Shown here piece after piece: positions 1-64,000 of a stretch of DNA of 64,000 nucleotides. How positions within the stretch are numbered: the first letter of the stretch is position 1; each line of letters begins with the position of its first letter. The DNA is taken from NCBI GenBank assembly GCA_008632985.1, contig QPGO01000004.1, forward strand, positions 496,001 to 560,000, given 5' to 3'. The translations under genes were made by a program, and so were the position numbers. The DNA is from Psammoneis japonica. Its lineage: Eukaryota. Below the pieces are notes generated by a model that made no database searches, had not been told where the DNA came from, and was given only the letters and a program-made list of their open reading frames with translations.

Positions 1-1054
1 CTGTGCCGTCGACTACATCGTTAGCATTGTCTAGAGAGGATTGGAAATCTTTCTGTGCTTGTTCTGTTGTAAGGTAGATGGGATGCCCATCATTACCATA
101 CACGATACGCGCACGCTTCTTCTTTCTCCTCTTGGGTTTTGTTTCTGCCTGTGGCGGTGGAGATTCCTTTGGCTGCGCTTTTGCCGCTTCTGCATTGAAA
201 AAGAAACCGCCACTGGGCGATACCTCCTCTGATTTCTGAGTCATCTTTGAATCTCTTGAGTCAAAGTCGGCATTTCTGTCGATATTTTCCATGAAATCAA
301 CGTCATCGTCGCTGAACGCACTTCGCCAATCGTTTTCATATTCCTCGTCATGCTGGTCACTAAAATCTAGATCCGGCTCGTTTTGCACATTGCTATCTCG
401 TCGTCTTTCATTATGCTGGTTTTCGGAAGGACCTTGCTTCTTTTTCAACCTTTCCTGATTCTTACGAACACGATTCAGCATTGCGTCGTCTTGCGTGTCG
501 AAAAAGCCAACGGTGCTTTCTGAATCGTCTTCCAGTCCATTCTTTCGTGCCTCTTTCTGCCATGGATCTAGCACAGGCTTTCCTCGAAACGTATTGCTCT
601 TTTGTTTGTTGCGTTTATCATCATCATCATCATCATCGTAGACAAATTCGTATTCCTCAGGGTCTGCCGTCCATTGTTTCAATTGAGTCCCCCAACGCCC
701 AGACATGATGGCTTCCAATTCTTCAATAGACTTGCCACTCGACCTAAATTTCGCGTCTCTAGCTGAAGATGAGCCGGAGTGCTGAGAGCTTCCGCTACTA
801 GAACGTTCAGAATCCCCTCGATGCTCGTGTTCTTCTTGATTAAAGCTCGACCGAGGCTTTTTCCGAAGTCGCTTGGGAACAGAGTGCGCTGCTTGGGAAA
901 ACCGTCTCGGCTTTTTCTGTTGCTTTCTCGGTATGTTTTCGGCAGAACAACGAGTGGTATCCAGTGGACGGTGCTGCTGTCGACTCGGAACGAAGCCTTG
1001 CACAGACAGGCTTGATGTCGTGAGAAATATCACAACAATTCCTCGAGACTTCAT
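1..1054 (-). CDS. 5' part of a putatively plastid-targeted protein (open frame runs off the window edge)
   Basis: Manual translation from ATG 1054: MKSRGIVVIFLTTSSLSVQG-FVPSR (signal peptide + F motif)...KSIEELEAIMSGRWGTQLKQW...acidic tracts. No stop before position 1, so it is absent from the ORF track. Confidence 0.75.
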   Translation of the reverse strand, partial: MKSRGIVVIFLTTSSLSVQGFVPSRQQHRPLDTTRCSAENIPRKQQKKPRRFSQAAHSVPKRLRKKPRSSFNQEEHEHRGDSERSSSGSSQHSGSSSARDAKFRSSGKSIEELEAIMSGRWGTQLKQWTADPEEYEFVYDDDDDDDKRNKQKSNTFRGKPVLDPWQKEARKNGLEDDSESTVGFFDTQDDAMLNRVRKNQERLKKKQGPSENQHNERRRDSNVQNEPDLDFSDQHDEEYENDWRSAFSDDDVDFMENIDRNADFDSRDSKMTQKSEEVSPSGGFFFNAEAAKAQPKESPPPQAETKPKRRKKKRARIVYGNDGHPIYLTTEQAQKDFQSSLDNANDVVDGT

Positions 1055-1851
1055 CGGGAACAATTCTTTTTTTTTAACAGAGGATATATGCAAAACAAAG
1101 AAGAATTTATCGTGGACGCCTCAAATACTTTACCCACCAACAACACTACGAAGAAAGTTGAGACTCTCAACTCTCTCTGCCGTTGATGAGACGCCGTCAA
1201 TGATGTAATAGTGTAGGCCGTAGGGCCCTTAGGTCCTAATGCGGCGGCGAAGTGATGAGTCGACTGAAAAAAATTAAAATGAATGGTGAAACTGGTCTAG
1301 TCTACGGTACCGTCGACCGCGCTCCGGTACTTTTGTGACTCATAACCTTACTCCTGATTCTATTCGACTCTCTACTCTACTACCGGTAGTCTAGAGACTA
1401 GAGAGAGGAAGAGTAGAAAGTAGTAGAACTACCTAGCTAGAGATAAGTTAGCGAACAGTAAGTTACTCTACTAGACTGTAGGTACGACAGAAGGTACGAC
1501 TACTGGAGTCGTCATCTAATCACTAGTATGCGTCTCTTTTTCGTCTGTTCTACTCTAGAGCTAGTAGAGACACTGCAGCTTGAGACGGTGCTTGAGACAA
1601 ACGTCTTTTTTCAAGTCTGGGTACTCTATTTTCATATCATCCCCGATTCATTCGCTCTTTGATAACTTTCACTCAAAGACTATCCGAATCAATGACACAC
1701 CCATCTGCGTCTTTTATTCATTTACACTTATACTAAATCACGTATGAAAAACTCTCCCCTCTTGCTTCACACGCTCTTACAAATAGTAAGGACCCAGTCT
1801 CATTGCCTAAAAACCATGGTCCCATCTAAAAACCCATTTCCCATAATGATC

Positions 1852-4800
1852 TCAAACAGAAGGCGCGCCTTCATTGAAATCGCCTGCAAGATCAACATCT
1901 TGGAGTTTCTCGCTCGGTTCAGACAAACTCGGATTTTCCTTGATTCCCCAATCTGCTGTTTCTTCATGTTCCTGTTTAGGTTGTTTCCGACTAAACATCT
2001 TGCCGAAAAAGGAAGCCTGTGTCTTGCTACCCGATTCTTCTGCTCCTTCTGCAGAGTCTTGGGGTTCGACTGGATCTTCTTCGTTCTCCTCTTCCTTAGA
2101 TGACTTACGACCACGCATCTTGGCAAGGAAGGAGTTGTTGGTACCGGAACCTTCGGTAGAGTCTTGGGATCCGATTTCTCCCAATGGCTTTCTTTCAATA
2201 TCCGATTCGTCATCATCACCACCAGCTCGAAGTCTCCTGCGTCTGCGAATAAAGATGAAAACAGACAACAGAAAAGCTCCAGCAGCAAGACTTGAAATGG
2301 TTGCAATCAATACGGTGTCGTTGCCCGATGAGCCACCGCTATCTTCACCGTTTGCACCTTGTGGGTTGAGAATCTTTGTACCTCCAACCTTAGCTGACAT
2401 TACATTGGTGGTACTGTGGAAGAGGTTTTGTGGGGGCAATGTACGAGTCGCATTCAAATATTTGGGGCTATTGAGAGACTCAATAACCATGGCGTTGAGA
2501 GAGAGCTGGTTGGGCACAAGCGATTCATCCGTTTCATCCAAAAAGAATGCAGCTGATTCAAATACGACGACAAGCTTTAATGAACTTGAGATATCCGATG
2601 AAGAGAGTGCATTCATTTGGTAAGTCACATAATCGACTGTGCGCGCTGTACCGAACACTGCAGAGAAGATGTCATCCAAATATATCTGTGTAACTCCGGC
2701 CAGCTGATGAACCTCTTCATCCAACGCATTCCTGTTTATGGTGATCTCGTATTCTACTGCAATATCGCTGAGCTCCACCTTTTCTCCTTCTGGACTTGGT
2801 GTAGGAGAAGGAGTGCCAGAACTGCCGCCGTCTGGTGTCTTTGGTGTAGTGGGAGTAGGTCCTCCACTCGCAGGAGTTCCTCCATCAGCTGGAGATCCGG
2901 CTGGTGATCCACCTGAAGGAGATCCGCCGGGCGTGGGTCCACCTGATGGGGGGGTACCGGGAGATCCAGGAGATCCAGGAGTTGTAGATCCTGGCGTAGG
3001 TCCACCTGATGGAGGCCCACCGGGAGATCCAGGGGTTGGAGATCCGCCGGGCGTGGGTCCACCTGAGGGAGGCCCACCTGAGGGAGGCCCACCAGGAGAT
3101 CCAGGAGTTGGAGATCCGTCTGTTGGTTCGCCTGACTTAGGTCCGTCAGCTGGAGATCCAGGGGTTGGCGATCCGGGCGTGGGTCCACCTGATGGAGGCC
3201 CACCGGGAGATCCAGGTGTTGGAGCTCCATCGGTTGGTCCGCCCGATGGTTGACGTCCGTCTCCACCATTAGATGGAGGTCCTCCCGGATGGCTCGGGCC
3301 AGAGCTTGGAACTGAGTTATCAATCAAGAGAACACAGAAAGCAAATTAGGGAAACTACGAGACATTTGACTTTTGATTTGATGCCCTGAATTAATCACTT
3401 ACCATCATGACTAGGAGGCATTGGACTAGGCGGCATTGGACTAGGCGGTATTGGACTAGGAGGAAACGGACTAGGAGGAAATGGACTAGGTGGTTCTGGG
3501 TAGCACATAGAAGGAGAAGACAGTTAGAGGTGAAACTCACTTTTGAAATGCCTTGATTTTCGTGTGTACATCTTACCTGGAAAACTTGTAGGCTCTGCAG
3601 TCGGAACCGGAGTCGGAATAGGATTTGTGACGAACTGATACATGTCAGTATCCTCACAAACCTCTCCAGTTGAAAGAGTTTCTGCCTGAGCAAAAACTGT
3701 CACTTTGTACGTCTCCGTTACACACAGATCGACGGTATACATCGTCATAGCAGTAGCTGCATCGTCCGGATCAATCGGGTTCTGACTTAAGCCGTCAAGA
3801 ATGCTCTCCGTTGTTCCGTCTCTTGTCTCTTCCAAGGTAGTGACCTGAAAAGTGTCAGTTCCAACATTTTCGACGACGTAGCTGTACTTGATCTTCGCGA
3901 GACATTCTTTGGATTCACCTCCAACATCGCAACCTTTGAGGACTAAGCTTCCAAGCTTGTCATTGAGGAACAGCGGGGCCGTTCCAGATGGATTGAAGAT
4001 AATCTCTTGGCTGCCAATAGTACACATCATGGAGGTAGGAAGTCCAGTAGATTCTATTTCAATAACATCTCCCGGTGACACGTCTGTCTCGCTAACGTAA
4101 TTGATACCTCCAGAATCGCAACTGATATCAACTACGCCTGATGGAGTGCTGCCTTCGCATGAAAACTCGCTTCCCTGGGATTGCATACTATCATCACAGC
4201 TACATGGCTCGTAAACAAAGGTGAGGTCCGTCACATCCTCACCGCCGGTAGAGCACTGTTCATCTGGTTCAGGGATGTCATCGCAGTCAACCGTGGTATC
4301 GTCAAAGAGGGTACAGCCAGCCGTGACCTAAATTTATCGGTATACAATCTGTTAGAGGAGCTTGCTTCATTTCAAATCTAGGAGCAAATAAGAGAGTCCA
4401 GTACTTACTTCCACAGCACATTCACCCGGTGTTGGTGATGGAGTAGGAGGAGGAGGGGATGTCGGGGTAGGCTCCGGGGTTCCGGATGGCGTTGGTGCAG
4501 GAGTTGGTGCCGGAGTCAGTGCTGGAGTTGGTGCCGGAGTGGGAGGAGGAAACGGTGCTGTCGGGGTGGGCCCAGGAGTCGGTGCCGGAGTAGGAGGAGG
4601 AGGTGATGTCGGGGTGGGTTCAGGTGTTGACGCTGGAGTCGATGCCGGAGTCGGCGCTGGAGTCGGCGCTGGAGTCGGAACAGGTGCTGCGGGGGTGGGC
4701 CCTGGCGTAGGTGACGGCGTAGGGGCTGGTGTTGGAGATGGAGTTGGCATCGGCGTTGGACTCGGAGTTGGTGATGGCGTTGGATTCGGAGTAGGAGCAG

Positions 4801-5636
4801 GAGTTGGGGATGGTGTCGGACCTGGTGTCGGACCTGGTGTGGGACCTGGAGTCGGAATTGGAGTCCCACCAGGAGTCGGCGACGGCGTAGGAGAAGGCGT
4901 CGGTCCTGGAGTCTTCGGCGGCTTGGGAGGTTTTTTATGAAGACCTAGTAAACAAGCATTCGAGATGCAAATCGTCAGTCAACAGAAAAAAAGCCACAGG
5001 TATCGATTAAAACTGAAATTGTCAAATCTTTGAAATCACAGACTTACATTTGATGTGCCACTTGTGCTTCTTGCGGTCGTGACGAATGTGACCCTTACGA
5101 TGAATGTTCTTTCCCATGCCATAAAATCCATCTTCGTAGCCGTAGTCTTTGTAGCTAGTAGGCATCCAATGCTCTTCTTCTTCTTCTTCGTAGTAGCCCT
5201 CTTTATCCCAGTACTCTTTTACTCCCCAACCTGGTACAGAATCCAAGATGCTCTGCAACGCTCTCTCTTTGTCGTTGCTACCAAGGGCCCGCCACTCATG
5301 GTGTGATTCGGTTCCTTTATCCCACGAAGACGGTGCACCCTTTCCTTCGAATCCTTTTCCCCAGTATCCTTTACCTTTGGGAGGCACGATCACTTCTTCG
5401 CAGTCGATGTAATGGTCGACGTGGCGGTAGTACCATTTGCCTTTCCCTTTGCCACCCTTTTTACCTCGTTTCTTGCCATTATCGTGTCGGATCAGTTCGT
5501 CCCTTCGTTGAACCGTTTCTCTTTCCGAATGTGAAGTACGAATCTGGTTTGAAGAAGTTACCTTGATTCCTGCTACCAATGGTAACAGGCAAATGAACGA
5601 CAACAAGTTGGACGCCAACAACATTGTGTTTGTCAC
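1852..5636 (-). CDS. Mucin-like type I membrane protein, paralogue A (~1140 aa, 5 exons): signal peptide, K/G/W/Y-rich N-terminus, PT repeats, Cys-rich diatom-type domain, PPSPx mini-exon, GGPTPGSP repeats, SEA-like region, TM helix, cytosolic tail
   Basis: Exons 5636-5048, 4944-4409, 4327-3577, 3495-3403 and 3311-1852 are joined by GT-AG introns and keep frame (3429 nt). TM segment [22 protein letters not shown] is followed by RRRRR. Confidence 0.8.
2840..3290 (-). repeat. Coding tandem repeat (GGPTPGSP / GGPPS)
   Basis: Recurring ggagatcc / ggtccacctga units; the translation is G/P/S/T-rich. Confidence 0.9.
3410..3492 (-). repeat. 15-bp coding tandem repeat, PPSP[F/I/M] x5, forming a mini-exon
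   Basis: ggactagg(a/c)gg repeated every 15 bp. Confidence 0.9.
4420..4910 (-). repeat. Coding PT(P/A/S/G) tandem repeat
   Basis: 12-bp periodic ggagt(t/c)gg units. Confidence 0.9.
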
Positions 5637-6293
5637 AACAGATACTGAATGCTGATGAATCTAACCCTCCGTTCGCGTCGAAGACTTTAAAATGCGTCAA
5701 AATCAGTTCACAAGTGTAACCCTTCTTGTTTATGTTTCGAATCACCTTCTGATCGGCTACAGTATGTGTAATGTTTGTGTTTTCATATCAAATCGACCTC
5801 TCGCACCAAGACCGGTGAGCGGCTGAAAAAATGGCGTCCCAACGTTCGATCGATGCGTTGGGTCCTGCCGGGGGAATCCCAGCATAATTTATCTACACTC
5901 ATGCAGAATGATTAATCCCCGCTGAAGTGCTGTAAATGTGTATTCGTGCACCAATAAATACATTGATCTTGCGCACCTTTCTTATGGGATTGACTCCACA
6001 TCAGTTTAATAAGTGTATACGTGTACAAAATTTTGACATTGACAAAAAGGACTATCCAATCTACTGAAGGATTACGTAGGCTATCGTATGTCATCAGTTA
6101 TGCGAAATCGAGTCGTACATGCGGTACTCACTTTTTCCTCTAAACAACAATTTCAGAAATCAAAAATTTGCCTCAACGGATGAAACCGCACCTTGTCGCC
6201 ACTTTTCCGATTGTCTTCACAATTCTTTCATTAATCCCACCACGATAGCGTTGAAAGACAATCGAGAGATCGAAAGAAGAAAGCAGTCACAAG

Positions 6294-8709
6294 ATGATCC
6301 TTTGTACCCGCTCATTCACAACCGGTGCGTTGGTTTCGTTTGCTTTGTTCTGCCAGACGTCTGGAGTTGAGACGCGCGGATTCGACTTTAATGAGATGGA
6401 ACCAACCTCATTCAAACCAAACAGCCAAGAGCCTGTGCCTCGGCAACTTGGATGGGAGAAGAAAGAACCACACTTGCTCCATTGGCAGTTTGCGCGACAC
6501 GAGGGCGGGAAAAAGGGAAAGAAGAACCACGGAGGCGGGAAAAAGGGAGGTGGCAAGAAGGGACGTGGAAAGGGAGGACATCACTGGTACAAACACAAGG
6601 TGATGAAAACCTTCGCACCGACCCCGTGTCCAACGCCGAAAGGGCCAACTCCTGACTGTACTGTGGAAGTAAGTGCCTTACAGACCTTTCTCGCTGGTTG
6701 CTCCTGTTTCTCTTCAATGACGCTCGTGTCTCTTACGTATCAATGCTTCTTGGCATGTATAGGTCACGGCTGGCTGTACCCTCTTCGACGATACCTCGGT
6801 CGACTGTGATGACATTCCTCAACCGGATGGACAGTGCTCATCAGGTGCCGCAGATGTGACAGACCTCACCTTTGTGTACCAGCCAACTGACTGCGAAGAT
6901 AGTATGCAATCCCAAGGAAGCGAGTTCTCCTGCGGAGGCAGCACTCCATCAGGCGAAGTTGATATCAGTTGCAATTCTGCAGGTATCAACTATGTTAGCG
7001 AGACAGATGTATCACCAGGAGACGTTATTGAAATAGAATCAACTGGACTTCCTCCCTCCATGGTTTGTATCATTGGCACCCAAGCGATTATGTTCAATCC
7101 ATCTGGAACGGCACCGCTGAATCTAAATAACAAACTTGGCAGTTTAGTTCTAAAAGGCTGCGAAGCTGGGGGTGAATCCAAAGAATGTCTCGCGAAGATC
7201 CAGTACAGCTACGTTGTCGAAAATTCTGGAACTGACACTTTTCAGGTTATCACCTTAGAAGAGACAAGAGACGAGATAACGGAGAGCATTCTTGACGACC
7301 TAAGTCCAAACCCGATTGATCCAGGTGATTCAGCTACTGCTACAACGATGGATACCATCGACCTGTGTGTACCGGAAACGTACAAGGTGACAGTTTTTGT
7401 TCAGGCAGAACTTCTTTCAACTGAAGAGGTTTGCGAGGATACTGACATGTATAATTTCGTCACAAACCCGCTGCCAACACCGTCGCCGACACCTGCTCCG
7501 ACGCCGTCGCCCACTCCTGCTCCGACGCCATCGCCCACTCCTGTTCCGACGCCATCGCCCACACCCTCTCCGACTCCGTCGCCCACACCCGCCCCGACGC
7601 CATCACCAACGCCATCGCCTACACCAGCTCCAACGCCGGCACCCACCCCATCTCCAACTCCCAGTCCAACGCCCGAGCCTACTCCGGAATCACCCATCCC
7701 CCCATCACCAACGCCCCCATCACCTGGCCCTCTATCGCCCGCCCCCCCAAGCTCATCAGCTGACCTATGGTATGAAGCAGGTAAGAACTCTACGTCGATA
7801 TTCTTCGTTTTCGACATGCGTTTCCCAAACGTCCTGTTCACCTATTCGTTTTCTTTCACCTATTTGAATTTAGACAAAATGATGGATATTCAAAGTCTGG
7901 ACTTGACCCCCATATCAGTGAAGTACACGCTAGGCGAGGGTGACAGAAAACTTGCAAATGAGGGCGACATTCGCAGTGATGAAGACTACGAGTATCTTGC
8001 AGAATATACAGTTGATTTCATTGGACACCACTTGAGCAAGGAGAGACCCAATGACTTTAATTCATTAAAGCTGACCTCTTTTGGTTGGAAATCAGATGAT
8101 CCATTGGTTGTTAGCTTTGACTTGATGGCCGATTTTGTCAAAACTGACGGTTGGGATCTTCCATCAGTAGAGTACCTCGACGAAGTTGCTCAAAGTTCGC
8201 TCAAAAAGGAGAAGTACTTAACTCATCTTTTCAATGAGTTGCCTTCAACAAACAGGTTCAAGTTTGCGACAGAAGTCACCGTGGAAGAAACGACGAAAGA
8301 ACAGGTTGAGTCGTTCAACGAAGAAACGGATTCCCAACGAGAGAGCACCTCAAATCACGACGGAACTCTGGTTGCGGTGATTCTGTCATCGGCCTTTGGT
8401 GTTTTGGGCATGGTTGGTATTTTTATCTACCGAAAGAAGCGTCGTAACACGCAAGGTAACGAAACGAAGAAAGACAGTACCGACGACACTGTTGTTGAGG
8501 AACAAACTCTTGCAGGAAGCTTGTCCGTCGACAACAGTTCGGTCATGGCTTCCTACCCGAATCGGTCCTACTATGGCGAGAGGGATGATGGCTCGTTGGT
8601 GGCTACTTCGTCCTTGAAAGGACGACTGGGGCTTGATGACAATGTCGACGAAGCCGACGAGAAAGACGATGCATTTGTCATTGAATCCATTGACCTTTGT
8701 CAAGACTAA
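6294..8709 (+). CDS. Mucin-like type I membrane protein, paralogue B (~740 aa, 3 exons)
   Basis: Exons 6294-6668, 6763-7780 and 7874-8709; the 93-bp second intron is in frame and is read through by the ORF track. Shares the Cys-rich domain and the CxVE|VTAGC intron position with paralogue A. Has PTPS/PTPA repeats and [23 protein letters not shown] + RKKRR. Confidence 0.8.
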
Positions 8710-8882
8710 CAGTCAGGGGAATTACCGGCAAGGGGAAATAAGAGTAATTGGGTTAATATAAAATAGTTTACGGTTATGTTTGTCAGACACCTGTCAATCT
8801 TCAGACTCCCACTCAAACCATTCATGCCAGTATGACGAGATCGAGAATGGTACGTAGGTTGCATCCTGCAATGATATTATGG

Positions 8883-10127
8883 TCATCTCCAAGTGAAGTC
8901 GCGAAATCGATTCGGGAAAAACCGAATCGTCTCTAGGGTCGTATCTCGACACAGAAAACCATTTCGTTCAGCTGCAAGTAATTGTTCATGAGCCAAGAGA
9001 GCCGATATCTGAAGAGCGCGACCTGCATCGAGCGAAGTGATATTGCCAGATTCTTCCGCCAAGGCAAGAAGTTTCTTTGCCATAACGCTTTCGTCAAAGG
9101 CATCTTCTTGCACAACTCGGACACCACTGGGAAAATTGCGCTGAGACATACCTAGTTTCAAGTCTTTCATACACTCCAACGCCTTTAGCAAATCTTCTGG
9201 TGATATAAGATTGGTTCCACGAGCTCGATTGAAGTAACAATACACGTCTGTCAAAGTCATGAGTCCTCCCGCTGATTTAAGTTTGGGTCGTAAGAAATCG
9301 GCCAACTGACGAGCCAGTGTGTCATAATAGTCACCTCGATGATCATTTTTGGACAATGCCGAAGTCATACCCATATCTTGGAGCATATCACTTAAGCGAT
9401 TTGCATCCTCCCGAGAGGCGTTGGATTGATCTTTTGACTCTAGCGTTCGAACGTACTTTTGAATAATCGTTACAAGCTCCGTTGCTTCTCTCAGTAGTGT
9501 TTCTGCATCACCCTCAAAGGCCTCATCGGTCAGTTTTGCTGCTTCCTTGTGTCGGAGAGCATTCTTTGTGAGAATGGCATCGACACCAACCTTACGTTTC
9601 ACGATATTACTGGCAGTGTTTTGCTTTGCTTCGATCCTGCTTGCAGTCTCCCACGCCCTTCGTTCAAGAGCCTTCTGCAATTTCTGTAGCATATCATCCC
9701 GATCCTTTCCTGTCGACGTGTTGGCGGTGGCATGAAACTTCAAGACCAACTGACCAACATACGCATGCACAGCAATCTTGGGGCTTTTGATAGCAGTCAT
9801 GAGACCACTGCTGGCACCCGCCGTATCCACCTGATGAACATTGCTCAGGTGCAAGAAGCGCGATTCCTTTTCTTTCATAAAGACAATGCGATGTGTTGTT
9901 ACTGTAACCACCAAGTCTGTGTTGCGATCGACCCACAATGCACCAAACGCACTGGAGACCTTTTCGTCGATGGGAACCATGGGCTCATTCGATTCCGATC
10001 TCAGCTCCATCTCATCGCGACGCATAAGCTCCACTTCTCCATCCGAAGAGTCTAATACGAGGAGACCAGAAGGCGTGAGAGGTGCCTTGGGAAGGCACAT
10101 TATGGGGGACCATGCCGGTTCCGTCAT
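8883..10127 (-). CDS. VPS36: ESCRT-II subunit Vps36 (GLUE domain + EAP30/Vps36 winged helices)
   Basis: VTTHRIVF and KSPKI (GLUE); DEAFEGDAETLLREATELV; LARQLADFL; GGLMTLTDVYCYFNRARGTNLISPEDL; C-terminal FFPNRF. Confidence 0.92.
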   Translation of the reverse strand: MTEPAWSPIMCLPKAPLTPSGLLVLDSSDGEVELMRRDEMELRSESNEPMVPIDEKVSSAFGALWVDRNTDLVVTVTTHRIVFMKEKESRFLHLSNVHQVDTAGASSGLMTAIKSPKIAVHAYVGQLVLKFHATANTSTGKDRDDMLQKLQKALERRAWETASRIEAKQNTASNIVKRKVGVDAILTKNALRHKEAAKLTDEAFEGDAETLLREATELVTIIQKYVRTLESKDQSNASREDANRLSDMLQDMGMTSALSKNDHRGDYYDTLARQLADFLRPKLKSAGGLMTLTDVYCYFNRARGTNLISPEDLLKALECMKDLKLGMSQRNFPSGVRVVQEDAFDESVMAKKLLALAEESGNITSLDAGRALQISALLAHEQLLAAERNGFLCRDTTLETIRFFPNRFRDFTWR

Positions 10128-10268
10128 CGTGATTGCGACGTAACCTCTAAAAGTACCGCACGAGCTGGATTTGAGAATGAGTCGTCGTTTTCCTATTCAA
10201 TCTTCTTTGGTTCTTATTTATTATTCGCTATGAATAAAGAAAGTGACGAAAAGGTGTTTTCGTTTTTA

Positions 10269-11984
10269 CTACAAATTGCTAAACACTTGGCAAAAACGCG
10301 CGTAAAGCTCCTTCGTTCGCCCTCTGAAGGGAAAATTTCTCTTCGTTGCGATTTTGTACCAGAGCCCTGTAGAAATGTACAGCGCAAAGTCTTGCCGCTT
10401 TGAGACTCACAAACTCCCCCCGACAACACAACACGGTGAAGCACGGGAATGTATCCGACAATGGCGGTACCTATTATCATCGATGCTGCAGCTCTTAACC
10501 ACTCTCCCTTGCTTCAGTATGCTCTTAACGGTAATAAAATAGAGCTGTGGTGTTTGCTTTGTTTCCGTTGGCGCTTTCACTCACATTTGTTCTCTGTTTG
10601 CGCTATTTTGATATCCCAATTGGCGTTTCGCGTAGTGTTTGCTTTTGTTCAGTAGCATTGAGGCTTAAGTTGTCTTTCAACAACCAAAGCTTGTGAAAGC
10701 TGTTTGAATATTGATTACACGGTGTTGCAGTGTGGGTGTTCGAGGTGATGGAAGGGCCACAAATGGCTCGCGCTCAAGAAAAACAATTGATCGCATGACT
10801 CGTCTTTCTCATGACTGGGATCTTGAACCGGGGAATGCAGTCCATGAAGCGAAACGTTGCATGACAGATAGATACGCCAGAAGGTAGAGTTCAATTTTAT
10901 TGAAGAAATTGAATGCAAGGCACGGGAGTGCAAACATAACCTTTTTTCTATCGGCAGAGCGAGTGGCTCGCTCTCAACTCTTTATGTCGCAAATCGAAGA
11001 AGAGAGCAGAAGTTTCTGTCTTATAGTTTTAAAGGTAATAGATCTGAGAACTATGGTAGCATTATTAAAGGATTAACTAGAATGCTTGTCATCGACAGAG
11101 TTTAAAAATGCAGCATCATTGCATTTGCGACACCTGACACCGATTGAACATTATCCTCTTATGGCATTGTAGTACTGTATCTTACAACTTTTTGCTACCA
11201 ACATTAAGCTAACTAAAGTTTTCTCTAGTTTTCTTTCATTAGAGAGGGAAAGTCGGCAGCATCCGAAGAGAAACATCAAAGACAACTTTTTTGCATCCAG
11301 CTTTCATCCGACTTTTGTCTCCTGGTTTTGCATCCCATTTCTCTGATTCTCTTTAGCAGATGCCATGCTTGCCTCTATATGTTCAAGTTCAAAATGACTG
11401 TAGTCGTATCATTCATTCATCAACAGCATTCAACTCAGCAATCATTCGCAACCCGCCGCCGGCAAAAAGGGTGGTGAAACAATCACACACGAAGCAGCCT
11501 CCTAGAGGAATCTTCAACTGGTCAACTGCCAACTTTTTGTACCTACATCCAATAAACCGATTGTCCCGGGAATGGTATAATTGAATTGAGCTTCTATTGG
11601 CGAATCGCGACGACAGTATAACGCATCCCTTGCAACACTGGCAAGAGGAAACCCACGATGCTTTTTTGACATGGACCTCAACTTTAATGTACTTGCTTCG
11701 ATCAAAACCACATCACCTGTCATACATGCAGGTCTAATTGACCGTACTACATGATCGTAGTGACAGAAAGTGCGGTGAAGGGTGGCGCCATTGTCGCAAA
11801 CTACCGACGGCGTTTCACGCATTGTCTCGTGTTGTTCAGCGAGAGGCGCGAGTGACGCGTCGGAGGGAGTTTCTGTAGAATTCTACGTGGACTGGTACAA
11901 TCGTTCAACGAATGGAAATTTTCCCTTCAGAGGCGAACGAAGGTGCTTTACGCGCGTTTTTGCCAAGTGTTTAGCAATTTGTAG
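10269..11984. mobile_element. Non-autonomous TIR DNA transposon with TA target-site duplication (Tc1/mariner-like)
   Basis: TA|CTACAAATTGCTAAACACTTGGCAAAAACGCGCGTAAAG... at 10269, and its reverse complement ending ...GCAATTTGTAG|TA at 11984. About 100 bp of strong inverted repeat, decaying inward. No intact internal ORF. Confidence 0.85.
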
Positions 11985-12253
11985 TATGGCCAAAAAAGAG
12001 TTTCGTGCGAAAACTGAAAAAGGGGTGAGAAACAGCGAAAACAACAAGCAAGGACGAAGGGTAAAGGCCTGACACAGGCGGCTTGCTCTACTACCAGTAT
12101 CTCTCTACTCCAGAGTAGCTAGAGAGAGTAGATCTACTCTCTAGAGAGAGTAGAGTAGCTCTCTGTCTCTCTCTAGCTAGCTAGTAGAGAGAGTTTAGAG
12201 ATAATATAATACTGTAATGCTTGTGATGTTGTTCTACGAACTATATTTTGCGT

Positions 12254-15200
12254 TTAGCTGTGCACTCGCGCCTTGGCGAGCTTGACAATCTTCTTCAACT
12301 CGCTTGTTGGTACAAGATAACATCTATGGCGGTCGGTCGGATCAGCTCGACTGAGGATTCCAATCACTCTGCCTTGTTCATTAAAACAAGGTCCTCCACT
12401 GTGACCACTTATGGTGGGGCAAATGACAACAATCTCTTCGCGAGGAGTAAACCAGCGGTTCGGAGCCAACTTGAGCGACTCTGAACTAGACAATGAAGTG
12501 GTATCTGGAATATCGTCGAGCGCCGCCTTGAACTTTTTGCAGACATAGCCTTTCGCAAGATCGACGCATCGGTTGACGTGCTTCCCCTTTTGTAGAATGC
12601 CTTCTCCACCCTGATTGAAGCCTACAATGCGCACCCTGTCTTCGAGTTCGCACTTGCGAGTCATCTTTAGATGCTGAAGGCTTTCGCCCTTAAAAGTCTC
12701 CGCGCCGTCGTGGAAAGGGATAATCTTTTCGTCGGCACAACCCTCGCCATCTCCGCCAACGTCGTTTTCAAACTTCGAGACAATGTTGAGCACGCAAGCG
12801 TCCATGTTGTGGACGTCGTGCGACACGATTTCGGCAAAATACCGAAACACGGCAGTCTCTTCACCCTTGGGAATGACGCCGACAACAGCCTTGGCATCTT
12901 TCAAACCCCAATACGGGCAACCGAAATCACCTTCTTCAGACATATCAAATAGTACATGAGCAGCCGTAACGACCAGGCCATGCTTAGAGTCGGCAACAAA
13001 GCCGGATCCAACATTGCGGATTTTCTTGCTTTCCGCATCCCAGAGACCAACCACAACAACTCCGCCAAGCAGACTAGATACCGGCGTTGAAACACAAGGA
13101 GGCATGCCATATTGATGGCGATGACTGGGCTGAGGAGCTCGACATGCACCGCACAACATGTTCGCATCTGCAAGGTGACCTCGAATGCACCGAATGTTGG
13201 GGTTGCCGCACTCTACCGCAGAGCGTACGCAATCCCAAGACCAGTTGGTCGCTTCCGTGTGGTGAGACTCCGCGAGACATTCTGGGCAAGCAATTTGCCT
13301 TTCTACATTGCCAGCCAAAAAGGACACCGAGGCCTTGATCGAATCGAGTACAAGGCCGTATCCGCCCTTCCACAACTTTCTTCCGTCGTGACCAGACTGT
13401 CCTTTGCCGGAAACGATGAGCTTCTTCACGCCACTTCCCATTGAGGTCGACGCAACGCAGTGGTGACTCTGTTGATCCGCGAGTGAAACAAATACTTCAA
13501 CGACGCTTTCTCGGATCTGACCACTCTCGGGATCTTCAAAGAAACATCCAATGTTGACAACCAATGAAGACTTCCAGCACATGATCTGATGGATCTTGAT
13601 TCGCCCTACAACTTGTGCCTCGTCTTCTTCTAATATCCTTGGCTCCAGATCTTGATCGAGAGGATACGACAAGGAACGATGGCACGCCTTTGGTCTTGAA
13701 TGGGTGCTGCTTTCAGAAAAGGCATACAAGTCTTCAAGCAGCGAGACGGTGATGCGCTCCATCATGTTCGGAGGTGCGCCATCGCGCAGCAGCCAAGAGT
13801 GACAAAGCGTTGTCATCCAACTTTGGCTTGACCTGTATGTCCACACATTGTGCGGTTCTGCCTGGGGAAGCATACCGGGAACAAGAAAGACCTCTTCGTT
13901 GCTGGATTCTCGTTCTGTTGGCATAGTCAACGGTACAAAGACACCGGAATGCACAAGCAAACGCTTGAGGAAACCAAACACATTCTCTGGAGACGTCGTT
14001 GACGAAACGTTAGCACTCTTATCAGCGGCTTCGCGCATAAAGTTCATAGATTGCCAAAGCATGGACGCATCACTGGAGCTCAGCACAGGGCAGTTGGAGT
14101 TGCTGCCGCCCAGCAAGGTGCGAGTGACATCTCCTTCCGTGTAGTGCTGACCACTGTATTCACATTGCATATTCATAAAGTTCCTCGTCTCAATAAGTTC
14201 ATTCTTCAAGTCATCGCACAGGATGCAGGAGAGCGCCGAGACGAGCCACTTTCGGCACAGCACAATGTAGTTGGTCAACAAGTCATTCTCGTCGTCGTTT
14301 CCAAAGTACAAGACTTCGCCAACGGTGGAAAGGAAGCGTAGGGACTCCAGAATCTCAGCGGTGGAACAGGTGACTCCTTCAGCCACCAAGTGATCCACAA
14401 GCACAACCTTGTGGTTGTCCTTTCGCAAACTACGAACAGCTTCCAAAACCTCTACTGTTCCTTTCGGAACCGGGGCACCAACGTGTCCAAAGACTTCCTG
14501 ATCGCGACCAGAGGTTGCAACATCAAGAATGGCGTTCTTGAGTTGATCCACACCTTCCTTCATATCGACACGAAGGACAGCAGAGTCATTCGCCAGCCTG
14601 GGAGGGTTACGGAGCGCTTGAATGTGCTCCATCAAGATGGCTTGCATCATGCTGCAACGACGTTGAGCTTCAAACTCGTCCATACCCTCAGGTAGAGTAG
14701 CCACAGGCAGAATCACAGCGTCACTTGTTGTGGCAGCAATTTGATCAACCCAGCAAAGGACACGGTCGTGAATGTCCACCTCGAGCGCACCGTCGGCTTG
14801 ACGATTGAGTCTCTCAAGAAGAAAATCATCGGCAACTTCATCCTCGTCTTCAGATTCGTCTTCTGGGATGCGTCGGTACGCAAGCGGGTTGCCACCCGCC
14901 ATATCCCACACCAGTACATACAGTGAATTCTCGGAAAAGAAGATGGACTGGGTGGCTGGATGCATACCGGCAGTCGCCTTGTCGTTCACGTCCCATACAC
15001 TGATTCGAACTTGCTTTTTGAAAGATGCACCATCGTCTCGATGCTCGACCGTCTTAGTTGTAAAGGCGTTGACGTCAACACCCAAAAGTGTGGATCGTCG
15101 TCTCTTTCTGCTGACACTCCCCTTACGGAGTGCTCGTGCCAACGTCGACTTGCCTGTATGGGGAGCTCCAACCATGACAACCTTGAGAGTATCATTGTAC

Positions 15201-16330
15201 ACGTCCTCGTCGGACGAAGAAGCCTTGCTAAGAGGAGCATGCTGAGGACCCTCGACCGGGTCCGACGCAATGGTTGCCACGCTCGATTCAAGGTCCGTCG
15301 AATATTCTTCATCTTCTTCTTGCAACTGTACAGCACCGGTCGTTAGATAGCTGTCAATCTTGTCAACCTTTTCGGGTGGTCCCCAAGTCAACTCGTCCAC
15401 CTTGTCATCTAATTCAATGTATGCATCAGCAGAAGTGCAAGCCGGCAATAGACCAGCCTCGAGCAATTGATCAGCGTTTCCAATGAGATGAGCCTCAGCA
15501 GTGGGTGGTGATGAGGGAGTGTATTCGTGGGCCAACGCCACCTCTTGTACAATTTGTTCTTGGTGCTGTTGTTGATGTTGATGCTGCTGTTGTTGTTGTA
15601 TCGCGGATATTTCTTCTTCTCCGCTCGTATTGATACGTCTTCTGCGCTTCTTTTTGTTTTTCTTGTTTTTTCGTTTTGCTGGAGCAGGTGTATCATATGT
15701 GAATTCTTCTTCTCCGTTCCGTGGAGAGGCTTTTCTCGACGTTCTCTTTCGAATCCATCTGCCAAATCGCTTCAGTTGTCTCGTTTTGCACGCTTTCTTC
15801 GCCAGCAACATGGCTTCAACTTCTTCTGGAGTCGGTGGAAGCGACGACGGTACCGCCACCAAATCACCGTCAATCAGCACAAAGTCGGCATCGTCAAACT
15901 CCGCGTCTCCATAACTGTCTGAAACTACTGAACGAAGCGTCGGAGCGTTGCTGTCGAGGGCAGCCGGGACTGCTGGCTCACTTCTTATACTCGTGACTGG
16001 AACAGCGGCGCTTGCAACGTTGTTGCTGCCGTCGGCTTGAATGGTTTCACCGGTAGGATATATATGTCCTACACTGGATCGCACCAGATTCGAAACAAAC
16101 GTGGCAACGGGATATGTGTATCCCTGTGAAACTTGACGTGCGGGAACGTCCGCGGAGGGAGCCTCATCGTTTTCTCCTTCATCTGATTCATTCAATACAA
16201 TCGCTGGAGCGACTGGTGGTTCTGTGGATGGTGGATAACTCCATTCTCTTAATAGCGTTGGTGTCTCTATTGTTGTTGCAACGTCGGTAGACTCCGGAGC
16301 TGCAGCAGCGGCAACACTCGTCATGGTCAA
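12254..16330 (-). CDS. Roco-like protein: disordered N-terminus - ROC GTPase-like - COR - Cys/His cluster - trypsin-like serine protease
   Basis: ROC: KVVMVGAPHTGKST, ISVWD, ATQSIFFSENSLYVLVWD. COR: LRFLSTVGEVLYF, IVLCRKWL, FLVPGMLP. Cys/His cluster: CPEC...CIRGH...CGAC. Protease: GSGF, VTAAHV, DACVL, ISGHSGGP. Confidence 0.85.
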   Translation of the reverse strand: MTMTSVAAAAAPESTDVATTIETPTLLREWSYPPSTEPPVAPAIVLNESDEGENDEAPSADVPARQVSQGYTYPVATFVSNLVRSSVGHIYPTGETIQADGSNNVASAAVPVTSIRSEPAVPAALDSNAPTLRSVVSDSYGDAEFDDADFVLIDGDLVAVPSSLPPTPEEVEAMLLAKKACKTRQLKRFGRWIRKRTSRKASPRNGEEEFTYDTPAPAKRKNKKNKKKRRRRINTSGEEEISAIQQQQQHQHQQQHQEQIVQEVALAHEYTPSSPPTAEAHLIGNADQLLEAGLLPACTSADAYIELDDKVDELTWGPPEKVDKIDSYLTTGAVQLQEEDEEYSTDLESSVATIASDPVEGPQHAPLSKASSSDEDVYNDTLKVVMVGAPHTGKSTLARALRKGSVSRKRRRSTLLGVDVNAFTTKTVEHRDDGASFKKQVRISVWDVNDKATAGMHPATQSIFFSENSLYVLVWDMAGGNPLAYRRIPEDESEDEDEVADDFLLERLNRQADGALEVDIHDRVLCWVDQIAATTSDAVILPVATLPEGMDEFEAQRRCSMMQAILMEHIQALRNPPRLANDSAVLRVDMKEGVDQLKNAILDVATSGRDQEVFGHVGAPVPKGTVEVLEAVRSLRKDNHKVVLVDHLVAEGVTCSTAEILESLRFLSTVGEVLYFGNDDENDLLTNYIVLCRKWLVSALSCILCDDLKNELIETRNFMNMQCEYSGQHYTEGDVTRTLLGGSNSNCPVLSSSDASMLWQSMNFMREAADKSANVSSTTSPENVFGFLKRLLVHSGVFVPLTMPTERESSNEEVFLVPGMLPQAEPHNVWTYRSSQSWMTTLCHSWLLRDGAPPNMMERITVSLLEDLYAFSESSTHSRPKACHRSLSYPLDQDLEPRILEEDEAQVVGRIKIHQIMCWKSSLVVNIGCFFEDPESGQIRESVVEVFVSLADQQSHHCVASTSMGSGVKKLIVSGKGQSGHDGRKLWKGGYGLVLDSIKASVSFLAGNVERQIACPECLAESHHTEATNWSWDCVRSAVECGNPNIRCIRGHLADANMLCGACRAPQPSHRHQYGMPPCVSTPVSSLLGGVVVVGLWDAESKKIRNVGSGFVADSKHGLVVTAAHVLFDMSEEGDFGCPYWGLKDAKAVVGVIPKGEETAVFRYFAEIVSHDVHNMDACVLNIVSKFENDVGGDGEGCADEKIIPFHDGAETFKGESLQHLKMTRKCELEDRVRIVGFNQGGEGILQKGKHVNRCVDLAKGYVCKKFKAALDDIPDTTSLSSSESLKLAPNRWFTPREEIVVICPTISGHSGGPCFNEQGRVIGILSRADPTDRHRCYLVPTSELKKIVKLAKARVHS

Positions 16331-16987
16331 TTCTTGTTCTGGGCCTTTTTTCTGCCTTGTTTCGGTGTTTTAGAAAAATATATTCGATAAATAATGCACA
16401 GCGACGAAGTACGTTGTTTTCTACGTGGCTCTCGTATGTTCGGTTCTCACGTCGCTGAATTGACGCGTGTTGTGACTTCTTCTCTGTTCCGAAATCGTAT
16501 GTTAACCTTATCCGTACACGTAGAATATAGTCTCTTTGTACACAACGTCCTACATCAGTTTCATACTAATTCCTCCGTACACAAGCCAGCATGGAGAAAC
16601 ACGATTGAAAGTTACGGCGCGGACGAAGGAAGGGCGTTCCAGAATGCCTTTCTTTCTCTCCGCGAAGAAACAATTAACATCATATATTTACTCATTGTGG
16701 GATATGCGCATTTATGACAAGGCAATACGAATAAATGTTTCAAGACTGGTATCCATTTCTGTAGGATGGACGTAAACAGAGCGAGTCATTACTGCTTGAT
16801 GTATCAGGACGAGAATATAATCAATTTTCGAAACTCGTGACTGCAAAGAACCAGCTCGCTCGCTCGAACACACTCGAACTCATTCCCTGCAGTCTGTCAT
16901 CGCCGGTCAGATGAGAAATGAGAAACGAGAAACTGCTCACAAAATAAATCGTTTCTTGCTCACATTTTTCTTTTTGTCGCCGCCCCT

Positions 16988-19757
16988 TCATTCCAAATAG
17001 ACCACCAACACGCTCACATTATCCGTCGTACCCTTTTCGAGCGCTGAGCTGCAAAGCGCTTTGGCCGCATCACCGGGACTCATTCCGTTTCGTCTCTTGG
17101 AAATCACCTCCTTGCCAACCAATTCGTTGTCCATGACTTCAAACAATCCATCCGTCGCAAGGATCAAGCAACAATCAGACCTGTCCGCCAACAATTGTGA
17201 AAGTGGAACCTCGTCAACATCTGGGTCACTCACAATGCCCTTACTTGTTGCAAACGAGCCTTCCAACGATCGGCTCACGGCGTATTGATAATCCCCCACA
17301 GATAACCAATATTTGGATAGCGAGCATTGAGGCAACGAGTAACCCAGTCCCTCACTCCTGCCCTTTTCCAATCTTTGTGCCTCTGCATCACTGGAAGGAG
17401 AATGATCCGTTGTGGACCAACAACACACGCTCTTGCTGTCGCTTGATTTGCCCACTACGAGGGTTCGTGAATCACCGCAATTGAGAACAGACATGGTTTC
17501 GACAAACTCATGTGACGGTATTGTCAAGACGGATGCAGTGGTTCCCGCCGCAATGGTATCGGATCCAGTATTTGCCTTTAATGTGCCTTCTCGGGAATCG
17601 TATTCGGCAATACAAATGTCGGATTCCTTATCACAGCCGTCTCGATAGGCGTCGCAAGTTGTGGTCCAAGCGCCTTGAAGAGAATCAAGGCTACCGTCCG
17701 CAATAAGCGTGGGCATGACTTTGGACGCCATTTCTGATGCTGCTGTACCGGCGTGTCCGTCAAAGACACCCGCTACTAAAATGGGACGGTCTTTGTCATT
17801 TGCATTTTGTACTTCATGGAGGACTGTCGTTGTTGAGAGAACGCAAAGGATTGAGCAACAAGGAGAGCCAGATTTCGGTAACAAATCTCTCACTCAACAT
17901 CCTCTGTACTCACCAAAATTGTCTTCTTGCGTTTTCCGTCGACCCTTTGTGGACCAAGCACCTTGTTGCAAGACTCGTACTAAGTGAGGTGCTGCAGCAG
18001 TCGCTGGAGGTTTTGTGGATGGCTGTCGATCAAACTGGACCTTGACCGTCTTTGCTCTCGGTGGTTGTTGTTCCAACATACTCACCACCTTTTCAAACCC
18101 TCCTTGTGCCAGTGGCAACTCTCCAACGCCTTCGAGACGATCCCCAATTTCAAAAATATCCATTTGATCTGCCTGACCGTACTGAACGATTTCCTTGACA
18201 AAGACCTCTCCCTCCCTTGCATTCTTGGTTGCTTCTCGCCATTTGGCCAAGTCTTGTGGGTCCATATCATCCACATCCTCGTCGTCGGGTTCGGATAAAA
18301 CTAATCCCAGCGAGAGCTTTCTTTCAAAGGTGGCTACAAAATGCAACGGTCGAGCTGAAGGTGTAGTCTCAGCTTCTACAAACAAGGGAACATCGCACGT
18401 CTCCATAGCTGCAACAACGGATTCAAAGAAGGAACCGTCCACACTATCAACCTCCGTTTCTTGCTGCAGTACTTGCTCCAACACCTTTCTTGCCTTGCTC
18501 GATGAACATCGCCGTTCTGGATCAACGTGCAGCATGTTACGCAACAAGTTCCAAAGTCCCCGTCGCTCGCCCAAATACAAGAGAGCATCGTCCAACCCAT
18601 CGGGGCGGACTTTGGATGATAACTCACGGGACAGCCACGTGTCCAAATCATAATTCGCATCAATCAATTGTTGATGAAAGCCAGCGTCGGTGCGTTCGTC
18701 CAAGTAATTAAAGAGCAACTGACAAAAGACCAACCCCACAGAGTACACGTCAAAGTTGAGTGGTTCACTGTCGAGTATGATTCACGTTTGACGGTAGGCA
18801 GATCAAAGATAAGTAACAAGATGCTCTAACCAACAAGATGTGCGCAGGTGCCTACCTTTTTGGTTTGATGAAAACTTCAGGCGCCGAGTAAACGGGAGAG
18901 AGCGCTACCCTGTTTTCGTTTTCAATCCCTACAAAACGCTCGCCTCCAAACAGATTCTTCGATATGGGCTCCATGTCGGCCGCCGATCCAAAATCAAACA
19001 ACACGAGCCCTTGGTCGGCAGTTAGCAGGTTGGATGGTTTGAAATCTCGATGAACAATGGAAAGCGAGTGCGTAAAAACTAGGCAGTCAAGCATGGATTT
19101 CAGTAGCGTGTCCAAGGTTCGTCCCAATCCATCTTCGTCCTCTGCTGGTGGTAATCCCATTTCCTTTTCAATCATGTACAAGTGGTGATGGTTCTCTGAC
19201 GGATCGTGCTGATCGGTCCAGTCAAGTTTCATGACTTGATCCAACGTCAGAGCCGGTGATTCACTGCTTCTTTGTTTGATAACTTCAAATAGCATCCAAG
19301 AATGTTGATCAGAATCCTCCATGGTCCCTCTGTAAATTGGAACAAGCTCGGACGGCTCTTTAGCCATTTTCTCAAAACAATGTTTTTCCACGTCAAAGTA
19401 GTATTTGCACCGTTCTGCACGTTCCTTGGGATCAGAAGTGTGCTTTTGAATCACTTCATCGTTTTCATCCCAAGCTCGCTTGCAAATTAATGTCTCTCCA
19501 TCTACAGAACACAAATGCACCGTTCCATAACTCCCAGAACCAACTTCTTGACCAATTTCCAGTGTTGTGGTCGCGCTCGATGCCGCAGTCGCTTGGAGAA
19601 GAGTGTTTTGACAATGTCTCGATGGTTTAAGAAGTGCTGCTCTTTTCACGGAGAATGTGGTAGCCGTATATATCGACAAGGCAACAATCAACAGTCGCGA
19701 CACGTTCGTTGCGGTGCCAAGAACCGTCATGGTGGGATGAAGTTGCAACAAACGCAC
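16988..19757 (-). CDS. Spliced STN7/STN8-like Ser/Thr kinase - PDZ-like - PP2C phosphatase fusion with putative plastid presequence (~860 aa)
   Basis: Exons 19757(or 19730)-18856, 18767-17914 and 17823-16988, with frame-preserving GT-AG introns of 88 and 90 bp. Kinase motifs GSGSYG, ICK, HRDFKPSN, DFG, APE, DVYSVG. PP2C motifs GRRKTQED, FDGHAG, GTT, NCGDSR, DH, VSRSL, ATDGLF, GTTDNVS. Confidence 0.88.
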
Positions 19758-19912
19758 GACGACGCGATCTTTCCACTTCGACTTGTAGTCTGTCGAATCA
19801 TACGTGAAGTATGTTTTAGTTATCCACCCACGTATACAGACATAAATTTATCAAAAAAGATTTTGCGCTCGTTATTCGTTATTCTTCACGAAGAATCGAA
19901 AGGGATGATACA

Positions 19913-21159
19913 ATGAAGGAGTTGCTTTTGTTACTGTTGCTTCTCGTTGCCAATCATGGCGCTCATCCCTTTTGTACCACGTCGGTAGACTGTGCCATGA
20001 ATGGCGAGTGCGTGACTGCTGGGAAACGTGGCAAGAAGAAGTGCCGTTGTTTTCAAGGATGGAAGGGCAGAAACTGCGAAGAGCTCGATTTGTTGCCTGT
20101 CAAGGACGAACAAATGGGATTGAAGTTGCCAAATCGAACTTCTACGTGGGGCGGAGCCATTACCCATCATAACGGTACATGGCACATGTTTGCTTCCCAG
20201 CTGGTAAGCAAGTGCGGTCTGGAGTGTTGGACTAGCAACAGTCAGGTAGTTCGAGCCACTTCCAAACATTACCTGGGTCCCTACTCCATTCAAGATATAA
20301 TTCTTGAACCATTTGCCCACGAGCCAAGTATCCTGATAGCACCCACTGGAGAAATCGTCTTGTTGGTATTAGCCCAAGAGGGAGTCGAACCGAGAGATTG
20401 TACAGACAACCCTCCACCACTGCATAGTCCGCCATTGACTCGACCAACTCCGAGGAACACTTACATGATGTGGTCAAACCAACCAGAAGGCCCGTGGTCC
20501 GATCCAGTTTTAGTTTTCAACAGTACAATATGGAACTCAGATTATTGGTCGAGGTACAACGTAACCACCGAATGCGATTCTAATTTGAATGGAATCATTT
20601 TGCCCAACGGAACTTTGCTAGGTTTATGGAGACGTTGTGAAACACCAGACCTTCATACGATTCCTCATGTAATCGTGGCTAGCAACTGGAAAGATCCATC
20701 CACCTATCAACCGCGGACGGATCCAATCTTTGTACTGGGTGGGGCAGGCACAGAAGATCCTAGCAATATCTGGACAACAACGACCAAAGACATGGGTACA
20801 GCGTATCACGCGCTGTTTCATGACGAGCAATACACTCGGTGTATGGAACCCACCGGTTGTTCCGCCAACGGTCGACATGCCTTTTCCCTAAATGGTATCT
20901 CTTGGCGATATTCATCTGTGGATGCCTATGGGCAGACGTCAACTTTACAACCGCAACGGGCAAAAGCTACGTTCGACATGTGACTGGAGCGCGGGCTAGA
21001 CCTCATGTTGTTTTGAACGACAGAAACGAACCAGTCGCATTATCTACCGGCTTTCAACAACACCAGGAGTCAGGATATGTCTGGACATGTGTGCAAGAGT
21101 TGCGACAAAAGAAGGGTCTAGAAAATGACCAAGGGCTGCAACTAGAGAAACGTGGTTGA
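19913..21159 (+). CDS. Secreted EGF-like + beta-propeller glycoside hydrolase (GH43-like); one apparent frameshift near 20930
   Basis: Signal peptide; CxxxxDCxxNGxC...CxCxxGWxGxxC; STWGGAI, WHMFAS, GPYS, FAHEPSI, GPWS, EDP. The C-terminus (RARPHVV...LSTG) is in the next frame (ORF 20839-21159). Confidence 0.65.
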
Positions 21160-21297
21160 TGCTTTGAATAGCATCTGTTGTATATCTCAACCCGCTTCGT
21201 CAGACATGCGATGGAGTTCTTGTTTCGCGTTTTGCTACAGTCATTGGCTACCTTAGATCAGCTATCAAGCAAGCCATATATCGGTATGCGATAAGCG

Positions 21298-24200
21298 TCA
21301 CGGCAACGAATGCTGCCGGAAGAAACTCATTGTAGTTTCATTGTAATAAGGGTAATTCAACGGTACCTGATGGTCATTCTGCCCGGTACCGTAGTTGCTG
21401 TGAAGAACAAAAATGTTGGGCTCCTCGCAATCCACGTCGGTAAATGTGCCGAGTGTCCTGATAGTGTCCTTGTACGCTGAACCGGTCGCTCGCTGGCATC
21501 CGTTTATGCGAAACCACCAGTCACTTACATCACCAGTACCAGAGACACGCGAGTCGTACTGTCCTTTCATTGTTATCATCGGCACCGCCCGTTCACAGTC
21601 TTCGGGGACGATTGGCGGGTACAAGTTGTAATACCCTGGATAACCATCGAAAAAATGAGGGCTGTTGGACGCAACAGAAACGGACGCAGCAATTTTGTCC
21701 CCACGAGAACAGGAGAGAGCGCTTGTCATGTCGCCACCCCAGCTTTGTCCTGTGACAAAAACATGCTTAAGATTGATGCACAGGTCGTCCGACACATCAT
21801 CAAGGATATCGTCGAAGAAAATGAAGTCATCGTTGTCGTTCCTTTGCCCAGTCACCCAGCCTTCGACGGCATTCGAGCCCGTCCATCCCCACATTGGCCA
21901 ATCCCGACGCAGAGCATAGGGGTATACAAAAATGGCATTGTCTGCATAAGAAGTCTCTTCCAGCTCTAAATAACCTCTCATCCAGTCTCCCCTCCATCCA
22001 ATGCCATGATATCCAATCACCAGATCATAACTCTTGAACCGGTCGTAACTGGTAGGAACAGACAGATGGTAAGTCCGCGACACACCGCCCGATACAATAA
22101 CAGTGTCCCGCTGTCCTTCCGCCACAATTTTGCCGCACCCCGGTGAACTTGTACTTGGGCTTGAAGGACTTCTCGTAGGCGGCAAAGTAGGTTGAAGGTT
22201 AGGCTGTGGCAGTGGAGTGGGCGACGGCGACGGTACATTTCCCGTCGATCCGTTCAATTCGATGGAGACGTTGTCGACATACAAATCATTCCATTCATAT
22301 CCGCTACAAACGAAGCGAAGCCGAAAGTTACTTGTGAAGTACTGCGAGGGAATAGGCACAGAAAAGAGTTGCTCGGATTCACCAATCGCGCTCAGTCGAT
22401 CATAGTTTTGCCCATCTGAAGATACCTGCACTTCAGCTACTCCAGAGCTTGACAGAGAAGCTCTAGAGTCAAACGAAACAGAAGCCGAAATGGCACCTGC
22501 CAGGTTGGCTCCTCGATCCGACCACACCACCTGAAACCAACTCTTGCTCCCGAGTAAACGCAAACAGTCGCCCTCTTTACACCAGCCTGACATTGACTGA
22601 ACATATACTCCAACACTCGAATCACCAGTCCAACTGCCGGACCAGTCCAGGGATCCAATATTACCGTTGAATCCGGAGTCAAAGTTATCCGCGTAGTCAT
22701 TCGCCTGCGACAAACGAGGAGTGGGCGCAAGCGTCGGTGGATTCGTGGGGTCAGCTGTTGGCTGTGTCGCCGCAGACGAGGGTGCTGGTGTGGAGGTAGG
22801 TGGGGGTGGAGTGGGCGACGTAGTCGGTACATTTCCCGTCGAGCCGTTCAATTCGATGGAGACGTTGTCGACGTATAAATCATTCCAATCATATCCGCTG
22901 CAAACGAAGCGAAGCCGAAAGTTACTCGTGAAGTACTGCGAGGGAATAAGCAGAGAAAAGAGTTGCTCGGATTCACCAATTGTGCTCAGTTGATCATAGT
23001 TTTGCCCATCTGAAGATACCTGCACTTCAGCTACTCCAGAGCTTGACAGAGAAGCTCTAGAGTCAAACGAAACAGAAGCCGAAATGGCACTGGCCAGGTT
23101 GGCACCTCTATCCGACCACACCGCCTGAAACCAACTCTTGCTCCCGAGTAAACGCAAACAGTCGCCCTCTTTACACCAGCCTGACATTGACTGAACATAT
23201 ACTCCAACACTCGAATCACCAGTCCAACTGCCGGACCAGTGAAGGGATCCGATATTACCGTTGAATCCGGAGTCAAAGTTATCCGCGTAGTCATTCGCCT
23301 GCGACAAACGAGGAGTGGGCGCAAGCGTCGGTGGATTCGTGGGATCAGTTGTTGGCTGTGGCGTCGCAAACGAGGGTGCTGCTGTGGAGGTAGGAGTGGG
23401 TTCAACTCCGCTGCTTGTAACATCAATCCTAACGTCGTCAATGTACAAGTCATTCCAGTCATATCCTTGGACCATGAAGCGAAGCCGAAAGCCTGACGTG
23501 TAGAATTGAGATGGGATAATGAAGGTGCGGTATCCCTCGAGATTCGATCCTATATCCTCTAGATTCTCACCAATCTGCGACCAAGTTCCCGGTGCTCCAT
23601 CGCTTCCACTGACGTAAACCGAACCATGTCCATCCTCAAAGAAAGCTTGAAAATGAAATGATAGCGAAGCTTGAGTAGCTCCTTCCAAACTTGCACCACG
23701 GTCACTAAGCGCCGTCTCGTAGGAATTGTCTGAAACAATTAATCGGAGACAGTTTGCCGCCAAGCACCAACCCTGCATCGACTCAATTCGCACTCCCGGA
23801 CCTTGAGACCACGCATCTGCCCACATGTAGCTTCCGTCATTTCCTGTTTCGCCGGTACTGCCTTGACTCGAAGTGTCAAAATCATCTGCAAATGTTCCAT
23901 CAAGCATTGTTAACTTAGGCTGAATATCCTTTATTTCAACATTGTCCACAAAGAGACTTGTCCCCTCTGTAGCTCGGAAACGCACAGCAAACTCGGACGT
24001 CAAATAGGCTGATTCGATGTCAACAGATATTAGTCCGCTAGTGCCAACAGCAAGGGTAGCAACCTTGACCCATCCCAATGAACTCTTGAAGTGAACCTTG
24101 GCAGAACTTCCGGAACCAACCAGATGGTAGTCGAACGTGAGCTTGATGCTGCTGGACGAGGAGAAGCTGCTCAGGTCAGCTTTGCGCTTGGTAGTAGAGG

Positions 24201-24468
24201 AAGTCCTTTCGACATCATTTGGCGAAATCTTGAGGCAATGCGATCCACTACTGCAATAGATGCTATCATTGACGAAAAAAATCCCATTGCTGTTGCTGCC
24301 TGACCACCTTGAACTCCAAGATTCCGAGCCATCATGCCCGTGTGCACCGCTGTGGCCCCCGTTGATTGCGTCAAAGTCATCGGCGAACAACGGTGTAGCC
24401 AAAGCGGAGTGGCCTATTGCTACAACTAGCAGCAAGACTGCCAGACACATCATGCCATTCCTTCTCAT
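21298..24468 (-). CDS. Secreted protein with four jelly-roll/MAM-like beta-sandwich repeats, P/T linkers and a C-terminal alpha/beta-hydrolase (PHB-depolymerase / CE1 esterase-like)
   Basis: Signal peptide; repeats D(D/N)FD...CxxxxCL...F.LRF...LY.D(N/D)V; catalytic region RTYHLSVP, LVIGYHG, DDFIFFDDI, VFVTGQSWGG (GxSxG), G.YD, DHQ. Confidence 0.8.
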   Translation of the reverse strand: MRRNGMMCLAVLLLVVAIGHSALATPLFADDFDAINGGHSGAHGHDGSESWSSRWSGSNSNGIFFVNDSIYCSSGSHCLKISPNDVERTSSTTKRKADLSSFSSSSSIKLTFDYHLVGSGSSAKVHFKSSLGWVKVATLAVGTSGLISVDIESAYLTSEFAVRFRATEGTSLFVDNVEIKDIQPKLTMLDGTFADDFDTSSQGSTGETGNDGSYMWADAWSQGPGVRIESMQGWCLAANCLRLIVSDNSYETALSDRGASLEGATQASLSFHFQAFFEDGHGSVYVSGSDGAPGTWSQIGENLEDIGSNLEGYRTFIIPSQFYTSGFRLRFMVQGYDWNDLYIDDVRIDVTSSGVEPTPTSTAAPSFATPQPTTDPTNPPTLAPTPRLSQANDYADNFDSGFNGNIGSLHWSGSWTGDSSVGVYVQSMSGWCKEGDCLRLLGSKSWFQAVWSDRGANLASAISASVSFDSRASLSSSGVAEVQVSSDGQNYDQLSTIGESEQLFSLLIPSQYFTSNFRLRFVCSGYDWNDLYVDNVSIELNGSTGNVPTTSPTPPPPTSTPAPSSAATQPTADPTNPPTLAPTPRLSQANDYADNFDSGFNGNIGSLDWSGSWTGDSSVGVYVQSMSGWCKEGDCLRLLGSKSWFQVVWSDRGANLAGAISASVSFDSRASLSSSGVAEVQVSSDGQNYDRLSAIGESEQLFSVPIPSQYFTSNFRLRFVCSGYEWNDLYVDNVSIELNGSTGNVPSPSPTPLPQPNLQPTLPPTRSPSSPSTSSPGCGKIVAEGQRDTVIVSGGVSRTYHLSVPTSYDRFKSYDLVIGYHGIGWRGDWMRGYLELEETSYADNAIFVYPYALRRDWPMWGWTGSNAVEGWVTGQRNDNDDFIFFDDILDDVSDDLCINLKHVFVTGQSWGGDMTSALSCSRGDKIAASVSVASNSPHFFDGYPGYYNLYPPIVPEDCERAVPMITMKGQYDSRVSGTGDVSDWWFRINGCQRATGSAYKDTIRTLGTFTDVDCEEPNIFVLHSNYGTGQNDHQVPLNYPYYNETTMSFFRQHSLP
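22231..23380. repeat. Near-identical 594-bp intragenic tandem duplication (198 aa)
   Basis: cggtacatttcccgtcga occurs at 22231 and 22825, and the two units align with few substitutions. Confidence 0.92.
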
Positions 24469-24814
24469 CCTCTTCTATTGTCAGCTTGCCGTGGATACAC
24501 TCACATTTTTCTTTTTTTCTTTTTTGGTTTGGAACCTCACTGGCGTTTTCTCGGTCACATGCCCGATGGACAATGCCAGTGATAAAGATTCTTGAGATGC
24601 CCAAGACCCGATTATAACATCTACTGTTAAAATGAGACCAGCGCACCAGCCAAGCACAACAAGCCATTCTGGTTTGACTGCCATTCCAAGCATTCGAATG
24701 GAGATTGAAGGTCCATTCTCTCTCTCCATTGAGCCATTGCAACTGTGACCCATTCAACATTCTGTGCAATTGGAAACTCACTCTCCACAACTCACAACAA
24801 GAGTCTGTGGACTC

Positions 24815-27800
24815 TGACAGGATTTGAACAAGATTTTAGTTTGTCACACACAATTGTGTGTGCTCTTGGTTCCGAGTGCGTCGCGCGATGTAGTTTGCTT
24901 TCGAGCCACTCGGCTCATAAGAATAACAACAGCAGCACCGACATCACGACACCAGTCTTTTGGCTCCTTGGCGGTCTCTGCACGGAGACTCATCTGCTGT
25001 TTAGACAGCAGCAAGGAGTCATTGTTTTCTTCCACCCAGTCATCTTCATTTTCGCTTTGGGTCCCCAGCTTGCACCTGGCTGCTCACCCTGATGTGCATG
25101 TGCTTTGTGCTCAACCACACAGCATCGCCAAGCTCCACTGGCGTGCCCCCACTGAGGTGCTGTCTGGCTCCACTCCCGACATCAGCCCGCTCCTCCGCTT
25201 TCAATGGTGGGAACCCATGCACTGCCACCTGGATGATTCCGACTGGCCACCCAAATCCCGTGAATTGTGTGGTCACTTCGTTGGCATCGTTGGTCACCAA
25301 ATGACGTTCAAGATTCTTTCTGATGACACTCAGAAGATTCTCTGCCGTTCCAACGTGCACTCCACCCGTGATCCGTCTGCGCTCCAAACCTGCGTCTTGA
25401 TCCTCCTGACAAGAAATCTGCTGAACCTGTCATTAAACCCTGCCACAACTCCAAGGATTTGCCAGATTTGCCAGATGGGGAGGTGATCAGGATGTCCAAA
25501 ATGCCCGTTTTTGACCCCGAGGATGTCACAGGACGCACCTTCCTCATGAAGCCACAAGAGGATGGACAATGCCACATGGCCCGCATTGTCAAAGCCGTTG
25601 AGGACCACGACTGGAAAATCAGAGACAATCCTGAACTGGTCAAGTTCATTTGCTCCATCAACAATGACAAACATGAGGAAGTCCTGGCCTGCAATGACAT
25701 CATGCACCACATTGAGCAAGAAGACGAGGACACCACCCTCTGGAAGTTCCGACACATCGCATCGCACGAAGGACCATTGTGACCCCATGATCCCTCTTGG
25801 AAAGGCTCAAGCTGCGGACATCATGCTTGAACAGGAGAATGGGGAGATCACGTCCGAACCCCTTGCCATCATTGCCAAGGATGACCCCATCACCTGTGCC
25901 ATCTGCGCGTGTGAGCATGGCCTTCTAGAAATCGAAGGATGGAGATGTTTTTGCAAGGCGGCCCTTCGTCAGAAGCAGCCATTCCGCATGGCCAACCAAG
26001 CCAAGTTGTGCTCCTTTCGCACTGCGCCACAATGCAAGCACGGGCATGAAGTGCTGCGGGACTGCAAGCATGCCATGGCCCTTGATGAGCGCAATGGCAA
26101 CCGCAAGTGGGGAGACGCAACGGACCTCGAGATGACTCAGCTTGATGAGTGCGAGGTCTTCCACGACTGCGGACACCACAACGATTCCAGTGCTCCATCA
26201 GGACACAAGAAGATCCAGGTGCATCTCATCTGTGATGTCTGGCATGACGGATGGCACAAAGCAAGGCTTGTTGCCAATGGACACCTCACAGACGTGCCCA
26301 TCGACAGTGTCTGTTCCGGAGCAGTGTCTCTCCGTGGCCGCGAATGATGATCTTCCTGGCCGAACTCAACGAACTAGAGACCTGGGCCACTGACATTGGG
26401 AATGCCCACCTCAAAGCTGCAACCAAGGAGAAACTGCACATTGCAGCAGGCCCCAAGTTCAGCAACCTGGAAGGACACATCCTTGTCATCCACAAGGCCT
26501 TGTGCGGACTCCGCAGCTCCGGCCTCAGATGGCATGAACGCTTTGCTGATTGCTTGCATGCCGAAGGCTTCTTCCCATGCAAAGCTGAACCCAACATCTG
26601 GCTGCACAGGAATGGTGACCACTGCGAACACGTGGCAGTGCATGTGATTGACCCAGCCTTTGCTGTGAAGGACCCCCAGGCTTTTGCAGACACCCTCATG
26701 GAGAAACACAAGTTCAAGCTCAAGGGCACTGGACCATTGGAGTTCCATCTTGGCTGCAACTTCACCCGTGACCCAGATGGCACCCTGTGCCTTGCTCCCT
26801 GCAAGCACATTGAGCGCATGGTTGACAACCGCGCATGTCTCTTTGGGGAGAAGCCCCGCACTGATGTGCTTTCACCCGTTGACAAGGGTGACCACCCTGA
26901 ACTTGACACCTCCGAATTGCTCAAACTGGAGGGCATCCACCAACTCCAATCCTTGATTGGATCCCTGCAATGGGCCATGTCTCTAGGTCACATCGACATT
27001 GCTGTGACTGTCCTGTCCCTGTCTGGCTTCCATGCAGTGCCCTGCCAAGGCCACTTAGACCGCGCCAAATGCATCCACGGATTCCTCTCCAAGATGCGTC
27101 ATGGCACCCTCTGAGTGCGCACCGAGGAGCCCGACTGTTTGGACCTCCCTGAGCCTGTGTGTGACTGGGCTCAATCTGTGTGTGGGGAGGTAGAAGAGCT
27201 GCTCCCACAAGATGCACCCAAGCTGCTTGGCAAGTTCGTCACCACCACACACTGTGTTGATGCAAACTTGTTCCATTGCATGCTCACTGGACGCTCTGTC
27301 ACTGGCATCCTCCATTTCCTCAACAAGTTTCCGGCTGATTGGTTCTCTGAGAAACAAGCAACAGTTGAGACTGCTGCATGTGGATCCAAGTTTGTTGCCG
27401 CAAGGACGTGCGTTGAGCAGATCATTGATCTGTGCATCACTTTGCCTTTGCGTCACCTTGGCATTCCCATTCGTGAAACATGTCACATGTTTGGGGACAA
27501 CAAGTCAGTTGTGGACAGTGCCACCATCCTGCACTCCAAGCCGCACAAGCGACACACTGCCCTCTTGTTCCATCGTGTGCGTGAGGCGATTGCCTCCAGT
27601 TTTCTCGAGTTTCATTTTGTCGAAGGCTCCCACAACCCGCTGACATCCTCAGCAAGCATTGGGGTCACTCCCAAGTCTGGAACCTCCTTCGTCCTCCAAT
27701 GTTTTGGAACTTCGACCCTGAGGCTTTCAACCAATCCAACTTCGAATCCATTGCTGTTGACCCCTCAAGCAAACTGGGGAGTGACAGGATTTGAACAAGA

Positions 27801-28026
27801 TTTTAGTTTGTCACACACAATTGTGTGTGCTCTTAGTTCCACGCGCATCGCGCGATGCAGTTTGCTTTCGAGCCACTCGGCTCACAAGAATGATGACAGC
27901 AGCACCGACATCATGACACCAGTCTTTTGGCTCCTGTGATGGTCTCTGCACAGAGACTCATCTGCCATTTAGACAACAGTGAGGAGTTGTTGTTTTCTTC
28001 CACCCAGTCATCTTCATTTTCTGTCA
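24815..28026 (+). mobile_element. Ty1/Copia (CoDi-like) LTR retrotransposon, copy 1; gag/protease deleted; pseudogenised INT-RT-RNaseH
   Basis: 5' LTR 24815-25053 is fused directly to integrase sequence. RT motifs HKARLVANG, DIGNAHL, KALCGLRSSG; RNaseH motifs VDANL, KQATVET, GDNKSVV. PPT aaactggggag, then 3' LTR 27782-28026 (TGACAG...CTGTCA). TSD GACTC/GACTT. Confidence 0.93.
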
Positions 28027-28372
28027 GACTTGCTGTGAGTCCGACACAGCAGCTGAGAACTCTTCACACCAGCCCTCTCCAGCCAAACACACCACCCCGG
28101 CCCATTCAAGAATGTCTTCTTTGTGCTCCTCTTGTGGTGTCATCAAAAGCAGCTCTGATGGACTGCTGGCAGCTGGGCATTTTAACACACTTTTCCTCTG
28201 TGCTGAAAAACACATGAGTGTGGCCAGCCAACATGGTGTGCTTGCTTTTTGGCATCTCAGCCCCAAAGACCCAATGATGATGTCTGAAGTCATCGGTGCT
28301 GGTGCAGTGTGGGCCATGCATGTTGAGCCATTTGGCTGCGATTTAAATGGAGATTGAAGGTCCCATCTCTCT

Positions 28373-31300
28373 TGACAGGATTTGAACAAAATGTTGGTTT
28401 GTCACACATGATTGTGTGTGCTCTTAGTTCCACGCGGGTCGCGCAAGATGTAGTTTGCTTTCGAGCCACTTTGGCTCACAAGAATGATGACAGTAGCACT
28501 GATGTCATGACGCCAGTCTTTCGGCTCCTGCAATGGTCTCTGCATGGAGACTCATCTGCCAATTGGACAGCAGCAAGGAGTCATTGTTTTCTTCCACCCA
28601 GTCATCTTCATTTTCTGTCAGATCAACAGTCTTGCTCTTTGTTGTCCATTGAGCGTTCATCATCGTCATCGAGAAATTTTCGACGACGCGCACCGTTGGT
28701 GGTGGAAGCACATGTCTACCTTCTTCACTGCTGTGTGCTGGATTAAATCCACATGTTTGGATTTGTCCAATGCCTCCCATCGTTGGACACATTCATTCAA
28801 CGGATGTTTGTTTGGCCAGGAATTCCCAAATTCTCAGACATCCGAGATTCTGGATTCCTTGCAGCGGATCCTGCCAATCCATCTGCTGGCGTCCACATGC
28901 ACACAATGTAAACCCCTGACTCTGGCTCTGCTCCACGCATGCCAAGTCTGCCACCTTGCATCCACACCAGATTGCTGGTCTTCTGCAGGCCTGCAAGGTC
29001 CACGAGGACAACTGTGAGAGGAAGCAGTTCGTGATTGCAGCCTGCGTTAGGGCAAGGGTGCATTTCCCATGTTTGTTCGTCCCTCCACAGCACCAAATTT
29101 GGCCGGCCTGATTGGGTCATCCAACCGACATAAAATGACAATGGTTCGGAGGTCTTGTCCACCTCTGGTTGGTTTGTCAGCAGGGGTTTTTAACCCATCA
29201 CTCCACTCTCAAGCAACCCAAAGTGCCACCAGCTGCGGGTTTGGACGTGCCGGCACAACTCCACAGACCGGATGGGAAGCTCAGCACTCAACTGTGAATG
29301 GGACATCACAGCCTGGCAGTTTCTGACTCTTGAGACAGTTCAAGACATCAAATCAAGATTCAAGTCAAGTTTCAAGTCATTTCAAGCCCACACTCTGATT
29401 CTGGCCAGTTCCGACATCCACCCAGTTGCAACATGGTTCTCACCAGGCAACAACAAATCAATGGCCTCAAGCACATTCTAGGCACTGTTCTGAATCAAGC
29501 TGCAGACAGTCCATTGCGCTCGCCCTCAACATTGATGGAACCGATTCGCATCAGGACCTTTTCACTTTTACTCCGATGCAATTGGATGCCCTTGTGTGCA
29601 ACGATGGCACCAATCAAATGCCCTTGCCATGTGGTTACAAAGCACAGACAGCTGTGCTGATTAGCCTGCACATGGCAAAAGTGCGTGGCGGCGCGGATGT
29701 TGGCAACGACCCTCAATTGTTCACACAAGAGGAGTTCACCAACTGTCATCTTAGTCCTGAGCATGTGGCGTCCCTCTCCATGGGTGCAGCACCATCTGCT
29801 CCCACTCTTGGCTCGTTGCCACCCAAACCACGTGATCCCATGTGTGACTTTAAACGAGGCATCAAATGTGACCCACTTGCCTTCGCGTTTCTCAAGTCTG
29901 ACAAACAGTGGCACATGTGGCACACCTCCATCATCGCACAGGCCCGCTCCCAAGACGTGCACGCATTCTCGATCCGACGCACAAGCCCTCTACAGCTGAG
30001 GACATGGCCCTGTTTGATGAACAACAGAAGCACATGTTCATAGTGTTTGAACAGATCTTGCAGAATGACAAAGGCAAGGCACTTGTTCGTCAACATGTCG
30101 GCTCCTCTGATGCTCAAGCGGTGTGTCGTGACCTCTCCAAGCATGCCCTTGCTTCCACTCGCGCATCCCTGGAGTCCTCGACCCTTCTCACGCACCTCAC
30201 CACTGCTTGCCTTGGTGATGGCACCTGGAAGGGATCCACTCATGCCTTCACACTTCACTGCAGGACCAGCTTTGCAAGCATGAAGCTCTTGTCCCGGGTG
30301 CGGACCATTTCTCTGCTGGCCAGAAACGTGCCATGCTTGAGAACGCAATTCATCCCATCGAAGAACTCCATTTGGTGAAGAATCAGGCTGATCAGTTCCA
30401 TGTGCAGAATGGAAAGGGGCTCTCTTACAAAGAGTGCTGTGGACTCCTGCTTTCTGCTGCAGCACAGCACGACAGCACGTTCACCCCCAAGATGGCTGCG
30501 AACATGACCTGGTTGAAGACAACATTCACAATCGTGGTGCCCCGTCCAAGCTCATCAGCAACCATGCTCAGGTTGAGATCACTTCTTGGCATCCTTCATG
30601 CCCTCTTCATCTCCAGTTGGCAAAGCAAGCCTCACCACCAGCTTCAGAATTTTGCTGAACGCCGCTGCCAAACTGTGAAGACCATGGCCAACACTGTCAT
30701 GGATCGCTTTGGGTCCCCGGCTTGCACCTGGCTTCTTGCCCTGATGTGCATGTGCTTTGTGCTCAACCACACGGTGTCCACCAAGCTCCACTGGCATGCC
30801 CCCGCCAAGGTGCTGTCCGGCTCCACTCCCGACATCAGCCTGCTCCTCCGCTTTCAATGGTGGGAACCCGTGTGCCACCACCTGGATGATTCCGACTGGC
30901 CGTCCAAATCCCGTGAATTGTGTGGTCACTTCGTTGGCATCGCCGAGCACGTTGGTCACCAAATGACGTTCAAGATTCTTTCTGACAACACTCAGAAGAT
31001 TCTCTGCCATTGCAATGTGTGCTCCGCCCGTGATCCGTCTGCTCCAAACCTGTGTCTTGATCCTCCTGACAAGAAATCTGCTGAACCTGTCATTAAATCC
31101 CACCACGACTCCAAGGATTCACCAGATTCACCAGATGGGGAGGTGATCAGGATGCCCAAAATGCCGGTCTTTGACCCCGAGGATGTCACAGGATGCACCT
31201 TCCTCATGAAGCCACAAGAGGATGGACAACGCCACAGAGCCCGCATTGTCAAAGCCATTGAGGACACGACTGGAAAATTGGAGACAATCCTGAACTGGTC

Positions 31301-33670
31301 AAGTTCATTTGCTCTGTCAACAATGATGAATGCGAGGAAGTCCTGGCCTGCAATGACATCATGCACCACATTGAGCAAGAAGACGAGGACACCACCCTCT
31401 GGAAGTTCCGACGAATCGCATCGCACGAAGGACCATTGCGACCCCATGATCCCTCTTGGAAAGGCTCAAGCTACAACGTCATGCTTGAACAGGAGAATGG
31501 GGAGATCACATCCGAACCCCTTGCCGTCATTGCCAAGGATGACCCCATCACCTGTGCCATCTACGCGCGTGAGCACGGCCTTCTAGAAACCGAAGGATGG
31601 AGACGTTTTTGCAAGGCGGCCCTTCGTCAGAAGAAGCCATTCCACATGGCCAACCAAGCCAAGTTGTGCTCATTTTGCACTGCGCCACAATGCAAGCACG
31701 GGCACGAAGTGCCACGGGACTACAAGCATGCCATGGCCCTTGATGAGCACAACGGCAACCGCAAGTGGGGAGACGCAATGGACCTCGAGATGACTCAGCT
31801 TGATGAGTGCAAGGTCTTCCATGACTGCGGACACCACAATGATTCCAGTGCTCCATCAGGACACAAGAAGATCCGGGTGCATCTCATCTGTGATGTCAAA
31901 CATGACGGACAGCACAAAGCAAGGCTTGTTGCCAATGGACACCTCACAGACGTGCCCATCAACAGTGTCTGTTCTGGAGCAGTGTCTCTCCGTGGCCTGC
32001 AAATGATGATCTTCCTGGCCAAACTCAACGAACTAGAGACCTGGGCCACTGACATTGGGAATGCCCACCTCGAAGCTGTGACCAAGGAGAAACTGCACAT
32101 CATGGCAGGCCCCGAGTTCAGCAACCTGGAAGGACACATCCTTGTCATCCACAAGGCCTTGTACGGACTCCGCAGCTCCAGCCTCAGATGGCATGAACTC
32201 TTTGCTGATTGCTTGCATGCCAAAGGCTTCTTCCCATGCAAAGCCGAACCCGACATCTGGCTGCACAGGAACGGTGACCACTGTGAATGCGTGGCAGTGC
32301 ATGTGGATGACCCAGCCTTTGCCATGGGACCCCCAGGCTTTTGCAGACACCCTCATGGAGAAACACAAGTTCAAGCTCAAGGGCACTGGACCATTGGAGT
32401 TCCATCTTGGCTGTGGCTTCACCCGTGACCCAGATGGCACCCTGTGCCTTGCTCCCCGCAAGCACATTGAGCACATGGTTGACAACTGTGCATGTCTCTT
32501 TGGGGAGAAGCCCCGCACTGATGTGCTTTCACCCGTTGACAAGGGTGACCACCCTGAACTTGACACCTCCGAATTGCTCAAACCGGAGGGCATCCACCAA
32601 CTCCAATCCTTGATTGGATCCCTGCAATGGGCCGTGTCTCCAGGTCACATCAACATTGCTGTGACTGCCTGTCCCTGTCTGGCTTCCGTGCAGCACCCCG
32701 CCAAGGCCACTGGACCAGCCAAACGCATCGCGGATTCCTCTCCAAGATGTGTCATGGCACCCTCCGAGTGCGCACCGAGGAGCCCAACCATTTGGACCTC
32801 CCTGAGCCTGTGTGTGACTGGGCTCAATCTGTGTGTGGGGAGGTAGAAGAGCTGCTCCGCAAGATGCACCCAAGCCGCTTGGCAAGTTCATCACCACCTC
32901 ACACTGCGTTGATGCGAACTTGTTGCATTGCATGCTCACTGGACGCTCTGTCACTGGCATCCTCCATTTCCTCAACAAGCTTCCGGCTGATTGGTTCTCT
33001 AAGAAACAAGCAACAGTTGAGACTGCTGCACATGGATCCGAGTTTGTTGCCGCAAGGACATGCATTGAGCAGATCATTTGTCTGCGCATCACTTTGCATT
33101 GCCTTGACGTTCCCATTCGTGAAACATGTGCATGTTTGGGGATGACAAGTCAGTTGTGGACAGTGCCACCATCCCGCACTCCAAGTTGCACAAGCAACAC
33201 ACCGCCCTCTCGTTCCATCATGTGCGTGAGGCGATTGCCTCTGGTTTCCTTGAGTTTCATTTCATCGAAGGCTCCCGCAACCCGGCTGACATCCTCAGCA
33301 AGCATTGGGGTCACTCCCAAGTCTGGAACCTCCTTTGTCCTCTAATGTTTTGGAACTTCAATCCCAAGGCTTTCAACCAATCTGACTTTGAATCTGTCAC
33401 TGTTGACCCCTCAAGCAAACTGGGGAGTGACAGGATTTGAACAAGATTTTAGTTTGTCACACACAATTGTGTGTGCTCTTAGTTCTGCGTGCGTCACGCG
33501 ATGTAGTTTGCTTTGAGCCACTCGGCTCACAAGAACAATGACAGCAGCACCAATGTCACGACACCAGTCTTTCGGCTCCTGTGATGGTCTCTGCATGGAA
33601 CTCATCTGCCATTTAGACAGCAGCAAGGAGTTGTTGTTTTCTTCCACCCAGTCATCTTCATTTTCTGTCA
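28373..33670 (+). mobile_element. Ty1/Copia (CoDi-like) LTR retrotransposon, copy 2; gag remnant, deletion near 30500, pseudogenised INT-RT-RNaseH
   Basis: LTRs 28373-28620 and 33428-33670; perfect TSD TCTCT; gag-like DFKRGIKCD...KQW...AQARSQDV and ILQNDKGKALVRQH; integrase PHHQLQNFAERR; PPT before the 3' LTR. Confidence 0.93.
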
Positions 33671-36066
33671 TCTCTCCATTGAGCTCTTGCAACTGTGACC
33701 CATTCAACATTCTGCAAAATTTAAACTCACTCCAAAACTCACAACAAACAATCTGTGAACTCGCTGCTGCAGCAGCACAAAACTCTTTGCCAGCCCTCTC
33801 CAGCCAAACACCACCCCAGCCCATTTGAAGGTGCTTTGTTTTGTTGCTCTTCTTGTGGTGTCAAAGCTCACTCAATCTCTGTTGATCTGTTGCAACTGTG
33901 ACCCATTCAAGAACATTCTGACCATTTACAAACTCATTCCAAAACTTGCTTGCAATCTGTCATTTGTTCATCGCAACAATCAAACTCTTCATCAGCCCAA
34001 ACACTCTCCTTTTTGAGGCAGCTTGCAGCATGTGCTGTGCTGACAACTGGCAAATGCCAGCTGTGTCTTGTGTCAAGAGGCTCCTGCAGCAAGAGATGCA
34101 TGACCCAAAAGCACATGTTGCACAGCTTTGTGCAAACACTTGCACTTCTTATTTTGCTGAGTGGGTGCATCACTTGACACATGATCTCCTGTCAACTGTG
34201 AGCAACTGCTTCACACAATGCAATCAGGATGGCACACTTGACTGGTGGTTCCTGCAGTTGTGCTTGGTGAGCAAAGGTTCTGCACAAAATGCTGTGCATT
34301 GTGCAGCATTCACTGAGAACAAGATGATCTTGGGGTGAAGCTCTCTGTTCTTGGATGAGGACATTCATGCGTGGGTGGCTGTGGAGCAAGTGTGTGCACC
34401 TTGCACAAGGTGCATGCCTTGCACATGTCTAGAAACACTTCACAGTGACGTGAGCCAACTCAGAAATGGAGGTTCTCAAAATTGGCAACAACAGCAAACT
34501 TTGCTGCTGTCCAGTGCCCACCCCATGCCTCAATTTGGCTCACAAGGCATGCTGATGTTGCCTCCCTTCAAGTGCACACAGAGAAACATTCTGTGAGAAA
34601 CTCAGCTGCCAAAACTGCACCTCTTGAACTGTCAACAACTGCTGCCAGCATGCTGAAGAAAAGGACAAAGCAACTGCTCATGCTTGTGCCATTGGAGGTC
34701 AGTGCTCTTGTGATGTTCAACAACAAACAATGCATGCAATCCACAGCAGGTCATTGTGCCCAGTCATCAGCAAAGCATTTGGTGCTTTGTGGCCCTTGTC
34801 ATGGGAACAGCATGCAGCCAGCATGCACTGTGCTGAAAACTGGCAGACACCAGCAATGTCTTGTGTCAAAAGGTTCTCTTGCAGCCAGAGACACATGACC
34901 CAAAAATTTGCATTTTGCAGGCCCACACATGCCCACGCTCATTTTGCTGAGTGAGTGCATTGATGTTGTCACATGTGTCAACAGCAAGTGATCTGCACCA
35001 CAAAGATTGTGCCCTCAACTGCCCTCCTCTTGAGTCCCACCAAATGAGCAAAGGCTCTGCCTGTGATGCAGTGCTGCGGCATTGTGCAACACTTGCTGAG
35101 AGCCAAGATGAACTTGGGGGGTGAAGTTCTTTGTTCACAGATGAAGACATTTGTGTGCACACACAACACGAAGGCGCGCACATCATGCGGCCAAACATTT
35201 CACAGCAATGTCATGAGCCAACTTAAAAACAGTTCTCACAATTGGAAACAATGGCAAGCTTTGCTGCTGCTCACAAAATCCATCTCCCAATTTGGTGCTC
35301 TGGGCAGGCTCTTTTGTTTGTGCACTCTTGTCACATCATGAAAAGCAGCTCTGAGAGACTGCTGGCAGCCTGGCACTTTCACACTTCCTCTGCACCAAGA
35401 AAGACATGAGGGTGGCCAGTCAACATGATGGTCTTTGCTTTGACACCAGCCAAATCAGCACACACAGGGCCCTGCTCCTGGCTTGGCCAAAAAAGCCTTG
35501 AGCCGCAAGTCATGAGCATTCTCTTGTTGAGAGCTGAACCAGGAAAATGGAATTGAGACTCTGGTGCACACTCAAGCTGCTGAAAATGGGGAAAACAGTG
35601 ATCATGATGAATGAATGACAAAAATTCCTGACAACCCGATGGGCTTCAATGAAAGTTGATGCCCCCCACCCCCACCCAGCAAAGGGGCACAGTGTTGATG
35701 GTTCCTGAGCAGCACCCAACAAAGAGAGGACAACAGCATGTTCTCCTGTCTGAAGTCGCTGACTTGTTGACATGTTGTGGTCAACTTGAAACATGCCGCG
35801 TTCGAGAATGTGAGGAAAGCAAATCTGGCACTACACTCTCTCCAGTCGTGCTTGTGTGGAGCACCGGAATGCACTGCACCTACGAACGACCACGACTGGA
35901 AAGCCGACCATTGTGAAATTGTGTTGACGACACGCGTCAATCATTGCAGCAAAAACACACAATTGCGGGGCGCCTTTCACAAATTTAAGGGCGTGCTTAC
36001 CCTAGAAACGCACACCAGCTCCTCACATAAACTCCAAAACTACAGTGAACAAATTATCACAAAAGG

Positions 36067-36258
36067 ATGAAGCTGCAGCTGCGTTTTTTCCTGTTGCTTC
36101 TTCTTGCCAATGATGGTATTTACCCATTCTGTATCACATCGGTGGACTGTCACATGAATGGAGAGTGTGAGACTGCTGGGAAACTCGGTAGGAAGAAGTG
36201 TCGTTGTTTTCCAGGATGGACCGGCAGTCACTGCCAAAAGCCCACTTTATCAGATTAA
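36067..36258 (+). pseudogene. Truncated 5' copy of the GH43-like gene (signal peptide + EGF-like domain only)
   Basis: PFCITSVDCHMNGECETAGKLGRKKCRCFPGWTG versus PFCTTSVDCAMNGECVTAGKRGKKKCRCFQGWKG in the gene at 19913; similarity stops at ~36240. Confidence 0.8.
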
Positions 36259-36487
36259 TCCGGACAAGCAGGTGTGATCGATCTACTTTGCACAAGGGTC
36301 TACTACTTTATTACTCTCTAGAGAAGATCTATGGCCCCACCCTACGGTGCTCTCTCAAGCTATCATACTACTCTTTTATGAAGGCATCCACACGACTTAT
36401 CTATGACTACGCATACTCTCCAAGTTCCATTGACCGGACATGAAAGTAGTTGTTAATGACTCGAGCTTTTCTACCGTCTGTGATTTT

Positions 36488-38787
36488 CTATCCACGCTCG
36501 TTCACGAGATTCAAGATTTCACTCTTCTCCTTCTCCGCAACCCGATGCATGAATTGCAAAATTTCATTCTTCTTCCTCACCCACACGTCCACGTTAGTAC
36601 CGCCAGTTGCTTGTAGCTGATCAATCAATTTCTGTACCTCGTTGGCAGCAGCCTGTCCCCACTTTTTGACGGCTGTGGTATCATTATTTTTGACGCCCGA
36701 CAAGCGCATCAGTACGATTGCATGGTTCTGACGGTCAGTCAATCCTACAGTCTCTCTAATCCGGAAGCAATTTTCATAGCTCTCGTGCGCAGCAAGGTCG
36801 CGGCCAAGCAACGTCAAAATGCTTCCCAGGAGGCAGAAGAGGCTAGCCGACGGTGTCTCTTTATATCGAACCGCAATCTGAAATGCATCTACTGCCTCCT
36901 TTAGCAAAGATTGATCATGAGAAGACTGATATAGATCAACCAAAGCCCTACCCTTTTTCTCATGAATCCATCCCCATTCGGGGATCCCAAACTGATTTCC
37001 CATGGCGATAATCCTGTTGGAAAGCAAGACCACCTCGGTATGGTTTGCTCCTTCTGGCCATGTATCAGTTTTGGACTTGAGGTGCACCATTACTCGCAAA
37101 GCATGGGGATATGGTGCGTGTTTCAGCACCGCAGCGTTTCGATCAAGAACACGCTGGGCTGCAGTGGCATATTCAAAAGCAGTATTCTTATCGAGATCAT
37201 CGTAAGAAGCTCTACTCATCAGCAACTTGACGGACTCTGGATGGGACTTTAGATCGGTCGTGAATAACTTAACGTTGTCCGCCCAATCTGGGTTACGTGT
37301 CACCGTCTGATATGCAAAGCATACGATACAGATGACGAGCACGTTTTGCATCTTTCGAACTCCCTTTGGATACATGTTTGACATCAGTGTAAGACCGTGA
37401 CAAATTAGCATTGCTCCTCCGATACTAGGAAGAAAGGCGAGACGCTCGGCCATGACAGTCCCAATACCAACAATATGGGACGCCGGGATAAGAGGCCCAA
37501 ACGTCCATCCCAGAGCAAGGAGCAGGGTGGTGTCACCTGTCCTGCGGAGTCGAAACATTGCAAGCAACAACCACGCAATAATAGCCACGGCAACAACGGC
37601 AGAAAAAGCCATTTCGGTGGTCATCCAGCTTATGACTGGCTCAATCACTCCAATGTTGTAATCACAGGATAGTACCCCAGGCCAAACGAGCAACTTCACA
37701 TATTTCGCCTGGATGTAGATCGCCGTGCGAAGCTTATTCATGTGAGTAAGGTGGCCGACAAAGTTAATGTGGATCGGCGACAAGGCAAGTGTTTGTCCCG
37801 TTTCAGAATCTCCAAAAAGCCACACCCGAAACCAGAGATAGAGAGCCGACGTCATTGACACACACGTCGCTCGCATCAAGATCTCCCGTCTTGTTTTCGT
37901 TCCAAAGCTACGCTTTGGTGCAACAATTGCGTAGACAACGTCCGTAGCACCAAGTATCGTCGGCAGTACTACAGCAGTCTCTTTGCACAGACACGCCAAA
38001 AAGAAAGAGGCTACTACACCCGCAACCTTTGTGAACCTCATTTCATCGGAATAGAAGAGCTTCGTTCCACTTAGACAAAAGATTGCAGCCATTACTTCTG
38101 CACGACCAACAATGCTTGCTACCGCCTCTGTATGAACTGGATGAGAAGCAAACCACAAGCCCGATAGAAGTACTGTCATTACAGCATCATCCGTGCTAAC
38201 ACTTTTGAAAGCAATTGCTTGAGACAAAAAACATTGACAATCAGCCAACAGCATGCGCCAAATAGCACGGCATTCGTCAAGTGAAAGATCCACGGTTCGC
38301 GTGATATCCAGGCGTTCATGCGGAATGACCAAACAACCAATGGCCGATATGATTTGTTGGAGGGGGCACTGCGAATGTCGACACCCCAGAAATCGTGTTT
38401 CCATAACTCGACAAACGGCGACATGATGCCATCACCTTGAATGTCAAGAACATCCGGATTTTTTTGTATGGCGGGGGAATCGTCGTAACAGAAACCACAC
38501 TCCCAAACAGCATTGATATAAAGCAAGAACCCAGTCAAAGCGCAAGCCAATGCTAAAACATTGAAATTTGATGTTTCCACCAAAGGTTTTTCCAAGGCTT
38601 TATGCCCTCCACATTTGTCATTGTCTGAGCCTGTGAACTTGATGGTTTTGGAAGGTGGTGATGCTGGAGCGCCTTCGTTCTTTATTTGCTTTTTGCCGCG
38701 TTTCGCCCACCCATGCTTTCCTTCAACAGGCCAAACAAACCTTGGATCGAAACTCGTTTTGCCTTTGTAATGAATGAGGTCTGCCAC
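36488..38787 (-). CDS. TMTC-family protein O-mannosyltransferase-like (multi-TM + DUF1736-like + TPR-like); apparent frameshift near 38228
   Basis: FCYDDSPAIQKNPDV, DFWG, KSYRPL, HPVHTEAVASIVGRAE, CKETAV, LSCDY, VGIGTVMAERLAFLPSIG, RNPDW. Start codon uncertain. Confidence 0.85.
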
Positions 38788-39206
38788 GATTTTGATTTGT
38801 GAGGTGCTTGAACCCGATGATGACTATGACTGTGACTTCGAAATGTGACGAAATGACCATAATGACCACGAAATGACCGAAAGTTTCTGCTATGTACTGT
38901 ACGTATGAAAGACAGACCACCAATCGACATCACCACGTCATGATGACGTTTCAAACAACTGAAATTCGGTTTGTCACGTTCAATTCTACGTGACATGCTA
39001 CTGAAATGCAATGGACCAATCATCGGCCGCGCCGCCAGAAATTCAAATCACGCAGAAAGAAGAAACAACAGGAAAGAACAAAACGCAATCAATTGAATAA
39101 TCGACTCTTGTAACCACTATCAACGGTATTTTGACACCCGTGGCAACCATTTTCAGTATTTGATATCTTTTTATCGGCTCGTAGTTGCGTTTAATACATA
39201 ATAATC

Positions 39207-40924
39207 ATGAGGAGGGAAAAATCGGTTTTGCTCTTATTGGTCGTATCCGGAAAGTGCTATGGTTTCTCGCAGCGAACAGTTCGACTCTGGCCTCAAAGAA
39301 CTCGTGATTTTCGACAGCGAGTTGAATTCCTACAACTGGAGGCTTCGTTTTTGGGAGAGACTGAAACATGGGATACACCCATAGTCGACCCCAAAACTGT
39401 GCGGGTGGAAACTTGCCAGTTCGCACGCGCTCAGTTCCTCAACTCCACCTCGACTCGTTTGTATTGGCAAAAGCGGCGTTTGTTGGTGTCATGACGGGCT
39501 TGGCCGTATCCCTGTTCAAGTTATCAATTGAGGCGCTAAAACAACTATTCTACGCTCCTCATCGATCACAAATGTTGCTGCCTTTGATTCCAGCGTTCGG
39601 TGGATTAGCGGTTGGGATGTTGCGGCATATGGGAGACTTTTCTCCAGGAATGAAGGAAATTGTTACAGAAGTCGACAACGAGATCTTATTGAGCACAGAC
39701 GAAGATAATTCGAAGAAGCACGACCACTTTCGGTGCTTTCGAAAATCCTTAGGGTCAATTTTTACACTTGGAACAGGTTGCAGTCTGGGCCCCGAGGTAA
39801 ATATACAGATCCATCTTCTACTACTGTTGCACTAGCGATGATATCTCAAATTTCTTGCCTCTTGCGACATATCTCTTCGATATTAGGGACCAAGTGTTGA
39901 GCTTGGAATGGCAATGAGTCGATTAGCGCTCAACTGGTTTCCTCTCGAACTAAAGTTTGGATCCACTGGCTCGAGAAGACAAAGGATTGAGAGAAGAAGG
40001 ATGGTTTTGTCGTGCGGTGCTGCCGCAGGTGTTGCGGCAGGATTTAATGCCCCCTTGACTGGAGTTTGTTTCGCGCTGGAGATAGTTCATGCTTTGTTTC
40101 CTCCTTTCGAGCTAGCCTCAAATGAACAACTCGAAGAGAATGACAACGCTACAGATGTAAACATGAGAAACGTCGGCGCGATCCTTCTCTCCAGTGTAAC
40201 GTCAACTCTAATTGCAAGAGCGCTTCTAGGCAATCATCTTCATTGGATCGTTGCAAATGGATACAAGATGAAGACACCGCTCCTGGAGCTTCCAATGTAC
40301 TTGGCTCTTGGAGCTGTATCTGGCAGCGTTGCATTTGCATTCCGACGCACCGTTGCGTCGGCCAATTCTTTTTTCAAGTCCACGCGAATGCGCAACATAC
40401 CAAAGGTCTTTTGTCCGGTAATGGGAGGACTGTTCTGTGGGATTATTGGTTTACTATTTCCTCAAGTTCTTTTCTTTGGATACGAAACCCTCAACTCATT
40501 GCTGTCGAACAGCTCACTTCCGACCAATTTGCTGCTCTCGTTGCTGCTTGTCAAGATCCTGGCAACAGCAGTCTCAGCTGGGAGTGGCTTGGTGGGAGGG
40601 CTCTTTGCCCCCTCTCTCTTTCTTGGTGCCATGGTGGGTGCCTCTTTTCATAACATTTTGGGGTCGCTGTTCCCTTGTCAAGCGGCTCTGTTTGGCTTGC
40701 CAGTATTTGAGCTAGCAGATGTCCCAGCTTACAGCATGTGCGGTGCAGCAAGTATGCTCGCCGCCGTCTTTAGGGCGCCCCTCACTTCCATTCTTCTCTT
40801 GTTTGAGTTGACTCGAGATTATGATATTCTGCTACCGGTTATGGCGAGTGCGGGTGTTGCCGCCGTCATTCATGACAACATTAACAGCACTCGAAACAAA
40901 AGTACACAGTCAAAATCTCAATGA
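39207..40924 (+). CDS. CLC-family chloride channel (CLC-e/f-like), putative plastid presequence, no CBS domains; intron ~39797-39886; apparent frameshift near 39390
   Basis: LGTGCSLGPE|GPSVELG, CGAAAGVAAGFNAPLTG, FFGYETLN, GGLFAPSLFLG, FRAPLTSILLLFELTRDY; N-terminus ...KCYG-FSQ. Confidence 0.85.
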
Positions 40925-41143
40925 TATAGCACCTCGGTAATGTACACTGTACAATAGATAGAAAGCTTCTCGCTACGTAGCATTGATGAACCATAAAAGC
41001 ATACCGCAATTAGCCCATCTCCTCTATGTATTTAGCATGGTATTTACATTAGTCTTTGCCTCTTAAGACTGTATCGTCAGCCTTTTCGTCAATTCAAAGC
41101 TAGCCTTGACTTCTTTAAAGATACGTCGACCGTCGCGCCTGTT

Positions 41144-42486
41144 TCATTTTGTGAGAAGGGCTGAACGGGCTAAGCTCTGCCCCACTTTTGGTAATGCAGA
41201 GGGCGCAAGCAGGAAGAATTCGTCGTCACTCTCACTCATGTGACTAATGTCACAAGGACTGAACCCAGAAGCAAATGAGATGGACTGTTCGTGTGCAAGG
41301 CGTCGATTGACTGCGGAGGCGTAGGAGGGCAAACACGCGAACCCTTGGGCGCCAAGTGACTTACGCCCGCAATGGAGGTCGGCATGGGTCCCAAATCATC
41401 ATTATCAAGCACATCTAGCTTCCTCGCAGTCTTTCTTGGTGTCAAGGAGAACTTAGGGAGAGGTGTTCCTTGGCTTAGGGTCGTCACACCTCGCTTTCTT
41501 CGCGGTGTTGATAGTGGCGTGCGAAGTGCGCTGGGCTTTGTAGAGTCTGTGCTACTCTTTCTTGGTGTAAGCATTGTTTGATCGTCCTCTCTGTCGTTTT
41601 CGATCAAGTGACAATAAGACCGCGCCGACAAGGGGGGCCGTTGATGTCTTGGAGTAAGTTTCGTCGGTGTTCCTTTTCCTGGAGTCGTATGCGAAAGAAC
41701 CTTGAGACGCACTTTCCTCGGCGATGGTGACCACCCCTTCTTGGCAATGGCTATCGCAACGGAGGATGGGAAGCCATTCTTGTCGCTAAAATTGCGAGGG
41801 GCACAAGCTGGCGAAGGAACGTAGTCAGAGAACGAAGACTGCATGGAACGCGCAGGAGATGAAATGTACTCTGAAAACGAGCCCTTTCTCTCCCTTTGTT
41901 GCACGAAGGAAGGAGCAGACTTCCCAGCTTCGAGTGAAATAGGCGAATCTATAGCTAGGCCCTTCATCGCCGTGACTTCCACATCCATTTCAATTGGCGA
42001 AAGAGAAACTCTGCCTGGCCCCGTTTCGATCGTTGTGTCGAGGACACTGGATTGCTTGGCCCACGGCTCGACACTGGCTTTTTCTTGGTACAATGCTACG
42101 CTGGGCCTTTCTTGTGCGCACCTCACGGCTTCATCGTTGGTGGAAAAGAAAGAGTCGATCGCTAGCTTTGGACTGTGACCGTCTGGAGTTGTAGCTGTTT
42201 CGATGCCTGAAGGTGATGGTGTGCACAGCGCCGGCAAGCGACGCCGAGGCTTCAGTTTAATAGAACTCGGCGGAGGACCTTTGTCAACGTCACTCATTGG
42301 GCAGCGGTTCTCTTCGCACCATTCATCGGAGGCAGCACGTGGATTGCTGATGGGTCTAAACACCTCTGCGTTCTGTTTCGGAATGCCTTCCGCTGGCTCG
42401 GCGGCTGAACCAGGTGCCAACATCCTTGATTCAACCGTCTCCTCGCAAATCACGTGACCGAGGGGTTCGTACCATGATGTCGTCAT
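41144..42486 (-). CDS. Hypothetical S/P/T-rich disordered protein (3' end uncertain; possible frameshift near 41335)
   Basis: 416-aa ORF with many TP/SP sites; the overlapping frame supplies a protein-like end (SESDDEFFLLAP). Confidence 0.6.
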
Positions 42487-43364
42487 CGCTGATTGCGAGA
42501 AAAAAGGATGCTACCGCAATAGTTGAATGTGTTTTGCCGATTTCGTCGCCTCTTTGCTTCAGGTTGGCATTTCAGTTTTTCCAGAAGAGGTGTTGACGTC
42601 ATCTTCTCCCGATGTCATCTGTTCGTAAGAAAAATGTAAATAACATTCCAAAACTAAAAGACGTTTTCCGACGTCTGCGGCGAAATCATTGGCCAGATCA
42701 TTGCTGAAGTGGGAAATGAAATAGTGACGAACGACATCGTCACCCTATTGTCAATTAAAGTTCCTACAAGATGGGGCTATATGATTACGATATCTGTGTG
42801 ACATCATCCTTATTTCACTCACGTATTTGGAAAGCGATGTCAATAGAGGGAAATAAATTTCTACATTAACAATAATAGTGTATACGCGTAAACCATTCAA
42901 AAAATAAATACATATATTCATGAGTTAAAGTGAACATACCATTCGTCGCTTAGGAATAGTATAACGAAACTTCAAGTTGATTTATTCGAGCCGTCCTTTT
43001 CCCGCCAAAACTTAAAAACCGTCGCAGATTTTCGATGAACGCTTTTTTACCCTCTTAGAGACTATTTTTGGTCCCATGTTTTATTGAGTTACTGAGGAGC
43101 AACGAGGCCTCGGAGCTGCACTGACTTTTCTGATGGGTACCGGCATGCATAGAGCCAGCTAGTTGTAGACAGCACTGTAAAGACGAGCACGGAAATGCAC
43201 AGTTGGGATCAACTTAAAGGATGGCAAGTAGTGCTAGTTCCTCACCAGCGGCCTAGTCAACGGAGCACAAAAAGATGGCTTCAGACTTTCTCATCTGCAA
43301 GCGAGGTGTGTTATTATCAGCAACATCTTGAACTAGGCGGTGTCCGCATAGCTGTATCAACCGG

Positions 43365-44396
43365 CTAGTCATCATCCACATTCGGAAACCAGCTCCCATA
43401 TGTGTCTTCAAAGCTATCCTGCGCTTTGTCTCCTAATTCATCAAAGAATCCCCGATCGCTGTTCCAATCGTAACCGGCGATAAAGCGATTTGTGGTTCTT
43501 GGTGTCTTGTTAGACCCCTTTATCTTCCCGTCACCCCATTGGAGCTTGCGTTTGCTATCTGCACTTTCGGAGAAAAGATCCAAATCTGAATTCTGAAACT
43601 GGTACATGTCAAGAACTGACTCCAATTCTGAAAAGTCAGGGCCATCCACTCGCGCCACGCGATTACCTGGAAACAATTGTTTACGACACAGTCAACATAG
43701 CATAACTAAACATGAGCATTTCGTTGTTCCAACCACCAGGGAGACAATTCAAGCTCTCTAGATCACAACAAACCTGCGTAGAAGATGTCATACGTCGGCC
43801 ATTTCTGAACGCCGGCTTTTCCCAACAAGATGTGTGCATTTTCATACTCCTCAAAGCATCGCAGAAAGATAGTCGCTGGATTATCGCGTGCAAGTCGTTC
43901 GTACTGTGCCTCCGTTGCCCGGCAGTCTTCTCGCTGTTCAGAAGTATATTTGGCCACACAGACAACACCGTCAGGACGCTCTGGTAGGGGTTGTGCAGCC
44001 AAGTTTACAATCTCTTGAAGCTGTTCATACAAACTTTGAGGGGATAAAGAAAAGAAATCAACCAAGGCATGAGGAAACGCACGCAACATGCATTCAAAGG
44101 CGGGAGTTGCCTTACCTGAAATCCTTCACCATGAAGGATCCCCCGCTTTCTCCATAGTATTTTCCATCAGAATCACCAACGTACAACCTTGACGAGTATT
44201 TGCGGTTCAAGTCGAATCTGAAACAAAACGCAGCAAAGCGAGGTCAGCACACGCGATACCAAAACATACTTGTACATACTTCGCCAAACCTGAGAGCTGA
44301 GAGCACGTACCTCGGCGAAAAACAGACGGCCTTTTGAAACAGAAATGAGCTGAAAGCAATTTCTGCAGCCATGACGGTCAATCGACGAAGTATCAT
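43365..44396 (-). CDS. Putative plastid-targeted thioredoxin-fold protein lacking CxxC (4 exons)
   Basis: Spliced reading MILRRLTVMAAEIAFSSFLFQKAVC-FSPR|FDLNRK...GGSFMVKDF|SLYEQLQE...VVCVAKYTS...YERLARDNPATIFLRC...GVQKWPTYDIFYAG|NRVARVDG. Confidence 0.7.
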
Positions 44397-44579
44397 TCTT
44401 CATTCAGAACTTTCCTTCTGACTCCTGACTGAAACAAATACGCAACATGAAACAAGATAGCAGATTGGAGATACCAGCAGCAGACGACGACGCGACGTAC
44501 GACGACGACTCTGGATGAGCGAGTGCCGGCCGCGGCCGCGCCGCCCGCCGTTGGCTGGCGTCGTCAGTCTTGCTTTCGT

Positions 44580-47100
44580 TCGATGCACCCATTGGTCGCA
44601 GGTCAGGCCAGAATTGCAGAGGTTCCAACTGAAACATGGCCATGACAGCTGCTGCTGGTAAGCTGCTGAGCTGCTTCTGGAAAACTGTGCAACAAGAACC
44701 TTGTGAATGTGCCAGCAGCAATCAATCACATGCTTGAGATGAGGGCATGACCGACAAGGGCAATGACGACAAAAATGATTCCCTCCGCCAGCGCAGCGCT
44801 TTTGACATTGTTGTTGCAGCTGAGTGAGGAATTTGCTGATGTGAAAAACAGCCAAAATTCAAAATGTTTTCATTGAGGCCAACCCCAACCGAGCAAAAAA
44901 AGAAAATGAAAAAGACGAAATGGCTCGAAAAGCTCGAACTCACCCGGATTTTCACCCTCGACTCTTTTTCAACTCGGCCGAAACGAAAAAAGAGTCCGAC
45001 TCTTTTTTCACAAACCCGGAAGTGTGAAAAAAGAGAAAAGAGTGATGTGGGCCGCATGCTGTCACACAATTCGTGCATGCGTCTTGGTTTGCGTAGGACA
45101 CCAGCAAAGCAATCCAAAGTTCGCCTCACGCACCGCATCATCAAGTCGCCATGGCGGTCTGTGATTGTTTTTGATGACTTCTTTCAATGTCATGACTGTG
45201 TGAGTAACACCAGTTGATCATTTGAAGCAGACATGACATGTCTCTTGAAGGAGTTGGTGAAGCATGCAGCAGCTCTTCTGCAACAGACCTTTTGTCTTCA
45301 AATGATGTGGGTCTTGATGTGCATCATAGAAAGTCGACACATGAGGTCCCTAAAGTGGATCTTTGTGACACAGAAATGGCCACACTGACTGATTTAGATG
45401 CGACTTGTTCAATGGTGCTATTCTCACGCTGTTTGATTCTAGATTGGGGGCTCGAAATGGCCCGAGAAGTGCACAAAAACTTTCCACTTGACAACCACTT
45501 AAGTCATCCCACAAGCCTGTTGCATTTGCACTGAACAAAAAAAGAAATGGCACCCACCGACTGGGAAAAAATGGAGGTTCTCATGGTGTCACTCTCATTG
45601 TCATAAGGCAGAACTTCGATGCCGTTGTGGTCGTCATCTTCATTGTCGTGTGAGGCCTCTCGCTTTGCTTGTCATCAGCATGCCCAAGACACCCGGATGT
45701 TTGGCTTTTTAATTTTCACGCCGGCTGGGTCACCAAAACGACAAAATGAAAAAAGAGTTGAGGTTGGCTCTTTTTCATTTTCTTTTTTCGCTCGGCTGGG
45801 GTTGGCCTGAGGATCCATTTCTCTGAAATCCACAGTGACTTGACACATGACCAGCGGCGAGATTTCCAATTGAGTGCAAAGCTCTTCATGAGCGGGCTCT
45901 CAAATTCAGTGTTCTCACCTGTTGGTTTCTTGTGTCACAGCCAGAAAATGGCAAATCAGGCAGTGTTTTCATCCCCCAAATCTCATGTTTTGGGTGTCCA
46001 AAATCTTTCTCCTGCACAGCTCACAGTGGTGCAGTGCACACCTTGCTGTGGAGGGTGCTTTTTTTCACACTGCTGGGCACCACAATGCAAACCCAAACCC
46101 GCTGCTTGCACAAGGCATTCCACACAAATCACACCAGAAAATGTGCAGATCTGGCAACAACCAACATTGTCGGTGCATCAACACCACAGCCTCACACTGT
46201 CCACAGACGTTTTCAAACTTGTTGTGGAATCGTGGGCACAGCATTGGAGCAGAAAGAGCCAGCAGTCATTTCATGCTCAATTTTGTCCAAGAGTGAACAA
46301 CTGCAAATTGTCGCTTTTTCAGTGATGTGTGTCATTGATTGTTGTCATGTGCTCAGATCTGCTGCACCTTGCAAGCAAAATGACATGGAAGCAAATGTGT
46401 CTTTCCGTTGCAGCTTGCAACAGCATTGTCTTTCTTGTTGTGGTGTAGCCATTGTTTCTGTCATTTGCATGAAATGTCTTTTTGCTTTTTGCAAAAAATG
46501 TGCTCACTCTTGGACTGGGCTCTTTCTCTTGATCATGCCGGTTTTCAGCCGATGTGATGCCTTGGCTCTGGCCCTGTCAACTGGTGTCCGCACGAGATGT
46601 GGTTCGACCACAGCTCTTAGACAATTTGTGGCAGACGCAGTCTGGGGTCTTGTTTTTTGTTGGTGATCACAGCTTTGTGAGTTTTTTTTTTAAATTTCTA
46701 GATGGTTGCATTGAATTTTGCTGCTTGGGCGGATTTGAGTGCACTGGAGATGCCCTGTTGGTTGCATCACATTTTGAAGGCAGGGTGCTGCAAGAATGTG
46801 AGTGTTTTTCTTTCACTCAGCTCACAGCCTCACCCAAATGGTCACACTTCATGCAGGATTCAGCAAAAAGAGTGCAGTTTTGGCTTGCTGTTTGTTAAAA
46901 GATGCGCGTCAATCAAGCTGTGCTGAGCACTTCTTGCACCTGTCAACATGAGCTCGCCTGGTGCCACCACACATGGCTGGAAACAGTGTCGCAGTGACAA
47001 CAGAATGGGAGAAATGCCTTCTTGGACAGCAATGGCATCATTGGCACCATTGTGCATCACGACAGCATCGTCAACACACTCCTGATTTGGTGTTGAGCTC
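44580..47100. repeat. Second TpA-depleted repeat island; contains the Harbinger-like element and unclassified decayed sequence
   Basis: Near absence of TA and excess TG/CA; translations are Cys/His-rich and Tyr-poor in all frames. Confidence 0.7.
44877..45807. mobile_element. Non-autonomous TIR element (PIF/Harbinger-like), 3-bp TSD TGA
   Basis: TGA|GGCCAACCCCAACCGAGCAAAAAAAGAAAATGAAAAAGA at the left end, and its near-perfect reverse complement ending ...GGGGTTGGCC|TGA at the right end. Confidence 0.8.
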
Positions 47101-47357
47101 TCTACAAAAACACATGCACGCAGCATTCTACTCTAATGCACCAGTGCACGATGAACCCTCAATCGGACCGTTTTTTCTCCACGCAGAGGCTGAAGATGGT
47201 GAGTGTCACACCCGTGCTCGTATCCTGAGCTACAGCACGCATAATGCGACAGCGCTCATCGTTCCGCCTTTTTGGGGTGTGAGGACAAGAAGGAAGAGAA
47301 TAACAGCAGTGTACTTGTGCTTCAATTGAGCGTTCTACCCACACGACGCCAAAAAAA

Positions 47358-47816
47358 ATGATGGAGGGTCAACGTCATCATGCCGGATTAAGCGTGCGCC
47401 AACGGATCGGCCTCTATATCTATTTGTTCTCCGCCGGCTTTCCAGCCTTGATCGTCAATGGATTCTTCCCAGATGCTAACGTTCTTTCCTTCTGGCAGTG
47501 GGCAGCCATCTCATCTGTCGGTGGTGCGATCGCAGGAGCAATTTTCGGAGAAAACGGAAACGAAGAAGTGACTGCCATTGCAGGCTTTGTGAGTGGCTTC
47601 TGTTGTTTGCCGGCGCTCATGGGATATGTCCATATGCGAGACATGCTGGAGCTGGGCCATACCTACTCTTCTGTCGAGCTCCTTATTCCTTTTGGATATT
47701 CCATGGTACCAGGATGGTGCATTCTTATCCTATTAAGCGACACATGCGAGCGCAATCGTTGGTTCCTAGTGAGGAACATGCACACTTGGTTGAAATGCCA
47801 TGACTTCATCAAGTAG
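47358..47816 (+). CDS. Small hypothetical multi-pass membrane protein
   Basis: 152-aa ORF with about 4 hydrophobic segments (e.g. WAAISSVGGAIAGAIFG). Confidence 0.55.
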   Translation: MMEGQRHHAGLSVRQRIGLYIYLFSAGFPALIVNGFFPDANVLSFWQWAAISSVGGAIAGAIFGENGNEEVTAIAGFVSGFCCLPALMGYVHMRDMLELGHTYSSVELLIPFGYSMVPGWCILILLSDTCERNRWFLVRNMHTWLKCHDFIK

Positions 47817-48575
47817 AGAAAATGATGGACTAACAAAAACCAAATGGTCGTTCAGTGTTACCTTGTATCCAATGACATGATATTAGAAACAACGTTGGAG
47901 GCGATGGATAACATCAATCGTCCATGGCCACACCACTTGCAACAATTCGTTCTAGGCCCTACACGCTCCACAAGGTACTTCTTTCGCCAATGTCGACCAG
48001 ATTTTGACGTGGCATCCTTGGACTTGACAGCATCCTATTCATCGCATTGCATTCGATGCCTGTTGGTCGCAGGTCGGGATTGCAGAAGTTTCCAAGTTGG
48101 AACACAGAACAGTAGATGGCAGGGTAGCTGGAGGGATACATGTGGAAAACGATGTGTAACAAGAATCTTGCGACTATAGCAGCAATCGCATACTTGAGAA
48201 GAGGGCACAACCGAGGGCAGTGACGATCGACCTCAAGATCCGCTCAAGATACGAAATGATAAAGAGAGAAACACCGCGCACAAGATCTACCCTACCATCT
48301 CGTGCCACCCCTTCGCACCCAAATCCCACCTTAAGCACCTTAAAGGGAGTTAAATCTGAACAAGACTACTGGTGGTAGATGGTGTCGCTTTCCTGATTCA
48401 TCTTGTCTCCCTTCCCCGTACAAAAGACAAAGACGTTCTGCCTTCGTTTTGAGCAAAGAATTCTGCTTTGCGTCGTACGTACACGTCATGGGTAGAGGGG
48501 CGTTCAAAAATGCTTTGCCTATTATTGCATATTTTTTACACGTTAGCAGATACCAACTGGAGAATAGCCATTTCC

Positions 48576-49448
48576 TCAAAATCGAGAGCGAGAAATAGAC
48601 TGACAATAAATGTCAAAGCCAAATTGTTCTTCTGCGCTAGACTCCTCGTACATTGTACCGGACGCAACCAAACCTGCGTGTTCCTTCTTGATCTCATCCA
48701 TCAGCTTATAAAACGCGGGGCTGTGATTCTGATGGATGCAATGCGCTAGTTCGTGGCACATTGTGTTAACGATCTGGTTGTAGGATCGGAACTTGTAGTG
48801 ATTAAGGCGGTCGCGAAGGCGAATGTGAATCAGATGCATTGTTTTGTTACCCTTGAAGCGAATCGTGCGGTTATAGCCACCGCATTGATCTTCGCTGCCA
48901 TTGGCGGTTATGACCTTGATTCTATTGCGCTTGCGATCCTCCCCACCCCAGGCCGTGAATCCGTCAGAGCAGCAGCACATCTCCGAGACGGAAAACACGA
49001 GATATCCTCGTCGCTTTATGATAGGTAGGAACTCCTTGGCAAGCCGCCGAATCATGAAAGCAGAGCGTTCTGAGGATGGCAAGTATGGAATGTGAAGAAA
49101 AGTTGACAGTCCATCACGGGTCACCACAGCTTTGTCGTTCATCTTTCGGTTGGTGACGGCTGGGGCCCCAATGCTAGAATTCACTCCGGTCACCCCGGTA
49201 CCTGCCGGCTGGTCAAGCCGTGCCATTTGAAGACTCAGGCTTTCCTTCTCTTGATCCTCAGTCTTTTGGTTTTCGTCATTAGACAGTGGCTGCCTGAGTT
49301 CCACTGGAATGTTTGGTACATCATCTGGCGAACCCCTGGGCAGAAATCTTGCCGGTTCTGGGAGGATGATTTTCTTCCTAGCCTGCTTCTTCCTTCTGAA
49401 GCTCCCCAGAGGACTTTTTGTATGCGTTGGTTTTAGAAGGCGCTTCAT
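48576..49448 (-). CDS. WLM-domain (Wss1-like) zinc metallopeptidase; true start uncertain
   Basis: IRRLAKEFLPIIKRRGY.V..VSEM, GYN, IHIRLR, TMCHELAHCIHQNHSPAFYKLMDEI (HExxH...H). Confidence 0.82.
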   Translation of the reverse strand: MKRLLKPTHTKSPLGSFRRKKQARKKIILPEPARFLPRGSPDDVPNIPVELRQPLSNDENQKTEDQEKESLSLQMARLDQPAGTGVTGVNSSIGAPAVTNRKMNDKAVVTRDGLSTFLHIPYLPSSERSAFMIRRLAKEFLPIIKRRGYLVFSVSEMCCCSDGFTAWGGEDRKRNRIKVITANGSEDQCGGYNRTIRFKGNKTMHLIHIRLRDRLNHYKFRSYNQIVNTMCHELAHCIHQNHSPAFYKLMDEIKKEHAGLVASGTMYEESSAEEQFGFDIYCQSISRSRF

Positions 49449-50263
49449 CCAGTAGTTCTTGACGTCGAAGAGCGGCCTTTCCTGCCCTCTCCTGGCACTC
49501 CTTCGACATCGCTGTTTCCTTCACTCGATGGCGCTCATTGAGCTTGACAACTCCAGCAACAAAGACTGCGATAATACAGGCATTCAGAATAGGATTGTTC
49601 AGCAGGAGCAACATTCTATCTGAGAAGGTCTTTAGCCTCTCTTTTCCTCGACACACCTGTCCTGTGACGGATGATGGTGGCAAGAAAGTGGCTGCAAGAT
49701 GAGAAAAAGAAGATCCGCAATTTTGGTCCCACGACGAGTCGCCACCGTCATCACGACTAAAAGATGGCGTTTCGTGATTTGAGCGGTCCAGCACGCACCG
49801 GAACGACGCTCTTCATTTTCTACTGTTGTCGAAGCAGGAGCCCTTTGGGGTTAACGATTATTGGGAAATCTTCAGATTGAACCTTGAGCACAAAGGAGCA
49901 ATCAAGAATGCCACCGCCGGGGATGACGACAAAGAAGATTGAGAAGACGATTATGACACTGCACCGGAGAAGCTAAGGAGGACGACAGGACCACGATGAA
50001 ATTGTCGGAAGAGAGTAGGCACAGCGGGTTGTGCTGGAAAACTGACTAAAAGGGTTTGTCGCAAGCCTTTGTCAGATGACGAAGAGATTGTCTTCCGTCC
50101 TCGTAAGAATCATCGTCGAGAAACTAATTCTTCTGAATTCATGCCTCCCAGTAAGTGTCACTGTTCTCACTCGATGGCGGAGGATAAACAATACGGAAGA
50201 AAAATAGGAGGTAGTGATTCGAAAAGAACTAATAGATTTCCGGAATTACTAGCGGGATTTGCC

Positions 50264-50546
50264 TTATTTCATCTTGTCTGCATTTGAGTTGGGCTGGATA
50301 AAACGCACAAATTGAGAGAAAAATGAGAACGACTTTCGAAACAAATTACGAACGATGCAGCGTAACACTTACACCAACTCGCTTGCCACCCATTCCGGTA
50401 ACAACATTGACATATCGACGGTTGTATTGAAGACGCTTCTTTGCCCGACCACGGGGCATCTTCTTCTTGTCTTCCTGGGGCTCGACCTTGGGGGTCTGTC
50501 CCTTGACTTTACCAGCACGTGCGAGCGATCCGTGAACCTTTCCCAT
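50264..50546 (-). CDS. RPS30: 40S ribosomal protein S30 (eS30), 2 exons
   Basis: [21 protein letters not shown]...[17 protein letters not shown]...G|PNSN; intron 50372-50294. Confidence 0.96.
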
Positions 50547-51341
50547 GATTGAATAATGTGCCCTGCTTGTCAAGAGTGAGAGGAGGTTACTGTGAGTTTA
50601 ACATGCACTCGAAAAAATGGAATTCTTGCACGAAAGCAGCTGATTTTTCATAACAAAACAGCGACGCGACTCAGCCAACTCCAGCATCCAAACAGCAACA
50701 TTCGGACCCAGAACCCAATCGAGTCGTCTCGCCATGAGCCGCACCGCCAAAATACGGCAGAGCGCCAAAATAATGCTGCTTTTTTGATCATGCAAACAGT
50801 CGTTACCCCGAGGCATCGTATCAGTGAAAAACCAAACTGCTTCCTCAACAAAAATTGCGCCATGGTCATGTCCTCACCTTGCTGTTTCAGCCGTCGATAA
50901 TTTTTTGGACCTGGCCTCAGCTCGGTCTCGTTGTAAGGTTATAGCTTCTACGGGCTCTCAGTATTGATTCTACGTATGACTTCTAGTAAGCGGTACTTGA
51001 ACGCATGAATTTTTGACAGTAAATCAAAGATATTCAAAACTATATACCTTCAAATATTAAAAAAATGTCCGAAATATTTTTCAGCCAATGAAATCACGAA
51101 TCAAATTTTGGGCGTTATTATATATGCCCAACAGAAAAAAGCGAAAAAGCTGTGCAGTCTTTTGCAAAAAGTGATGTCCGATGAATGATGATTCGATGCT
51201 GGGGATGCTGCGGCGGAACATCCAATCATAAGTCATCTCAACGCACTTCCAACTTGTTACTTGTTACTGTACACGGTACAACTCAAGTCTTGCTCACACC
51301 AATAACTTGCCCAACAGGACGCATTTTCATACGGTATCACA

Positions 51342-51833
51342 ATGATGAAGCTTCTCTTCTTTTTCCTCCTTCTATTAACCACGTTGAATCCTGCAAGATC
51401 TGCTTTGCGTGGGGCCGACGTCGCGAAACAGCGTTTCGATGTACGACGCTCTCGCATCGGTCATAACGGTAGTCGACGAGCGACTACAAACTGGTATACA
51501 CAATACTGGGCGGACCTTCCTGATAATATTCGCGATGCAGCTAGAGACTTGGGCTATGACCAGGCATCCTGGGACAATGGAGAAACAATCCCCACGGACT
51601 ATCTTTACTGGCACCAACTCACACCGGCACAACAAGCCGCTGCTGTTCTTGTGTTTGGCTACGACGAGGATACCTGGAACGACTACGTCGCTCGTCTTTG
51701 GGAAAGTGTGCAACGCACGCCTGCTTCTACTCCGGTGTCAACGCCGATATCGACCCCAAAGGAAACGGAGAAACCTGTTGATAATGGCGAACTGCCTGTA
51801 GACAATGATGTTGGCAATCCTGGTGGCGAGTAG
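51342..51833 (+). CDS. Small secreted protein with two W/Y-rich YWxxLxxxxxxAAxx(L/F)GYxxxxW(D/N) repeats
   Basis: Signal peptide; YWADLPDNIRDAARDLGYDQASWD and YWHQLTPAQQAAAVLVFGYDEDTWN. Confidence 0.75.
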   Translation: MMKLLFFFLLLLTTLNPARSALRGADVAKQRFDVRRSRIGHNGSRRATTNWYTQYWADLPDNIRDAARDLGYDQASWDNGETIPTDYLYWHQLTPAQQAAAVLVFGYDEDTWNDYVARLWESVQRTPASTPVSTPISTPKETEKPVDNGELPVDNDVGNPGGE

Positions 51834-52500
51834 GAGAGGATGTTGTCCCGCGATAGGCAGCTTCCAAAAAATTAGGTCTGGAAGGTCCCATGCATGATTC
51901 CTCCCAGCGTTGATTGATTGAGGATATGATACAGCATGTGTGTCCGTCGCCTCAGTCATGAAGGTTGCAATGATAATGCTAAGGACCCAAAAGTAATGTT
52001 CACAGTTCGTTGATCTCAGTTTAGAATTCACGAGATATATTTGAGCTTGTTAGATGCTGTTATTGATCTCGCGACGCTATGTCGCTTCTCGTGGAGTTTG
52101 TTCAAATGATTGCCGTTGCCGTATGCTTGAAGAGATGCTGGGAATTGTCTCTGCAATACCTGCTTATAGCTCCACAAGGTCATTTGCAAACAATGAAGTG
52201 CACCAACTGCATACAAAAGTACGACCAGGGTAGTTCGTCCAGGCGCCACTCCAAAGTACTTGGTCGCAGTTTGGTGTCCGCAGAGCAGGATAGAGTGGTA
52301 TACTGCAATGAGCTACTTTTTGCACATAATGCCCGTCTGGTAACTCTCTACCAACGAAGAGCCCGTAACTTCCGACAAGTCTATGGTTAACTCTGTTTTA
52401 GTCTTCGGCCGAGGTATCATCACTAGCAACAACATGCAAAGAGGCCGCAACCTCCAAAACGAACAAGTCTAATTCAAAAAGCTCTTTAAGAGAGCAGCAA

Positions 52501-54393
52501 TTACACCAACTTGATAATACATCGTTGACTGACGTTCGGGCCGACATGAGCAAGAAACTCCTCCAAGAGCGGTCGGACTACTCTTTGTCCGTGCGGATTT
52601 AACATTTCCAACGTGACAATCGACGACGCGCCCACATCCAATGGAATGGTTTCGACTCGAGCTCCACCATGCTCTTTCTTTGATTCGCCGTGGTGGTACA
52701 GAGTGCAGCAGTGTCGTTCGGGACTGTCGCGGTACAAGATTTCTTGTGCCTCCTTGGCATCGACCCACTCGTAATGAGTGGGACACAGCAGGGCGCTCGG
52801 TCGATAGTCTGCCTTGTATTTCATTTTCTGACAACTCTCGATATAATAGCCCAAATAATAAAATGGCAATTTGGATGTTTGCGTAAATTCGATTTCTTTC
52901 AAAATGGCAAACTTGCCAAGCGCCAAGTGTTTGGACAAGGCGGGATGATAAAAGGCATAGACCGACGACAATCCTGTAGGCAACACATCCACGACACCCA
53001 CGGCAATCAATTGTCCTTGAACACGATAGTGTTGATGAAAGGTTCCAAGTGGCAGTGCCGTATTGTTTTTTTCGGTTGACAGCAAGGGAGACTCAACGAG
53101 GAAGCGAAAAAATGAAGTGAAGGACTTTTGGATCCGGCTCACTTGTTCTGCGGAGTATTTTGTACCGTATTCTCGTTGAAGCATTTGTTTAGCCTTTTCC
53201 AATGTACCAGACGCATCGTCGTCATCGCCCTCTTCCTCTTCTTCTTCTTGTTGAGCGCCCGTTTGCTCTGCATTGGTGGTCGGAGTTGCAAAAGGATCAG
53301 GATCACCGTGAATTTCGTGTTGGTACAGTGCGTACAACTTGTGCACTTCAGGTTGGAGCGCACTCTCTTGTGCGGGATGGGTCACAATTTCCAACTTGTA
53401 AGGTGGCTGTAGCGCCGTTTCACCCATTGACTCGAGCCAGTCTCCCAACACATCGGGTGGTTGCTTGGAAACACCCTCCATGGCTTGTCCTCCTTCATCA
53501 CCTTGATCATCGGATGGGCATTCTCGTTTTCGATTATTATTATTATGATTAGGCTCTTCCTTTTCTTTTAATGTCACGAGTATTTGACCACTCTTTTCGT
53601 GTCGTTCCAAACGCACGAGTTCTAGAGGAAAGGACCATTCTGTTGTAGCGTCGCACAGCTCTCGCAAGGACTTTGCAACTCCCAAGGACAAGTCACTCTT
53701 GTTTAATTTTCCCTTGGATCGCCCCGCCACTGCTGCACAACACGATGTGAAGATAATAATTTCATTCTTGGCATGCTTTTGTTTGTTCGTCTTTTGAATC
53801 TTGTAGCTGCACAAGGCAGAATCAAACATTACAATCTTTTCGACAGAGTCGCATGTTTGTTTTAGGTGTGTTGTGAGTGCTTGATGCGTTAAATGCTGTA
53901 AAAATGCCAACACACCGCAATCTCGTACAATTCGTTCCAACTTGGTCACCTCTTTCTCTTTTTTGTGTTGTTTTGTTTCCTTTTCAACATGGTAATTTTG
54001 CAAACACCGTTCCATACTCCGCAACACGCGTTTTTGACTCTTGGAGATTTGAAAGCGATCCACTTGTAGCCGTATAGATAGCGCGGGACAACACGAATTC
54101 CAATTATCCGGCTTGTAGAGATGCATTCCCGAACGACGCCAACCATGATTCATGAGTATTTCGTAATCCTTGCACGACATGCGGTCCACCAACAATCCGT
54201 ACGAACTCGATGAGTCGGACTTTTGTTTATTGACCAAGTGAGATCGTTTGCCTTGACAATAACCACACGACGATTCTGAAACACCACATAATCTTACAAT
54301 ATTGTGTTGATGTTGTTCTTGTTGTCTTGCACTAGTCGTCGTCGTCTCCATTGTCGCGGTTATGTTGTGCTGAATATGCAAAATGTCTGGCAC
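52501..54393 (-). CDS. ATE1: Arginyl-tRNA--protein transferase
   Basis: SSCGYC, GWRRSG.HLYKPD...CCP..SIRL, LY..YQ..IHGD, GTFHQHYR..GQLIAVGVVDVLP, YYLGYYIESCQKMKYKADYRPS. Confidence 0.95.
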   Translation of the reverse strand: MPDILHIQHNITATMETTTTSARQQEQHQHNIVRLCGVSESSCGYCQGKRSHLVNKQKSDSSSSYGLLVDRMSCKDYEILMNHGWRRSGMHLYKPDNWNSCCPALSIRLQVDRFQISKSQKRVLRSMERCLQNYHVEKETKQHKKEKEVTKLERIVRDCGVLAFLQHLTHQALTTHLKQTCDSVEKIVMFDSALCSYKIQKTNKQKHAKNEIIIFTSCCAAVAGRSKGKLNKSDLSLGVAKSLRELCDATTEWSFPLELVRLERHEKSGQILVTLKEKEEPNHNNNNRKRECPSDDQGDEGGQAMEGVSKQPPDVLGDWLESMGETALQPPYKLEIVTHPAQESALQPEVHKLYALYQHEIHGDPDPFATPTTNAEQTGAQQEEEEEEGDDDDASGTLEKAKQMLQREYGTKYSAEQVSRIQKSFTSFFRFLVESPLLSTEKNNTALPLGTFHQHYRVQGQLIAVGVVDVLPTGLSSVYAFYHPALSKHLALGKFAILKEIEFTQTSKLPFYYLGYYIESCQKMKYKADYRPSALLCPTHYEWVDAKEAQEILYRDSPERHCCTLYHHGESKKEHGGARVETIPLDVGASSIVTLEMLNPHGQRVVRPLLEEFLAHVGPNVSQRCIIKLV

Positions 54394-54638
54394 TTTTTGT
54401 GCGAACGCAAATCAAAATGCCATCATGAGATTCGCGCGCGACCATCAATCGCGCGAACTAACACTGACAACACACGGACGTTTGCGCGCGAGCGTTTTAT
54501 TTGCTTGCTTGGGTTTCACGTTTCACGTTTTTCGACGAGACAATGGGCAAAAAGTACCGGTAGTTTTTGCATTAACAAGCACTGTACATCAAGGGAAAGA
54601 ACAGTCAGCGCAGCACTGACTTCTTCTCTCTGACAACA

Positions 54639-56427
54639 ATGGGCAAGAACCGTCAACGCCAGAACCGCGACACGTCCGCATCACACAATCGTCGTGCCGC
54701 TTCACGTCGTTCCGATGCTTCCTCGTCCGCTACTACTTCTTCTTCTTCGACCGCAACAACCGCGCAAGTTACCGAAGCATCGTCGTCGTCCGTCACTACG
54801 ACTGCAGCAACAACAACGACAAGTCGAAAACGATCTATGTTGGAATGGTGTCGTGATGAACAAGAAGGACTGTTATGGGTGTTGGGTTGTGCGTTGGTGG
54901 GATCGCTGTTTGGATTTGGAATTGGTACAGGACACTTGACGGGTGCCATTGGCGAAACGACAACAAGTCCATGGAGAGATGCATTGGGTTACAAGATTCG
55001 ATCGTCGGCTGTCTTTCGTATTGGTACGCTTCAAACGAAACCGTGGGAACCCATGCTGGATTTCTATCAACACGTCGCAAGCGGCGGTAGGGATGATGCG
55101 TCGTTTCGTATGCGGGGAGAAAAGGGAGAATCGTGGAAAAACGATCCATCGCATCCAACCACATTTGCCGTCTTGAGAGAAGCTGTTGTGCGAGAAGAGG
55201 GTGGTTATGTTCATCCCGATTTGGGAGTACTCTCTCCTGCTCCCTGTGGCGCCGCACGAGGATTGGGAATGGTTAGTTCCACTTATACCGAGTGTCAAAT
55301 CAATTGTTTTCCAGGGGTTGCCTCTGAAAAACAAAAGCATGCCAACGAGACATCCTCTAATAAAAAGGATGACGCACCAAAAAGCTACAAACAAGAAGAA
55401 GTCTTGTTGCGCATCCCGCTCTCGTTTCAAATGACTCGCAATGTTGGCCTAGACACGATTCTTCCGCTCATTCCCGCCGACGCGCAAGAACGTGCTCCGC
55501 TGGAAGAATTGGACGATGCCGCCATTTTGGTGCTACTCCTAGCACACGAACGAGGCTTGGGTCTAGCCTCTCGGTATTATCCCTACATTGCATCCTTGCC
55601 AATCGAACCGTCGTGTGGTTACAGCCTCAAGTCACGTCCCTTCATGCTGGACGCGGTTGCCATTATGGGTTCCCAAATGGGCTTTGATGTCAATGCGTGG
55701 CCATCGGAATTGGCCAAGGCCACGGCGTATGCCGGCAAGATTGCAACTGGATTGGCGCGAGATTATGGTGGACATTTAAAGCACCCACCGGGCGTGACGC
55801 ACAAGGAAAATTTGGATTGGGCGCTTTGTCAAGTAGCATCACGCGCCACGGCCGGTTCGGAACAGCACGGCACGCTGAGGCTTGTGCCTGTTGCAGACAT
55901 GATTAATCACGATGTCGATGCGGGTGGCTTTATTGAATTGACTGGAAAAGAGCGATTGTGTGAGTTTGTGTGTTATTTGAATGTTTAAATGTTGTAGCTA
56001 GATGTTTGTTCCTCGCGTCAGTTGTCTCACAAAATTTACGTTGTGTCTACGAGCAGCAAAGGGAGACTTTATTGATGCAACAGAAGAAGACAGTGGAACC
56101 TTTGTTGTGCGAAGTCTCCGACACGGCAGAAGGAAGCCACTCAAGAAGGGACAGGTGTGTAACCTTGCAAAATCTTGCTTTTCCCGCTTGTCGCATGTTT
56201 CTCACACGCTTTCTACCTTTATGTAGGAACTCCTTGTGAATTATAACGTACCTGCGTACAGTCCGCTAGATTGGTTTGTATCGCTCGGCTTCGTGCCTCG
56301 TGAGCGATGGGCTCGTTGGTCCAAGATTGACGCGGCTCTTCCACGAGCACGACGAGGCCCCATTGCCGAGGAGCCACCCCGTGCTTCTTCTGCTGGAACG
56401 ACGACACAAGGTACATGCAGCGATTGA
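54639..56427 (+). CDS. SET-domain (Rubisco LSMT/SETD3-like) methyltransferase with an N-terminal TM segment; 3 exons
   Basis: GGYVHP, RGLG, VLLRIP, YYPYIASLP, WALCQVASRA, LVPVADMINHD; later exons LKKGQ|ELLVNY. Confidence 0.8.
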
Positions 56428-56538
56428 CGATTCTGTGGTCTGTGCTATTGATCCTTGTGTATGAGAGATCGGCAACTGTGTAGGATTAAAAAAGGAAGCA
56501 CTTGCTACTTGTGAAAAAACCGTAACTCTACATGACTT

Positions 56539-57522
56539 TTAGGCCGACACTTTGTACTTGATTGCCTCCCGATCAAAGGCTCCCTCCACACGCTCTAGCC
56601 CCTGACAGAATGAATGGTTTGGAAAGTTGCTTTTTAGCTTGGCAAGAACGGGAGAAATGGCAGTCATGCCCTTGCCCTGATGTTGGTAGCACACCACCAA
56701 ATTGACCAAGGTGTCCGCGTCCTCGGGGAATTCCCTCAAGCAGTCCTTGAGTGACCCCTCGGCCGCATCAAAATCACCCGACGCCATGTACGAACACGCC
56801 ATGAGATTCAACAAGAGCGGCGACGGCCCGTATTGTTCCGACATGGAGTTCAAGTGATGCACGGCATCGGCAGCCGTGGATGATCCCGTGGCAATATCAA
56901 CAAACACGGCACCGAGTTGAGTCAACACCGCGTCCTCGTCTCCCTGTCTCATGAGTGAAAGCTGTTCAGCCGCCAAATCGAGACGATCAATTTTGATATA
57001 AATCTGCAAACACAAGCACAAATGTTCCATGGTTAATCCAAGGTGCACGCATTGCAAAGCCTCCCGCGTCAGTCCAGCCTGCAAAAACACGTGAGCCGCC
57101 GTTAGCTGTACCCCCGTGTTGGACGCTTGTTCAGCCAATACCGACTTGATGTCGTCGACTGCCTTTTGTTGAGCCGCCTCATCGTCGCTGGAACATTCAT
57201 AAAGGGCACGTAATTTCAACACCTTGATGGCTAAAAGAATTTGTCATAGCGAATGGAAAATTTTGAGCAAAAAGACCTGCTTGATTCCTGATTCACAGTA
57301 CATTCTACACAAAAACATACCAGGAGAGGAATCCGGAGCCGCTGTGACCTTGTCGTAGTTGCCCAATGCCATGTGTGATCGAAGGATAAACTCCTCGCGC
57401 TCCGCCTTGAGAATCGGTGACATGGGACGTCGGGCAATTGCTTTAGCCTCTTCTAGAGCAAGGTTGTAATGGCCGAGCCAAAACTGCGCCCGAAGCGTGT
57501 AGAGTTCATCCGGTTCCGCCAT
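56539..57522 (-). CDS. COPE: Coatomer subunit epsilon (2 exons)
   Basis: MAEPDELYTLRAQFWLGHY, QIYIKIDRLDLA, DEDAVLTQL, SPLLLN, DTLVNLVVC, FDR near the C-terminus. Confidence 0.93.
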
Positions 57523-58269
57523 GGTCGATGCTCTCGAGGGAGATTGAAAATGACTGCGACTGCAGATCTTTCAAGAGTACGGAATGTATGTACTAGGAAC
57601 CCTGTAAGTAGAGATGTACTAGCTCTGACGTAGAAATGCCGCTAGTACCGATCGGAATTGGGTGCTGGACTTTTTGTGAACTCCGAACTTCTACCGGTAT
57701 CTAGCTATGACATTCTATCTTATCTTTACTTGTCTTTCTCTGTAATAGCTACAATACTCTCTCTAGCTAGACTCTGGAGAGTCACAGTAATGTTTCAATA
57801 ATACATTCTCTGGAGGGACAGTGATTGCTGTCGTCGGACGTGGTTCTAGGCTTCACGAGATGTTTCGTTGGGGAGCCTGTTTCTGGCTGATCCACCGTTT
57901 CTCGGGATCCAATTCCTGAAGCACGGAAGCCACAATAAATCAAAATAGCGTTAAGCTTTGATCAGAAATGAACGAACATTGGCATTTAGGATTCGTTTTC
58001 GTTGATCTATCTCCTTTCGCGTAGCGTCTTTTTCTGTTCCTTTTGCCAATCATCTGTTGTGTAGTCTGCGCATCTTTCGTCTAGACTGTGTTTCAACTGA
58101 CGATCAGAGTTTCGGGTCAATCAGATGGTCAAGCAACTACACACGGAAGTCCTGTAACTTGGTTTACAATTTACATGCTGTGAAACAAGTTTATGTTTGT
58201 TTAAAGAGAGTGCGGGGCTGGCCGCACCGTCAGCAGTATGCTGCTGCGAGCCAAGTGAGAGCCGTATCA

Positions 58270-58866
58270 TTAGAATAGTCCAAACATTTTCTTTGCACCA
58301 GCGGCACCTCCCTTCTTTTGCTTCACAAGAGAATCGAATTCTCCAGACTCGACGAGACTGGCAAGTTCGGAGCACCCTCCAATGCACTCGCCGCCGACAA
58401 AAATCTTTGGAAGCGACGTGGCTCCGCCTTCGGTCAACTTGGATAGTTCGACACGAGCAACGCTCTTTTCAGGTCCCAACAAGAACCATTCCGGACCAAG
58501 CGTGATTTGCTCAAAGTCGTAACCGGACTCTTCCAAGAGACGCACGGCTTCGCCCGAAAAGGGAGACAGACTATAGGTGTAAATGACAATCTTGTTTTTC
58601 GACACCGTATCTTGAATGTCAGCAACAATCTTTGAGTCGTCGACATTGAAACCAAGGACCGAAGCTTGTAGCTTGGCTTCAGCAGCAAAAACGGGCTTGA
58701 GTAGACTCATTCCCTGTGCCATGACCTTGATGGCTGGGTTGGGCTGAACATCTTGTGGGACTGTCGATGACGACAGGGCCAAAGATGGGCGAGAAGTTTC
58801 TTGGAGAGGCGCAAAGGCGGAAGCAGCGCTCAAAAAGGCAAGGACGGCTGCGACAGAAGTTTTCAT
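58270..58866 (-). CDS. Plastid-targeted glutaredoxin-like protein with SPFS at the active-site position
   Basis: MKTSVAAVLAFLSAASA-FAP; IVIYTYSLSPFS; TSLPKIFVGGECIGGCSEL. Confidence 0.85.
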   Translation of the reverse strand: MKTSVAAVLAFLSAASAFAPLQETSRPSLALSSSTVPQDVQPNPAIKVMAQGMSLLKPVFAAEAKLQASVLGFNVDDSKIVADIQDTVSKNKIVIYTYSLSPFSGEAVRLLEESGYDFEQITLGPEWFLLGPEKSVARVELSKLTEGGATSLPKIFVGGECIGGCSELASLVESGEFDSLVKQKKGGAAGAKKMFGLF

Positions 58867-59522
58867 GTTGATATAGTCGTTGTCGTCGAGTGCCGAATTG
58901 TGTTTTCTCTGAGATTCGTGCTCATAGTATGCTGACAACGTCTCTTCGTTCGAATGCGTGTGTGAAACAGTTGGGTGACTCAGAAAAAAGTGAGCGGGTG
59001 GCGTTTTGGTTCAGTACAGAAGTGTCGTAGAAATCTACGACAATTTTGAATTTTGGATGACTGACGGATGCCGACGAGGACTGGTGAATGAATGAATGAA
59101 CGAACGAACGAATAAAACAGCATACCGTAGCATTGGTAGACTCACTCTACTCCAGAGTAGCAAGAGAGCTTAGTCTACAGTAACTCATTCTACTCAGAGA
59201 GGGCGGGCACCGTGTTTCAGCGAGTCTGCCAGGAAGGCTGCTTCTCTCATCTGTCACTCATTTATCTGAATTGTTTGAAAAGATGGAATGGACATCGAGC
59301 AGAGCGATACGCGTTTTGTTCATTCCTCCTGAGATTACCGGTACCCATGCCAGGCTCAATTGAAGTCTCACAAACTAGAAAAGAGGCAGAATCACCATGA
59401 TGTCGGAATAGCGGGGAAATTACATAAAATGAATTACTGCAGTCTCTATCGTCCTACGATAAAGTAAACGCAGCAATCTCGCGAAACACTAGAGTGCCTC
59501 ATGCACGGTCGCAATCTTTAAT

Positions 59523-60266
59523 TTATTGCGCAAACGCAATAAGATCTTCAAAAGCCTTTGTCAACTTGTCAAGCTTTCCAACAATAATATCCAAACGACG
59601 TTCGCTCCTTGGTACACCCTCAGGCTGCTTGGATGCTGTTTCAACCTCGGTAATATCTTGCATAATGAGACGAATGACACGGTCGGTACCACGCTGCGTG
59701 TCTTCATCAAAAGCAGTATTGAGCGTTTCAAGGTCTCCTCGCAATTTGCTAAAGTCGAATTCTTTACGGACAAAGGGACCAATGTCGGCTTGGGAATTGC
59801 TCTTGAGTGCGTCTTGGATCTTCTTGACAGTTTCAAGATAACCCTTGACACTGGAAAGAGCTTTCTGCACAGCGTCTGTAGCGAGAATTTCCTTGTCAAC
59901 AGAAGCCTCTGTCGGGTCCAAAACATTGGGCGAGCCCGCGCCAAAGCCACCGTACTTTGCGGCATTAGCAGCGCCAGGAGACGACACCAACGCAGCTGCT
60001 CCCACGAGCCCACCCAATTGGCTGAAAAACTCGGAACGAGTTGACTCTTTCATGGCAAGAGACGTTGCTGCATGAAGAAGAATGACAGATATACGTTAGT
60101 AATGGATAGATCAAACGACTTCAAGTATGAGACACTTTGCCTCGCGAAACTACTGGCACGACAACGTGTCGAGAAAGATCTCACATTTTTGAGCGCCAAA
60201 GGGAGCGGGCGCAAAGGCCGCAGCAGGGGCAACGAAAAGAGCAATCGAAATAGCAGAAATCTTCAT
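59523..60266 (-). CDS. Putative thylakoid-lumen helical-bundle protein (PsbQ-like, tentative); 2 exons
   Basis: MKISAISIALFVAPAAA-FAP presequence; lumen signal STRSEFF...hydrophobic...ANA-AKY; helical mature domain. Confidence 0.65.
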
Positions 60267-60694
60267 GATGTGCAATGTAAAGCTAGGAGGGTATAAAAGG
60301 GAGTTGAATGTAGAAAATAACAACTACAACGCAACCATCAACTGCAGCAGCAGGGTTGTCGTGTTGTTGTCAATCTGACTTGGATACCGCCACAGATTTG
60401 CCCGCGACACGTACGTGTCACCCATCACTACGTAGGGATGTACTGGAGGTCTCGTATGTAGAAACTGCGTACGTGGTCACGTGTCTGAGTGTGTTGTCTG
60501 TGCAGGTTGTTTGTCTGTGTCAAAAGCATGGTTCGGACTCAGAACCTCAAGCTGACGCAACCGCACAACGAAAAATTGAAATCGAGAAAGATTTCCCGCC
60601 AGCTGTTTTTTCGCGAGGCTTCTCCCAAACTCTTTGTTTTGGTGTTGAAACGTACTATTGTCTCCCAAAAGCCTTTGGCATTTTGATTTTCAAA

Positions 60695-62704
60695 ATGTTT
60701 GGAGGAGCAGGTCGACGCAAAAAAGATGAGACTCTGTCATCCGTAATGACGCCTGAAAATCCACCGTCGAGGGGCGGCGGCGGTGGCAGTGTGACGGGTT
60801 TTGATCCCGAGGGCTTGGAACGTGCCGCCAAGGCTGCAAGAGACTTGGACAATAGTCGAAACGCTAATGCTGCTATTGATTTGATTAAAACTCAAGAGGC
60901 CACAAAACAGGTGTGCCGATTATTTGTTTGATTGTTTGAAAGTGCGGTCGTTTGCGTTTTTATATGCCTGCTCACTCTCACATTTTCCTTTTTCAAAAAA
61001 AAATATGTAGCATGAAGCTGCTGCTAAGCGTGCAGAGATGGATGCCTATTCACAGCAAATGAGAGCGCAAAACATTGAAAAGGAGGCAGAGGAAGCAAGA
61101 AAGACACTTGATGCGCAAACGCAGCACGAAAGACACCGTGCAGAATATCAAGATGAGCTCGAACGGAAACGACAGGTGGATATGCTTCAGGCTCAAAAGT
61201 ACATGCAAGAGTACGTTTTAATGTGCTTCAATTCTCTGGAAGATTTCAAAACAAATCGATTAACAATTGTTGTCGACCTTTCTTAATCTTATCTTACAGA
61301 GAACAGTTGAAAAAGCAGGAAGAAATGGTTGCACGACAAGAGGCAATGCGTAGAAAGACCGCTGAGCACGAGGCTCAGTTGCGTACACAGACCGAGTTGG
61401 CAAAAGCCAAGGCAGAAGCCGATGGTCGGATCCGTCAAGAACGCGAGAATCACGACTTGATCTTGGAAAAGGTGAGGTTAGAAGCGGTTGAAAAGCGGGA
61501 CACTGTCCTCAAGGCGATCGAGGATGGTGGCAAGATACTTGGAGAGGGATTGTCGAGTTATCTGGATGATACAGAAAAGCTTCGTAACACGGCGTTGGCT
61601 GTAACGGGTATCGCTGCTGGAATCTACTTGTCAAAAACGGCTATTGGTATCGGAGGACGTTTTGTAGAGGCGCGATTGGGGAAACCTAGTTTGGTTCGAG
61701 AAACATCTCGAATGACTGCGTCGCAATTGATGAAGCACCCGCTTGCTTCTTCCAAAAGACTTTTGGGTATAGGTGTTAAGGAACACGATGCTCTCGAGGG
61801 CATTGTGTTGGAGCCGGGACTTGATACTCAGTTGCGACAGATTGCCACGTCGACTGCAAACACCAAAAAGAACCGTGCTCCCTTTCGCCACTTGTTGCTG
61901 CACGGGCCGCCGGGGACCGGTAAAACCATGTTTGCGAAGGGGCTAGCACAGCACTCTGGATTGGAATACGCCATTTTGACGGGAGGAGACATTGCCCCTC
62001 TCGGTAGAGATGCAGTAACAGAGTTGCACAAACTCTTTGAGTGGGCCAAAACAAGTCGCCGTGGATTACTTCTCTTTTTGGATGAAGCCGATGCGTTCCT
62101 ACAAAGTCGTGAAACGACAAAGATCTCGGAAGATCAACGGAATGCACTGAATGCCTTTTTATATCGCACTGGGTACGTAGTCTTTTTTCGTTTTTGTTTG
62201 TGCGCCCTTTTTCTGGTCTAGATATTGGTATCTGACAGAATGTTGTGTTGTCACGCCTCTTGACGTAGGACTGAGAGTGACCAGTTCATGATGGTATATG
62301 CGAGTAACCAACCTTCTCAGTTTGATGAGGCCATTATGGATCGTATTGATGAAATGGTTGAATTCGGGTTACCAGATACAGAGGAACGTCGAAAGATGAT
62401 TGCCATGTACATTGAAAAGTACTTGCTTAACCCTCCTGGACGATGGGCCAAAACCGTGGAGACGGTTGATATCGGCGATGCCGAAATTGACCAGGTGGTT
62501 GGCATGACTGAGGGATTCTCTGGACGTGCAATTTCCAAGTTGGCAATTGCTTGGCAAGCAGCAGCCTATGGAACTGAAGGTGCTGTGCTGGATAGAGACA
62601 CCTTTTTCAAAACCGTAGAGCTTCACAAGAAGAGCATGCAACAAAAGGATGAGTGGTTGGACCATGCTCAGAAACGGGCTGAGATGCTTACAACGGACGC
62701 GTAA
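60695..62704 (+). CDS. ATAD3: Mitochondrial AAA ATPase ATAD3 (4 exons)
   Basis: FDPEGLERAAKAA, LGKPSLVRETSR, GPPGTGKT, LLFLDEADAFL, RNALNAFLYRTG, DRIDEMVEF, GFSGRAISKL. Confidence 0.95.
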
Positions 62705-62831
62705 AGTACGAGCTTTCGCTCTCTTGAGGAGAAAGGCAAATAGCAGTGACAACTTATCTTAAAGGGTGGACTATTTGCAACTGTCCTTTCTGATAGCATT
62801 TTATGTGTCCGACTTGCATTCAGATCATTTC

Positions 62832-64000
62832 TCACTGGATCGCATCAGAATCTTCGACCTTACAGAGGCCTTCCCCATATGGAGAGCTCCTGACACCCAA
62901 CGGACACACGTTTTCGTCTTCGTCGCCCCACGACGACCACAGCTTTCCAATTCGATCTCGCACTTCTGCTCCGCCATCACTGCAAATGTATAGACACGCC
63001 AATGCGTCGTAGCCTCCAGCTCCAGGAACAATGGCGGCTACGACGCCAGGTAATTCCATAGTGGCGTTAGCTAGGGCTGTCTGCTCGTCGGGCTCCACCG
63101 GCACACCCGCAGCGTCACCCATGGCTTTCAGATTGGTTCTTGCCTCTCCAAAGGCTTGGCGTAGTTCCAGAAGCAACTGAATCACGTCTTTAGACTCGTC
63201 AGTCTCAGCTGTCGTCCACTGATCCGCAGTAATTTGAGACAAAGCTGAAGCATGTTTTTCCAAGGTTTCCGAAGAGGACGAAAGTCGATCAAACAGCGCA
63301 ACGATGCGTTCATTGACTTGCGCCAAGTTCTCCCAATATGGCTCACTAGAGGCACCATCTGTCCCACGACTTTGTTTCCAATTCAAGACCTTTCGAGCCA
63401 TTGAAGGGCTTTCACTCCCGCCACACACGTCAGCCAACAGTAACTCTAAGCCTGCCGGTAGTTTCAACGGTGCTTGAACACCTCCGCTCCATGACTCGTG
63501 TGTCAGTCGATGTAGCATCTGAGATGTCATACGTGAGACAGAACGAGGATCCTTATCCAAACTATTCAGCAACTCTGGTAAAATGCATTTGGGAAAGCGC
63601 CGATAGACATGAGACCCAAAGACGGCCGAGCTGACATCAAAGCCACTCCCCACCTTGCCCTGTGCGTGACAGTGACAAATCTGCGCCAAATTATGAGCGA
63701 CCAAAAGGGAATCACCAGAAGAAGCAACAGGACCCGTTGACGAGGGCAATTGTGTAGCACCAAAGGCTTCTAGGAGTGCACCAACCAAGCTCGTCACCAA
63801 TGCCGCACTGCTCCCTAAGCCTGTCTTATTCACTACAGGCTTTCCATCGACTAGGGGACACGGTAAACATTTTGGTAGCTTGCTTACGTTCTCCGGCGTT
63901 GCCTCCCATTCCCGTTCCTTCAAGTGGGGTAATACACTGTAAAAGTCGTTATCCGCACGAATCACTACTTCAAGACGGGAGGGAAACTCCTTCACACCAA
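62832..64000 (-). CDS. Phosphomevalonate kinase (ERG8-type GHMP kinase); 5' end lies outside the window
   Basis: ADNDFYS, KTGLGSSAALVTSLV, HNLAQICHCHAQGKVGSGFDVSSAVFGS, VPGAGGYDA. Confidence 0.92.
   Translation of the reverse strand, partial: GVKEFPSRLEVVIRADNDFYSVLPHLKEREWEATPENVSKLPKCLPCPLVDGKPVVNKTGLGSSAALVTSLVGALLEAFGATQLPSSTGPVASSGDSLLVAHNLAQICHCHAQGKVGSGFDVSSAVFGSHVYRRFPKCILPELLNSLDKDPRSVSRMTSQMLHRLTHESWSGGVQAPLKLPAGLELLLADVCGGSESPSMARKVLNWKQSRGTDGASSEPYWENLAQVNERIVALFDRLSSSSETLEKHASALSQITADQWTTAETDESKDVIQLLLELRQAFGEARTNLKAMGDAAGVPVEPDEQTALANATMELPGVVAAIVPGAGGYDALACLYICSDGGAEVRDRIGKLWSSWGDEDENVCPLGVRSSPYGEGLCKVEDSDAIQ

Follow-up and report, generated by a model that had tools for sequence, protein, structure and literature searches.

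An intact LRR-less Roco gene of Psammoneis japonica encodes a ROC-COR module followed by a PDZ-less HtrA-type protease

Introduction

What a Roco module might do in front of a serine protease is the question raised by a locus of Psammoneis japonica (assembly GCA_008632985.1, contig QPGO01000004.1, positions 496,001 to 560,000; this whole stretch of 64 000 nucleotides is called the window below). Roco proteins have mostly been studied through LRRK2, the Parkinson's disease kinase, and how their ROC-COR part controls the output is debated. A natural comparison is offered by a diatom family that couples this ROC-COR-output chassis to a protease and not to a kinase.

An intact single-exon gene

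The open reading frame (12254..16330, minus strand, as are all features below) runs uninterrupted over 1358 codons in the ORF listing of the window, and its first ATG is codon 3 (16324-16322). The CDS, a single exon of 1356 codons counted from that ATG, occupies 12254..16324 with its stop at 12254-12256; residue numbers count from codon 1 of the open reading frame, the start Met being residue 3. This Met is nearly invariant among the aligned orthologues (28-row alignment). A preliminary description of the locus had given the span as 12254..15190, which is right from ROC to the stop, but the gene runs ~1.1 kb further, to 16324. One copy is present within the 64-kb window, since a tblastn search of it with residues 371-1358 matched only the gene itself.

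That the frame arose by chance, that the gene is a pseudogene or that two genes were misread as one is effectively refuted. Besides the unbroken frame, there are full-length relatives that align with residues 370-1358 over 99-100% without a break, and fused transcription in relatives is seen in MMETSP ORFs annotated 'type:complete' (P0065, P0071, P0095 and P0149), all of which cover ROC through protease. The AlphaFold model of residues 371-1358 (pLDDT 82.0, pTM 0.75; it has its own numbering, to which 'model' positions refer) is confident across the domain junctions. The gene is intact and its product consists of five parts: a (predicted) disordered N-terminus, ROC, COR-A plus COR-B, a CCCH site and a protease. 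The fusion of ROC-COR to a trypsin-like protease, as first described, is borne out by the agreement of Pfam, the AlphaFold model and the fold matches.

The ROC domain and its nucleotide-binding motifs

The ROC G domain (residues ~371-615, 14486..15220; the C-terminal boundary is approximate) is recognized by Pfam, sequence and fold. Pfam places Roc at residues 383-477 with 33.1 bits (cut-off 27), the best PDB sequence matches are the Roc domains of LRRK1 and LRRK2 (E = 4.7e-5 for the LRRK1 Roc) and a profile of the family matches LRRK2 with E = 5e-13. This NTPase belongs to the Ras-like Roc domains: no NB-ARC or NACHT (STAND ATPase) match was found by Pfam at E<=1, and the fold matches are Roco proteins.

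The P-loop (G1) GAPHTGKS, at residues 388-395 (15146..15169), is canonical and intact, and the description of G3 and G4 as degenerate was also correct. G3, WDVNDK (residues 446-451, 14978..14995), keeps its Asp but has Asp450 where DxxG has its glycine, and no NKxD (G4) was found in the ROC domain of the window protein. The canonical G1-G4 set is accordingly incomplete, with G1 present, G3 reading DVND and NKxD absent. In the profile alignment, E-G-M-D (548-551) lies opposite T-H-L-D of LRRK2 and is a possible G4 equivalent; because of this correspondence, the canonical P-loop and a G2-like Thr, the window protein may still function as a GTPase, albeit an unusual one.

Between ROC strands 4 and 5 there is a family-specific acidic insertion followed by a long helix (residues ~475-535, 14726..14908). 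The insertion measures ~45 residues (~50 profile positions versus ~6 residues in LRRK2), is found in both clades of the family (see below), and is modelled with a helix at model 132-164 and low pLDDT at model 122-126.

COR domains and a candidate zinc site

The predicted model confirmed a COR domain directly C-terminal to Roc. COR-A (residues ~616-805, 13916..14485) is recognized from a weak Pfam match (residues 656-706, 20.9 bits, below the cut-off of 35.3), from the RocCOR fold of 4wnr and from a second stretch of the profile match to LRRK2; many relatives bear a precomputed PF16095. COR-B (residues ~806-1008, 13307..13915) is delimited by LRRK2 1329-1867 and LRRK1 632-1233, which align to model 5/6-697. 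ROC/COR fold support, which had been named beforehand as a test, was found in the fold comparison (VIA): M. barkeri Roco2 RocCOR (4wnr) gave Z = 25.2 and rmsd 3.3 over 308 aligned residues (model 1-450), LRRK2 1329-1867 gave Z = 23.3 (model 6-697) and LRRK1 gave Z = 23.1. The top Foldseek matches were LRRK1 (E = 2e-20), LRRK2 and C. tepidum Roco (6hlu/3dpu), then DegP, DegS and Deg2 (~1e-10).

COR-B is followed by a segment (residues 1009-1070, 13121..13306) with the candidate zinc ligands C1015, C1018, C1048 and H1052. These positions are C-C-C-H in 226 of the 229 relatives and would bind zinc. The CxxC/CxxGH/CxxC cluster noted earlier is upheld in these four residues and not in its last CxxC, which is poorly conserved (C1060 in 135/229, C1063 in 65/229); we rejected a third zinc CxxC as characteristic of the family. 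A two-copy model of COR-B plus this segment (806-1070) gave no support for an interface, but with an uncertain fold and no alignment used it speaks neither for nor against dimerization.

The protease domain

The C-terminal part (12257..13120) is, by Pfam, fold and triad, an HtrA-type S1 serine protease of the chymotrypsin fold, without PDZ. Pfam Trypsin_2 covers residues 1108-1325 with 53.1 bits (cut-off 27.6). The apparently complete triad of the preliminary description is found at the motifs it named: H1125 in TAAH (12956-12958), D1177 in MDACVL (12800-12802) and S1311 in GHSGGP (12398-12400), and of the 233 retrieved relatives whose sequence includes the protease, 225 have H-D-S. DegQ (3stj) matched the domain with Z = 23.5 and rmsd 3.0 over 194 aligned residues (VIA), and DegP, DegS, HtrA1 and Deg1 with Z = 22-23. 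PDZ was not found by Pfam at E<=1, and the protein ends (residue 1358) ~30 residues after Trypsin_2. Two long protease loops, model 872-876 and 903-920, are of low confidence.

The N-terminal region

The N-terminal region (residues 3-370, 15221..16324) lacks a repeat domain. Four short motifs are conserved in it, and it includes a cluster of K/R. The region is predicted to be mostly disordered: the structure predicted for the N-terminal 408 residues has pLDDT 55.1 and pTM 0.24, and only residues ~143-182 reach 73-88. A Pfam scan of residues 3-370 found no domain, and the earlier statement that there are no LRRs holds for the whole protein, with no Pfam match and no hit to an LRR regular expression.

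Motif 1 is LLREWSY (residues 26-32, 16235..16255), whose 'LREW' occurs in 19 of the 28 aligned orthologues. It is followed by motif 2, PPVAPAIV (residues 38-45, 16196..16219; 'PVAPA' in 18/28), and by motif 3, YTYPVATFVSNL (residues 71-82, 16085..16120), with 'PVAT' in 22/28. Motif 4, FDDADFVLIDGDLVAV (residues 145-160, 15851..15898), consists of an acidic run and then aromatic-x-x-[IV]-D-G-D-L; the aromatic position is aromatic in 23 of the 28 orthologues, Leu in 2 and unaligned in 3. A beta-hairpin is predicted here, with strands 147-151 and 154-158 at pLDDT 73-88 (in this model's numbering, which is residue minus 2). We take motif 4 to be similar to the consensus of Atg8-interacting (LIR/AIM) motifs. 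The basic cluster, PAKRKNKKNKKKRRRR (residues 217-232, 15635..15682), is NLS-like in sequence, and an N-terminal K/R cluster (at least 7 of 10 residues) is present in 48 of the 86 clade members whose N-terminus is at least 150 aa long.

The absence of a signal peptide and a probable intracellular location, both proposed earlier, agree with a heuristic hydropathy scan that found neither signal peptide nor membrane helix. The possibility of an organellar Deg protease was rejected because an N-terminal hydrophobic segment is absent (over the first 40 residues, the 10-residue hydropathy peaks at 1.49). The highest 19-residue window (1.7, residue 1079) forms the strand with which the protease barrel begins, and a membrane helix was rejected as well.

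A diatom family with two clades

The ROC-COR-Zn-protease module was found in 459 cluster representatives; the matches named by organism are all diatoms, from Leptocylindrus and Odontella through the raphid pennates, and identity among diatom orthologues is ~45-57%. Of 27 scanned proteins, 9 have LRR among their N-terminal modules and 4 have WWE and/or U-box. For each of Nitzschia sp. Nitz4 and Odontella, the named matches listed comprise two forms, one without and one with LRRs. As judged from sequence comparison, the LRR-bearing clade is a paralogous sister of the LRR-less clade to which the window gene belongs. The clades were separated by simple rules (a P-loop starting with 'GM'; at least 38% identity to the query) and a midpoint-rooted FastTree whose topology carries no test; of the 154 full-length sequences, 33 were assigned to neither clade.

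The two clades differ in their G motifs and not in their triad, H-D-S being found in 96/96 LRR-less and 25/25 LRR members. A canonical P-loop was seen in 5/96 LRR-less members versus 25/25 LRR members, [DE]-K at the P-loop in 78/96 versus 0/25, DxxG in 64/96 versus 25/25, and a P-loop and DxxG that are both canonical in 3/96 versus 25/25. These counts show nucleotide-binding motifs of ROC that are decaying in the LRR-less clade and canonical in the LRR sister clade. Expressed relative to the protease, ROC has mean pairwise identities of 0.91 and 0.74 among LRR-less members and of 1.08 and 1.02 among LRR members. The identity of the window protein to clade members is 0.47 for the ROC core, 0.53 for COR-A, 0.49 for COR-B and 0.56 for the protease; as the value for the ROC core is little below that of the protease, ROC is still constrained.

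Comparison with known systems

The order ROC, COR-A, COR-B is that of LRRK1/LRRK2, C. tepidum Roco and M. barkeri Roco2, and, as in LRRK1/LRRK2, the catalytic output lies C-terminal to COR, although it is a kinase there and a serine protease here. The window protein differs from LRRK and Roco proteins in having no LRR, ankyrin, armadillo or WD40 repeats, in its ~45-residue acidic ROC insertion, in the missing DxxG glycine and NKxD, and in the CCCH site after COR-B. Its protease resembles the HtrA/DegP/DegQ/DegS/Deg group (S1C) in fold (Z 22-23.5, rmsd ~3 over ~190-200 residues), in the order His-Asp-Ser and in G-x-S-G-G-P around the serine, but has no PDZ domain and no signal or transit peptide, and sits behind ROC-COR. 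DAPK1, whose domains include a kinase and a death domain but not a protease, was not among the sequence or fold matches listed; the available part of PMC8195603 describes it as a cell-death-linked multidomain protein with ROC-COR.

Our literature search found no characterized Roco protease, and the architecture was mentioned only in two sources, both available in part. One (Front Plant Sci 2024, PMC11378527) describes ROCOs whose C-terminal domain is a peptidase (IPR009003), from brown algae ('group 3') and other SAR species. As far as its description allows comparison, these share with the window protein a stramenopile ROC-COR and a C-terminal PA-clan peptidase, and with the window gene a low copy number without LRR exon shuffling, but they are LRR-ROC-COR-peptidase proteins and the window gene is LRR-less. 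That description offers neither a motif analysis nor a function for them. The other (eLife 2021, PMC8195603) describes bacterial LRR-AP-GTPase-COR proteins whose variable C-terminal effectors include trypsin. In the terms of that account they have in common with the window protein a trypsin-fold effector placed behind ROC (AP-GTPase)-COR, which gives the logic of a destructive effector under the control of an NTPase module, but they have LRRs, are multi-copy and swap effectors, unlike the eukaryotic, LRR-less and conserved window orthologue. With 459 cluster representatives spread diatom-wide, an LRR-bearing sister clade and peptidase ROCOs in the accounts just cited, the claim of an 'unusual architecture' is not supported in the form in which it was made. 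As the architecture has already appeared in print, what makes the locus valuable is not the fusion but the erosion of motifs at clade level, together with the CCCH site and the N-terminal motifs.

What the protein might do

By analogy with the bacterial LRR-AP-GTPase-COR-effector proteins and the logic of apoptosomes and NLRs, the protein might be an immune or cell-death switch, an NTPase-gated protease activated by COR-mediated dimerization upon infection or stress. Such a role would fit the swappable N-terminal modules of the family (LRR in 9/27, WWE and/or U-box in 4/27) and precedents in the available text of two papers: the bacterial proteins, trypsin-bearing ones included, are predicted counter-invader systems (PMC8195603), and brown-algal LRR-ROCOs, a small group of which bears a C-terminal peptidase, are candidate immune receptors (PMC11378527). 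We nonetheless consider it unlikely for the window gene, which lacks the LRR sensor, and with it the rapidly evolving N-terminal LRR sensor of bacterial conflict proteins; its clade has lost the canonical GTP motifs, its orthologues look low-copy and are ~45-57% identical across diatoms, and the named diatom matches listed show no multi-copy diversification of the kind described for the expansions in bacteria and brown algae. Low-copy orthology and decay of the GTP motifs are unlike a fast-evolving NTPase immune sensor. The same stable, low-copy conservation across diatoms would suit housekeeping quality control, that is, constitutive degradation of misfolded cytosolic or nuclear proteins with ROC-COR as an inert pseudo-GTPase serving oligomerization only, and so would a fold nearest to the quality-control proteases DegP, DegQ, DegS and HtrA1 and, in the LRR-less clade, a triad that is invariant beside a P-loop that is eroded. 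HtrA-type proteases are, however, normally allosterically gated, and the PDZ for substrate capture is absent here. Moreover, the conservation of COR-A (0.53) and COR-B (0.49) is close to that of the protease (0.56), and the strong conservation of the N-terminal motifs suggests specific, regulated interactions, so that quality control of this kind seems to us distinctly improbable.

We favour, as the probable explanation, an intact LRR-less Roco gene whose scaffold controls a PDZ-less HtrA-type protease, with a weakened GTP switch and with input through the conserved N-terminal motifs. The selected catalytic activity would be that of the protease, and ROC-COR would be mainly a regulatory or oligomerization scaffold that keeps the protease conformation either off or on, by analogy with ROC-COR acting on the LRRK kinase and PDZ domains on HtrA. 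The window protein could still bind nucleotide, but without the DxxG glycine its switching would be impaired; most orthologues have probably lost nucleotide binding, since Asp or Glu replaces their P-loop Gly. Input would come from partners binding the four short N-terminal motifs, not from an LRR sensor, and the site of action would be the cytosol or the nucleus.

A bolder version, which we regard as very unlikely, is that throughout the LRR-less clade a nucleotide-independent pseudo-GTPase gates the protease via the N-terminal motifs, with motif 4 binding Atg8 for autophagic or endolysosomal recruitment. If true, it would be the first example of a Roco output controlled without a GTP cycle, and the Roco protease would parallel, independently, the role of LRRK2 in membrane trafficking. 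With two old paralogues, one with LRRs and canonical motifs and the other LRR-less with eroded motifs, regulation of a Roco output without a GTP cycle becomes testable. For diatom biology, the gene adds a conserved, probably intracellular and uncharacterized protease that could serve stress, death or trafficking pathways.

Searches beyond the family

In a pattern-limited scan of prokaryotic genomes, 56 stretches were matched and 1 was confirmed, and no relative of the architecture was found; the sole confirmed match covers 23 residues around the active-site serine and comes from a bacterial MAG. The protein-atlas search returned one related cluster (score 0.98), the next match (0.75) being uninformative; among the 70 members of the related cluster, Trypsin_2 is present in 100% and Roc in 26%.

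Architecture, fold and extent of the gene

The preliminary description had placed a ROC-COR module joined to a trypsin-like serine protease at 12254–15190. This architecture is directly established by Pfam, an AlphaFold2 model and fold matches, and by its ROC-COR tandem the window protein is a member of the Roco family. Pfam recognizes Roc at residues 383–477 (33.1 bits, cut-off 27) and Trypsin_2 at residues 1108–1325 (53.1 bits, cut-off 27.6), while COR-A at residues 656–706 scores 20.9 bits, under its cut-off of 35.3 (residues are numbered by ORF codon). By sequence, the closest matches of the protein among solved structures were the LRRK1 Roc domain (E = 4.7e-5) and that of LRRK2; the family profile lifts the LRRK2 match to E = 5e-13 and also matches Methanosarcina barkeri Roco2, Chlorobium tepidum Roco and HtrA1/HtrA2.

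Residues 371–1358 were modelled with AlphaFold2 from a 46-sequence alignment (mean pLDDT 82.0, pTM 0.75). Foldseek against the PDB ranked LRRK1 at the top (E = 2e-20), followed by LRRK2, C. tepidum Roco (6hlu, 3dpu) and DegP/DegS/Deg2 (about 1e-10). VIA-align matched model positions 1–450 with the RocCOR of M. barkeri Roco2 (4wnr; Z 25.2, rmsd 3.3, 308 aligned), 6–697 with LRRK2 residues 1329–1867 (Z 23.3) and 707–986 with Escherichia coli DegQ (Z 23.5, rmsd 3.0, 194 aligned); LRRK1 632–1233 gave Z 23.1, and DegP, DegS, HtrA1 and plant Deg1 gave Z 22–23. Fold evidence thus supports all four parts: ROC, COR-A, COR-B and a protease domain of HtrA type. The protease domain is HtrA-like; however, there is no PDZ domain C-terminal to it in the window protein, which is therefore no canonical HtrA.

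The gene is a single unbroken ORF of 1358 codons in the ORF listing of the window (12254..16330, minus strand). Its first ATG is codon 3, at 16324–16322, and the start Met is nearly invariant in a 28-row orthologue alignment, so that the coding sequence is 12254–16324: the span from ROC to the stop stands as first described, but the gene starts further out. Relatives cover residues 370–1358 to 99–100% in unbroken alignments, so that this stretch is free of introns.

GTPase motifs, catalytic triad and CCCH site

The motifs read in the preliminary description are present where it had placed them. The P-loop GAPHTGKS (388–395) is canonical, G3 reads WDVNDK with Asp450 at the position of the DxxG glycine, and NKxD is absent from the window protein, which thus departs from canonical Roco proteins at G3 and G4. 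In the profile alignment, the family segment 'LPVA..PEGM.' lies opposite LRRK2 'PVILVGTHLD', and E-G-M-D (548–551) accordingly faces T-H-L-D, which we take to be the LRRK2 equivalent of G4. The Asp of this motif varies within the family (S in 68, D in 39 and E in 18 of 176). Between strands 4 and 5, ROC carries a family-specific insertion (residues ~475–535; 14726–14908, minus strand) formed by a poly-acidic loop and a long helix; LRRK2 lacks it, whereas it is common to the two clades with and without LRRs.

The triad H1125/D1177/S1311 is intact, and 225 of the 233 fetched relatives spanning the protease have H-D-S. The segment linking COR-B to the protease holds a candidate zinc-binding site, C1015, C1018, C1048 and H1052, which is C-C-C-H in 226/229 relatives. 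From the Cys/His cluster first noted, it is this site that is conserved; the last CxxC is no family feature.

Family distribution and erosion of GTP motifs in the LRR-less clade

A word-indexed search (8000 scored candidates) found 243 relatives at E ≤ 0.001; among the 120 of these that were listed, the closest is only 55% identical. When 1.84 billion cluster representatives were searched exhaustively, 459 matched at E ≤ 0.001, of which 354 passed ≤ 1e-10 and 220 passed ≤ 1e-30. All listed matches whose source names an organism, a minority of the total, are from diatoms. Thirteen such entries were among those listed in the word-indexed search: Nitzschia inconspicua, Seminavis robusta, Nitzschia sp. 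Nitz4 (two), a Bacillariaceae MAG, Cylindrotheca fusiformis, Mayamaea pseudoterrestris, Epithemia clementina, Attheya sp., three with names legible only as 'Pseudo-' or 'Pseud' and one legible only as 'Odonte'. Leptocylindrus danicus, Odontella aurita and Chaetoceros debilis are further members. Transcriptome ORFs marked 'type:complete' (relatives P0065, P0071, P0095 and P0149) span ROC to protease, so that in relatives the fusion is one mRNA. The S. robusta orthologue (P0032, 1641 aa), with precomputed Trypsin_2, Roc and COR-A matches, is named 'NADH dehydrogenase (ubiquinone) complex I, assembly factor 6' in its source; the name was probably mis-transferred, or the gene model merged.

Fetched proteins were aligned to the family profile, and the 154 covering ROC, COR and protease were split by simple rules into an LRR clade (25; P-loop starting 'GM'), an LRR-less clade (96, query included; ≥38% identity to the query) and 33 others. 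Pfam LRR matches were found in 9 of 27 proteins scanned. Every LRR-clade member has GxxxxGK[ST], DxxG and hence both GTP motifs canonical (25/25 each), against 5/96, 64/96 and 3/96 in the LRR-less clade, where Asp or Glu precedes the P-loop Lys in 78/96 (LRR clade, 0/25). Phosphate binding should suffer when the glycine preceding this lysine is replaced by a residue with a side chain. The H-D-S triad is complete in both clades (25/25 and 96/96). The ratio of ROC to protease identity within clades was 1.08 and 1.02 for the LRR clade versus 0.91 and 0.74 for the LRR-less clade.

The window protein is among the five LRR-less members with a canonical P-loop, and lacks the G3 glycine. In a midpoint-rooted FastTree it is provisionally placed with the relatives P0005, P0096 (Attheya) and P0076, which likewise retain the P-loop glycine. 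Among the listed matches, Nitzschia sp. Nitz4 and Odontella each show one LRR-less and one LRR form, which suggests, from sequence, that the paralogues arose by a duplication old within diatoms.

A third branch (P0202, P0208, P0252, P0164, P0210, P0201 and P0179) has WWE and/or U-box before Roc-COR-Trypsin_2. Five of its proteins have R-D-[T/I/F/S] rather than H-D-S and a P-loop GxxKMGT[ST]; to judge by these motifs, they look like pseudo-proteases joined to a ubiquitin-ligase module.

The N-terminal region

Residues 3–370 gave no domain in a Pfam search and are predicted to be largely disordered (pLDDT 55.1, pTM 0.24). No LRR-like repeats were detected in them, and a heuristic hydropathy scan found neither a signal peptide nor a membrane segment; the absence of LRRs and of a signal peptide had been noted from the start. 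Four short motifs are well conserved within this disorder among 28 aligned orthologues: LLREW (exact LREW in 19/28), PPVAPAVV (18/28), YPVATFV (22/28) and an acidic stretch leading into [FYW]-V-L-[IV]-D-G-D-L (residues 145–160; 15851–15898, minus strand), whose aromatic position is aromatic in 23/28, Leu in 2/28 and unaligned in 3/28. The last is modelled as a hairpin (pLDDT 73–88), the sole confidently folded N-terminal element, and resembles the Atg8-interacting (LIR/AIM) consensus, a likeness that we treat as a lead only. Of 86 orthologues with a long N-terminus, 48 have a cluster that corresponds to the K/R cluster at residues 217–232.

Published fusions and possible function

The ROC-COR-protease fusion as such is already in print. 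As far as their accessible text goes, a 2024 study of brown-algal ROCOs describes three members, its 'group 3', that bear a peptidase domain (IPR009003) at the C-terminus and fall within ROCOs from other SAR species, some of them peptidase-bearing too (PMC11378527). A 2021 comparative genomics paper counts trypsin as one of no fewer than 24 effector domains that occur in bacteria C-terminal to LRR-AP-GTPase-COR (PMC8195603). The LRR-less paralogue, eroded nucleotide pocket, CCCH site and N-terminal motifs were not found in the accessible parts of these two papers. A term search of a 2019 Roco review (PMC6337361) for protease, peptidase, caspase and diatom gave no match. Full-text literature searching turned up no work on the function of a Roco protease.

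The reading we favour, with reasonable though far from full confidence and with doubt mostly on regulation, is that the protease would be the activity under selection and ROC-COR its regulatory or oligomerizing scaffold, as ROC-COR is for the LRRK kinase and PDZ for HtrA. The GTP cycle would be weakened in the window protein and probably gone in most orthologues, and input would reach the protein via partners of the N-terminal motifs. The interpretation first offered is borne out in its architecture, triad and degenerate GTP motifs; the immune or cell-death switch that it evoked seems unlikely to us. The bacterial and brown-algal analogies and the swappable N-terminal modules of the family speak for such a switch, but the window protein has no sensor, its GTP motifs are decayed and orthology is conserved and low-copy. 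That the protein is a housekeeping quality-control protease on an inert scaffold we hold to be quite improbable, and the chance of an artefact is negligible.

Neighbouring genes

The genes on either side, one for a PP2C phosphatase and one for a homologue of EAP30/Vps36, are consistent with a compact eukaryotic genome. The G+C content is ~50%. Downstream, the EAP30/Vps36-domain ORF (8883–10127, minus strand; 414 aa, E = 1.7e-44) probably encodes the ESCRT-II subunit Vps36. Two adjoining ORFs in different frames occupy 16988–18748 (minus strand): 16988–17893 has a PP2C phosphatase domain (E = 1.7e-26) and 17894–18748 has no Pfam match at E ≤ 0.001. The two may be a single gene interrupted by a short intron or a frameshift.

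What the first reader, a model, noticed from the sequence alone, without database searches (positions are those of the whole stretch)
16988..19757. Plastid STN7/STN8-like kinase fused through a PDZ-like domain to a PP2C phosphatase
Three ORFs splice in frame through canonical introns (18855-18768, 17913-17824). The second intron interrupts PP2C motif 1 (GRRKTQEDNF|VLHE...FDGHAG), so kinase and phosphatase must share one polypeptide. Kinase features recall the STN7/STN8/Stt7 thylakoid kinases (DFGSAADM, SPVYSAPE, FDVYSVGLVF.Q...FHQQL...YDLDTW, GLWNLLRNML). In plants these kinases are opposed by separate PP2C phosphatases (TAP38/PPH1, PBCP). Both catalytic sets look intact, and there is a signal peptide + TT-FSV presequence. 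Inference: a self-contained writer/eraser switch for plastid phosphorylation, in a lineage reported to lack classical state transitions.
Basis: partly seen in the sequence, partly recalled or inferred. Interest (0 to 1): 0.85.

Follow-up and report, generated by a model that had tools for sequence, protein, structure and literature searches.

The report
Diatom Stt7-like kinase–PDZ–PP2C fusion gene
A three-exon nuclear gene of a diatom-like alga encodes one protein that joins a state-transition-type protein kinase, a PDZ domain and a PP2C phosphatase behind a plastid-import signal, an uncharacterised family that gives a concrete candidate regulator of plastid protein phosphorylation in diatoms.

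Summary
On the minus strand, three adjacent ORFs join through two GT..AG introns (18855-18768 and 17913-17824) into an 854-residue reading frame without stops. Full-length relatives, including transcript-derived ones, are collinear across both junctions to the residue.

The protein has four parts:
- a signal peptide with F at the predicted cleavage site
- a protein kinase
- a PDZ-like domain
- a PP2C phosphatase

Both catalytic sets are invariant in 83 fused sequences.

The PP2C is generic and no closer to TAP38 than to PPM1K or ABI1.

Plastid targeting and the writer/eraser function are inferences. I could not get RNA data for this organism. My searches found no paper describing this architecture.

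Verdict: a real, conserved, uncharacterised variant of known parts. Interest 0.65.

The parts
18856..19730 (-). Exon 1 (aa 1-291 plus two bases of codon 292): presequence and the kinase from the N-lobe to just past the APE motif
   Evidence: This is the first ATG in the ORF. Pfam Pkinase E 7e-14.
19551..19730 (-). Bipartite plastid-type presequence (aa 1-60). The hydrophobic signal peptide is LLIVALSIYTAT. The predicted cleavage is ..TATT|FSV, with F26 at 19655-19653. A basic, Ser/Thr-rich stretch follows, up to the kinase G-loop.
   Evidence: The only strongly hydrophobic segment of the protein is here. An h-region followed by small-x-small|F/W occurs in 64 of 104 N-termini examined, against 260 of 2080 shuffles.
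18768..18855 (-). Intron 1, 88 nt, GT..AG, phase 2
   Evidence: In one search, 11 family fragments end within 45 residues after APE; four of them end exactly 7 residues after it (P0132, P0133, P0141, P0146), the position of this intron.
17914..18767 (-). Exon 2 (aa 292-577, shared codons included): kinase C-lobe end, helical linker, PDZ-like domain, PP2C motif 1
18467..19562 (-). Ser/Thr protein kinase domain (about aa 57-392, interrupted by intron 1). Motifs: GSGSYGTV, K84, E115, HRDFKPSN, DFGSAAD, SAPE, R378.
   Evidence: motifs invariant in the fused family. Searches give the Stt7-homolog 4ix3 as best structural match of the relative P0004.
18026..18352 (-). PDZ-like domain (about aa 431-539)
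   Evidence: 12 of 12 PDB sequence hits are PDZ domains, E 0.018-1.3, over residues 180-255 of exon 2. Pfam PDZ in 18 of 28 relatives, best E 1.6e-4. P0242 carries PF00595, and the E. huxleyi relative is named a PDZ protein; no Pfam PDZ hit at E <= 1 for the window's own exon 2.
17824..17913 (-). Intron 2, 90 nt, GTGAGT..CAG, phase 1, with an in-frame TGA. It splits PP2C motif 1 from the rest of the phosphatase. Retaining it would give a kinase+PDZ protein without phosphatase.
   Evidence: 18 relatives end at this place, one of them (P0004) listed with an MMETSP transcript source.
16991..17965 (-). PP2C phosphatase domain (about aa 559-854, interrupted by intron 2). Motifs: RRKTQED, DGHAG, GDSR, TDG, DN.
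16988..16990 (-). Stop codon TGA

Best explanation
This is a nuclear gene for a plastid-targeted, soluble, bifunctional Ser/Thr kinase-phosphatase. It belongs to a family conserved in diatoms, with relatives in at least one haptophyte.

Shown:
- One polypeptide carries an intact Stt7-type kinase domain, a PDZ-like domain and an intact PP2C domain.
- It starts with a signal peptide followed by an aromatic residue, as in diatom plastid presequences.

Inferred:
- After import into the stroma, the kinase phosphorylates plastid proteins. These could be thylakoid-associated or stromal.
- The tethered PP2C removes the same or neighbouring phosphates.
- The PDZ-like domain recruits a shared partner or substrate, or sets which activity prevails.
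- The protein has no Stt7-type membrane anchor, so it cannot read the plastoquinone pool through cytochrome b6f the way Stt7 does.
- The nine family-conserved cysteines suggest redox control instead. This last point is speculation.
For: Gene model and fusion:
- 77 of 140 family proteins are fused.
- One search lists fused proteins from MMETSP transcripts (P0028, P0035, P0040, P0056). It also lists fused proteins from named diatoms: Seminavis robusta, Fistulifera solaris, Mayamaea pseudoterrestris and Thalassiosira sp.

Catalytic residues in 83 fused sequences:
- HRD, DFG and APE: 83 of 83.
- K84: 74 of 74. E115: 78 of 78.
- PP2C R569, E573, D574, D598, G599, H600 and D694: 83 of 83.
- D801: 81 of 82. 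D844: 81 of 81.

Stt7-type fold:
- The model is of relative P0004, pLDDT 74.5, with most of the kinase domain above 90.
- Foldseek ranks 1-2 are 4ix3.

Presequence.

PDZ.

PP2C fold.

Cysteines: 9 columns are conserved at 85% or more.

Context from a paper, passages seen: diel phosphorylation of chloroplast enzymes in Phaeodactylum is documented without named kinases (PMC7408324).
Against: - No RNA evidence from this organism could be obtained.
- The Stt7 match rests on an AlphaFold model of a relative that is 44% (exon 1) and 58% (exon 2) identical, not on the window protein. AlphaFold was trained on structures that include 4ix3.
- Sequence searches against the PDB put MAPK, CDK, Aurora and MELK first and never showed 4ix3 in the 60 listed.
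- phmmer of exon 1 against 1.84 billion proteins listed no sequence with a DLGAA-type motif among the best 150.
- Targeting is judged with a home-made pattern, not with a trained predictor.
- The window's own exon 2 has no Pfam PDZ hit at E <= 1.
- No substrate is known.
- A paper states that diatoms have no STT7/STN7 homologs and no state transitions (PMC10089185, passages).
Confidence: 0.55

Rival explanations
1. Self-resetting kinase. The PP2C acts mainly in cis on the kinase's own phosphosites, so the fusion is a timer or noise filter for one kinase output, not an eraser for shared substrates. The PDZ-like domain only docks the target.
For: - Kinase and PP2C are always in the same order, with a linker that keeps conserved residues such as C416, 83 of 83.
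- STT7 itself is multiply phosphorylated in its kinase domain (bioRxiv 10.1101/2023.08.08.552398, passages).
- The segment between DFG and APE is long (34 residues, DFG to APE) and rich in possible phosphosites.
Against: No autophosphorylation site is known. The conservation data fit either model.
Confidence: 0.2
2. Stromal signalling enzyme unrelated to light harvesting. The Stt7-like fold reflects common ancestry only. The protein regulates metabolic enzymes or plastid gene expression, not antenna or photosystem proteins.
For: - There is no membrane anchor.
- The phosphoproteins reported in diatom plastids are largely stromal enzymes (PMC7408324, passages).
- Diatoms are reported to lack state transitions (PMC10089185).
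Against: The nearest solved relative by structure is a thylakoid state-transition kinase homolog. Peripheral membrane binding through the PDZ-like domain is not excluded.
Confidence: 0.3
3. Not a stromal protein. The signal peptide takes it into the ER or secretory path, or the periplastidial compartment, and the F after the cleavage site is coincidental.
For: Only 64 of 104 N-termini fit my pattern. No trained predictor and no localisation data were available.
Against: The pattern is five times more frequent than in shuffles (62% against 12.5%). It recurs in distant diatom relatives with otherwise unalike presequences. The stretch after F is basic and hydroxylated with almost no acidic residues.
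Confidence: 0.12

Closest known systems
Stt7/STN7 (and Stl1/STN8) thylakoid protein kinases; solved representative: Micromonas Stt7 homolog, PDB 4ix3
   Different: - No transmembrane helix and no room for a lumenal Cys pair: only about 36 residues lie between the predicted cleavage site and the G-loop.
- DFG rather than the DLG reported for STT7 (DLG from bioRxiv 10.1101/2023.08.08.552398).
- Fused to PDZ and PP2C.
- Found in diatoms and a haptophyte, not the green lineage.
- Not singled out by sequence searches.
TAP38/PPH1 and PBCP, the stromal PP2C phosphatases that oppose STN7/STN8
   Same: PP2C fold with the full metal-binding set. The presumed role is reversing a plastid kinase.
   Different: - Those are separate polypeptides.
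- PBCP was not among the rows shown.
PP2C + cyclic-nucleotide-binding + kinase-like proteins of oomycetes and plants (PMC3019232, passages)
   Same: Protein kinase and PP2C domains in one polypeptide.
   Different: Those carry cNMP-binding domains and an inactive kinase domain, have no PDZ, and are not described as plastid proteins. Here both enzymes look active and the order is kinase-PDZ-PP2C.
Bacterial bifunctional kinase/phosphatases such as AceK and HPrK/P (recalled, no call)
   Same: Opposing activities in one protein acting on one target, which can make the phosphorylated fraction insensitive to enzyme amount.
   Different: Unrelated folds. Both reactions occur at one active site there, whereas this protein has two separate catalytic domains.

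Membership tests
STN7/Stt7/STN8 thylakoid kinases | Kinase domain closer to Stt7-type kinases than to any other kinase family (structure) | tested here: met
STN7/Stt7/STN8 thylakoid kinases | Closest relatives by sequence are Stt7/STN kinases | tested here: inconclusive
   4ix3 was not among the 60 hits shown of 653, 1806 and 875 PDB hits. Its rank is unknown. No STN7/STN8 sequence could be obtained for a tree.
STN7/Stt7/STN8 thylakoid kinases | N-terminal transmembrane helix with a lumenal segment (Cys pair in STN7/Stt7) ahead of the kinase domain | tested here: not met
   The only hydrophobic segment is the signal peptide (19-residue Kyte-Doolittle maximum 1.53 at residues 10-28). The next highest windows lie inside folded domains. 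The TM helix of STT7 is as stated in bioRxiv 10.1101/2023.08.08.552398. The Cys pair is recalled.
STN7/Stt7/STN8 thylakoid kinases | Plastid-import presequence | tested here: met
   The sequence pattern is met; localisation itself is untested. There is a signal peptide plus F at the predicted +1 position (YTATT|FSV). The pattern occurs in 64 of 104 N-termini, against 260 of 2080 shuffles. The requirement for an aromatic +1 residue in diatom plastid import is recalled.
STN7/Stt7/STN8 thylakoid kinases | Activation through cytochrome b6f and the plastoquinone pool; LHC or PSII core substrates | not testable with these tools
   Needs biochemistry and genetics.
Eukaryotic protein kinase (Pfam PF00069) | Profile match above the curated cut-off, and catalytic K, E, HRD..N, DFG | tested here: met
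   52.3 bits against a cut-off of 31.7 for exon 1 alone. Residues are invariant in the family.
PP2C/PPM phosphatases (Pfam PF00481) | Profile match above the cut-off, metal-binding Asp residues and the RxxxED, DGH, DG and DN motifs, PP2C fold | tested here: met
TAP38/PPH1 orthologs | Closer to TAP38 than to other PP2C subfamilies | tested here: not met
PBCP orthologs | Closer to PBCP than to other PP2C subfamilies | tested here: inconclusive
   No PBCP entry appeared among the rows shown. Absence from a list does not exclude it.
PDZ domain (Pfam PF00595) | Profile match and PDZ fold | tested here: inconclusive
   - The window's exon 2 has no Pfam PDZ hit at E <= 1.
- All 12 of its PDB sequence hits are PDZ domains, but weak.
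- 18 of 28 relatives hit PF00595 at E <= 0.1, best 1.6e-4.
- P0242 and the E. huxleyi relative carry precomputed PDZ families.
- The domain was not folded and searched on its own.

The most novel reading that the evidence does not exclude
Algae with red-derived complex plastids kept a Stt7-type kinase but rebuilt it as a soluble, self-contained switch. In this reading:
- The plastoquinone/b6f sensor (TM helix plus lumenal cysteines) was replaced by stromal redox-sensitive cysteines and a PDZ docking module.
- The opposing PP2C was welded on.
- Retention of the stop-bearing intron that splits PP2C motif 1 offers a way to produce a kinase-only isoform.

The switch would control phosphorylation of FCP antenna or photosystem proteins in a lineage said to have neither state transitions nor STT7 homologs.
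Probability: 0.15. Interest if true: 0.85.

Novelty: new variant of a known kind. Interest (0 to 1): 0.65.

Why it matters
In plants and green algae, thylakoid phosphorylation is run by STN7/STN8 kinases and by separate PP2C phosphatases. For diatoms, the papers I could read say that no STT7/STN7 homolog exists and that state transitions are absent (PMC10089185, passages). Yet plastid proteins there are phosphorylated on a daily cycle without known kinases (PMC7408324, passages).

A conserved, plastid-addressed protein whose kinase domain is structurally nearest to Stt7, and which carries its own phosphatase, gives a direct genetic handle on that gap. One gene can be knocked out, or made kinase-dead or phosphatase-dead.

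It is also a natural two-domain kinase/phosphatase fusion, a design of general interest for robust control of the phosphorylation level.

Tried and rejected
- Whole genome: none is held for this window.
- Cluster names for ten distant relatives: the query could not be made because the shared database was switched off.
- ESM Atlas: exon 1 gave only generic kinase clusters. Exon 2 gave nothing above 0.77.
- Earlier findings of this scan: nothing by place, sequence or words.
- Sequence route to Stt7: three PDB searches gave MAPK, CDK, Aurora, DAPK and MELK first, with 4ix3 never in the 60 shown. They were the single exon, a 28-sequence kinase+PDZ profile and a 15-sequence C-lobe profile.
- Search with the non-diatom relative P0242: after family members it returned RSK/MSK and bacterial TPR kinases, and no protein named STN7 or STN8. 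Only the 7999 candidates sharing most words were scored, so this is weak evidence.
- 'YDLDTW' as an STN signature: rejected. It aligns with the ordinary subdomain X of MELK.
- TAP38 kinship of the PP2C: rejected.
- Other copies in the window: none by tblastn.
- Papers not held: Grouneva 2013 and Rochaix 2012.
- Literature: ten full-text searches found no description of a kinase-PDZ-PP2C protein in diatoms. The search was poorly aimed, so its listing says little. One search failed on term syntax and was re-sent.
- Supplements were not opened. The list of 770 conserved ochrophyte plastid proteins of PMC5462543 may hold this family; its main text does not mention it.
- The first MAFFT run timed out and was repeated with faster settings.
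Full report
**What is in the sequence**

Between 16988 and 19730 on the minus strand lie three adjacent open reading frames. Read directly, the first ends with ..SAPEVFIKPKR-stop. The stop is part of a GTAGG that follows AAAAAG. The second ends with ..TQEDNFGEYRGC-stop, six codons into a GTGAGT.

Removing 18855-18768 (88 nt, GT..AG) and 17913-17824 (90 nt, GT..AG) gives a 2565-nt frame of 854 codons without an internal stop. It starts at the first ATG of the ORF (19730) and ends at TGA 16990-16988. Its end coordinate, 19757, lies 27 nt upstream of the ATG.

**Is the splice model real?**

No RNA run could be listed for this stretch and no genome is held, so the test is comparative. A search with the exon-2 translation among longer proteins returned 126 hits. 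The named ones are all diatoms: Seminavis robusta, Fistulifera solaris, Mayamaea pseudoterrestris, Conticribra weissflogii, Thalassiosira sp., Amphora coffeiformis, Cylindrotheca fusiformis and a Pseudo-nitzschia JGI model. Most carry both PF00069 and PF00481. Four of these fused proteins are labelled as complete MMETSP transcript ORFs (P0028, P0035, P0040, P0056). The best identity is 58%, so the window's own protein is not among them.

BLAST of the three exon translations against all stored proteins shows them aligned in order on single proteins. The gaps are exactly what the model predicts: three residues of P0005 at junction 1 and one residue at junction 2.

I examined 140 family proteins.
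- 77 continue from '..QED.F' into '[VIL]LHE..DGH.G' and a whole PP2C.
- 18 stop within a few residues after '..QED.F', and their read-through begins with G. This is the signature of an unspliced phase-1 GT intron at the same codon.
- 45 are truncated in other ways or did not carry my motif pattern.

Eleven fragments end within 45 residues after APE. Four of them end exactly seven residues after it, the position of intron 1. Both intron positions are therefore old. Many 'kinase+PDZ only' entries in the databases are unspliced gene calls. One of them, P0004, has an MMETSP transcript among its listed sources. That may be an intron-retaining transcript or a pre-mRNA.

**Domains**

- Pfam finds Pkinase in exon 1 (52.3 bits, cut-off 31.7), the Pkinase tail in exon 2, and PP2C in exon 3 (92.8 bits, cut-off 20.3) from profile position 26 onward.
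- The missing PP2C start, GRRKTQED, is at the end of exon 2.
- Exon 2 residues 180-255 hit only PDZ domains in the PDB (12 of 12, E 0.018-1.3).
- Pfam PDZ is found in 18 of 28 relatives at E <= 0.1 (best 1.6e-4).
- A non-diatom relative, P0242, and an Emiliania huxleyi protein named 'PDZ domain-containing' carry precomputed PDZ families.
- The window's own exon 2 has no Pfam PDZ hit at E <= 1, so 'PDZ-like' is the right word.
- In an alignment of the window model with 82 fused relatives, every catalytic position tested is invariant or nearly so. These are K84, E115, HRD..N, DFG and APE in the kinase, and R569, E573, D574, DGH, GDSR, D801 and D844-N845 in the PP2C.
- Nine cysteine columns are conserved at 85% or more: two flanking the alpha-C glutamate, one in the linker (83 of 83) and six in the PP2C region.

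**Is the kinase Stt7/STN-like?**

Sequence searches gave no support.
- phmmer of exon 1 against the PDB put CDK1, Aurora, DAPK and CaMK first.
- A 28-sequence kinase+PDZ profile put MAPKs and CDK2 first.
- A 15-sequence profile of the C-lobe tail put MELK and MAPKs first.
- The Micromonas Stt7 homolog never appeared among the 60 hits shown. Its true rank is unknown.
- In 1.84 billion representative proteins, exon 1 found only 777 hits at E <= 0.001. Beyond the family these were generic, often bacterial-type kinases.

Structure gave a clear answer.
- An AlphaFold2 model of relative P0004 was built from the 28-sequence alignment. P0004 is 616 aa with a continuous kinase and PDZ. It is 44% identical to exon 1 and 58% to exon 2. 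The model has pLDDT 74.5, with most of the kinase domain above 90.
- Foldseek ranked 4ix3_B and 4ix3_A first, by a thin margin.
- A gap of 6 to 7.6 Z units, with 15 to 40 more aligned residues than any other kinase, is what a specific relationship looks like.

Caveats: the model is of a relative, and AlphaFold has seen 4ix3.

**What it is not**

The protein is not an STN7/Stt7 ortholog in architecture. About 36 residues separate the predicted signal-peptide cleavage site from the G-loop. No hydrophobic segment other than the signal peptide exists. So the membrane anchor of STT7 and its lumenal sensing segment are absent. STT7's TM helix is as described in bioRxiv 10.1101/2023.08.08.552398 (passages).

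**Targeting**

The N-terminus is MTVLGTATNVSRLLIVALSIYTATT|FSVKRAALLKPSRH.., a hydrophobic core followed by small residues and F. Among 104 family N-termini that start with M and have 35-200 residues ahead of the G-loop, 64 show a hydrophobic core followed by small-x-small and then F or W. Examples are ..TAAF..VSSF..VASF and ..CAW. The rate in shuffles is 260 of 2080.

From established knowledge (recalled), this is the ASAFAP-type motif of diatom plastid presequences, and the aromatic +1 residue is needed for passage into the stroma. No second hydrophobic domain suggests a lumenal address. This is a prediction, made with a pattern of my own.

**Range**

The named close relatives are all diatoms. 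More distant members include:
- an unnamed 764-aa kinase-PDZ-PP2C protein (P0242)
- kinase-PDZ proteins without PP2C (P0200, P0209, P0225)
- an E. huxleyi protein named PDZ domain-containing (P0253)

One Thalassiosira assembly has at least two fused paralogs (P0106, P0255). There is no second copy in this window.

**How it most likely works**

Shown: a single polypeptide with an intact Stt7-type kinase, a PDZ-like module and an intact PP2C, behind a plastid-type presequence, under purifying selection on both active sites.

Inferred: a soluble or peripherally bound stromal enzyme writes and erases Ser/Thr phosphates on plastid proteins. The PDZ-like domain acts as the docking or switching element. 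Control comes from something other than the b6f-linked anchor, and the conserved cysteines point to stromal redox.

Whether the PP2C acts on shared substrates or mainly on the kinase itself is open. So is whether the targets are antenna or photosystem proteins or stromal enzymes. I could not test domain contacts.

**Comparison and novelty**

Kinase plus PP2C in one protein is known in another form in oomycetes and plants. There the order differs, a cNMP-binding domain is present and the kinase is inactive (PMC3019232, passages). STN kinases and their PP2C opponents are separate proteins in the green lineage.

A paper on Phaeodactylum states that diatoms have no STT7/STN7 homologs and no state transitions (PMC10089185, passages). 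The structural result here qualifies the first statement.

Public databases hold these proteins only under automatic names: 'linked kinase-associated serine/threonine phosphatase 2C', 'cGMP-dependent protein kinase' and 'hypothetical protein'. Ten full-text searches found no description of the architecture. I did not open supplements.

I file it as a new variant of a known kind.

Noticed in passing
window 12257-16369 (-): A 1371-aa ORF directly downstream combines a Roc GTPase domain (E 7e-8), a weak COR-A match (E 3.7e-4, below cut-off) and a C-terminal trypsin-like peptidase domain (E 7.8e-14). A ROCO-type GTPase fused to a serine protease is an unusual pairing.
   Followed up: partly
window 19820-20980 (+): A divergently oriented neighbour starts about 180 bp from the kinase gene's ATG. 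It has a signal-peptide-like start (MKELLLLLLLLVANHG), an EGF-like match (E 1.2e-6) and a weak glycosyl hydrolase family 43 match below cut-off. The two genes may share a short bidirectional promoter region.
   Followed up: no
window 21301-24474 (-): A 1058-aa ORF with no Pfam family at E <= 0.001. Its translation shows a long internal duplication (two near-identical blocks starting ..PTLAPTPRLSQANDYADNFDSGFNGNIGSL..) and proline/threonine-rich linkers.
   Followed up: no
window 17824-17913 (intron 2) and relatives P0004, P0010-P0013 and others: The intron that splits PP2C motif 1 carries an in-frame stop, and its position is conserved. Eighteen database proteins end there, one of them listed with an MMETSP transcript source. 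Intron retention would yield a kinase+PDZ protein without the phosphatase. Whether this is regulated or just unspliced RNA and gene-calling error is unknown.
   Followed up: partly
spliced protein positions C108, C118, C416, C633, C640, C647, C692, C743, C834: Nine cysteine columns are conserved at 85% or more in 83 fused sequences. Two flank the alpha-C glutamate of the kinase and three sit 7 residues apart in an insert of the PP2C. This hints at redox or metal control but is untested.
   Followed up: partly
proteins P0200, P0209, P0225, P0232, P0253 (not in the window): Distant relatives, including one from Emiliania huxleyi, have the same kinase followed by a PDZ domain but no PP2C motif 1 at the end. 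The kinase-PDZ pair may therefore be the older unit and the PP2C a later addition, or these gene models may be truncated.
   Followed up: no

What the first reader, a model, noticed from the sequence alone, without database searches (positions are those of the whole stretch)
24625..35900. Repeat-restricted TpA->TpG/CpA hypermutation: a candidate reverse-RIP genome-defence process
Seen: TA dinucleotides almost vanish in the repeat island but are common in neighbouring genes. Copia tyrosines have become Cys (TGY) or His (CAY): KHGHEV, LICDV, IGNAHL, KALCGL, HCVDA. Sister copies polarise the change. Copy 2 keeps TA at 31472, 31562, 31721 and 32162, where copy 1 has TG (25813, 25904, 26063, 26503). 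The Tyr codon of the ETATYGS-type motif reads TGT in copy 1 (27379) and CAT in copy 2 (33031). One LTR site is TA in LTR1 (24924), TG in LTR2 (27891) and CA in LTR4 (33536). One palindromic TpA resolving to either TG or CA means A->G on either strand of the chromosomal duplex; reverse-transcription error or RNA editing would be strand-biased. CpG->TpG/CpA decay co-occurs, as established for 5mC. Established: fungal RIP does the opposite (CpA/TpG->TpA), and 5mC deamination cannot give A->G. Inference: a heterochromatin-targeted adenine deamination, or error-prone repair at TpA, that inactivates transposons. I do not know of a published description, but I could not search.
Basis: partly seen in the sequence, partly recalled or inferred. 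Interest (0 to 1): 0.95.

Follow-up and report, generated by a model that had tools for sequence, protein, structure and literature searches.

The report
Diatom transposon nest with TpA hypermutation
A nest of dead Copia retrotransposons in a diatom genome has lost about nine in ten of its TA dinucleotides to TG or CA on both DNA strands, the same rare mutation signature recently measured in a distant alga, which points to a DNA-editing defence against selfish DNA.

Summary
Window 24629-35985 holds 55 TA (observed/expected 0.083) and 44499-47102 holds 16 (0.089), against 0.55-0.59 elsewhere. CpG is halved and TG/CA nearly doubled.

Polarity comes from an outgroup of 53 intact homologous polyproteins. 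At conserved Tyr columns the two Copia copies keep 4 of 70 Tyr; 27 became Cys and 26 His. A->G after C, G or A is 7 of 341.

The change is therefore TpA-specific and equal on both strands. It is also post-integration: LTRs and duplicated copies differ by TA/TG/CA states, and non-Copia spacer DNA is equally depleted.

New here: surviving TA depend on the base 3' of the A. Survival is 0.41, 0.11 and 0.008 for 0, 1 or 2 strands reading TAY.

Nearest named homologues of a neighbouring gene are all diatoms.

The signature is not unpublished. A 2026 preprint measured TpA->TpG/CpA hypermutation in Bigelowiella natans. I found no diatom report. A 602-bp tandem duplication in the neighbouring gene is untouched, so "repeat-induced" is not supported.

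The enzyme is unknown; an adenine deaminase is my inference. No genome was held.

The parts
24629..35985 (.). Island 1: TA-depleted, CpG-halved, TG/CA-enriched domain with sharp edges
   Evidence: 55 TA in 11357 bp, O/E 0.083; CG 0.447; TG 1.81; CA 1.61. TA positions are dense up to 24628 and again from 35986.
24815..25053 (+). LTR1 (5' LTR of truncated Copia copy 1)
   Evidence: About 240-bp repeat, 85.7-90.8% identical to the other three LTRs; aligned in A1.
25054..27781 (+). Copy 1 internal region, 3' half of the Copia polyprotein (homolog P0001 residues about 957-1850), frameshifted
   Evidence: tblastn HSPs in three frames; Pfam RVT_2 E = 1.5e-11. 0 of 32 conserved Tyr kept, 14 Cys and 12 His.
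27782..28021 (+). LTR2
28022..28372 (.). Spacer between the two elements, not Copia, also TA-poor
   Evidence: TA only at 28183 and 28344. Parts resemble 33770-33863 and 35314-35441.
28373..28615 (+). LTR3 (5' LTR of copy 2)
28616..33427 (+). Copy 2 internal region, with an internal deletion (P0001 residues about 278-890 absent), frameshifted
   Evidence: tblastn; Pfam RVT_2 E = 1.1e-14. 4 of 38 conserved Tyr kept, 14 His and 13 Cys.
33428..33665 (+). LTR4 (3' LTR of copy 2)
   Evidence: Differs from LTR3 at TA/TG sites (A1 columns 23, 192) and TG/CA flips (columns 37, 159, 210).
33666..35985 (.). Non-Copia tract of the island, most decayed part, no recognisable protein
   Evidence: 33749-35884: 6 TA (O/E 0.043), CG O/E 0.151. 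No Pfam family below E = 0.01 in 7 ORFs. One 5416-bp X1 contig at depth 58 covers 33644-38000 with 10 other letters.
44499..47102 (.). Island 2: second TA-depleted tract, content unknown
   Evidence: 16 TA, O/E 0.089; CG 0.554; TG 1.62; CA 1.68. No Pfam hit in 9 ORFs. No atlas family, best score 0.79.

Best explanation
A silenced nest of Copia-type LTR retrotransposons, together with the non-coding DNA between and beside them, in a diatom chromosome has undergone a DNA-level, post-integration hypermutation. This process turns TpA into TpG or CpA, that is, A:T to G:C at the palindromic TpA, on either strand independently.

It runs fastest where the A is followed by a pyrimidine (5'-TAY-3', or 5'-RTA-3' read on the other strand). 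It stops sharply at the neighbouring genes. Ordinary 5-methylcytosine decay (CpG to TpG/CpA) acts on the same domain, so both self-complementary YpR dinucleotides drain into TG/CA. The result destroys Tyr codons and inactivates the elements.

Shown: polarity, TpA specificity, strand symmetry, action after integration or duplication, the sharp domain, and the 3' context effect.

Inferred: it is the same kind of process as the TpA hypermutation measured in Bigelowiella natans. The agent is an enzyme, most likely a TadA/ADAT-like adenine deaminase working on DNA of silent chromatin, and it serves as genome defence.

My odds: about 0.85 for the DNA-level targeted TpA process, and about 0.4 for adenine deamination as its chemistry.
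For: Polarity. 53 intact homologs (1800-1960 aa; all 120 listed have 2.9-5.0% Tyr) define conserved Tyr columns. The window copies keep 0 of 32 and 4 of 38. Replacements are Cys (TGY) 27 and His (CAY) 26 of 70. In the LTR alignment, TA stands in 3 of 4 LTRs against TG or CA in the fourth at columns 23, 53, 79 and 192.

Specificity (Fisher P = 3e-17 and 7e-13):
- A->G at codon position 2 after C, G or A: 7 of 341.
- T->C at codon position 1 before T, G or C: 3 of 166.
- No reverse flow: His->Arg 0 of 49, Gln->Arg 0 of 26, Trp->Arg 0 of 34.

After integration:
- At 32 Tyr columns shared by both copies: 15 same outcome, 6 discordant Cys/His, 3 Cys against Tyr, 8 others.
- LTR3 and LTR4 of one element differ at such sites.
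- Spacer and non-Copia tract are as depleted as the elements.

Context:
- Survival of TA is 0.405, 0.114 and 0.008 for 0, 1 and 2 strands with TAY, duplicated parts left out (29, 24 and 1 residual TA; chi-square P = 7e-12).
- A per-strand additive model fits all 10 context classes. Exponents by 3' base: T 2.61, C 1.53, G 0.57, A 0.28.
- Outcomes at TA-versus-TG/CA sites fit editing of the A in TAY: CTAC->CTGC three times, GTAG->GCAG once.

Controls:
- 80 of 80 related metagenome Copia loci keep 59-100% of conserved Tyr (median 86%) and have TA O/E 0.35-1.15.
- The tandem duplication in the gene is unaffected.

Reads. A 31-mer contig of run X1 at depth 58 carries the TA-poor single-copy tract with 10 differences in 4357 bases.

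Precedent. The B. natans preprint reports 230 of 231 de novo mutations in two viral regions as A->G or T->C, all on TpA, with TpA-poor CDS enriched in reverse transcriptase and DDE families.
Against: - One window only. No genome was held, so there is no genome-wide map, no family-wide tally and no search for a deaminase.
- The two copies share ancestry, so counts pooled over them are not independent and the P values are too small.
- The survival analysis takes the TA context density of neighbouring genes as the starting state and rests on 54 residual TA.
- The test of His against Cys by preceding base goes the predicted way but is not significant (P = 0.17).
- Runs X1-X3 come from one sample, perhaps the one the window was assembled from. 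Their platform is not on record, so they are not independent confirmation of the bases.
- No modification, chromatin or rate data exist for this organism.
- The chemistry cannot be read from sequence: A->G on one strand equals T->C on the other.
Confidence: 0.55

Rival explanations
1. Same targeted TpA process, but the chemistry starts at the thymine. The T of 5'-RTA-3' in silent DNA is enzymatically modified (for example by a TET/JBP-type hydroxylase giving 5hmU or a derivative). It is then mispaired or misrepaired to C, giving T->C on either strand.
For: Sequence cannot tell A->G from T->C at a palindromic TpA. The context effect reads equally as RTA. A TET/JBP thymidine hydroxylase whose product marks and silences transposable elements is described in dinoflagellates, another SAR lineage (PMC11572971, title, abstract and passages seen).
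Against: The passages I read give no evidence that 5hmU causes T->C ('mispair' 0 occurrences). No TET/JBP gene or 5hmU is known to me for this organism, and this could not be tested. That 5hmU prefers TpA in dinoflagellates is my recollection, not from a call.
Confidence: 0.15
2. No dedicated editor. Frequent T:G mismatches from 5mC deamination in the methylated domain recruit patch repair with an error-prone polymerase (Pol eta-like, WA hotspot), which writes A:T->G:C changes nearby.
For: TpA loss and CpG decay share exactly the same domain. The WA (TA/AA) A->G hotspot of Pol eta is recalled from the somatic hypermutation literature, not from a call.
Against: ApA is barely touched: Lys->Arg 7 of 82 and Asn->Ser 0 of 33, against Tyr->Cys 27 of 70. 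TpA loss is more complete (about 85-90%) than CpG loss (about 50%), although CpG loss would be its trigger. Related metagenome elements show deep CpG decay without TpA loss, for example L078 with CG O/E 0.03 and TA 0.58.
Confidence: 0.1
3. Base-calling or assembly artefact on modified DNA: the true sequence has TA.
For: Long-read callers can err systematically at modified motifs. The platform of the assembly and of runs X1-X3 is not on record.
Against: A 5416-bp contig of exact 31-mers at word depth 58 from run X1 spans the single-copy TA-poor tract and its normal flank, with 10 other letters and 4 gaps. Noisy or strand-conflicting calls would not give this. The copies also carry frameshifts, a large deletion and Arg->Cys/His decay. 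The same signature was measured with Illumina in another alga.
Confidence: 0.03
4. Editing before integration: ADAR-like A-to-I editing of the element's RNA, or deamination of its cDNA, copied into the genome at transposition.
For: ADARs favour a U 5' of the edited A (stated in the preprint's discussion). Editing of LTR retrotransposons by APOBECs is known in vertebrates (PMC4866542, search listing only).
Against: - Both strands are hit equally (27 Cys against 26 His).
- Non-element DNA is equally depleted.
- The LTRs of one element and the two duplicated copies differ at TA/TG/CA sites.
- The favoured 3' base is a pyrimidine, whereas ADAR favours 3' G by my recollection.
Confidence: 0.02

Closest known systems
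TpA->TpG/CpA hypermutation of integrated giant-virus and virophage DNA in Bigelowiella natans (Mettrop et al., bioRxiv 10.64898/2026.01.13.699255; abstract, all of Results and Discussion, and term passages read)
   Same: Almost only A:T->G:C transitions. All fall on TpA, giving TpG or CpA according to strand. The process is confined to foreign or selfish DNA beside normal genome. The long-term trace is TpA-poor, CpA+TpG-rich 1-kb clusters, and TpA-poor CDS are enriched in reverse transcriptase and DDE families.
   Different: - Host is a diatom (Stramenopila), not a chlorarachniophyte (Rhizaria).
- Target here is an LTR-retrotransposon nest, near saturation (TA O/E 0.08, against 0.45 for their NCLDV region).
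- CpG decay co-occurs here; their main text reports no CpG decay (sections read; 'methylat' passages).
- Rates were measured there and are only inferred here.
- The 3' pyrimidine preference found here is not in their main text ('trinucleotide' and 'context' 0 occurrences).
Repeat-induced point mutation (RIP) of ascomycete fungi
   Same: A mutational genome defence that riddles selfish DNA with one class of transition in a dinucleotide context and leaves a dinucleotide-skewed island beside normal genes.
   Different: RIP is C->T (the preprint's discussion, and the abstract of PMC7296669 in the listing). It mainly hits CpA and so creates TpA (recalled); here TpA is destroyed. RIP is triggered by duplication, whereas here a 602-bp 94.7% tandem duplication is untouched and a tract with single-copy depth is hit.
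5-methylcytosine decay of CpG-methylated transposable elements in diatoms (DNMT5a-dependent methylation; PMC9998398, passages read)
   Same: CpG O/E of about 0.45 only inside the island, and Arg (CGN) -> Cys/His/Gln/Trp at conserved columns.
   Different: It explains only the CpG half. It cannot remove TpA. Related elements show it without TpA loss.
ADAR (RNA) and APOBEC (cDNA) editing of retroelements in animals
   Same: Deaminase-made hypermutation that disables retroelements. ADAR has a 5' U preference.
   Different: Those act on RNA or on single-stranded cDNA and leave a strand-biased trace. Here the trace is strand-symmetric, extends outside the elements, and continued after integration.
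5-hydroxymethyluracil marking of transposable elements in dinoflagellates (PMC11572971, abstract and passages read)
   Same: A SAR-lineage system that chemically targets A:T pairs of transposable elements in DNA.
   Different: It is an epigenetic mark with no reported T->C outcome in the passages I read. No such base is known here.

Membership tests
TpA hypermutation of foreign DNA (Bigelowiella natans type) | Changes are almost only A:T->G:C transitions | tested here: met
   Tyr->Cys/His in 53 of 70 conserved columns. TA ancestral by 3 of 4 LTRs at 4 sites. Reverse flow His/Gln->Arg 0 of 75.
TpA hypermutation of foreign DNA (Bigelowiella natans type) | Restricted to the TpA dinucleotide | tested here: met
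   A->G after C, G or A: 7 of 341. T->C before T, G or C: 3 of 166. At TpA: 27 and 26 of 70.
TpA hypermutation of foreign DNA (Bigelowiella natans type) | Both TpG and CpA products (either strand) | tested here: met
   27 Cys against 26 His. TG 1151 and CA 1262 in island 1.
TpA hypermutation of foreign DNA (Bigelowiella natans type) | Confined to foreign or selfish DNA beside normally evolving genome | tested here: met
   Two islands with edges sharp to about 100-200 bp; flanking genes have TA O/E 0.55-0.59. The content of island 2 is unknown.
TpA hypermutation of foreign DNA (Bigelowiella natans type) | De novo rate about 1000-fold above background, in bursts | not testable with these tools
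   Needs mutation-accumulation or pedigree sequencing. Here there is only the hint that TpA loss (85-90%) exceeds methylated-CpG loss (about 50%).
Fungal RIP | C->T transitions that create TpA | tested here: not met
   TpA is destroyed, not made.
Fungal RIP | Triggered by sequence duplication | tested here: not met
   The 602-bp, 94.7% tandem duplication at 22206-23401 has TA O/E 0.62 and 16 transitions to 16 transversions. Tract 33749-35884 has single-copy word depth.
5mC deamination decay | CpG->TpG/CpA with CpG depletion limited to the methylated domain | tested here: met
   CG O/E 0.447 inside and 0.95-1.00 outside. Arg->His/Cys/Gln/Trp. Methylation itself was not measured. This is a co-occurring process, not the explanation of TA loss.
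ADAR-type RNA editing fixed by retrotransposition | A->G on the transcribed (sense) strand only, within the element | tested here: not met
   Strand-symmetric and extending into non-element DNA.
Pol eta-type WA-motif mutagenesis | A->G at both TA and AA | tested here: not met
   Lys->Arg 7 of 82 and Asn->Ser 0 of 33, against Tyr->Cys 27 of 70. The motif definition is recalled.
Copia (Ty1/copia) LTR retrotransposon | RVT_2 reverse transcriptase flanked by direct LTRs | tested here: met
   Pfam PF07727 E = 1.1e-14 and 1.5e-11. Four LTRs of about 240 bp. Collinear with 1800-1960 aa polyproteins. Integrase and protease domains were not separately tested.

The most novel reading that the evidence does not exclude
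Diatoms and chlorarachniophytes share an enzyme-driven genome defence. It edits the adenine of 5'-TAY-3' on each strand of silenced foreign DNA independently (a DNA adenine deaminase guided by chromatin or small RNA). It would be either an ancient SAR-wide counterpart of fungal RIP or a system spread by gene transfer. It erases Tyr codons and TAA/TAG stops, and it makes LTR-divergence dating invalid in these genomes.
Probability: 0.35. Interest if true: 0.85.

Novelty: new member of a known kind. Interest (0 to 1): 0.66.

Why it matters
Only one targeted A:T->G:C hypermutation of chromosomal DNA turned up in my ten literature searches, in one rhizarian alga, in a 2026 preprint. Finding the same signature near saturation on retrotransposons of a diatom would mean three things.

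1. The process is not a curiosity of one species. It occurs in a major, ecologically dominant and partly genetically tractable group.
2. It acts on transposons as well as integrated viruses.
3. It has an extended motif (TAY, acting per strand). That gives biochemists a concrete substrate and gives the preprint's authors a prediction testable on their 231 de novo mutations.

In practice, such islands inflate LTR-based insertion ages, because 35 of 49 variable LTR columns lie in YpR dinucleotides. They keep long false ORFs because TAA and TAG are erased. They also hide elements from homology-based annotation.

Tried and rejected
- Whole genome: none held. So there was no genome-wide dinucleotide map, no alignment of all family copies and no deaminase, TET/JBP or DNMT search.
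- Expression: no RNA holder listed.
- Run X2 has no cover between 24493 and 36130. A part without cover is no evidence, so I draw nothing from it.
- The summed word depth of X1 over the Copia part is 5,745-47,377, against 50-94 on the flanks, with 10,382 contigs laid. This suggests a multi-copy family, but the tool warns that it is no copy number.
- Only 40 of about 800 variant rows were shown, so no family-wide spectrum could be made.
- Other copies of the same family: protein searches 'longer' and 'near' gave no hit above 68% identity. The one metagenome scan gave 80 loci at 43-68% identity, none hypermutated. L045 has TA O/E of about 0.2-0.45 but is not among the 12 lowest loci for conserved Tyr, so it keeps at least 76%. 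I read it as codon usage.
- Non-Copia tracts: no Pfam family below E = 0.01 in 16 ORFs, no atlas family and no tandem repeats.
- His against Cys outcome by preceding base: predicted direction, P = 0.17.
- Earlier notes of this scan: nothing on this genome or signature.
- Literature, ten searches: no paper combines diatom with TpA, CpA and TpG. Subscription journals are not covered.
- Intrinsic composition or foreign origin of the element: rejected by the Tyr test and by normal Tyr content in 240 of 240 listed homologs.

Full report
OBSERVATION

The island is real and extreme. In 1-kb bins TA observed/expected falls to 0.03-0.17 from 25001 to 36000 and to 0.07-0.14 from 45001 to 47000. All other bins lie at 0.29-0.85.

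With edges set from the list of TA positions, island 1 is 24629-35985. It has 55 TA (O/E 0.083), CG 0.447, TG 1.81 and CA 1.61. Island 2 is 44499-47102, with 16 TA (O/E 0.089). The rest of the window has TA 0.55-0.59 and CG 0.95-1.00.

At the background O/E, island 1 would hold about 378 TA; Poisson P = 6e-96.

ANATOMY

Four LTRs of about 240 bp lie at 24815, 27782, 28373 and 33428.

- Copy 1 (LTR1 to LTR2) holds only the 3' half of the polyprotein.
- Copy 2 (LTR3 to LTR4) lacks the part matching residues about 278-890 of the intact homolog P0001.
- Both copies are frameshifted and both hit Pfam RVT_2.
- 25052-28026 and 30704-33670 are 92% identical over 2987 columns, and some flank similarity continues beyond the LTRs. 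The two copies therefore probably arose by segmental duplication of an already damaged element.
- The spacer 28022-28372 and the tract 33666-35985 are not Copia and have no recognisable protein, yet they are as TA-poor as the elements.

POLARITY

53 intact homologous polyproteins (1800-1960 aa, about 60% identical, from metagenomes) served as an outgroup.

- At columns where at least 70% of them have Tyr, copy 1 keeps 0 of 32 (14 Cys, 12 His). Copy 2 keeps 4 of 38 (14 His, 13 Cys).
- Most other residues are kept at roughly 65-95%.
- All 240 listed homologs have at least 2.4% Tyr. The window ORFs have 0-1.0% Tyr, 4.0-4.5% Cys and 5.9-8.2% His.
- In the LTR alignment, TA stands in three LTRs and TG or CA in the fourth at four sites.

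The direction is therefore TA to TG/CA.

SPECIFICITY AND SYMMETRY

| Change | Context | Count |
|---|---|---|
| A->G, codon position 2 | TpA | 27 of 70 |
| A->G, codon position 2 | after C, G or A | 7 of 341 |
| T->C, codon position 1 | TpA | 26 of 70 |
| T->C, codon position 1 | before T, G or C | 3 of 166 |

- Fisher P = 3e-17 and 7e-13. These are overstated because the copies share ancestry.
- 27 Cys against 26 His shows no strand bias.
- His/Gln->Arg is 0 of 75 and Trp/Cys->Arg is 0 of 48. CpG is therefore a source, not a sink.
- Conserved Arg was kept in 48 of 85 columns, and most replacements are His, Cys or Gln. This is the expected 5mC decay.
- Between the copies, 174 of 194 transitions lie within TA/TG/CA/CG dinucleotides, and there are only 16 transversions.

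EXTENDED MOTIF (new here)

I left out duplicated parts and took the TA context density of the rest of the window as the starting state.

- Surviving TA are 29, 24 and 1 for sites where 0, 1 or 2 strands read TA followed by a pyrimidine. That gives survival of 0.405, 0.114 and 0.008 (chi-square P = 7e-12).
- 0.114 squared is 0.013, close to 0.008, as expected if each strand is hit independently.
- An additive per-strand fit reproduces all ten context classes. Loss exponents by 3' base are T 2.61, C 1.53, G 0.57 and A 0.28.
- Which base changed at the polarised sites fits editing of the A in TAY: CTAC->CTGC three times and GTAG->GCAG once.
- The Tyr-codon version of this test is in the right direction but not significant (P = 0.17).
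- Counts are small and come from one window.

WHEN AND WHERE

At the 32 Tyr columns present in both copies:

- 15 share the same product.
- 6 are discordant (Cys against His).
- 3 are Cys against Tyr.
- 8 show other replacements.

Part of the process therefore preceded the duplication and part followed it.

LTR3 and LTR4 of one element differ at TA/TG sites and by TG/CA flips, and 35 of 49 variable LTR columns lie in YpR sets. Non-element DNA is equally affected. Together with strand symmetry, this places the process on chromosomal duplex DNA after integration, over a domain rather than an element.

Two points argue against duplication as the trigger:

- A 602-bp tandem duplication (94.7% identical) in the gene 1.2 kb to the left has TA O/E 0.62 and 16 transitions to 16 transversions.
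- Tract 33749-35884 has the word depth of single-copy flanks.

READS

Three coded runs of one sample hold the stretch.

- A 5416-bp contig of run X1 at word depth 58 covers 33644-38000 with 10 other letters and 4 gaps. High-accuracy reads therefore carry the TA-poor sequence.
- Its few differences inside the tract include CG against TG twice, TA against CA once and a TG against CA flip.
- The platform is not on record, and the sample may be the source of the assembly, so this is weak independent support.

ORGANISM

The named nearest homologues of the neighbouring arginyl-transferase gene are all diatoms, at 30-42% identity. The best unnamed hit is at 45%. The window is not Bigelowiella.

COMPARISON WITH WHAT IS KNOWN

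A preprint (bioRxiv 10.64898/2026.01.13.699255) reports, from mutation-accumulation lines of B. natans:

- two integrated viral regions with rates of about 6e-7 per site per generation;
- 230 of 231 mutations being A->G or T->C, all on TpA;
- TpA-poor, CpA+TpG-rich clusters elsewhere in the genome;
- TpA-poor CDS enriched in reverse transcriptase and DDE domains;
- an ADAT2-like candidate deaminase.

Its main text does not mention diatoms or any context beyond the dinucleotide.

The present island meets four of the five features that define that phenomenon. The fifth, a measured rate, cannot be tested here.

- It fails the defining features of RIP: opposite direction, and no duplication trigger.
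- It fails those of RNA or cDNA editing, which would be strand-biased.
- It fails those of a WA-motif polymerase signature, because ApA is spared.

Among 80 related elements from metagenomes none shows the signature, while several show CpG decay alone. The two processes are therefore separable.

MECHANISM

The shown steps are listed above. The enzyme is inferred.

I favour an adenine deaminase acting on DNA, at about 0.4. The 5' T matches the U33-A34 context of TadA/ADAT substrates, which is recalled. The preprint found an ADAT2-like candidate.

A thymine-directed route remains open. A TE-silencing thymidine hydroxylase exists in dinoflagellates (PMC11572971).

VERDICT

This is a genuine finding and a striking one. 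It is the second sighting, not the first. It adds a new lineage, a new target class and an extended motif for a process described in 2026.

Noticed in passing
window 22206-22807 and 22800-23401: A 602-bp tandem duplication (94.7% identical) inside the 1056-aa ORF 21298-24468 (no Pfam family). It has 16 transitions and 16 transversions and TA O/E 0.62. I used it as a control for the duplication trigger.
   Followed up: partly
window 33972, 34150, 34259-34260, 34449: In the tract with single-copy depth, the X1 contig differs from the window by CG/TG twice, TA/CA once and one TG/CA flip. These are possibly allelic differences carrying the same signature. The counts are too few to test.
   Followed up: partly
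L078, L071, L020, L025, L026 (whole loci): Related metagenome Copia elements show deep CpG depletion (CG O/E 0.03-0.25) with ordinary TA (0.48-0.58). This is methylation decay without TpA hypermutation.
   Followed up: partly
L045 1-3500: A marine metagenome Copia contig has TA O/E of about 0.2-0.45 but is not among the 12 loci with the lowest share of conserved Tyr (at least 76% kept). It is probably codon usage, not hypermutation.
   Followed up: partly
window 24721-24814, 33671-33762, 33876-33946: A short unit of about 70-95 bp (78-85% identical) lies just upstream of LTR1 and twice downstream of LTR4. 28047-28142 resembles 33770-33863, and 28117-28248 resembles 35314-35441. The Copia copies sit in an older repeated matrix.
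   Followed up: no
window 36077-36241 and 19920-20084: A 165-bp direct repeat (79% identical) lies on either side of the island, outside the TA-poor domain.
   Followed up: no
window 25531-33331 (run X3): The tiny run X3 (1,439 contigs, 0.16 million letters) shows cover only in bins of the Copia part (10 of 30 bins, 24671-33748). It laid 20 contigs there, none 99% or more alike. The library type is unknown.
   Followed up: no
window 13001-14000: A bin inside the 1356-aa Roc/trypsin-like gene has TA O/E 0.31 with TG 1.32 and CA 1.26, the lowest outside the islands and their edge bins. There is no long TA-free gap there.
   Followed up: no

Follow-up and report, generated by a model that had tools for sequence, protein, structure and literature searches.

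RIP, known from ascomycetes, destroys repeats by dinucleotide-specific transitions that leak into the flanks; it is triggered by homology and makes TpA from CpA. Among adenine deaminases, the engineered TadA8.20 is described as favoring a 5' U on RNA by 5- to 10-fold, with UAU favored a further 1.5- to 2-fold, and as editing 17.5% of UAG versus 11.6% of UAC in a fixed reporter (bioRxiv 10.1101/2025.04.11.648485). The amphioxus protein BjADAT2, a natural DNA-editing ADAT2, is reported to prefer GAA and hairpin loops (PMC10354150). TpA>TpG/CpA hypermutation itself has already been reported from Bigelowiella natans, where integrated NCLDV and virophage DNA undergoes it at a de novo rate of about 1,000 times the background, in some lines only, and A-deamination has been proposed for this dinucleotide change, identical to the one reported here (Mettrop et al., bioRxiv 10.64898/2026.01.13.699255). 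The main text of that preprint gives no flanking preference and does not mention diatoms, while flanking data may be contained in its Fig. 2B and Table S2. Our literature searches for a diatom TpA mutator returned nothing relevant.

The window analyzed here is a stretch of 64,000 nucleotides from the diatom Psammoneis japonica (contig QPGO01000004.1, positions 496,001 to 560,000), and the region under study consists of two Ty1/copia copies in which the TA observed/expected ratio (o/e) is 0.06 to 0.1, versus 0.5 to 0.6 in genes. The features, in window coordinates, are the following.

24700..35980, no strand: TA-erased domain holding both copia copies and the low-copy DNA past them (approximate edges)
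24815..25053, plus strand: LTR of the first copia copy, 3' end removed by internal deletion
25052..27779, plus strand: degenerate pol remnant of the first copy (integrase end, RT, and RNase H by resemblance)
27782..28026, plus strand: 3' LTR of the first copy
28373..28620, plus strand: 5' LTR of the second copia copy, with a 5-bp target-site duplication directly before it
28621..33425, plus strand: decayed gag-pol of the second copy, with an internal deletion
33428..33670, plus strand: 3' LTR of the second copy, with the matching 5-bp duplication after it
33671..35980, no strand: low-copy degenerate repeat DNA, with TA and CG both erased
44500..47100, no strand: another TA-erased domain, surrounding the inverted-repeat element (approximate edges)
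44876..45808, no strand: terminal-inverted-repeat DNA element, used as an independent test of the context order

The Ty1/copia hallmarks are present, namely, TG...CA LTR ends, the 5-bp target duplication, and an RVT_2 reverse transcriptase (PF07727) matched in frame at 31262-32425 of the second copy; the diatom CoDi label would probably apply to these elements. The two copies are not independent, as they group together with a support of 1.0. Along the larger domain, TA o/e is ~0.03 to 0.2 per 500 bp, and the first-copy pol retains TA at 7 of its 89 TA-origin sites. Past the copies, no close copies and no Rfam match were found for positions 34000-35900. Positions 33700-35980 are matched, with 13 differences, inside a 5.4-kb contig of a same-sample short-read assembly, so the TA loss there is no assembly artifact; against same-sample contigs, 33671..35980 shows a TA/CA difference at 34150 and a TG/CA doublet at 34259-34260.

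Context was measured in 41 natural segments with 218 TA-origin sites, called by count rules across copies; a strict rule (agreement of all five TA-rich copies) left 26 sites, skewed to resistant ones, and was replaced. The first-pass annotation had held that losses fall mostly on TAC and TAT and that YTAR is spared. The former was borne out, with A>G per strand 2.55 times as frequent in TAY as in TAR over all copies (site bootstrap, 2.2 to 3.1) and 1.8 times (1.4 to 2.3) in the lightly hit, unsaturated ones, and with rates by +1 base of 1.51 for T, 1.37 for C, 0.64 for G, and 0.48 for A. In heavily hit copies, TA retention was 36% at YTAR and 5% at RTAY (site-level test of YTAR versus the rest, p=2e-7), but "spared" was an overstatement, as CTAG retains just 0.25 compared with a mean site retention of 0.36 for YTAR. 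The context preference is confirmed, but it is graded, not all-or-none, and YTAR is slowed. The proposed survival check over all NTAN contexts speaks against equal loss, as the negative log likelihood (nll) falls from 5811 with one rate to 5431 with separate TAY and TAR rates and to 5279 with 16 contexts, the 16 tetramers covering a 12-fold range of rates. Over the extended motif, a purine is preferred at -3, A at -2, T at -1, a pyrimidine at +1, and C or G at +2, and a model of positions -3 to +2 explains only 32% of the site variance in cross-validation. Among the +1/+2 classes, TACG leads in heavily hit copies (p=0.006), where most such sites are saturated, but its advantage is not clear in lightly hit copies.

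Within the window, all five motifs quoted as survivors were found, three of them common to both pol copies and two in the LTRs. As had been claimed, most survivors are YTAR: the 39 TAs left in 25060-33420 comprise 23 YTAR, 8 YTAY, 7 RTAR, and 1 RTAY, the opposite of the mix among the element's 218 TA-origin sites (34, 84, 31, and 69, respectively). In the three aligned segments of the window, TA is retained at 19/44 YTAR, 8/106 YTAY, 5/42 RTAR, and 1/74 RTAY sites, and in the DNA transposon, at 28/75 YTAR and 4/77 RTAY sites. The context order is repeated in that transposon, in a young insert, and in unrelated metagenome copia; strong TA loss was absent in 48 of 52 metagenome copia relatives. 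A preference beyond the dinucleotide is real. It recurs in transposons of a second class, in DNA of other organisms, and in the weak off-target A>G described below, which fits one sequence-selective process.

At TA-origin sites we counted 2,451 TG, 2,128 CA, and 1,378 TA, each other state reaching at most 24, so that TG and CA together make up 4,579 changed states and A:T>G:C transitions are almost confined to TpA. In our reading, each site is lost through the strand that is the better substrate, so that YTAY mostly ends as TG and RTAR as CA, with RTAY lost first and YTAR last; the TG share differs between YTAY and RTAR (p=2e-11). The product rule suggested earlier holds for a 5' C, which gives TG (CTAY, TG 688/CA 331), and more weakly for a 5' A or G giving CA, which applies to ATAR (TG 99/CA 204), GTAR (79/235), and GTAY (447/535) but is reversed at ATAY (240/183). 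Loss is strand symmetric, with a sense/antisense factor of 0.97 (0.85 to 1.12), and there was no strand concordance of changes within 1 kb (z<=0.7). At 1 to 3 kb there was a small concordance excess (0.506 versus 0.502, z=3.5). Inside copies, loss is only weakly patchy (z up to 3.1), and we found no effect on the site rate of hairpins (rho=0.00) or of folding energy.

Outside TA, A>G is 0.5 to 2.3%, and non-CpG C>T is ~1 to 2%. At non-T-A-Y sites, A>G was found in 345/19,362 cases in heavily hit copies and in 46/6,182 in lightly hit ones (p=6e-10), compared with 135/19,183 and 53/6,119 at non-T-A-R sites (p=0.2). This weak excess has the same 3' preference as TA loss and is largest at AAY (2.15% versus 0.67%); arithmetic from these counts puts the selectivity for TA over AA at ~100-fold. 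The context profile with its matching off-target tail can serve as a fingerprint for screening candidate deaminases, methyltransferases, and polymerases.

As for timing, 17 LTR pairs were compared, 16 of them with a 5-bp duplication (<=1 mismatch), and 93 TG/CA doublets plus 40 TA-versus-TG/CA sites account for 226 of their 430 mismatches. TA sites thus diverge between the two LTRs of a single insertion, which implies that the changes arise in chromosomal DNA, once the element has inserted. TA loss is limited to repeat-bearing domains of kilobase size that extend beyond the element ends, so that non-element flanks are hit, while host genes are exempt. A search for the empty-site allele of one flank recovered just paralogs outside the TA-poor part. 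Domain edges differ between haplotypes (pair C317/C41), and one haplotype carries hits in near-unique DNA; over ~750 bp, one haplotype of this pair lost 12/13 TA and 3/47 CpG, with two non-T-A-T sites changed in addition. TA loss is separate from CpG decay. In the DNA transposon at 44876..45808, 38/51 TA became TG or CA while 36/39 CpG were retained, and copies with a CpG retention of ~0.68 range in TA retention from 0.11 to 0.80. Across copies, CpG retention is 0.26 to 0.79 and correlates with TA retention (rho=0.43), but hardly any CpG-origin site shows TA and hardly any TA-origin site shows CG. The erasure strips Tyr codons from dead elements and distorts LTR dating and homology searches.

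Compared with the described systems, the diatom process resembles RIP in that dinucleotide-specific transitions ruin repeats and spill into flanks, but its polarity is opposite, as TA is lost; young inserts of 98% identity have mostly escaped, near-unique DNA is hit, and there are no strand-coordinated runs. RIP-type C>T was low (NCA C>T, 0.07 to 0.21% in heavily hit copies), and host-gene duplicates of 602 bp (95%) and 731 bp (86%), the only two control pairs, keep 19 and 25 shared TA, which argues against a duplication trigger. With Bigelowiella, as described in the preprint, it shares TpA>TpG and TpA>CpA on both strands, restriction to foreign or silent domains, unevenness (among copies and haplotypes here, among lines there), and long-term TpA depletion, which there is also seen at transposon-type genes. 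It differs in its targets, LTR and DNA transposons with adjoining low-copy DNA, in near-saturated erasure, and in the extended context measured here (TAY hit ~2.5 times as fast as TAR, a favored A at -2, and a weak off-target signal outside TA); the rate there was measured de novo, while ours is inferred from copies and is not per generation. If both are one process, our profile predicts what the Bigelowiella mutation list should contain. The diatom data add a further supergroup to the known range of TpA hypermutation and bring in both classes of transposon as well as neighboring low-copy DNA. The decay of 5-methylcytosine at CpG is similar in its independent single hits on both strands and its TG/CA products in the same copies, but it has another substrate and is separable in the copies and in the window's DNA transposon.

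We consider that the best explanation, with a probability of roughly 45%, is a chromatin-directed candidate enzyme that deaminates the TpA adenine to inosine, which is copied as G. It would account for the very fast A:T>G:C change seen at TpA on both strands of repeat-bearing domains after insertion, in which TAT and TAC go most quickly and TAA and TAG most slowly. A silent-chromatin mark or small RNAs would recruit the enzyme, which would make its hits singly, on double-stranded or transiently opened DNA; its role could be genome defense. TadA/ADAT2 chemistry (A>I>G) would yield the diatom change, and the dependence on a 5' T with a favored 3' pyrimidine agrees with TadA8.20, which prefers 5' U and UAU. 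As for the earlier TadA analogy, TAT is at least equal to TAC (1.51 versus 1.37), the 5' selectivity is ~100-fold here compared with 5- to 10-fold for TadA8.20 on RNA, TadA8.20 edits UAG well, and the diatom sites lack the hairpin effect of BjADAT2, which also differs in preferring GAA. PF00383 and PF14437 searches of the genome found only ordinary-looking members (dCMP deaminase, RibD, TadA-like, ADAT2, and two of nucleoside/guanine type); none of them belongs to an expanded family or carries a chromatin domain in the scanned frames. The residue aligned to Escherichia coli D108 is the RNA-type Asp in the TadA-like protein and Asn in ADAT2, the latter being normal for eukaryotic ADAT2. Known DNA deaminases usually leave strand-coordinated clusters, and their absence here counts against deamination. 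The enzyme interpretation of the first-pass annotation is partly supported. The fuller proposal, a natural chromatin-targeted diatom double-stranded DNA (dsDNA) adenine deaminase with the preference R-A-T-A*-Y-S, acting as a RIP-like defense of opposite polarity and shared with distant algae, is less likely than not; if the deaminase reading is true, a natural DNA adenine editor would follow, and in the fuller form this would be an adenine base editor of native origin, directed by heterochromatin.

Because an A>G change in TAY is, on the opposite strand, a T>C change in RTA, a lesion on A and one on T look alike in sequence. A thymine lesion is an unlikely alternative, in which the T of R-T-A would be oxidized or alkylated in silent chromatin, for example to 5-formyluracil or, by an off-target methyltransferase, to O4-methyl-T, both known to miscode, and would pair with G. 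It would give the same unclustered, both-strand, domain-limited pattern, and C5-methyltransferase genes are many (27 PF00145 matches). Tet_JBP, on the other hand, is unmatched in the genome at E<=0.1, a weak point since the assembly may be incomplete, and the ~100-fold preference for TA over AA is not expected of chemical damage.

Less likely still, an error-prone Y-family polymerase (eta- or iota-like) could insert G opposite T in repair patches at methylated or mismatched heterochromatin sites. Pol eta favors A>G at WA, TA above all, and the genome carries a gene for an eta-like polymerase (E=2e-50 against Pol eta structures) along with four further Y-family genes; AAY also shows the largest off-target excess. 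That excess is ~1.5 points, though, against near-saturation at TAY, and for Pol eta the rates at AA and TA lie within a few-fold of each other, unlike the ~100-fold gap found here. Strand-coordinated patches are absent, distance to CpG shows no relation with the site rate (rho=-0.11, p=0.11), transversions are not elevated in heavily hit copies, and TA loss is faster than CpG loss.

A prior mark on silenced TpA adenines, such as N6-methyladenine (6mA), that decays or is deaminated to inosine, the context being that of the methyltransferase, is slightly more improbable again. Single independent hits on both strands resemble CpG decay in the same copies, and the haplotype-specific edges resemble those of an epigenetic domain. 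Against this, 6mA pairs normally with T and, to our knowledge, is no spontaneous A>G hotspot, and the TA rate can exceed CpG decay ~40-fold (12/13 versus 3/47). Finally, a change at the retrotransposition stage (ADAR-type editing or reverse-transcriptase error), selection, GC-biased conversion, or CpG/TpA turnover is largely refuted and very improbable, for although two editase-domain genes are encoded, CpG decay likewise gives TG/CA, and TA and CpG retention are correlated, TA sites differ between the two LTRs of a single insertion, the DNA transposon and non-element flanks are also hit, the strand factor is ~1, background A>G and C>T are low (~1 to 2%), and CpG-origin and TA-origin sites almost never interconvert.

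Two decayed Ty1/copia copies, recognized by four LTRs across both and an RVT_2 match, lie in the eukaryotic, gene-dense DNA of the window:

24815-28026: decayed Ty1/copia copy 1
28373-33670: decayed Ty1/copia copy 2

Between the 26-kb and 36-kb positions, the observed/expected ratio of TA is 0.06 to 0.15, compared with about 0.5 to 0.6 in genes, while CpG over the copia elements falls no further than to about half. Thirty-nine TAs are left in 25060-33420 (23 YTAR, 8 YTAY, 7 RTAR, and 1 RTAY). The named homologs of another gene (from Skeletonema, Thalassiosira, Seminavis, Nitzschia, and Fistulifera) indicate the diatom origin of the genome, and we infer that Psammoneis japonica is a pennate diatom. 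As the flanks of the copia copies are alike (80 to 85%; 24721-24814 with 33671-33762 and 28047-28142 with 33770-33863) and both copies cluster together in the tree of natural segments, the sequences suggest a local duplication and not two independent insertions. The neighboring 34026-35441 is a degenerate direct repeat (about 68%) of single-copy depth, nearly devoid of both TA and CG, and part of it is similar to 28047-28248, which separates the copia copies.

From the genome we obtained 41 copia matches among the best 40 of 412 candidates and took 38 loci, each of up to 10 kb; 36 were analyzed (two fragmented ones were excluded), which, with the window's copies, gave 41 natural segments. To recover the premutation state, we classified each site from the tally of its states in the copies, yielding 218 TA-origin and 433 CpG-origin sites, under a rule that in part demands both products and leaves sites converted wholly to one product unrecognizable, so that the hottest sites are hidden. 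The phylogeny is nearly star-like (terminal branches of 0.049 and internal ones of 0.008 in 28 segments), the window's two copies being the exception. TA-origin sites now read TG (2,451), CA (2,128), or TA (1,378), each other state occurring at most 24 times, and TA retention is 52 to 80% in eight segments, 3 to 22% in most others, and up to 33% in a few.

Loss was clearly unequal among NTAN contexts, with the negative log likelihood of the per-strand rate model falling from 5,811 (one rate) to 5,431 (TAY/TAR) and 5,279 (16 tetramers). Rates were highest in ATAT (2.1) and ATAC (1.8) and lowest in CTAA (0.31) and TTAA (0.17), and by +1 base they were 1.51 for T, 1.37 for C, 0.64 for G, and 0.48 for A. 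The TAY/TAR ratio was 2.55 (2.2 to 3.1; site bootstrap, 40 replicates), with many TAY sites saturated, and 1.8 (1.4 to 2.3; 100 replicates) in the lightly hit copies alone. The first-pass annotation had proposed that TAY is hit and YTAR spared; the direction of this preference is right, as the average fraction of heavily hit copies retaining TA at a site was 0.36 for YTAR (34 sites), 0.15 for YTAY (84), 0.12 for RTAR (31), and 0.05 for RTAY (69) (P = 2e-7), but it is graded, and most YTARs are still lost. TG made up 0.69 of the products in YTAY versus 0.28 in RTAR (P = 2e-11). A purine at -3, A at -2, and C/G at +2 are also favored (cross-validated R2 of 0.32 for -3 to +2 and 0.19 for +1 alone), TA within T or A tracts is lost more slowly, the evidence for a boost at TACG is equivocal, and no hairpin effect on TA loss was found. 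The 3' preference extends to an off-target tail, as A>G is raised in heavily hit copies at AAY, CAY, and GAY (1.78% versus 0.74%; P = 6e-10) and shows no excess at VAR (0.70% versus 0.87%). By arithmetic from the fitted rates and off-target counts, the TAY rate is about 100 times the AAY rate.

The rule recurs in an independent substrate:

44876-45808: inverted-repeat DNA element

Its alignment holds 11 of 14 collected segments (three divergent ones were excluded), and the seven heavily hit copies keep 28/75 YTAR, 19/94 RTAR, 9/59 YTAY, and 4/77 RTAY; products are 31 TG and 16 CA in YTAY and 27 TG and 40 CA in RTAR. Of the 11 private changes in a copy from a young related family, 6 are TA>TG/CA, five of these in TAY, and none is at CpG. 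Without alignment, YTAR forms 786 of 1,675 surviving TAs in 759 TA-poor windows, many of them made up of one element's copies, and 1,090 of 6,241 in 304 normal windows. Among 52 metagenome copia relatives, four (L170, L189, L190, and L197) have a TA ratio of at most 0.31, and their surviving YTAR:RTAY is 32:16 versus 1,354:2,866 in the other 48 (P = 1e-6). These four are only 68 to 71% like the P. japonica genome copies, two of them being 94% alike, and their TA loss suggests that the process occurs in other organisms too.

TpA mutation is separate from CpG decay. Copia copies with CpG retention near 0.68 span TA retentions of 0.11 to 0.80. In the DNA transposon of the window, 38 of 51 TAs are gone but 36 of 39 CpGs remain; across copies, both retentions are correlated (rho of 0.43 to 0.47). 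Between the apparent haplotypes on contigs C317 and C41, about 750 bp adjoining an erased domain have lost 12 of 13 TAs, 3 of 47 CpGs, and two adenines in non-T-A-T context, and C317 carries every one of these losses; duplicates of this stretch are one local match at 75% and otherwise short weak ones, and a TA-rich, unmutated young insert stands at its edge. Two host-gene duplicates in the window, which served as controls, keep their TAs:

22206-23401: internal tandem repeat (95%) in a gene for a secreted-looking protein, TA normal
3600-4330 and 6760-7490: inverted gene duplicate (86%), TA normal

The mutator acts after insertion, as LTRs of the same pair differ at TG/CA and TA sites. We compared 17 pairs, of which 16 are flanked by a 5-bp duplication with no more than one mismatch, and found differences at 430 of 4,184 positions: 186 in 93 TG/CA doublets, 40 as TA versus TG/CA, 91 at CpG, 56 as other transitions, and 57 as transversions, a count that is too high because the bounds took in two flanking bases. 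Strands are equally affected (factor of 0.97; 0.85 to 1.12), no strand concordance between sites was found under 1 kb, and patchiness is slight; single sites are hit individually. The mutator acts on domains: TA-free DNA reaches about 0.2 to 1.3 kb beyond LTR ends, with sharp edges and often intact CpG, although older repeats may account for a part of these flanks. Young inserts with normal TA lie within or beside fully TA-erased DNA (L142, L143, L153, and L216:763-1150); erasure thus either trails behind insertion or comes in episodes.

Selectivity of roughly 100-fold on the 5' side, with a preference on the 3' side that is graded and recurs in the off-target tail, is the pattern that an enzyme binding site gives, and adenine to inosine is the simplest chemistry. 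We put a chromatin-directed deaminase at somewhat below even odds (about 0.45). A TadA-like protein carrying the RNA-type Asp, ADAT2, and two genes with an editase domain (one of them conserved among diatoms) are encoded as candidates. The suggested analogy with TadA holds by half, since on RNA the engineered TadA8.20 prefers 5' U and has UAU as its best substrate, yet UAG is also edited efficiently (bioRxiv 10.1101/2025.04.11.648485). A thymine lesion would leave the same sequence data, A in TAY being equivalent to T in RTA, and is unlikely; an error-prone polymerase, with five Y-family genes encoded (one eta-like), is rather less probable, and an adenine mark that decays slightly less so again. 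RNA-level or neutral causes are very improbable.

The TpA mutator in P. japonica is well supported as real. The process itself was reported once, by Mettrop et al. (bioRxiv 10.64898/2026.01.13.699255), as TpA>TpG/CpA hypermutation of viral inserts in Bigelowiella natans, at about 1,000 times the background rate, for which they suggest ADAT-type deamination; their main text lacks the terms trinucleotide, context, flanking, and diatom, and their Fig. 2B and supplements may bear on context. Our literature search, with most subscription papers outside its reach, found no diatom report. The diatom version is a variant, and the present data put numbers on its context fingerprint, reveal the off-target tail, repeat the rule in a DNA transposon and in DNA from outside this genome, and show a domain edge specific to one haplotype. 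Amphioxus ADAT2 prefers GAA and hairpins (PMC10354150), unlike the process described here.

Among further genes, L248:1114-2827 (contig C79), a candidate for the mutator, is a second editase-domain (PF02137) gene beside the ADAT1-like one; it has homologs in centric and pennate diatoms, and its three scanned exons contain no dsRNA-binding domain. The genome has many C5-methyltransferases (27 PF00145 matches) and no Tet_JBP match. A multicopy C5-methyltransferase-like gene lies inside TA-erased DNA (L109, L110, L111, and L118, on C301, C297, and C28), with CpG largely kept on C297 and C301 and lost as well on C28. At L094:313-1785 (-), a deaminase domain shares one frame with DIOX_N/2OG-Fe(II) oxygenase and probably serves nucleobase salvage.
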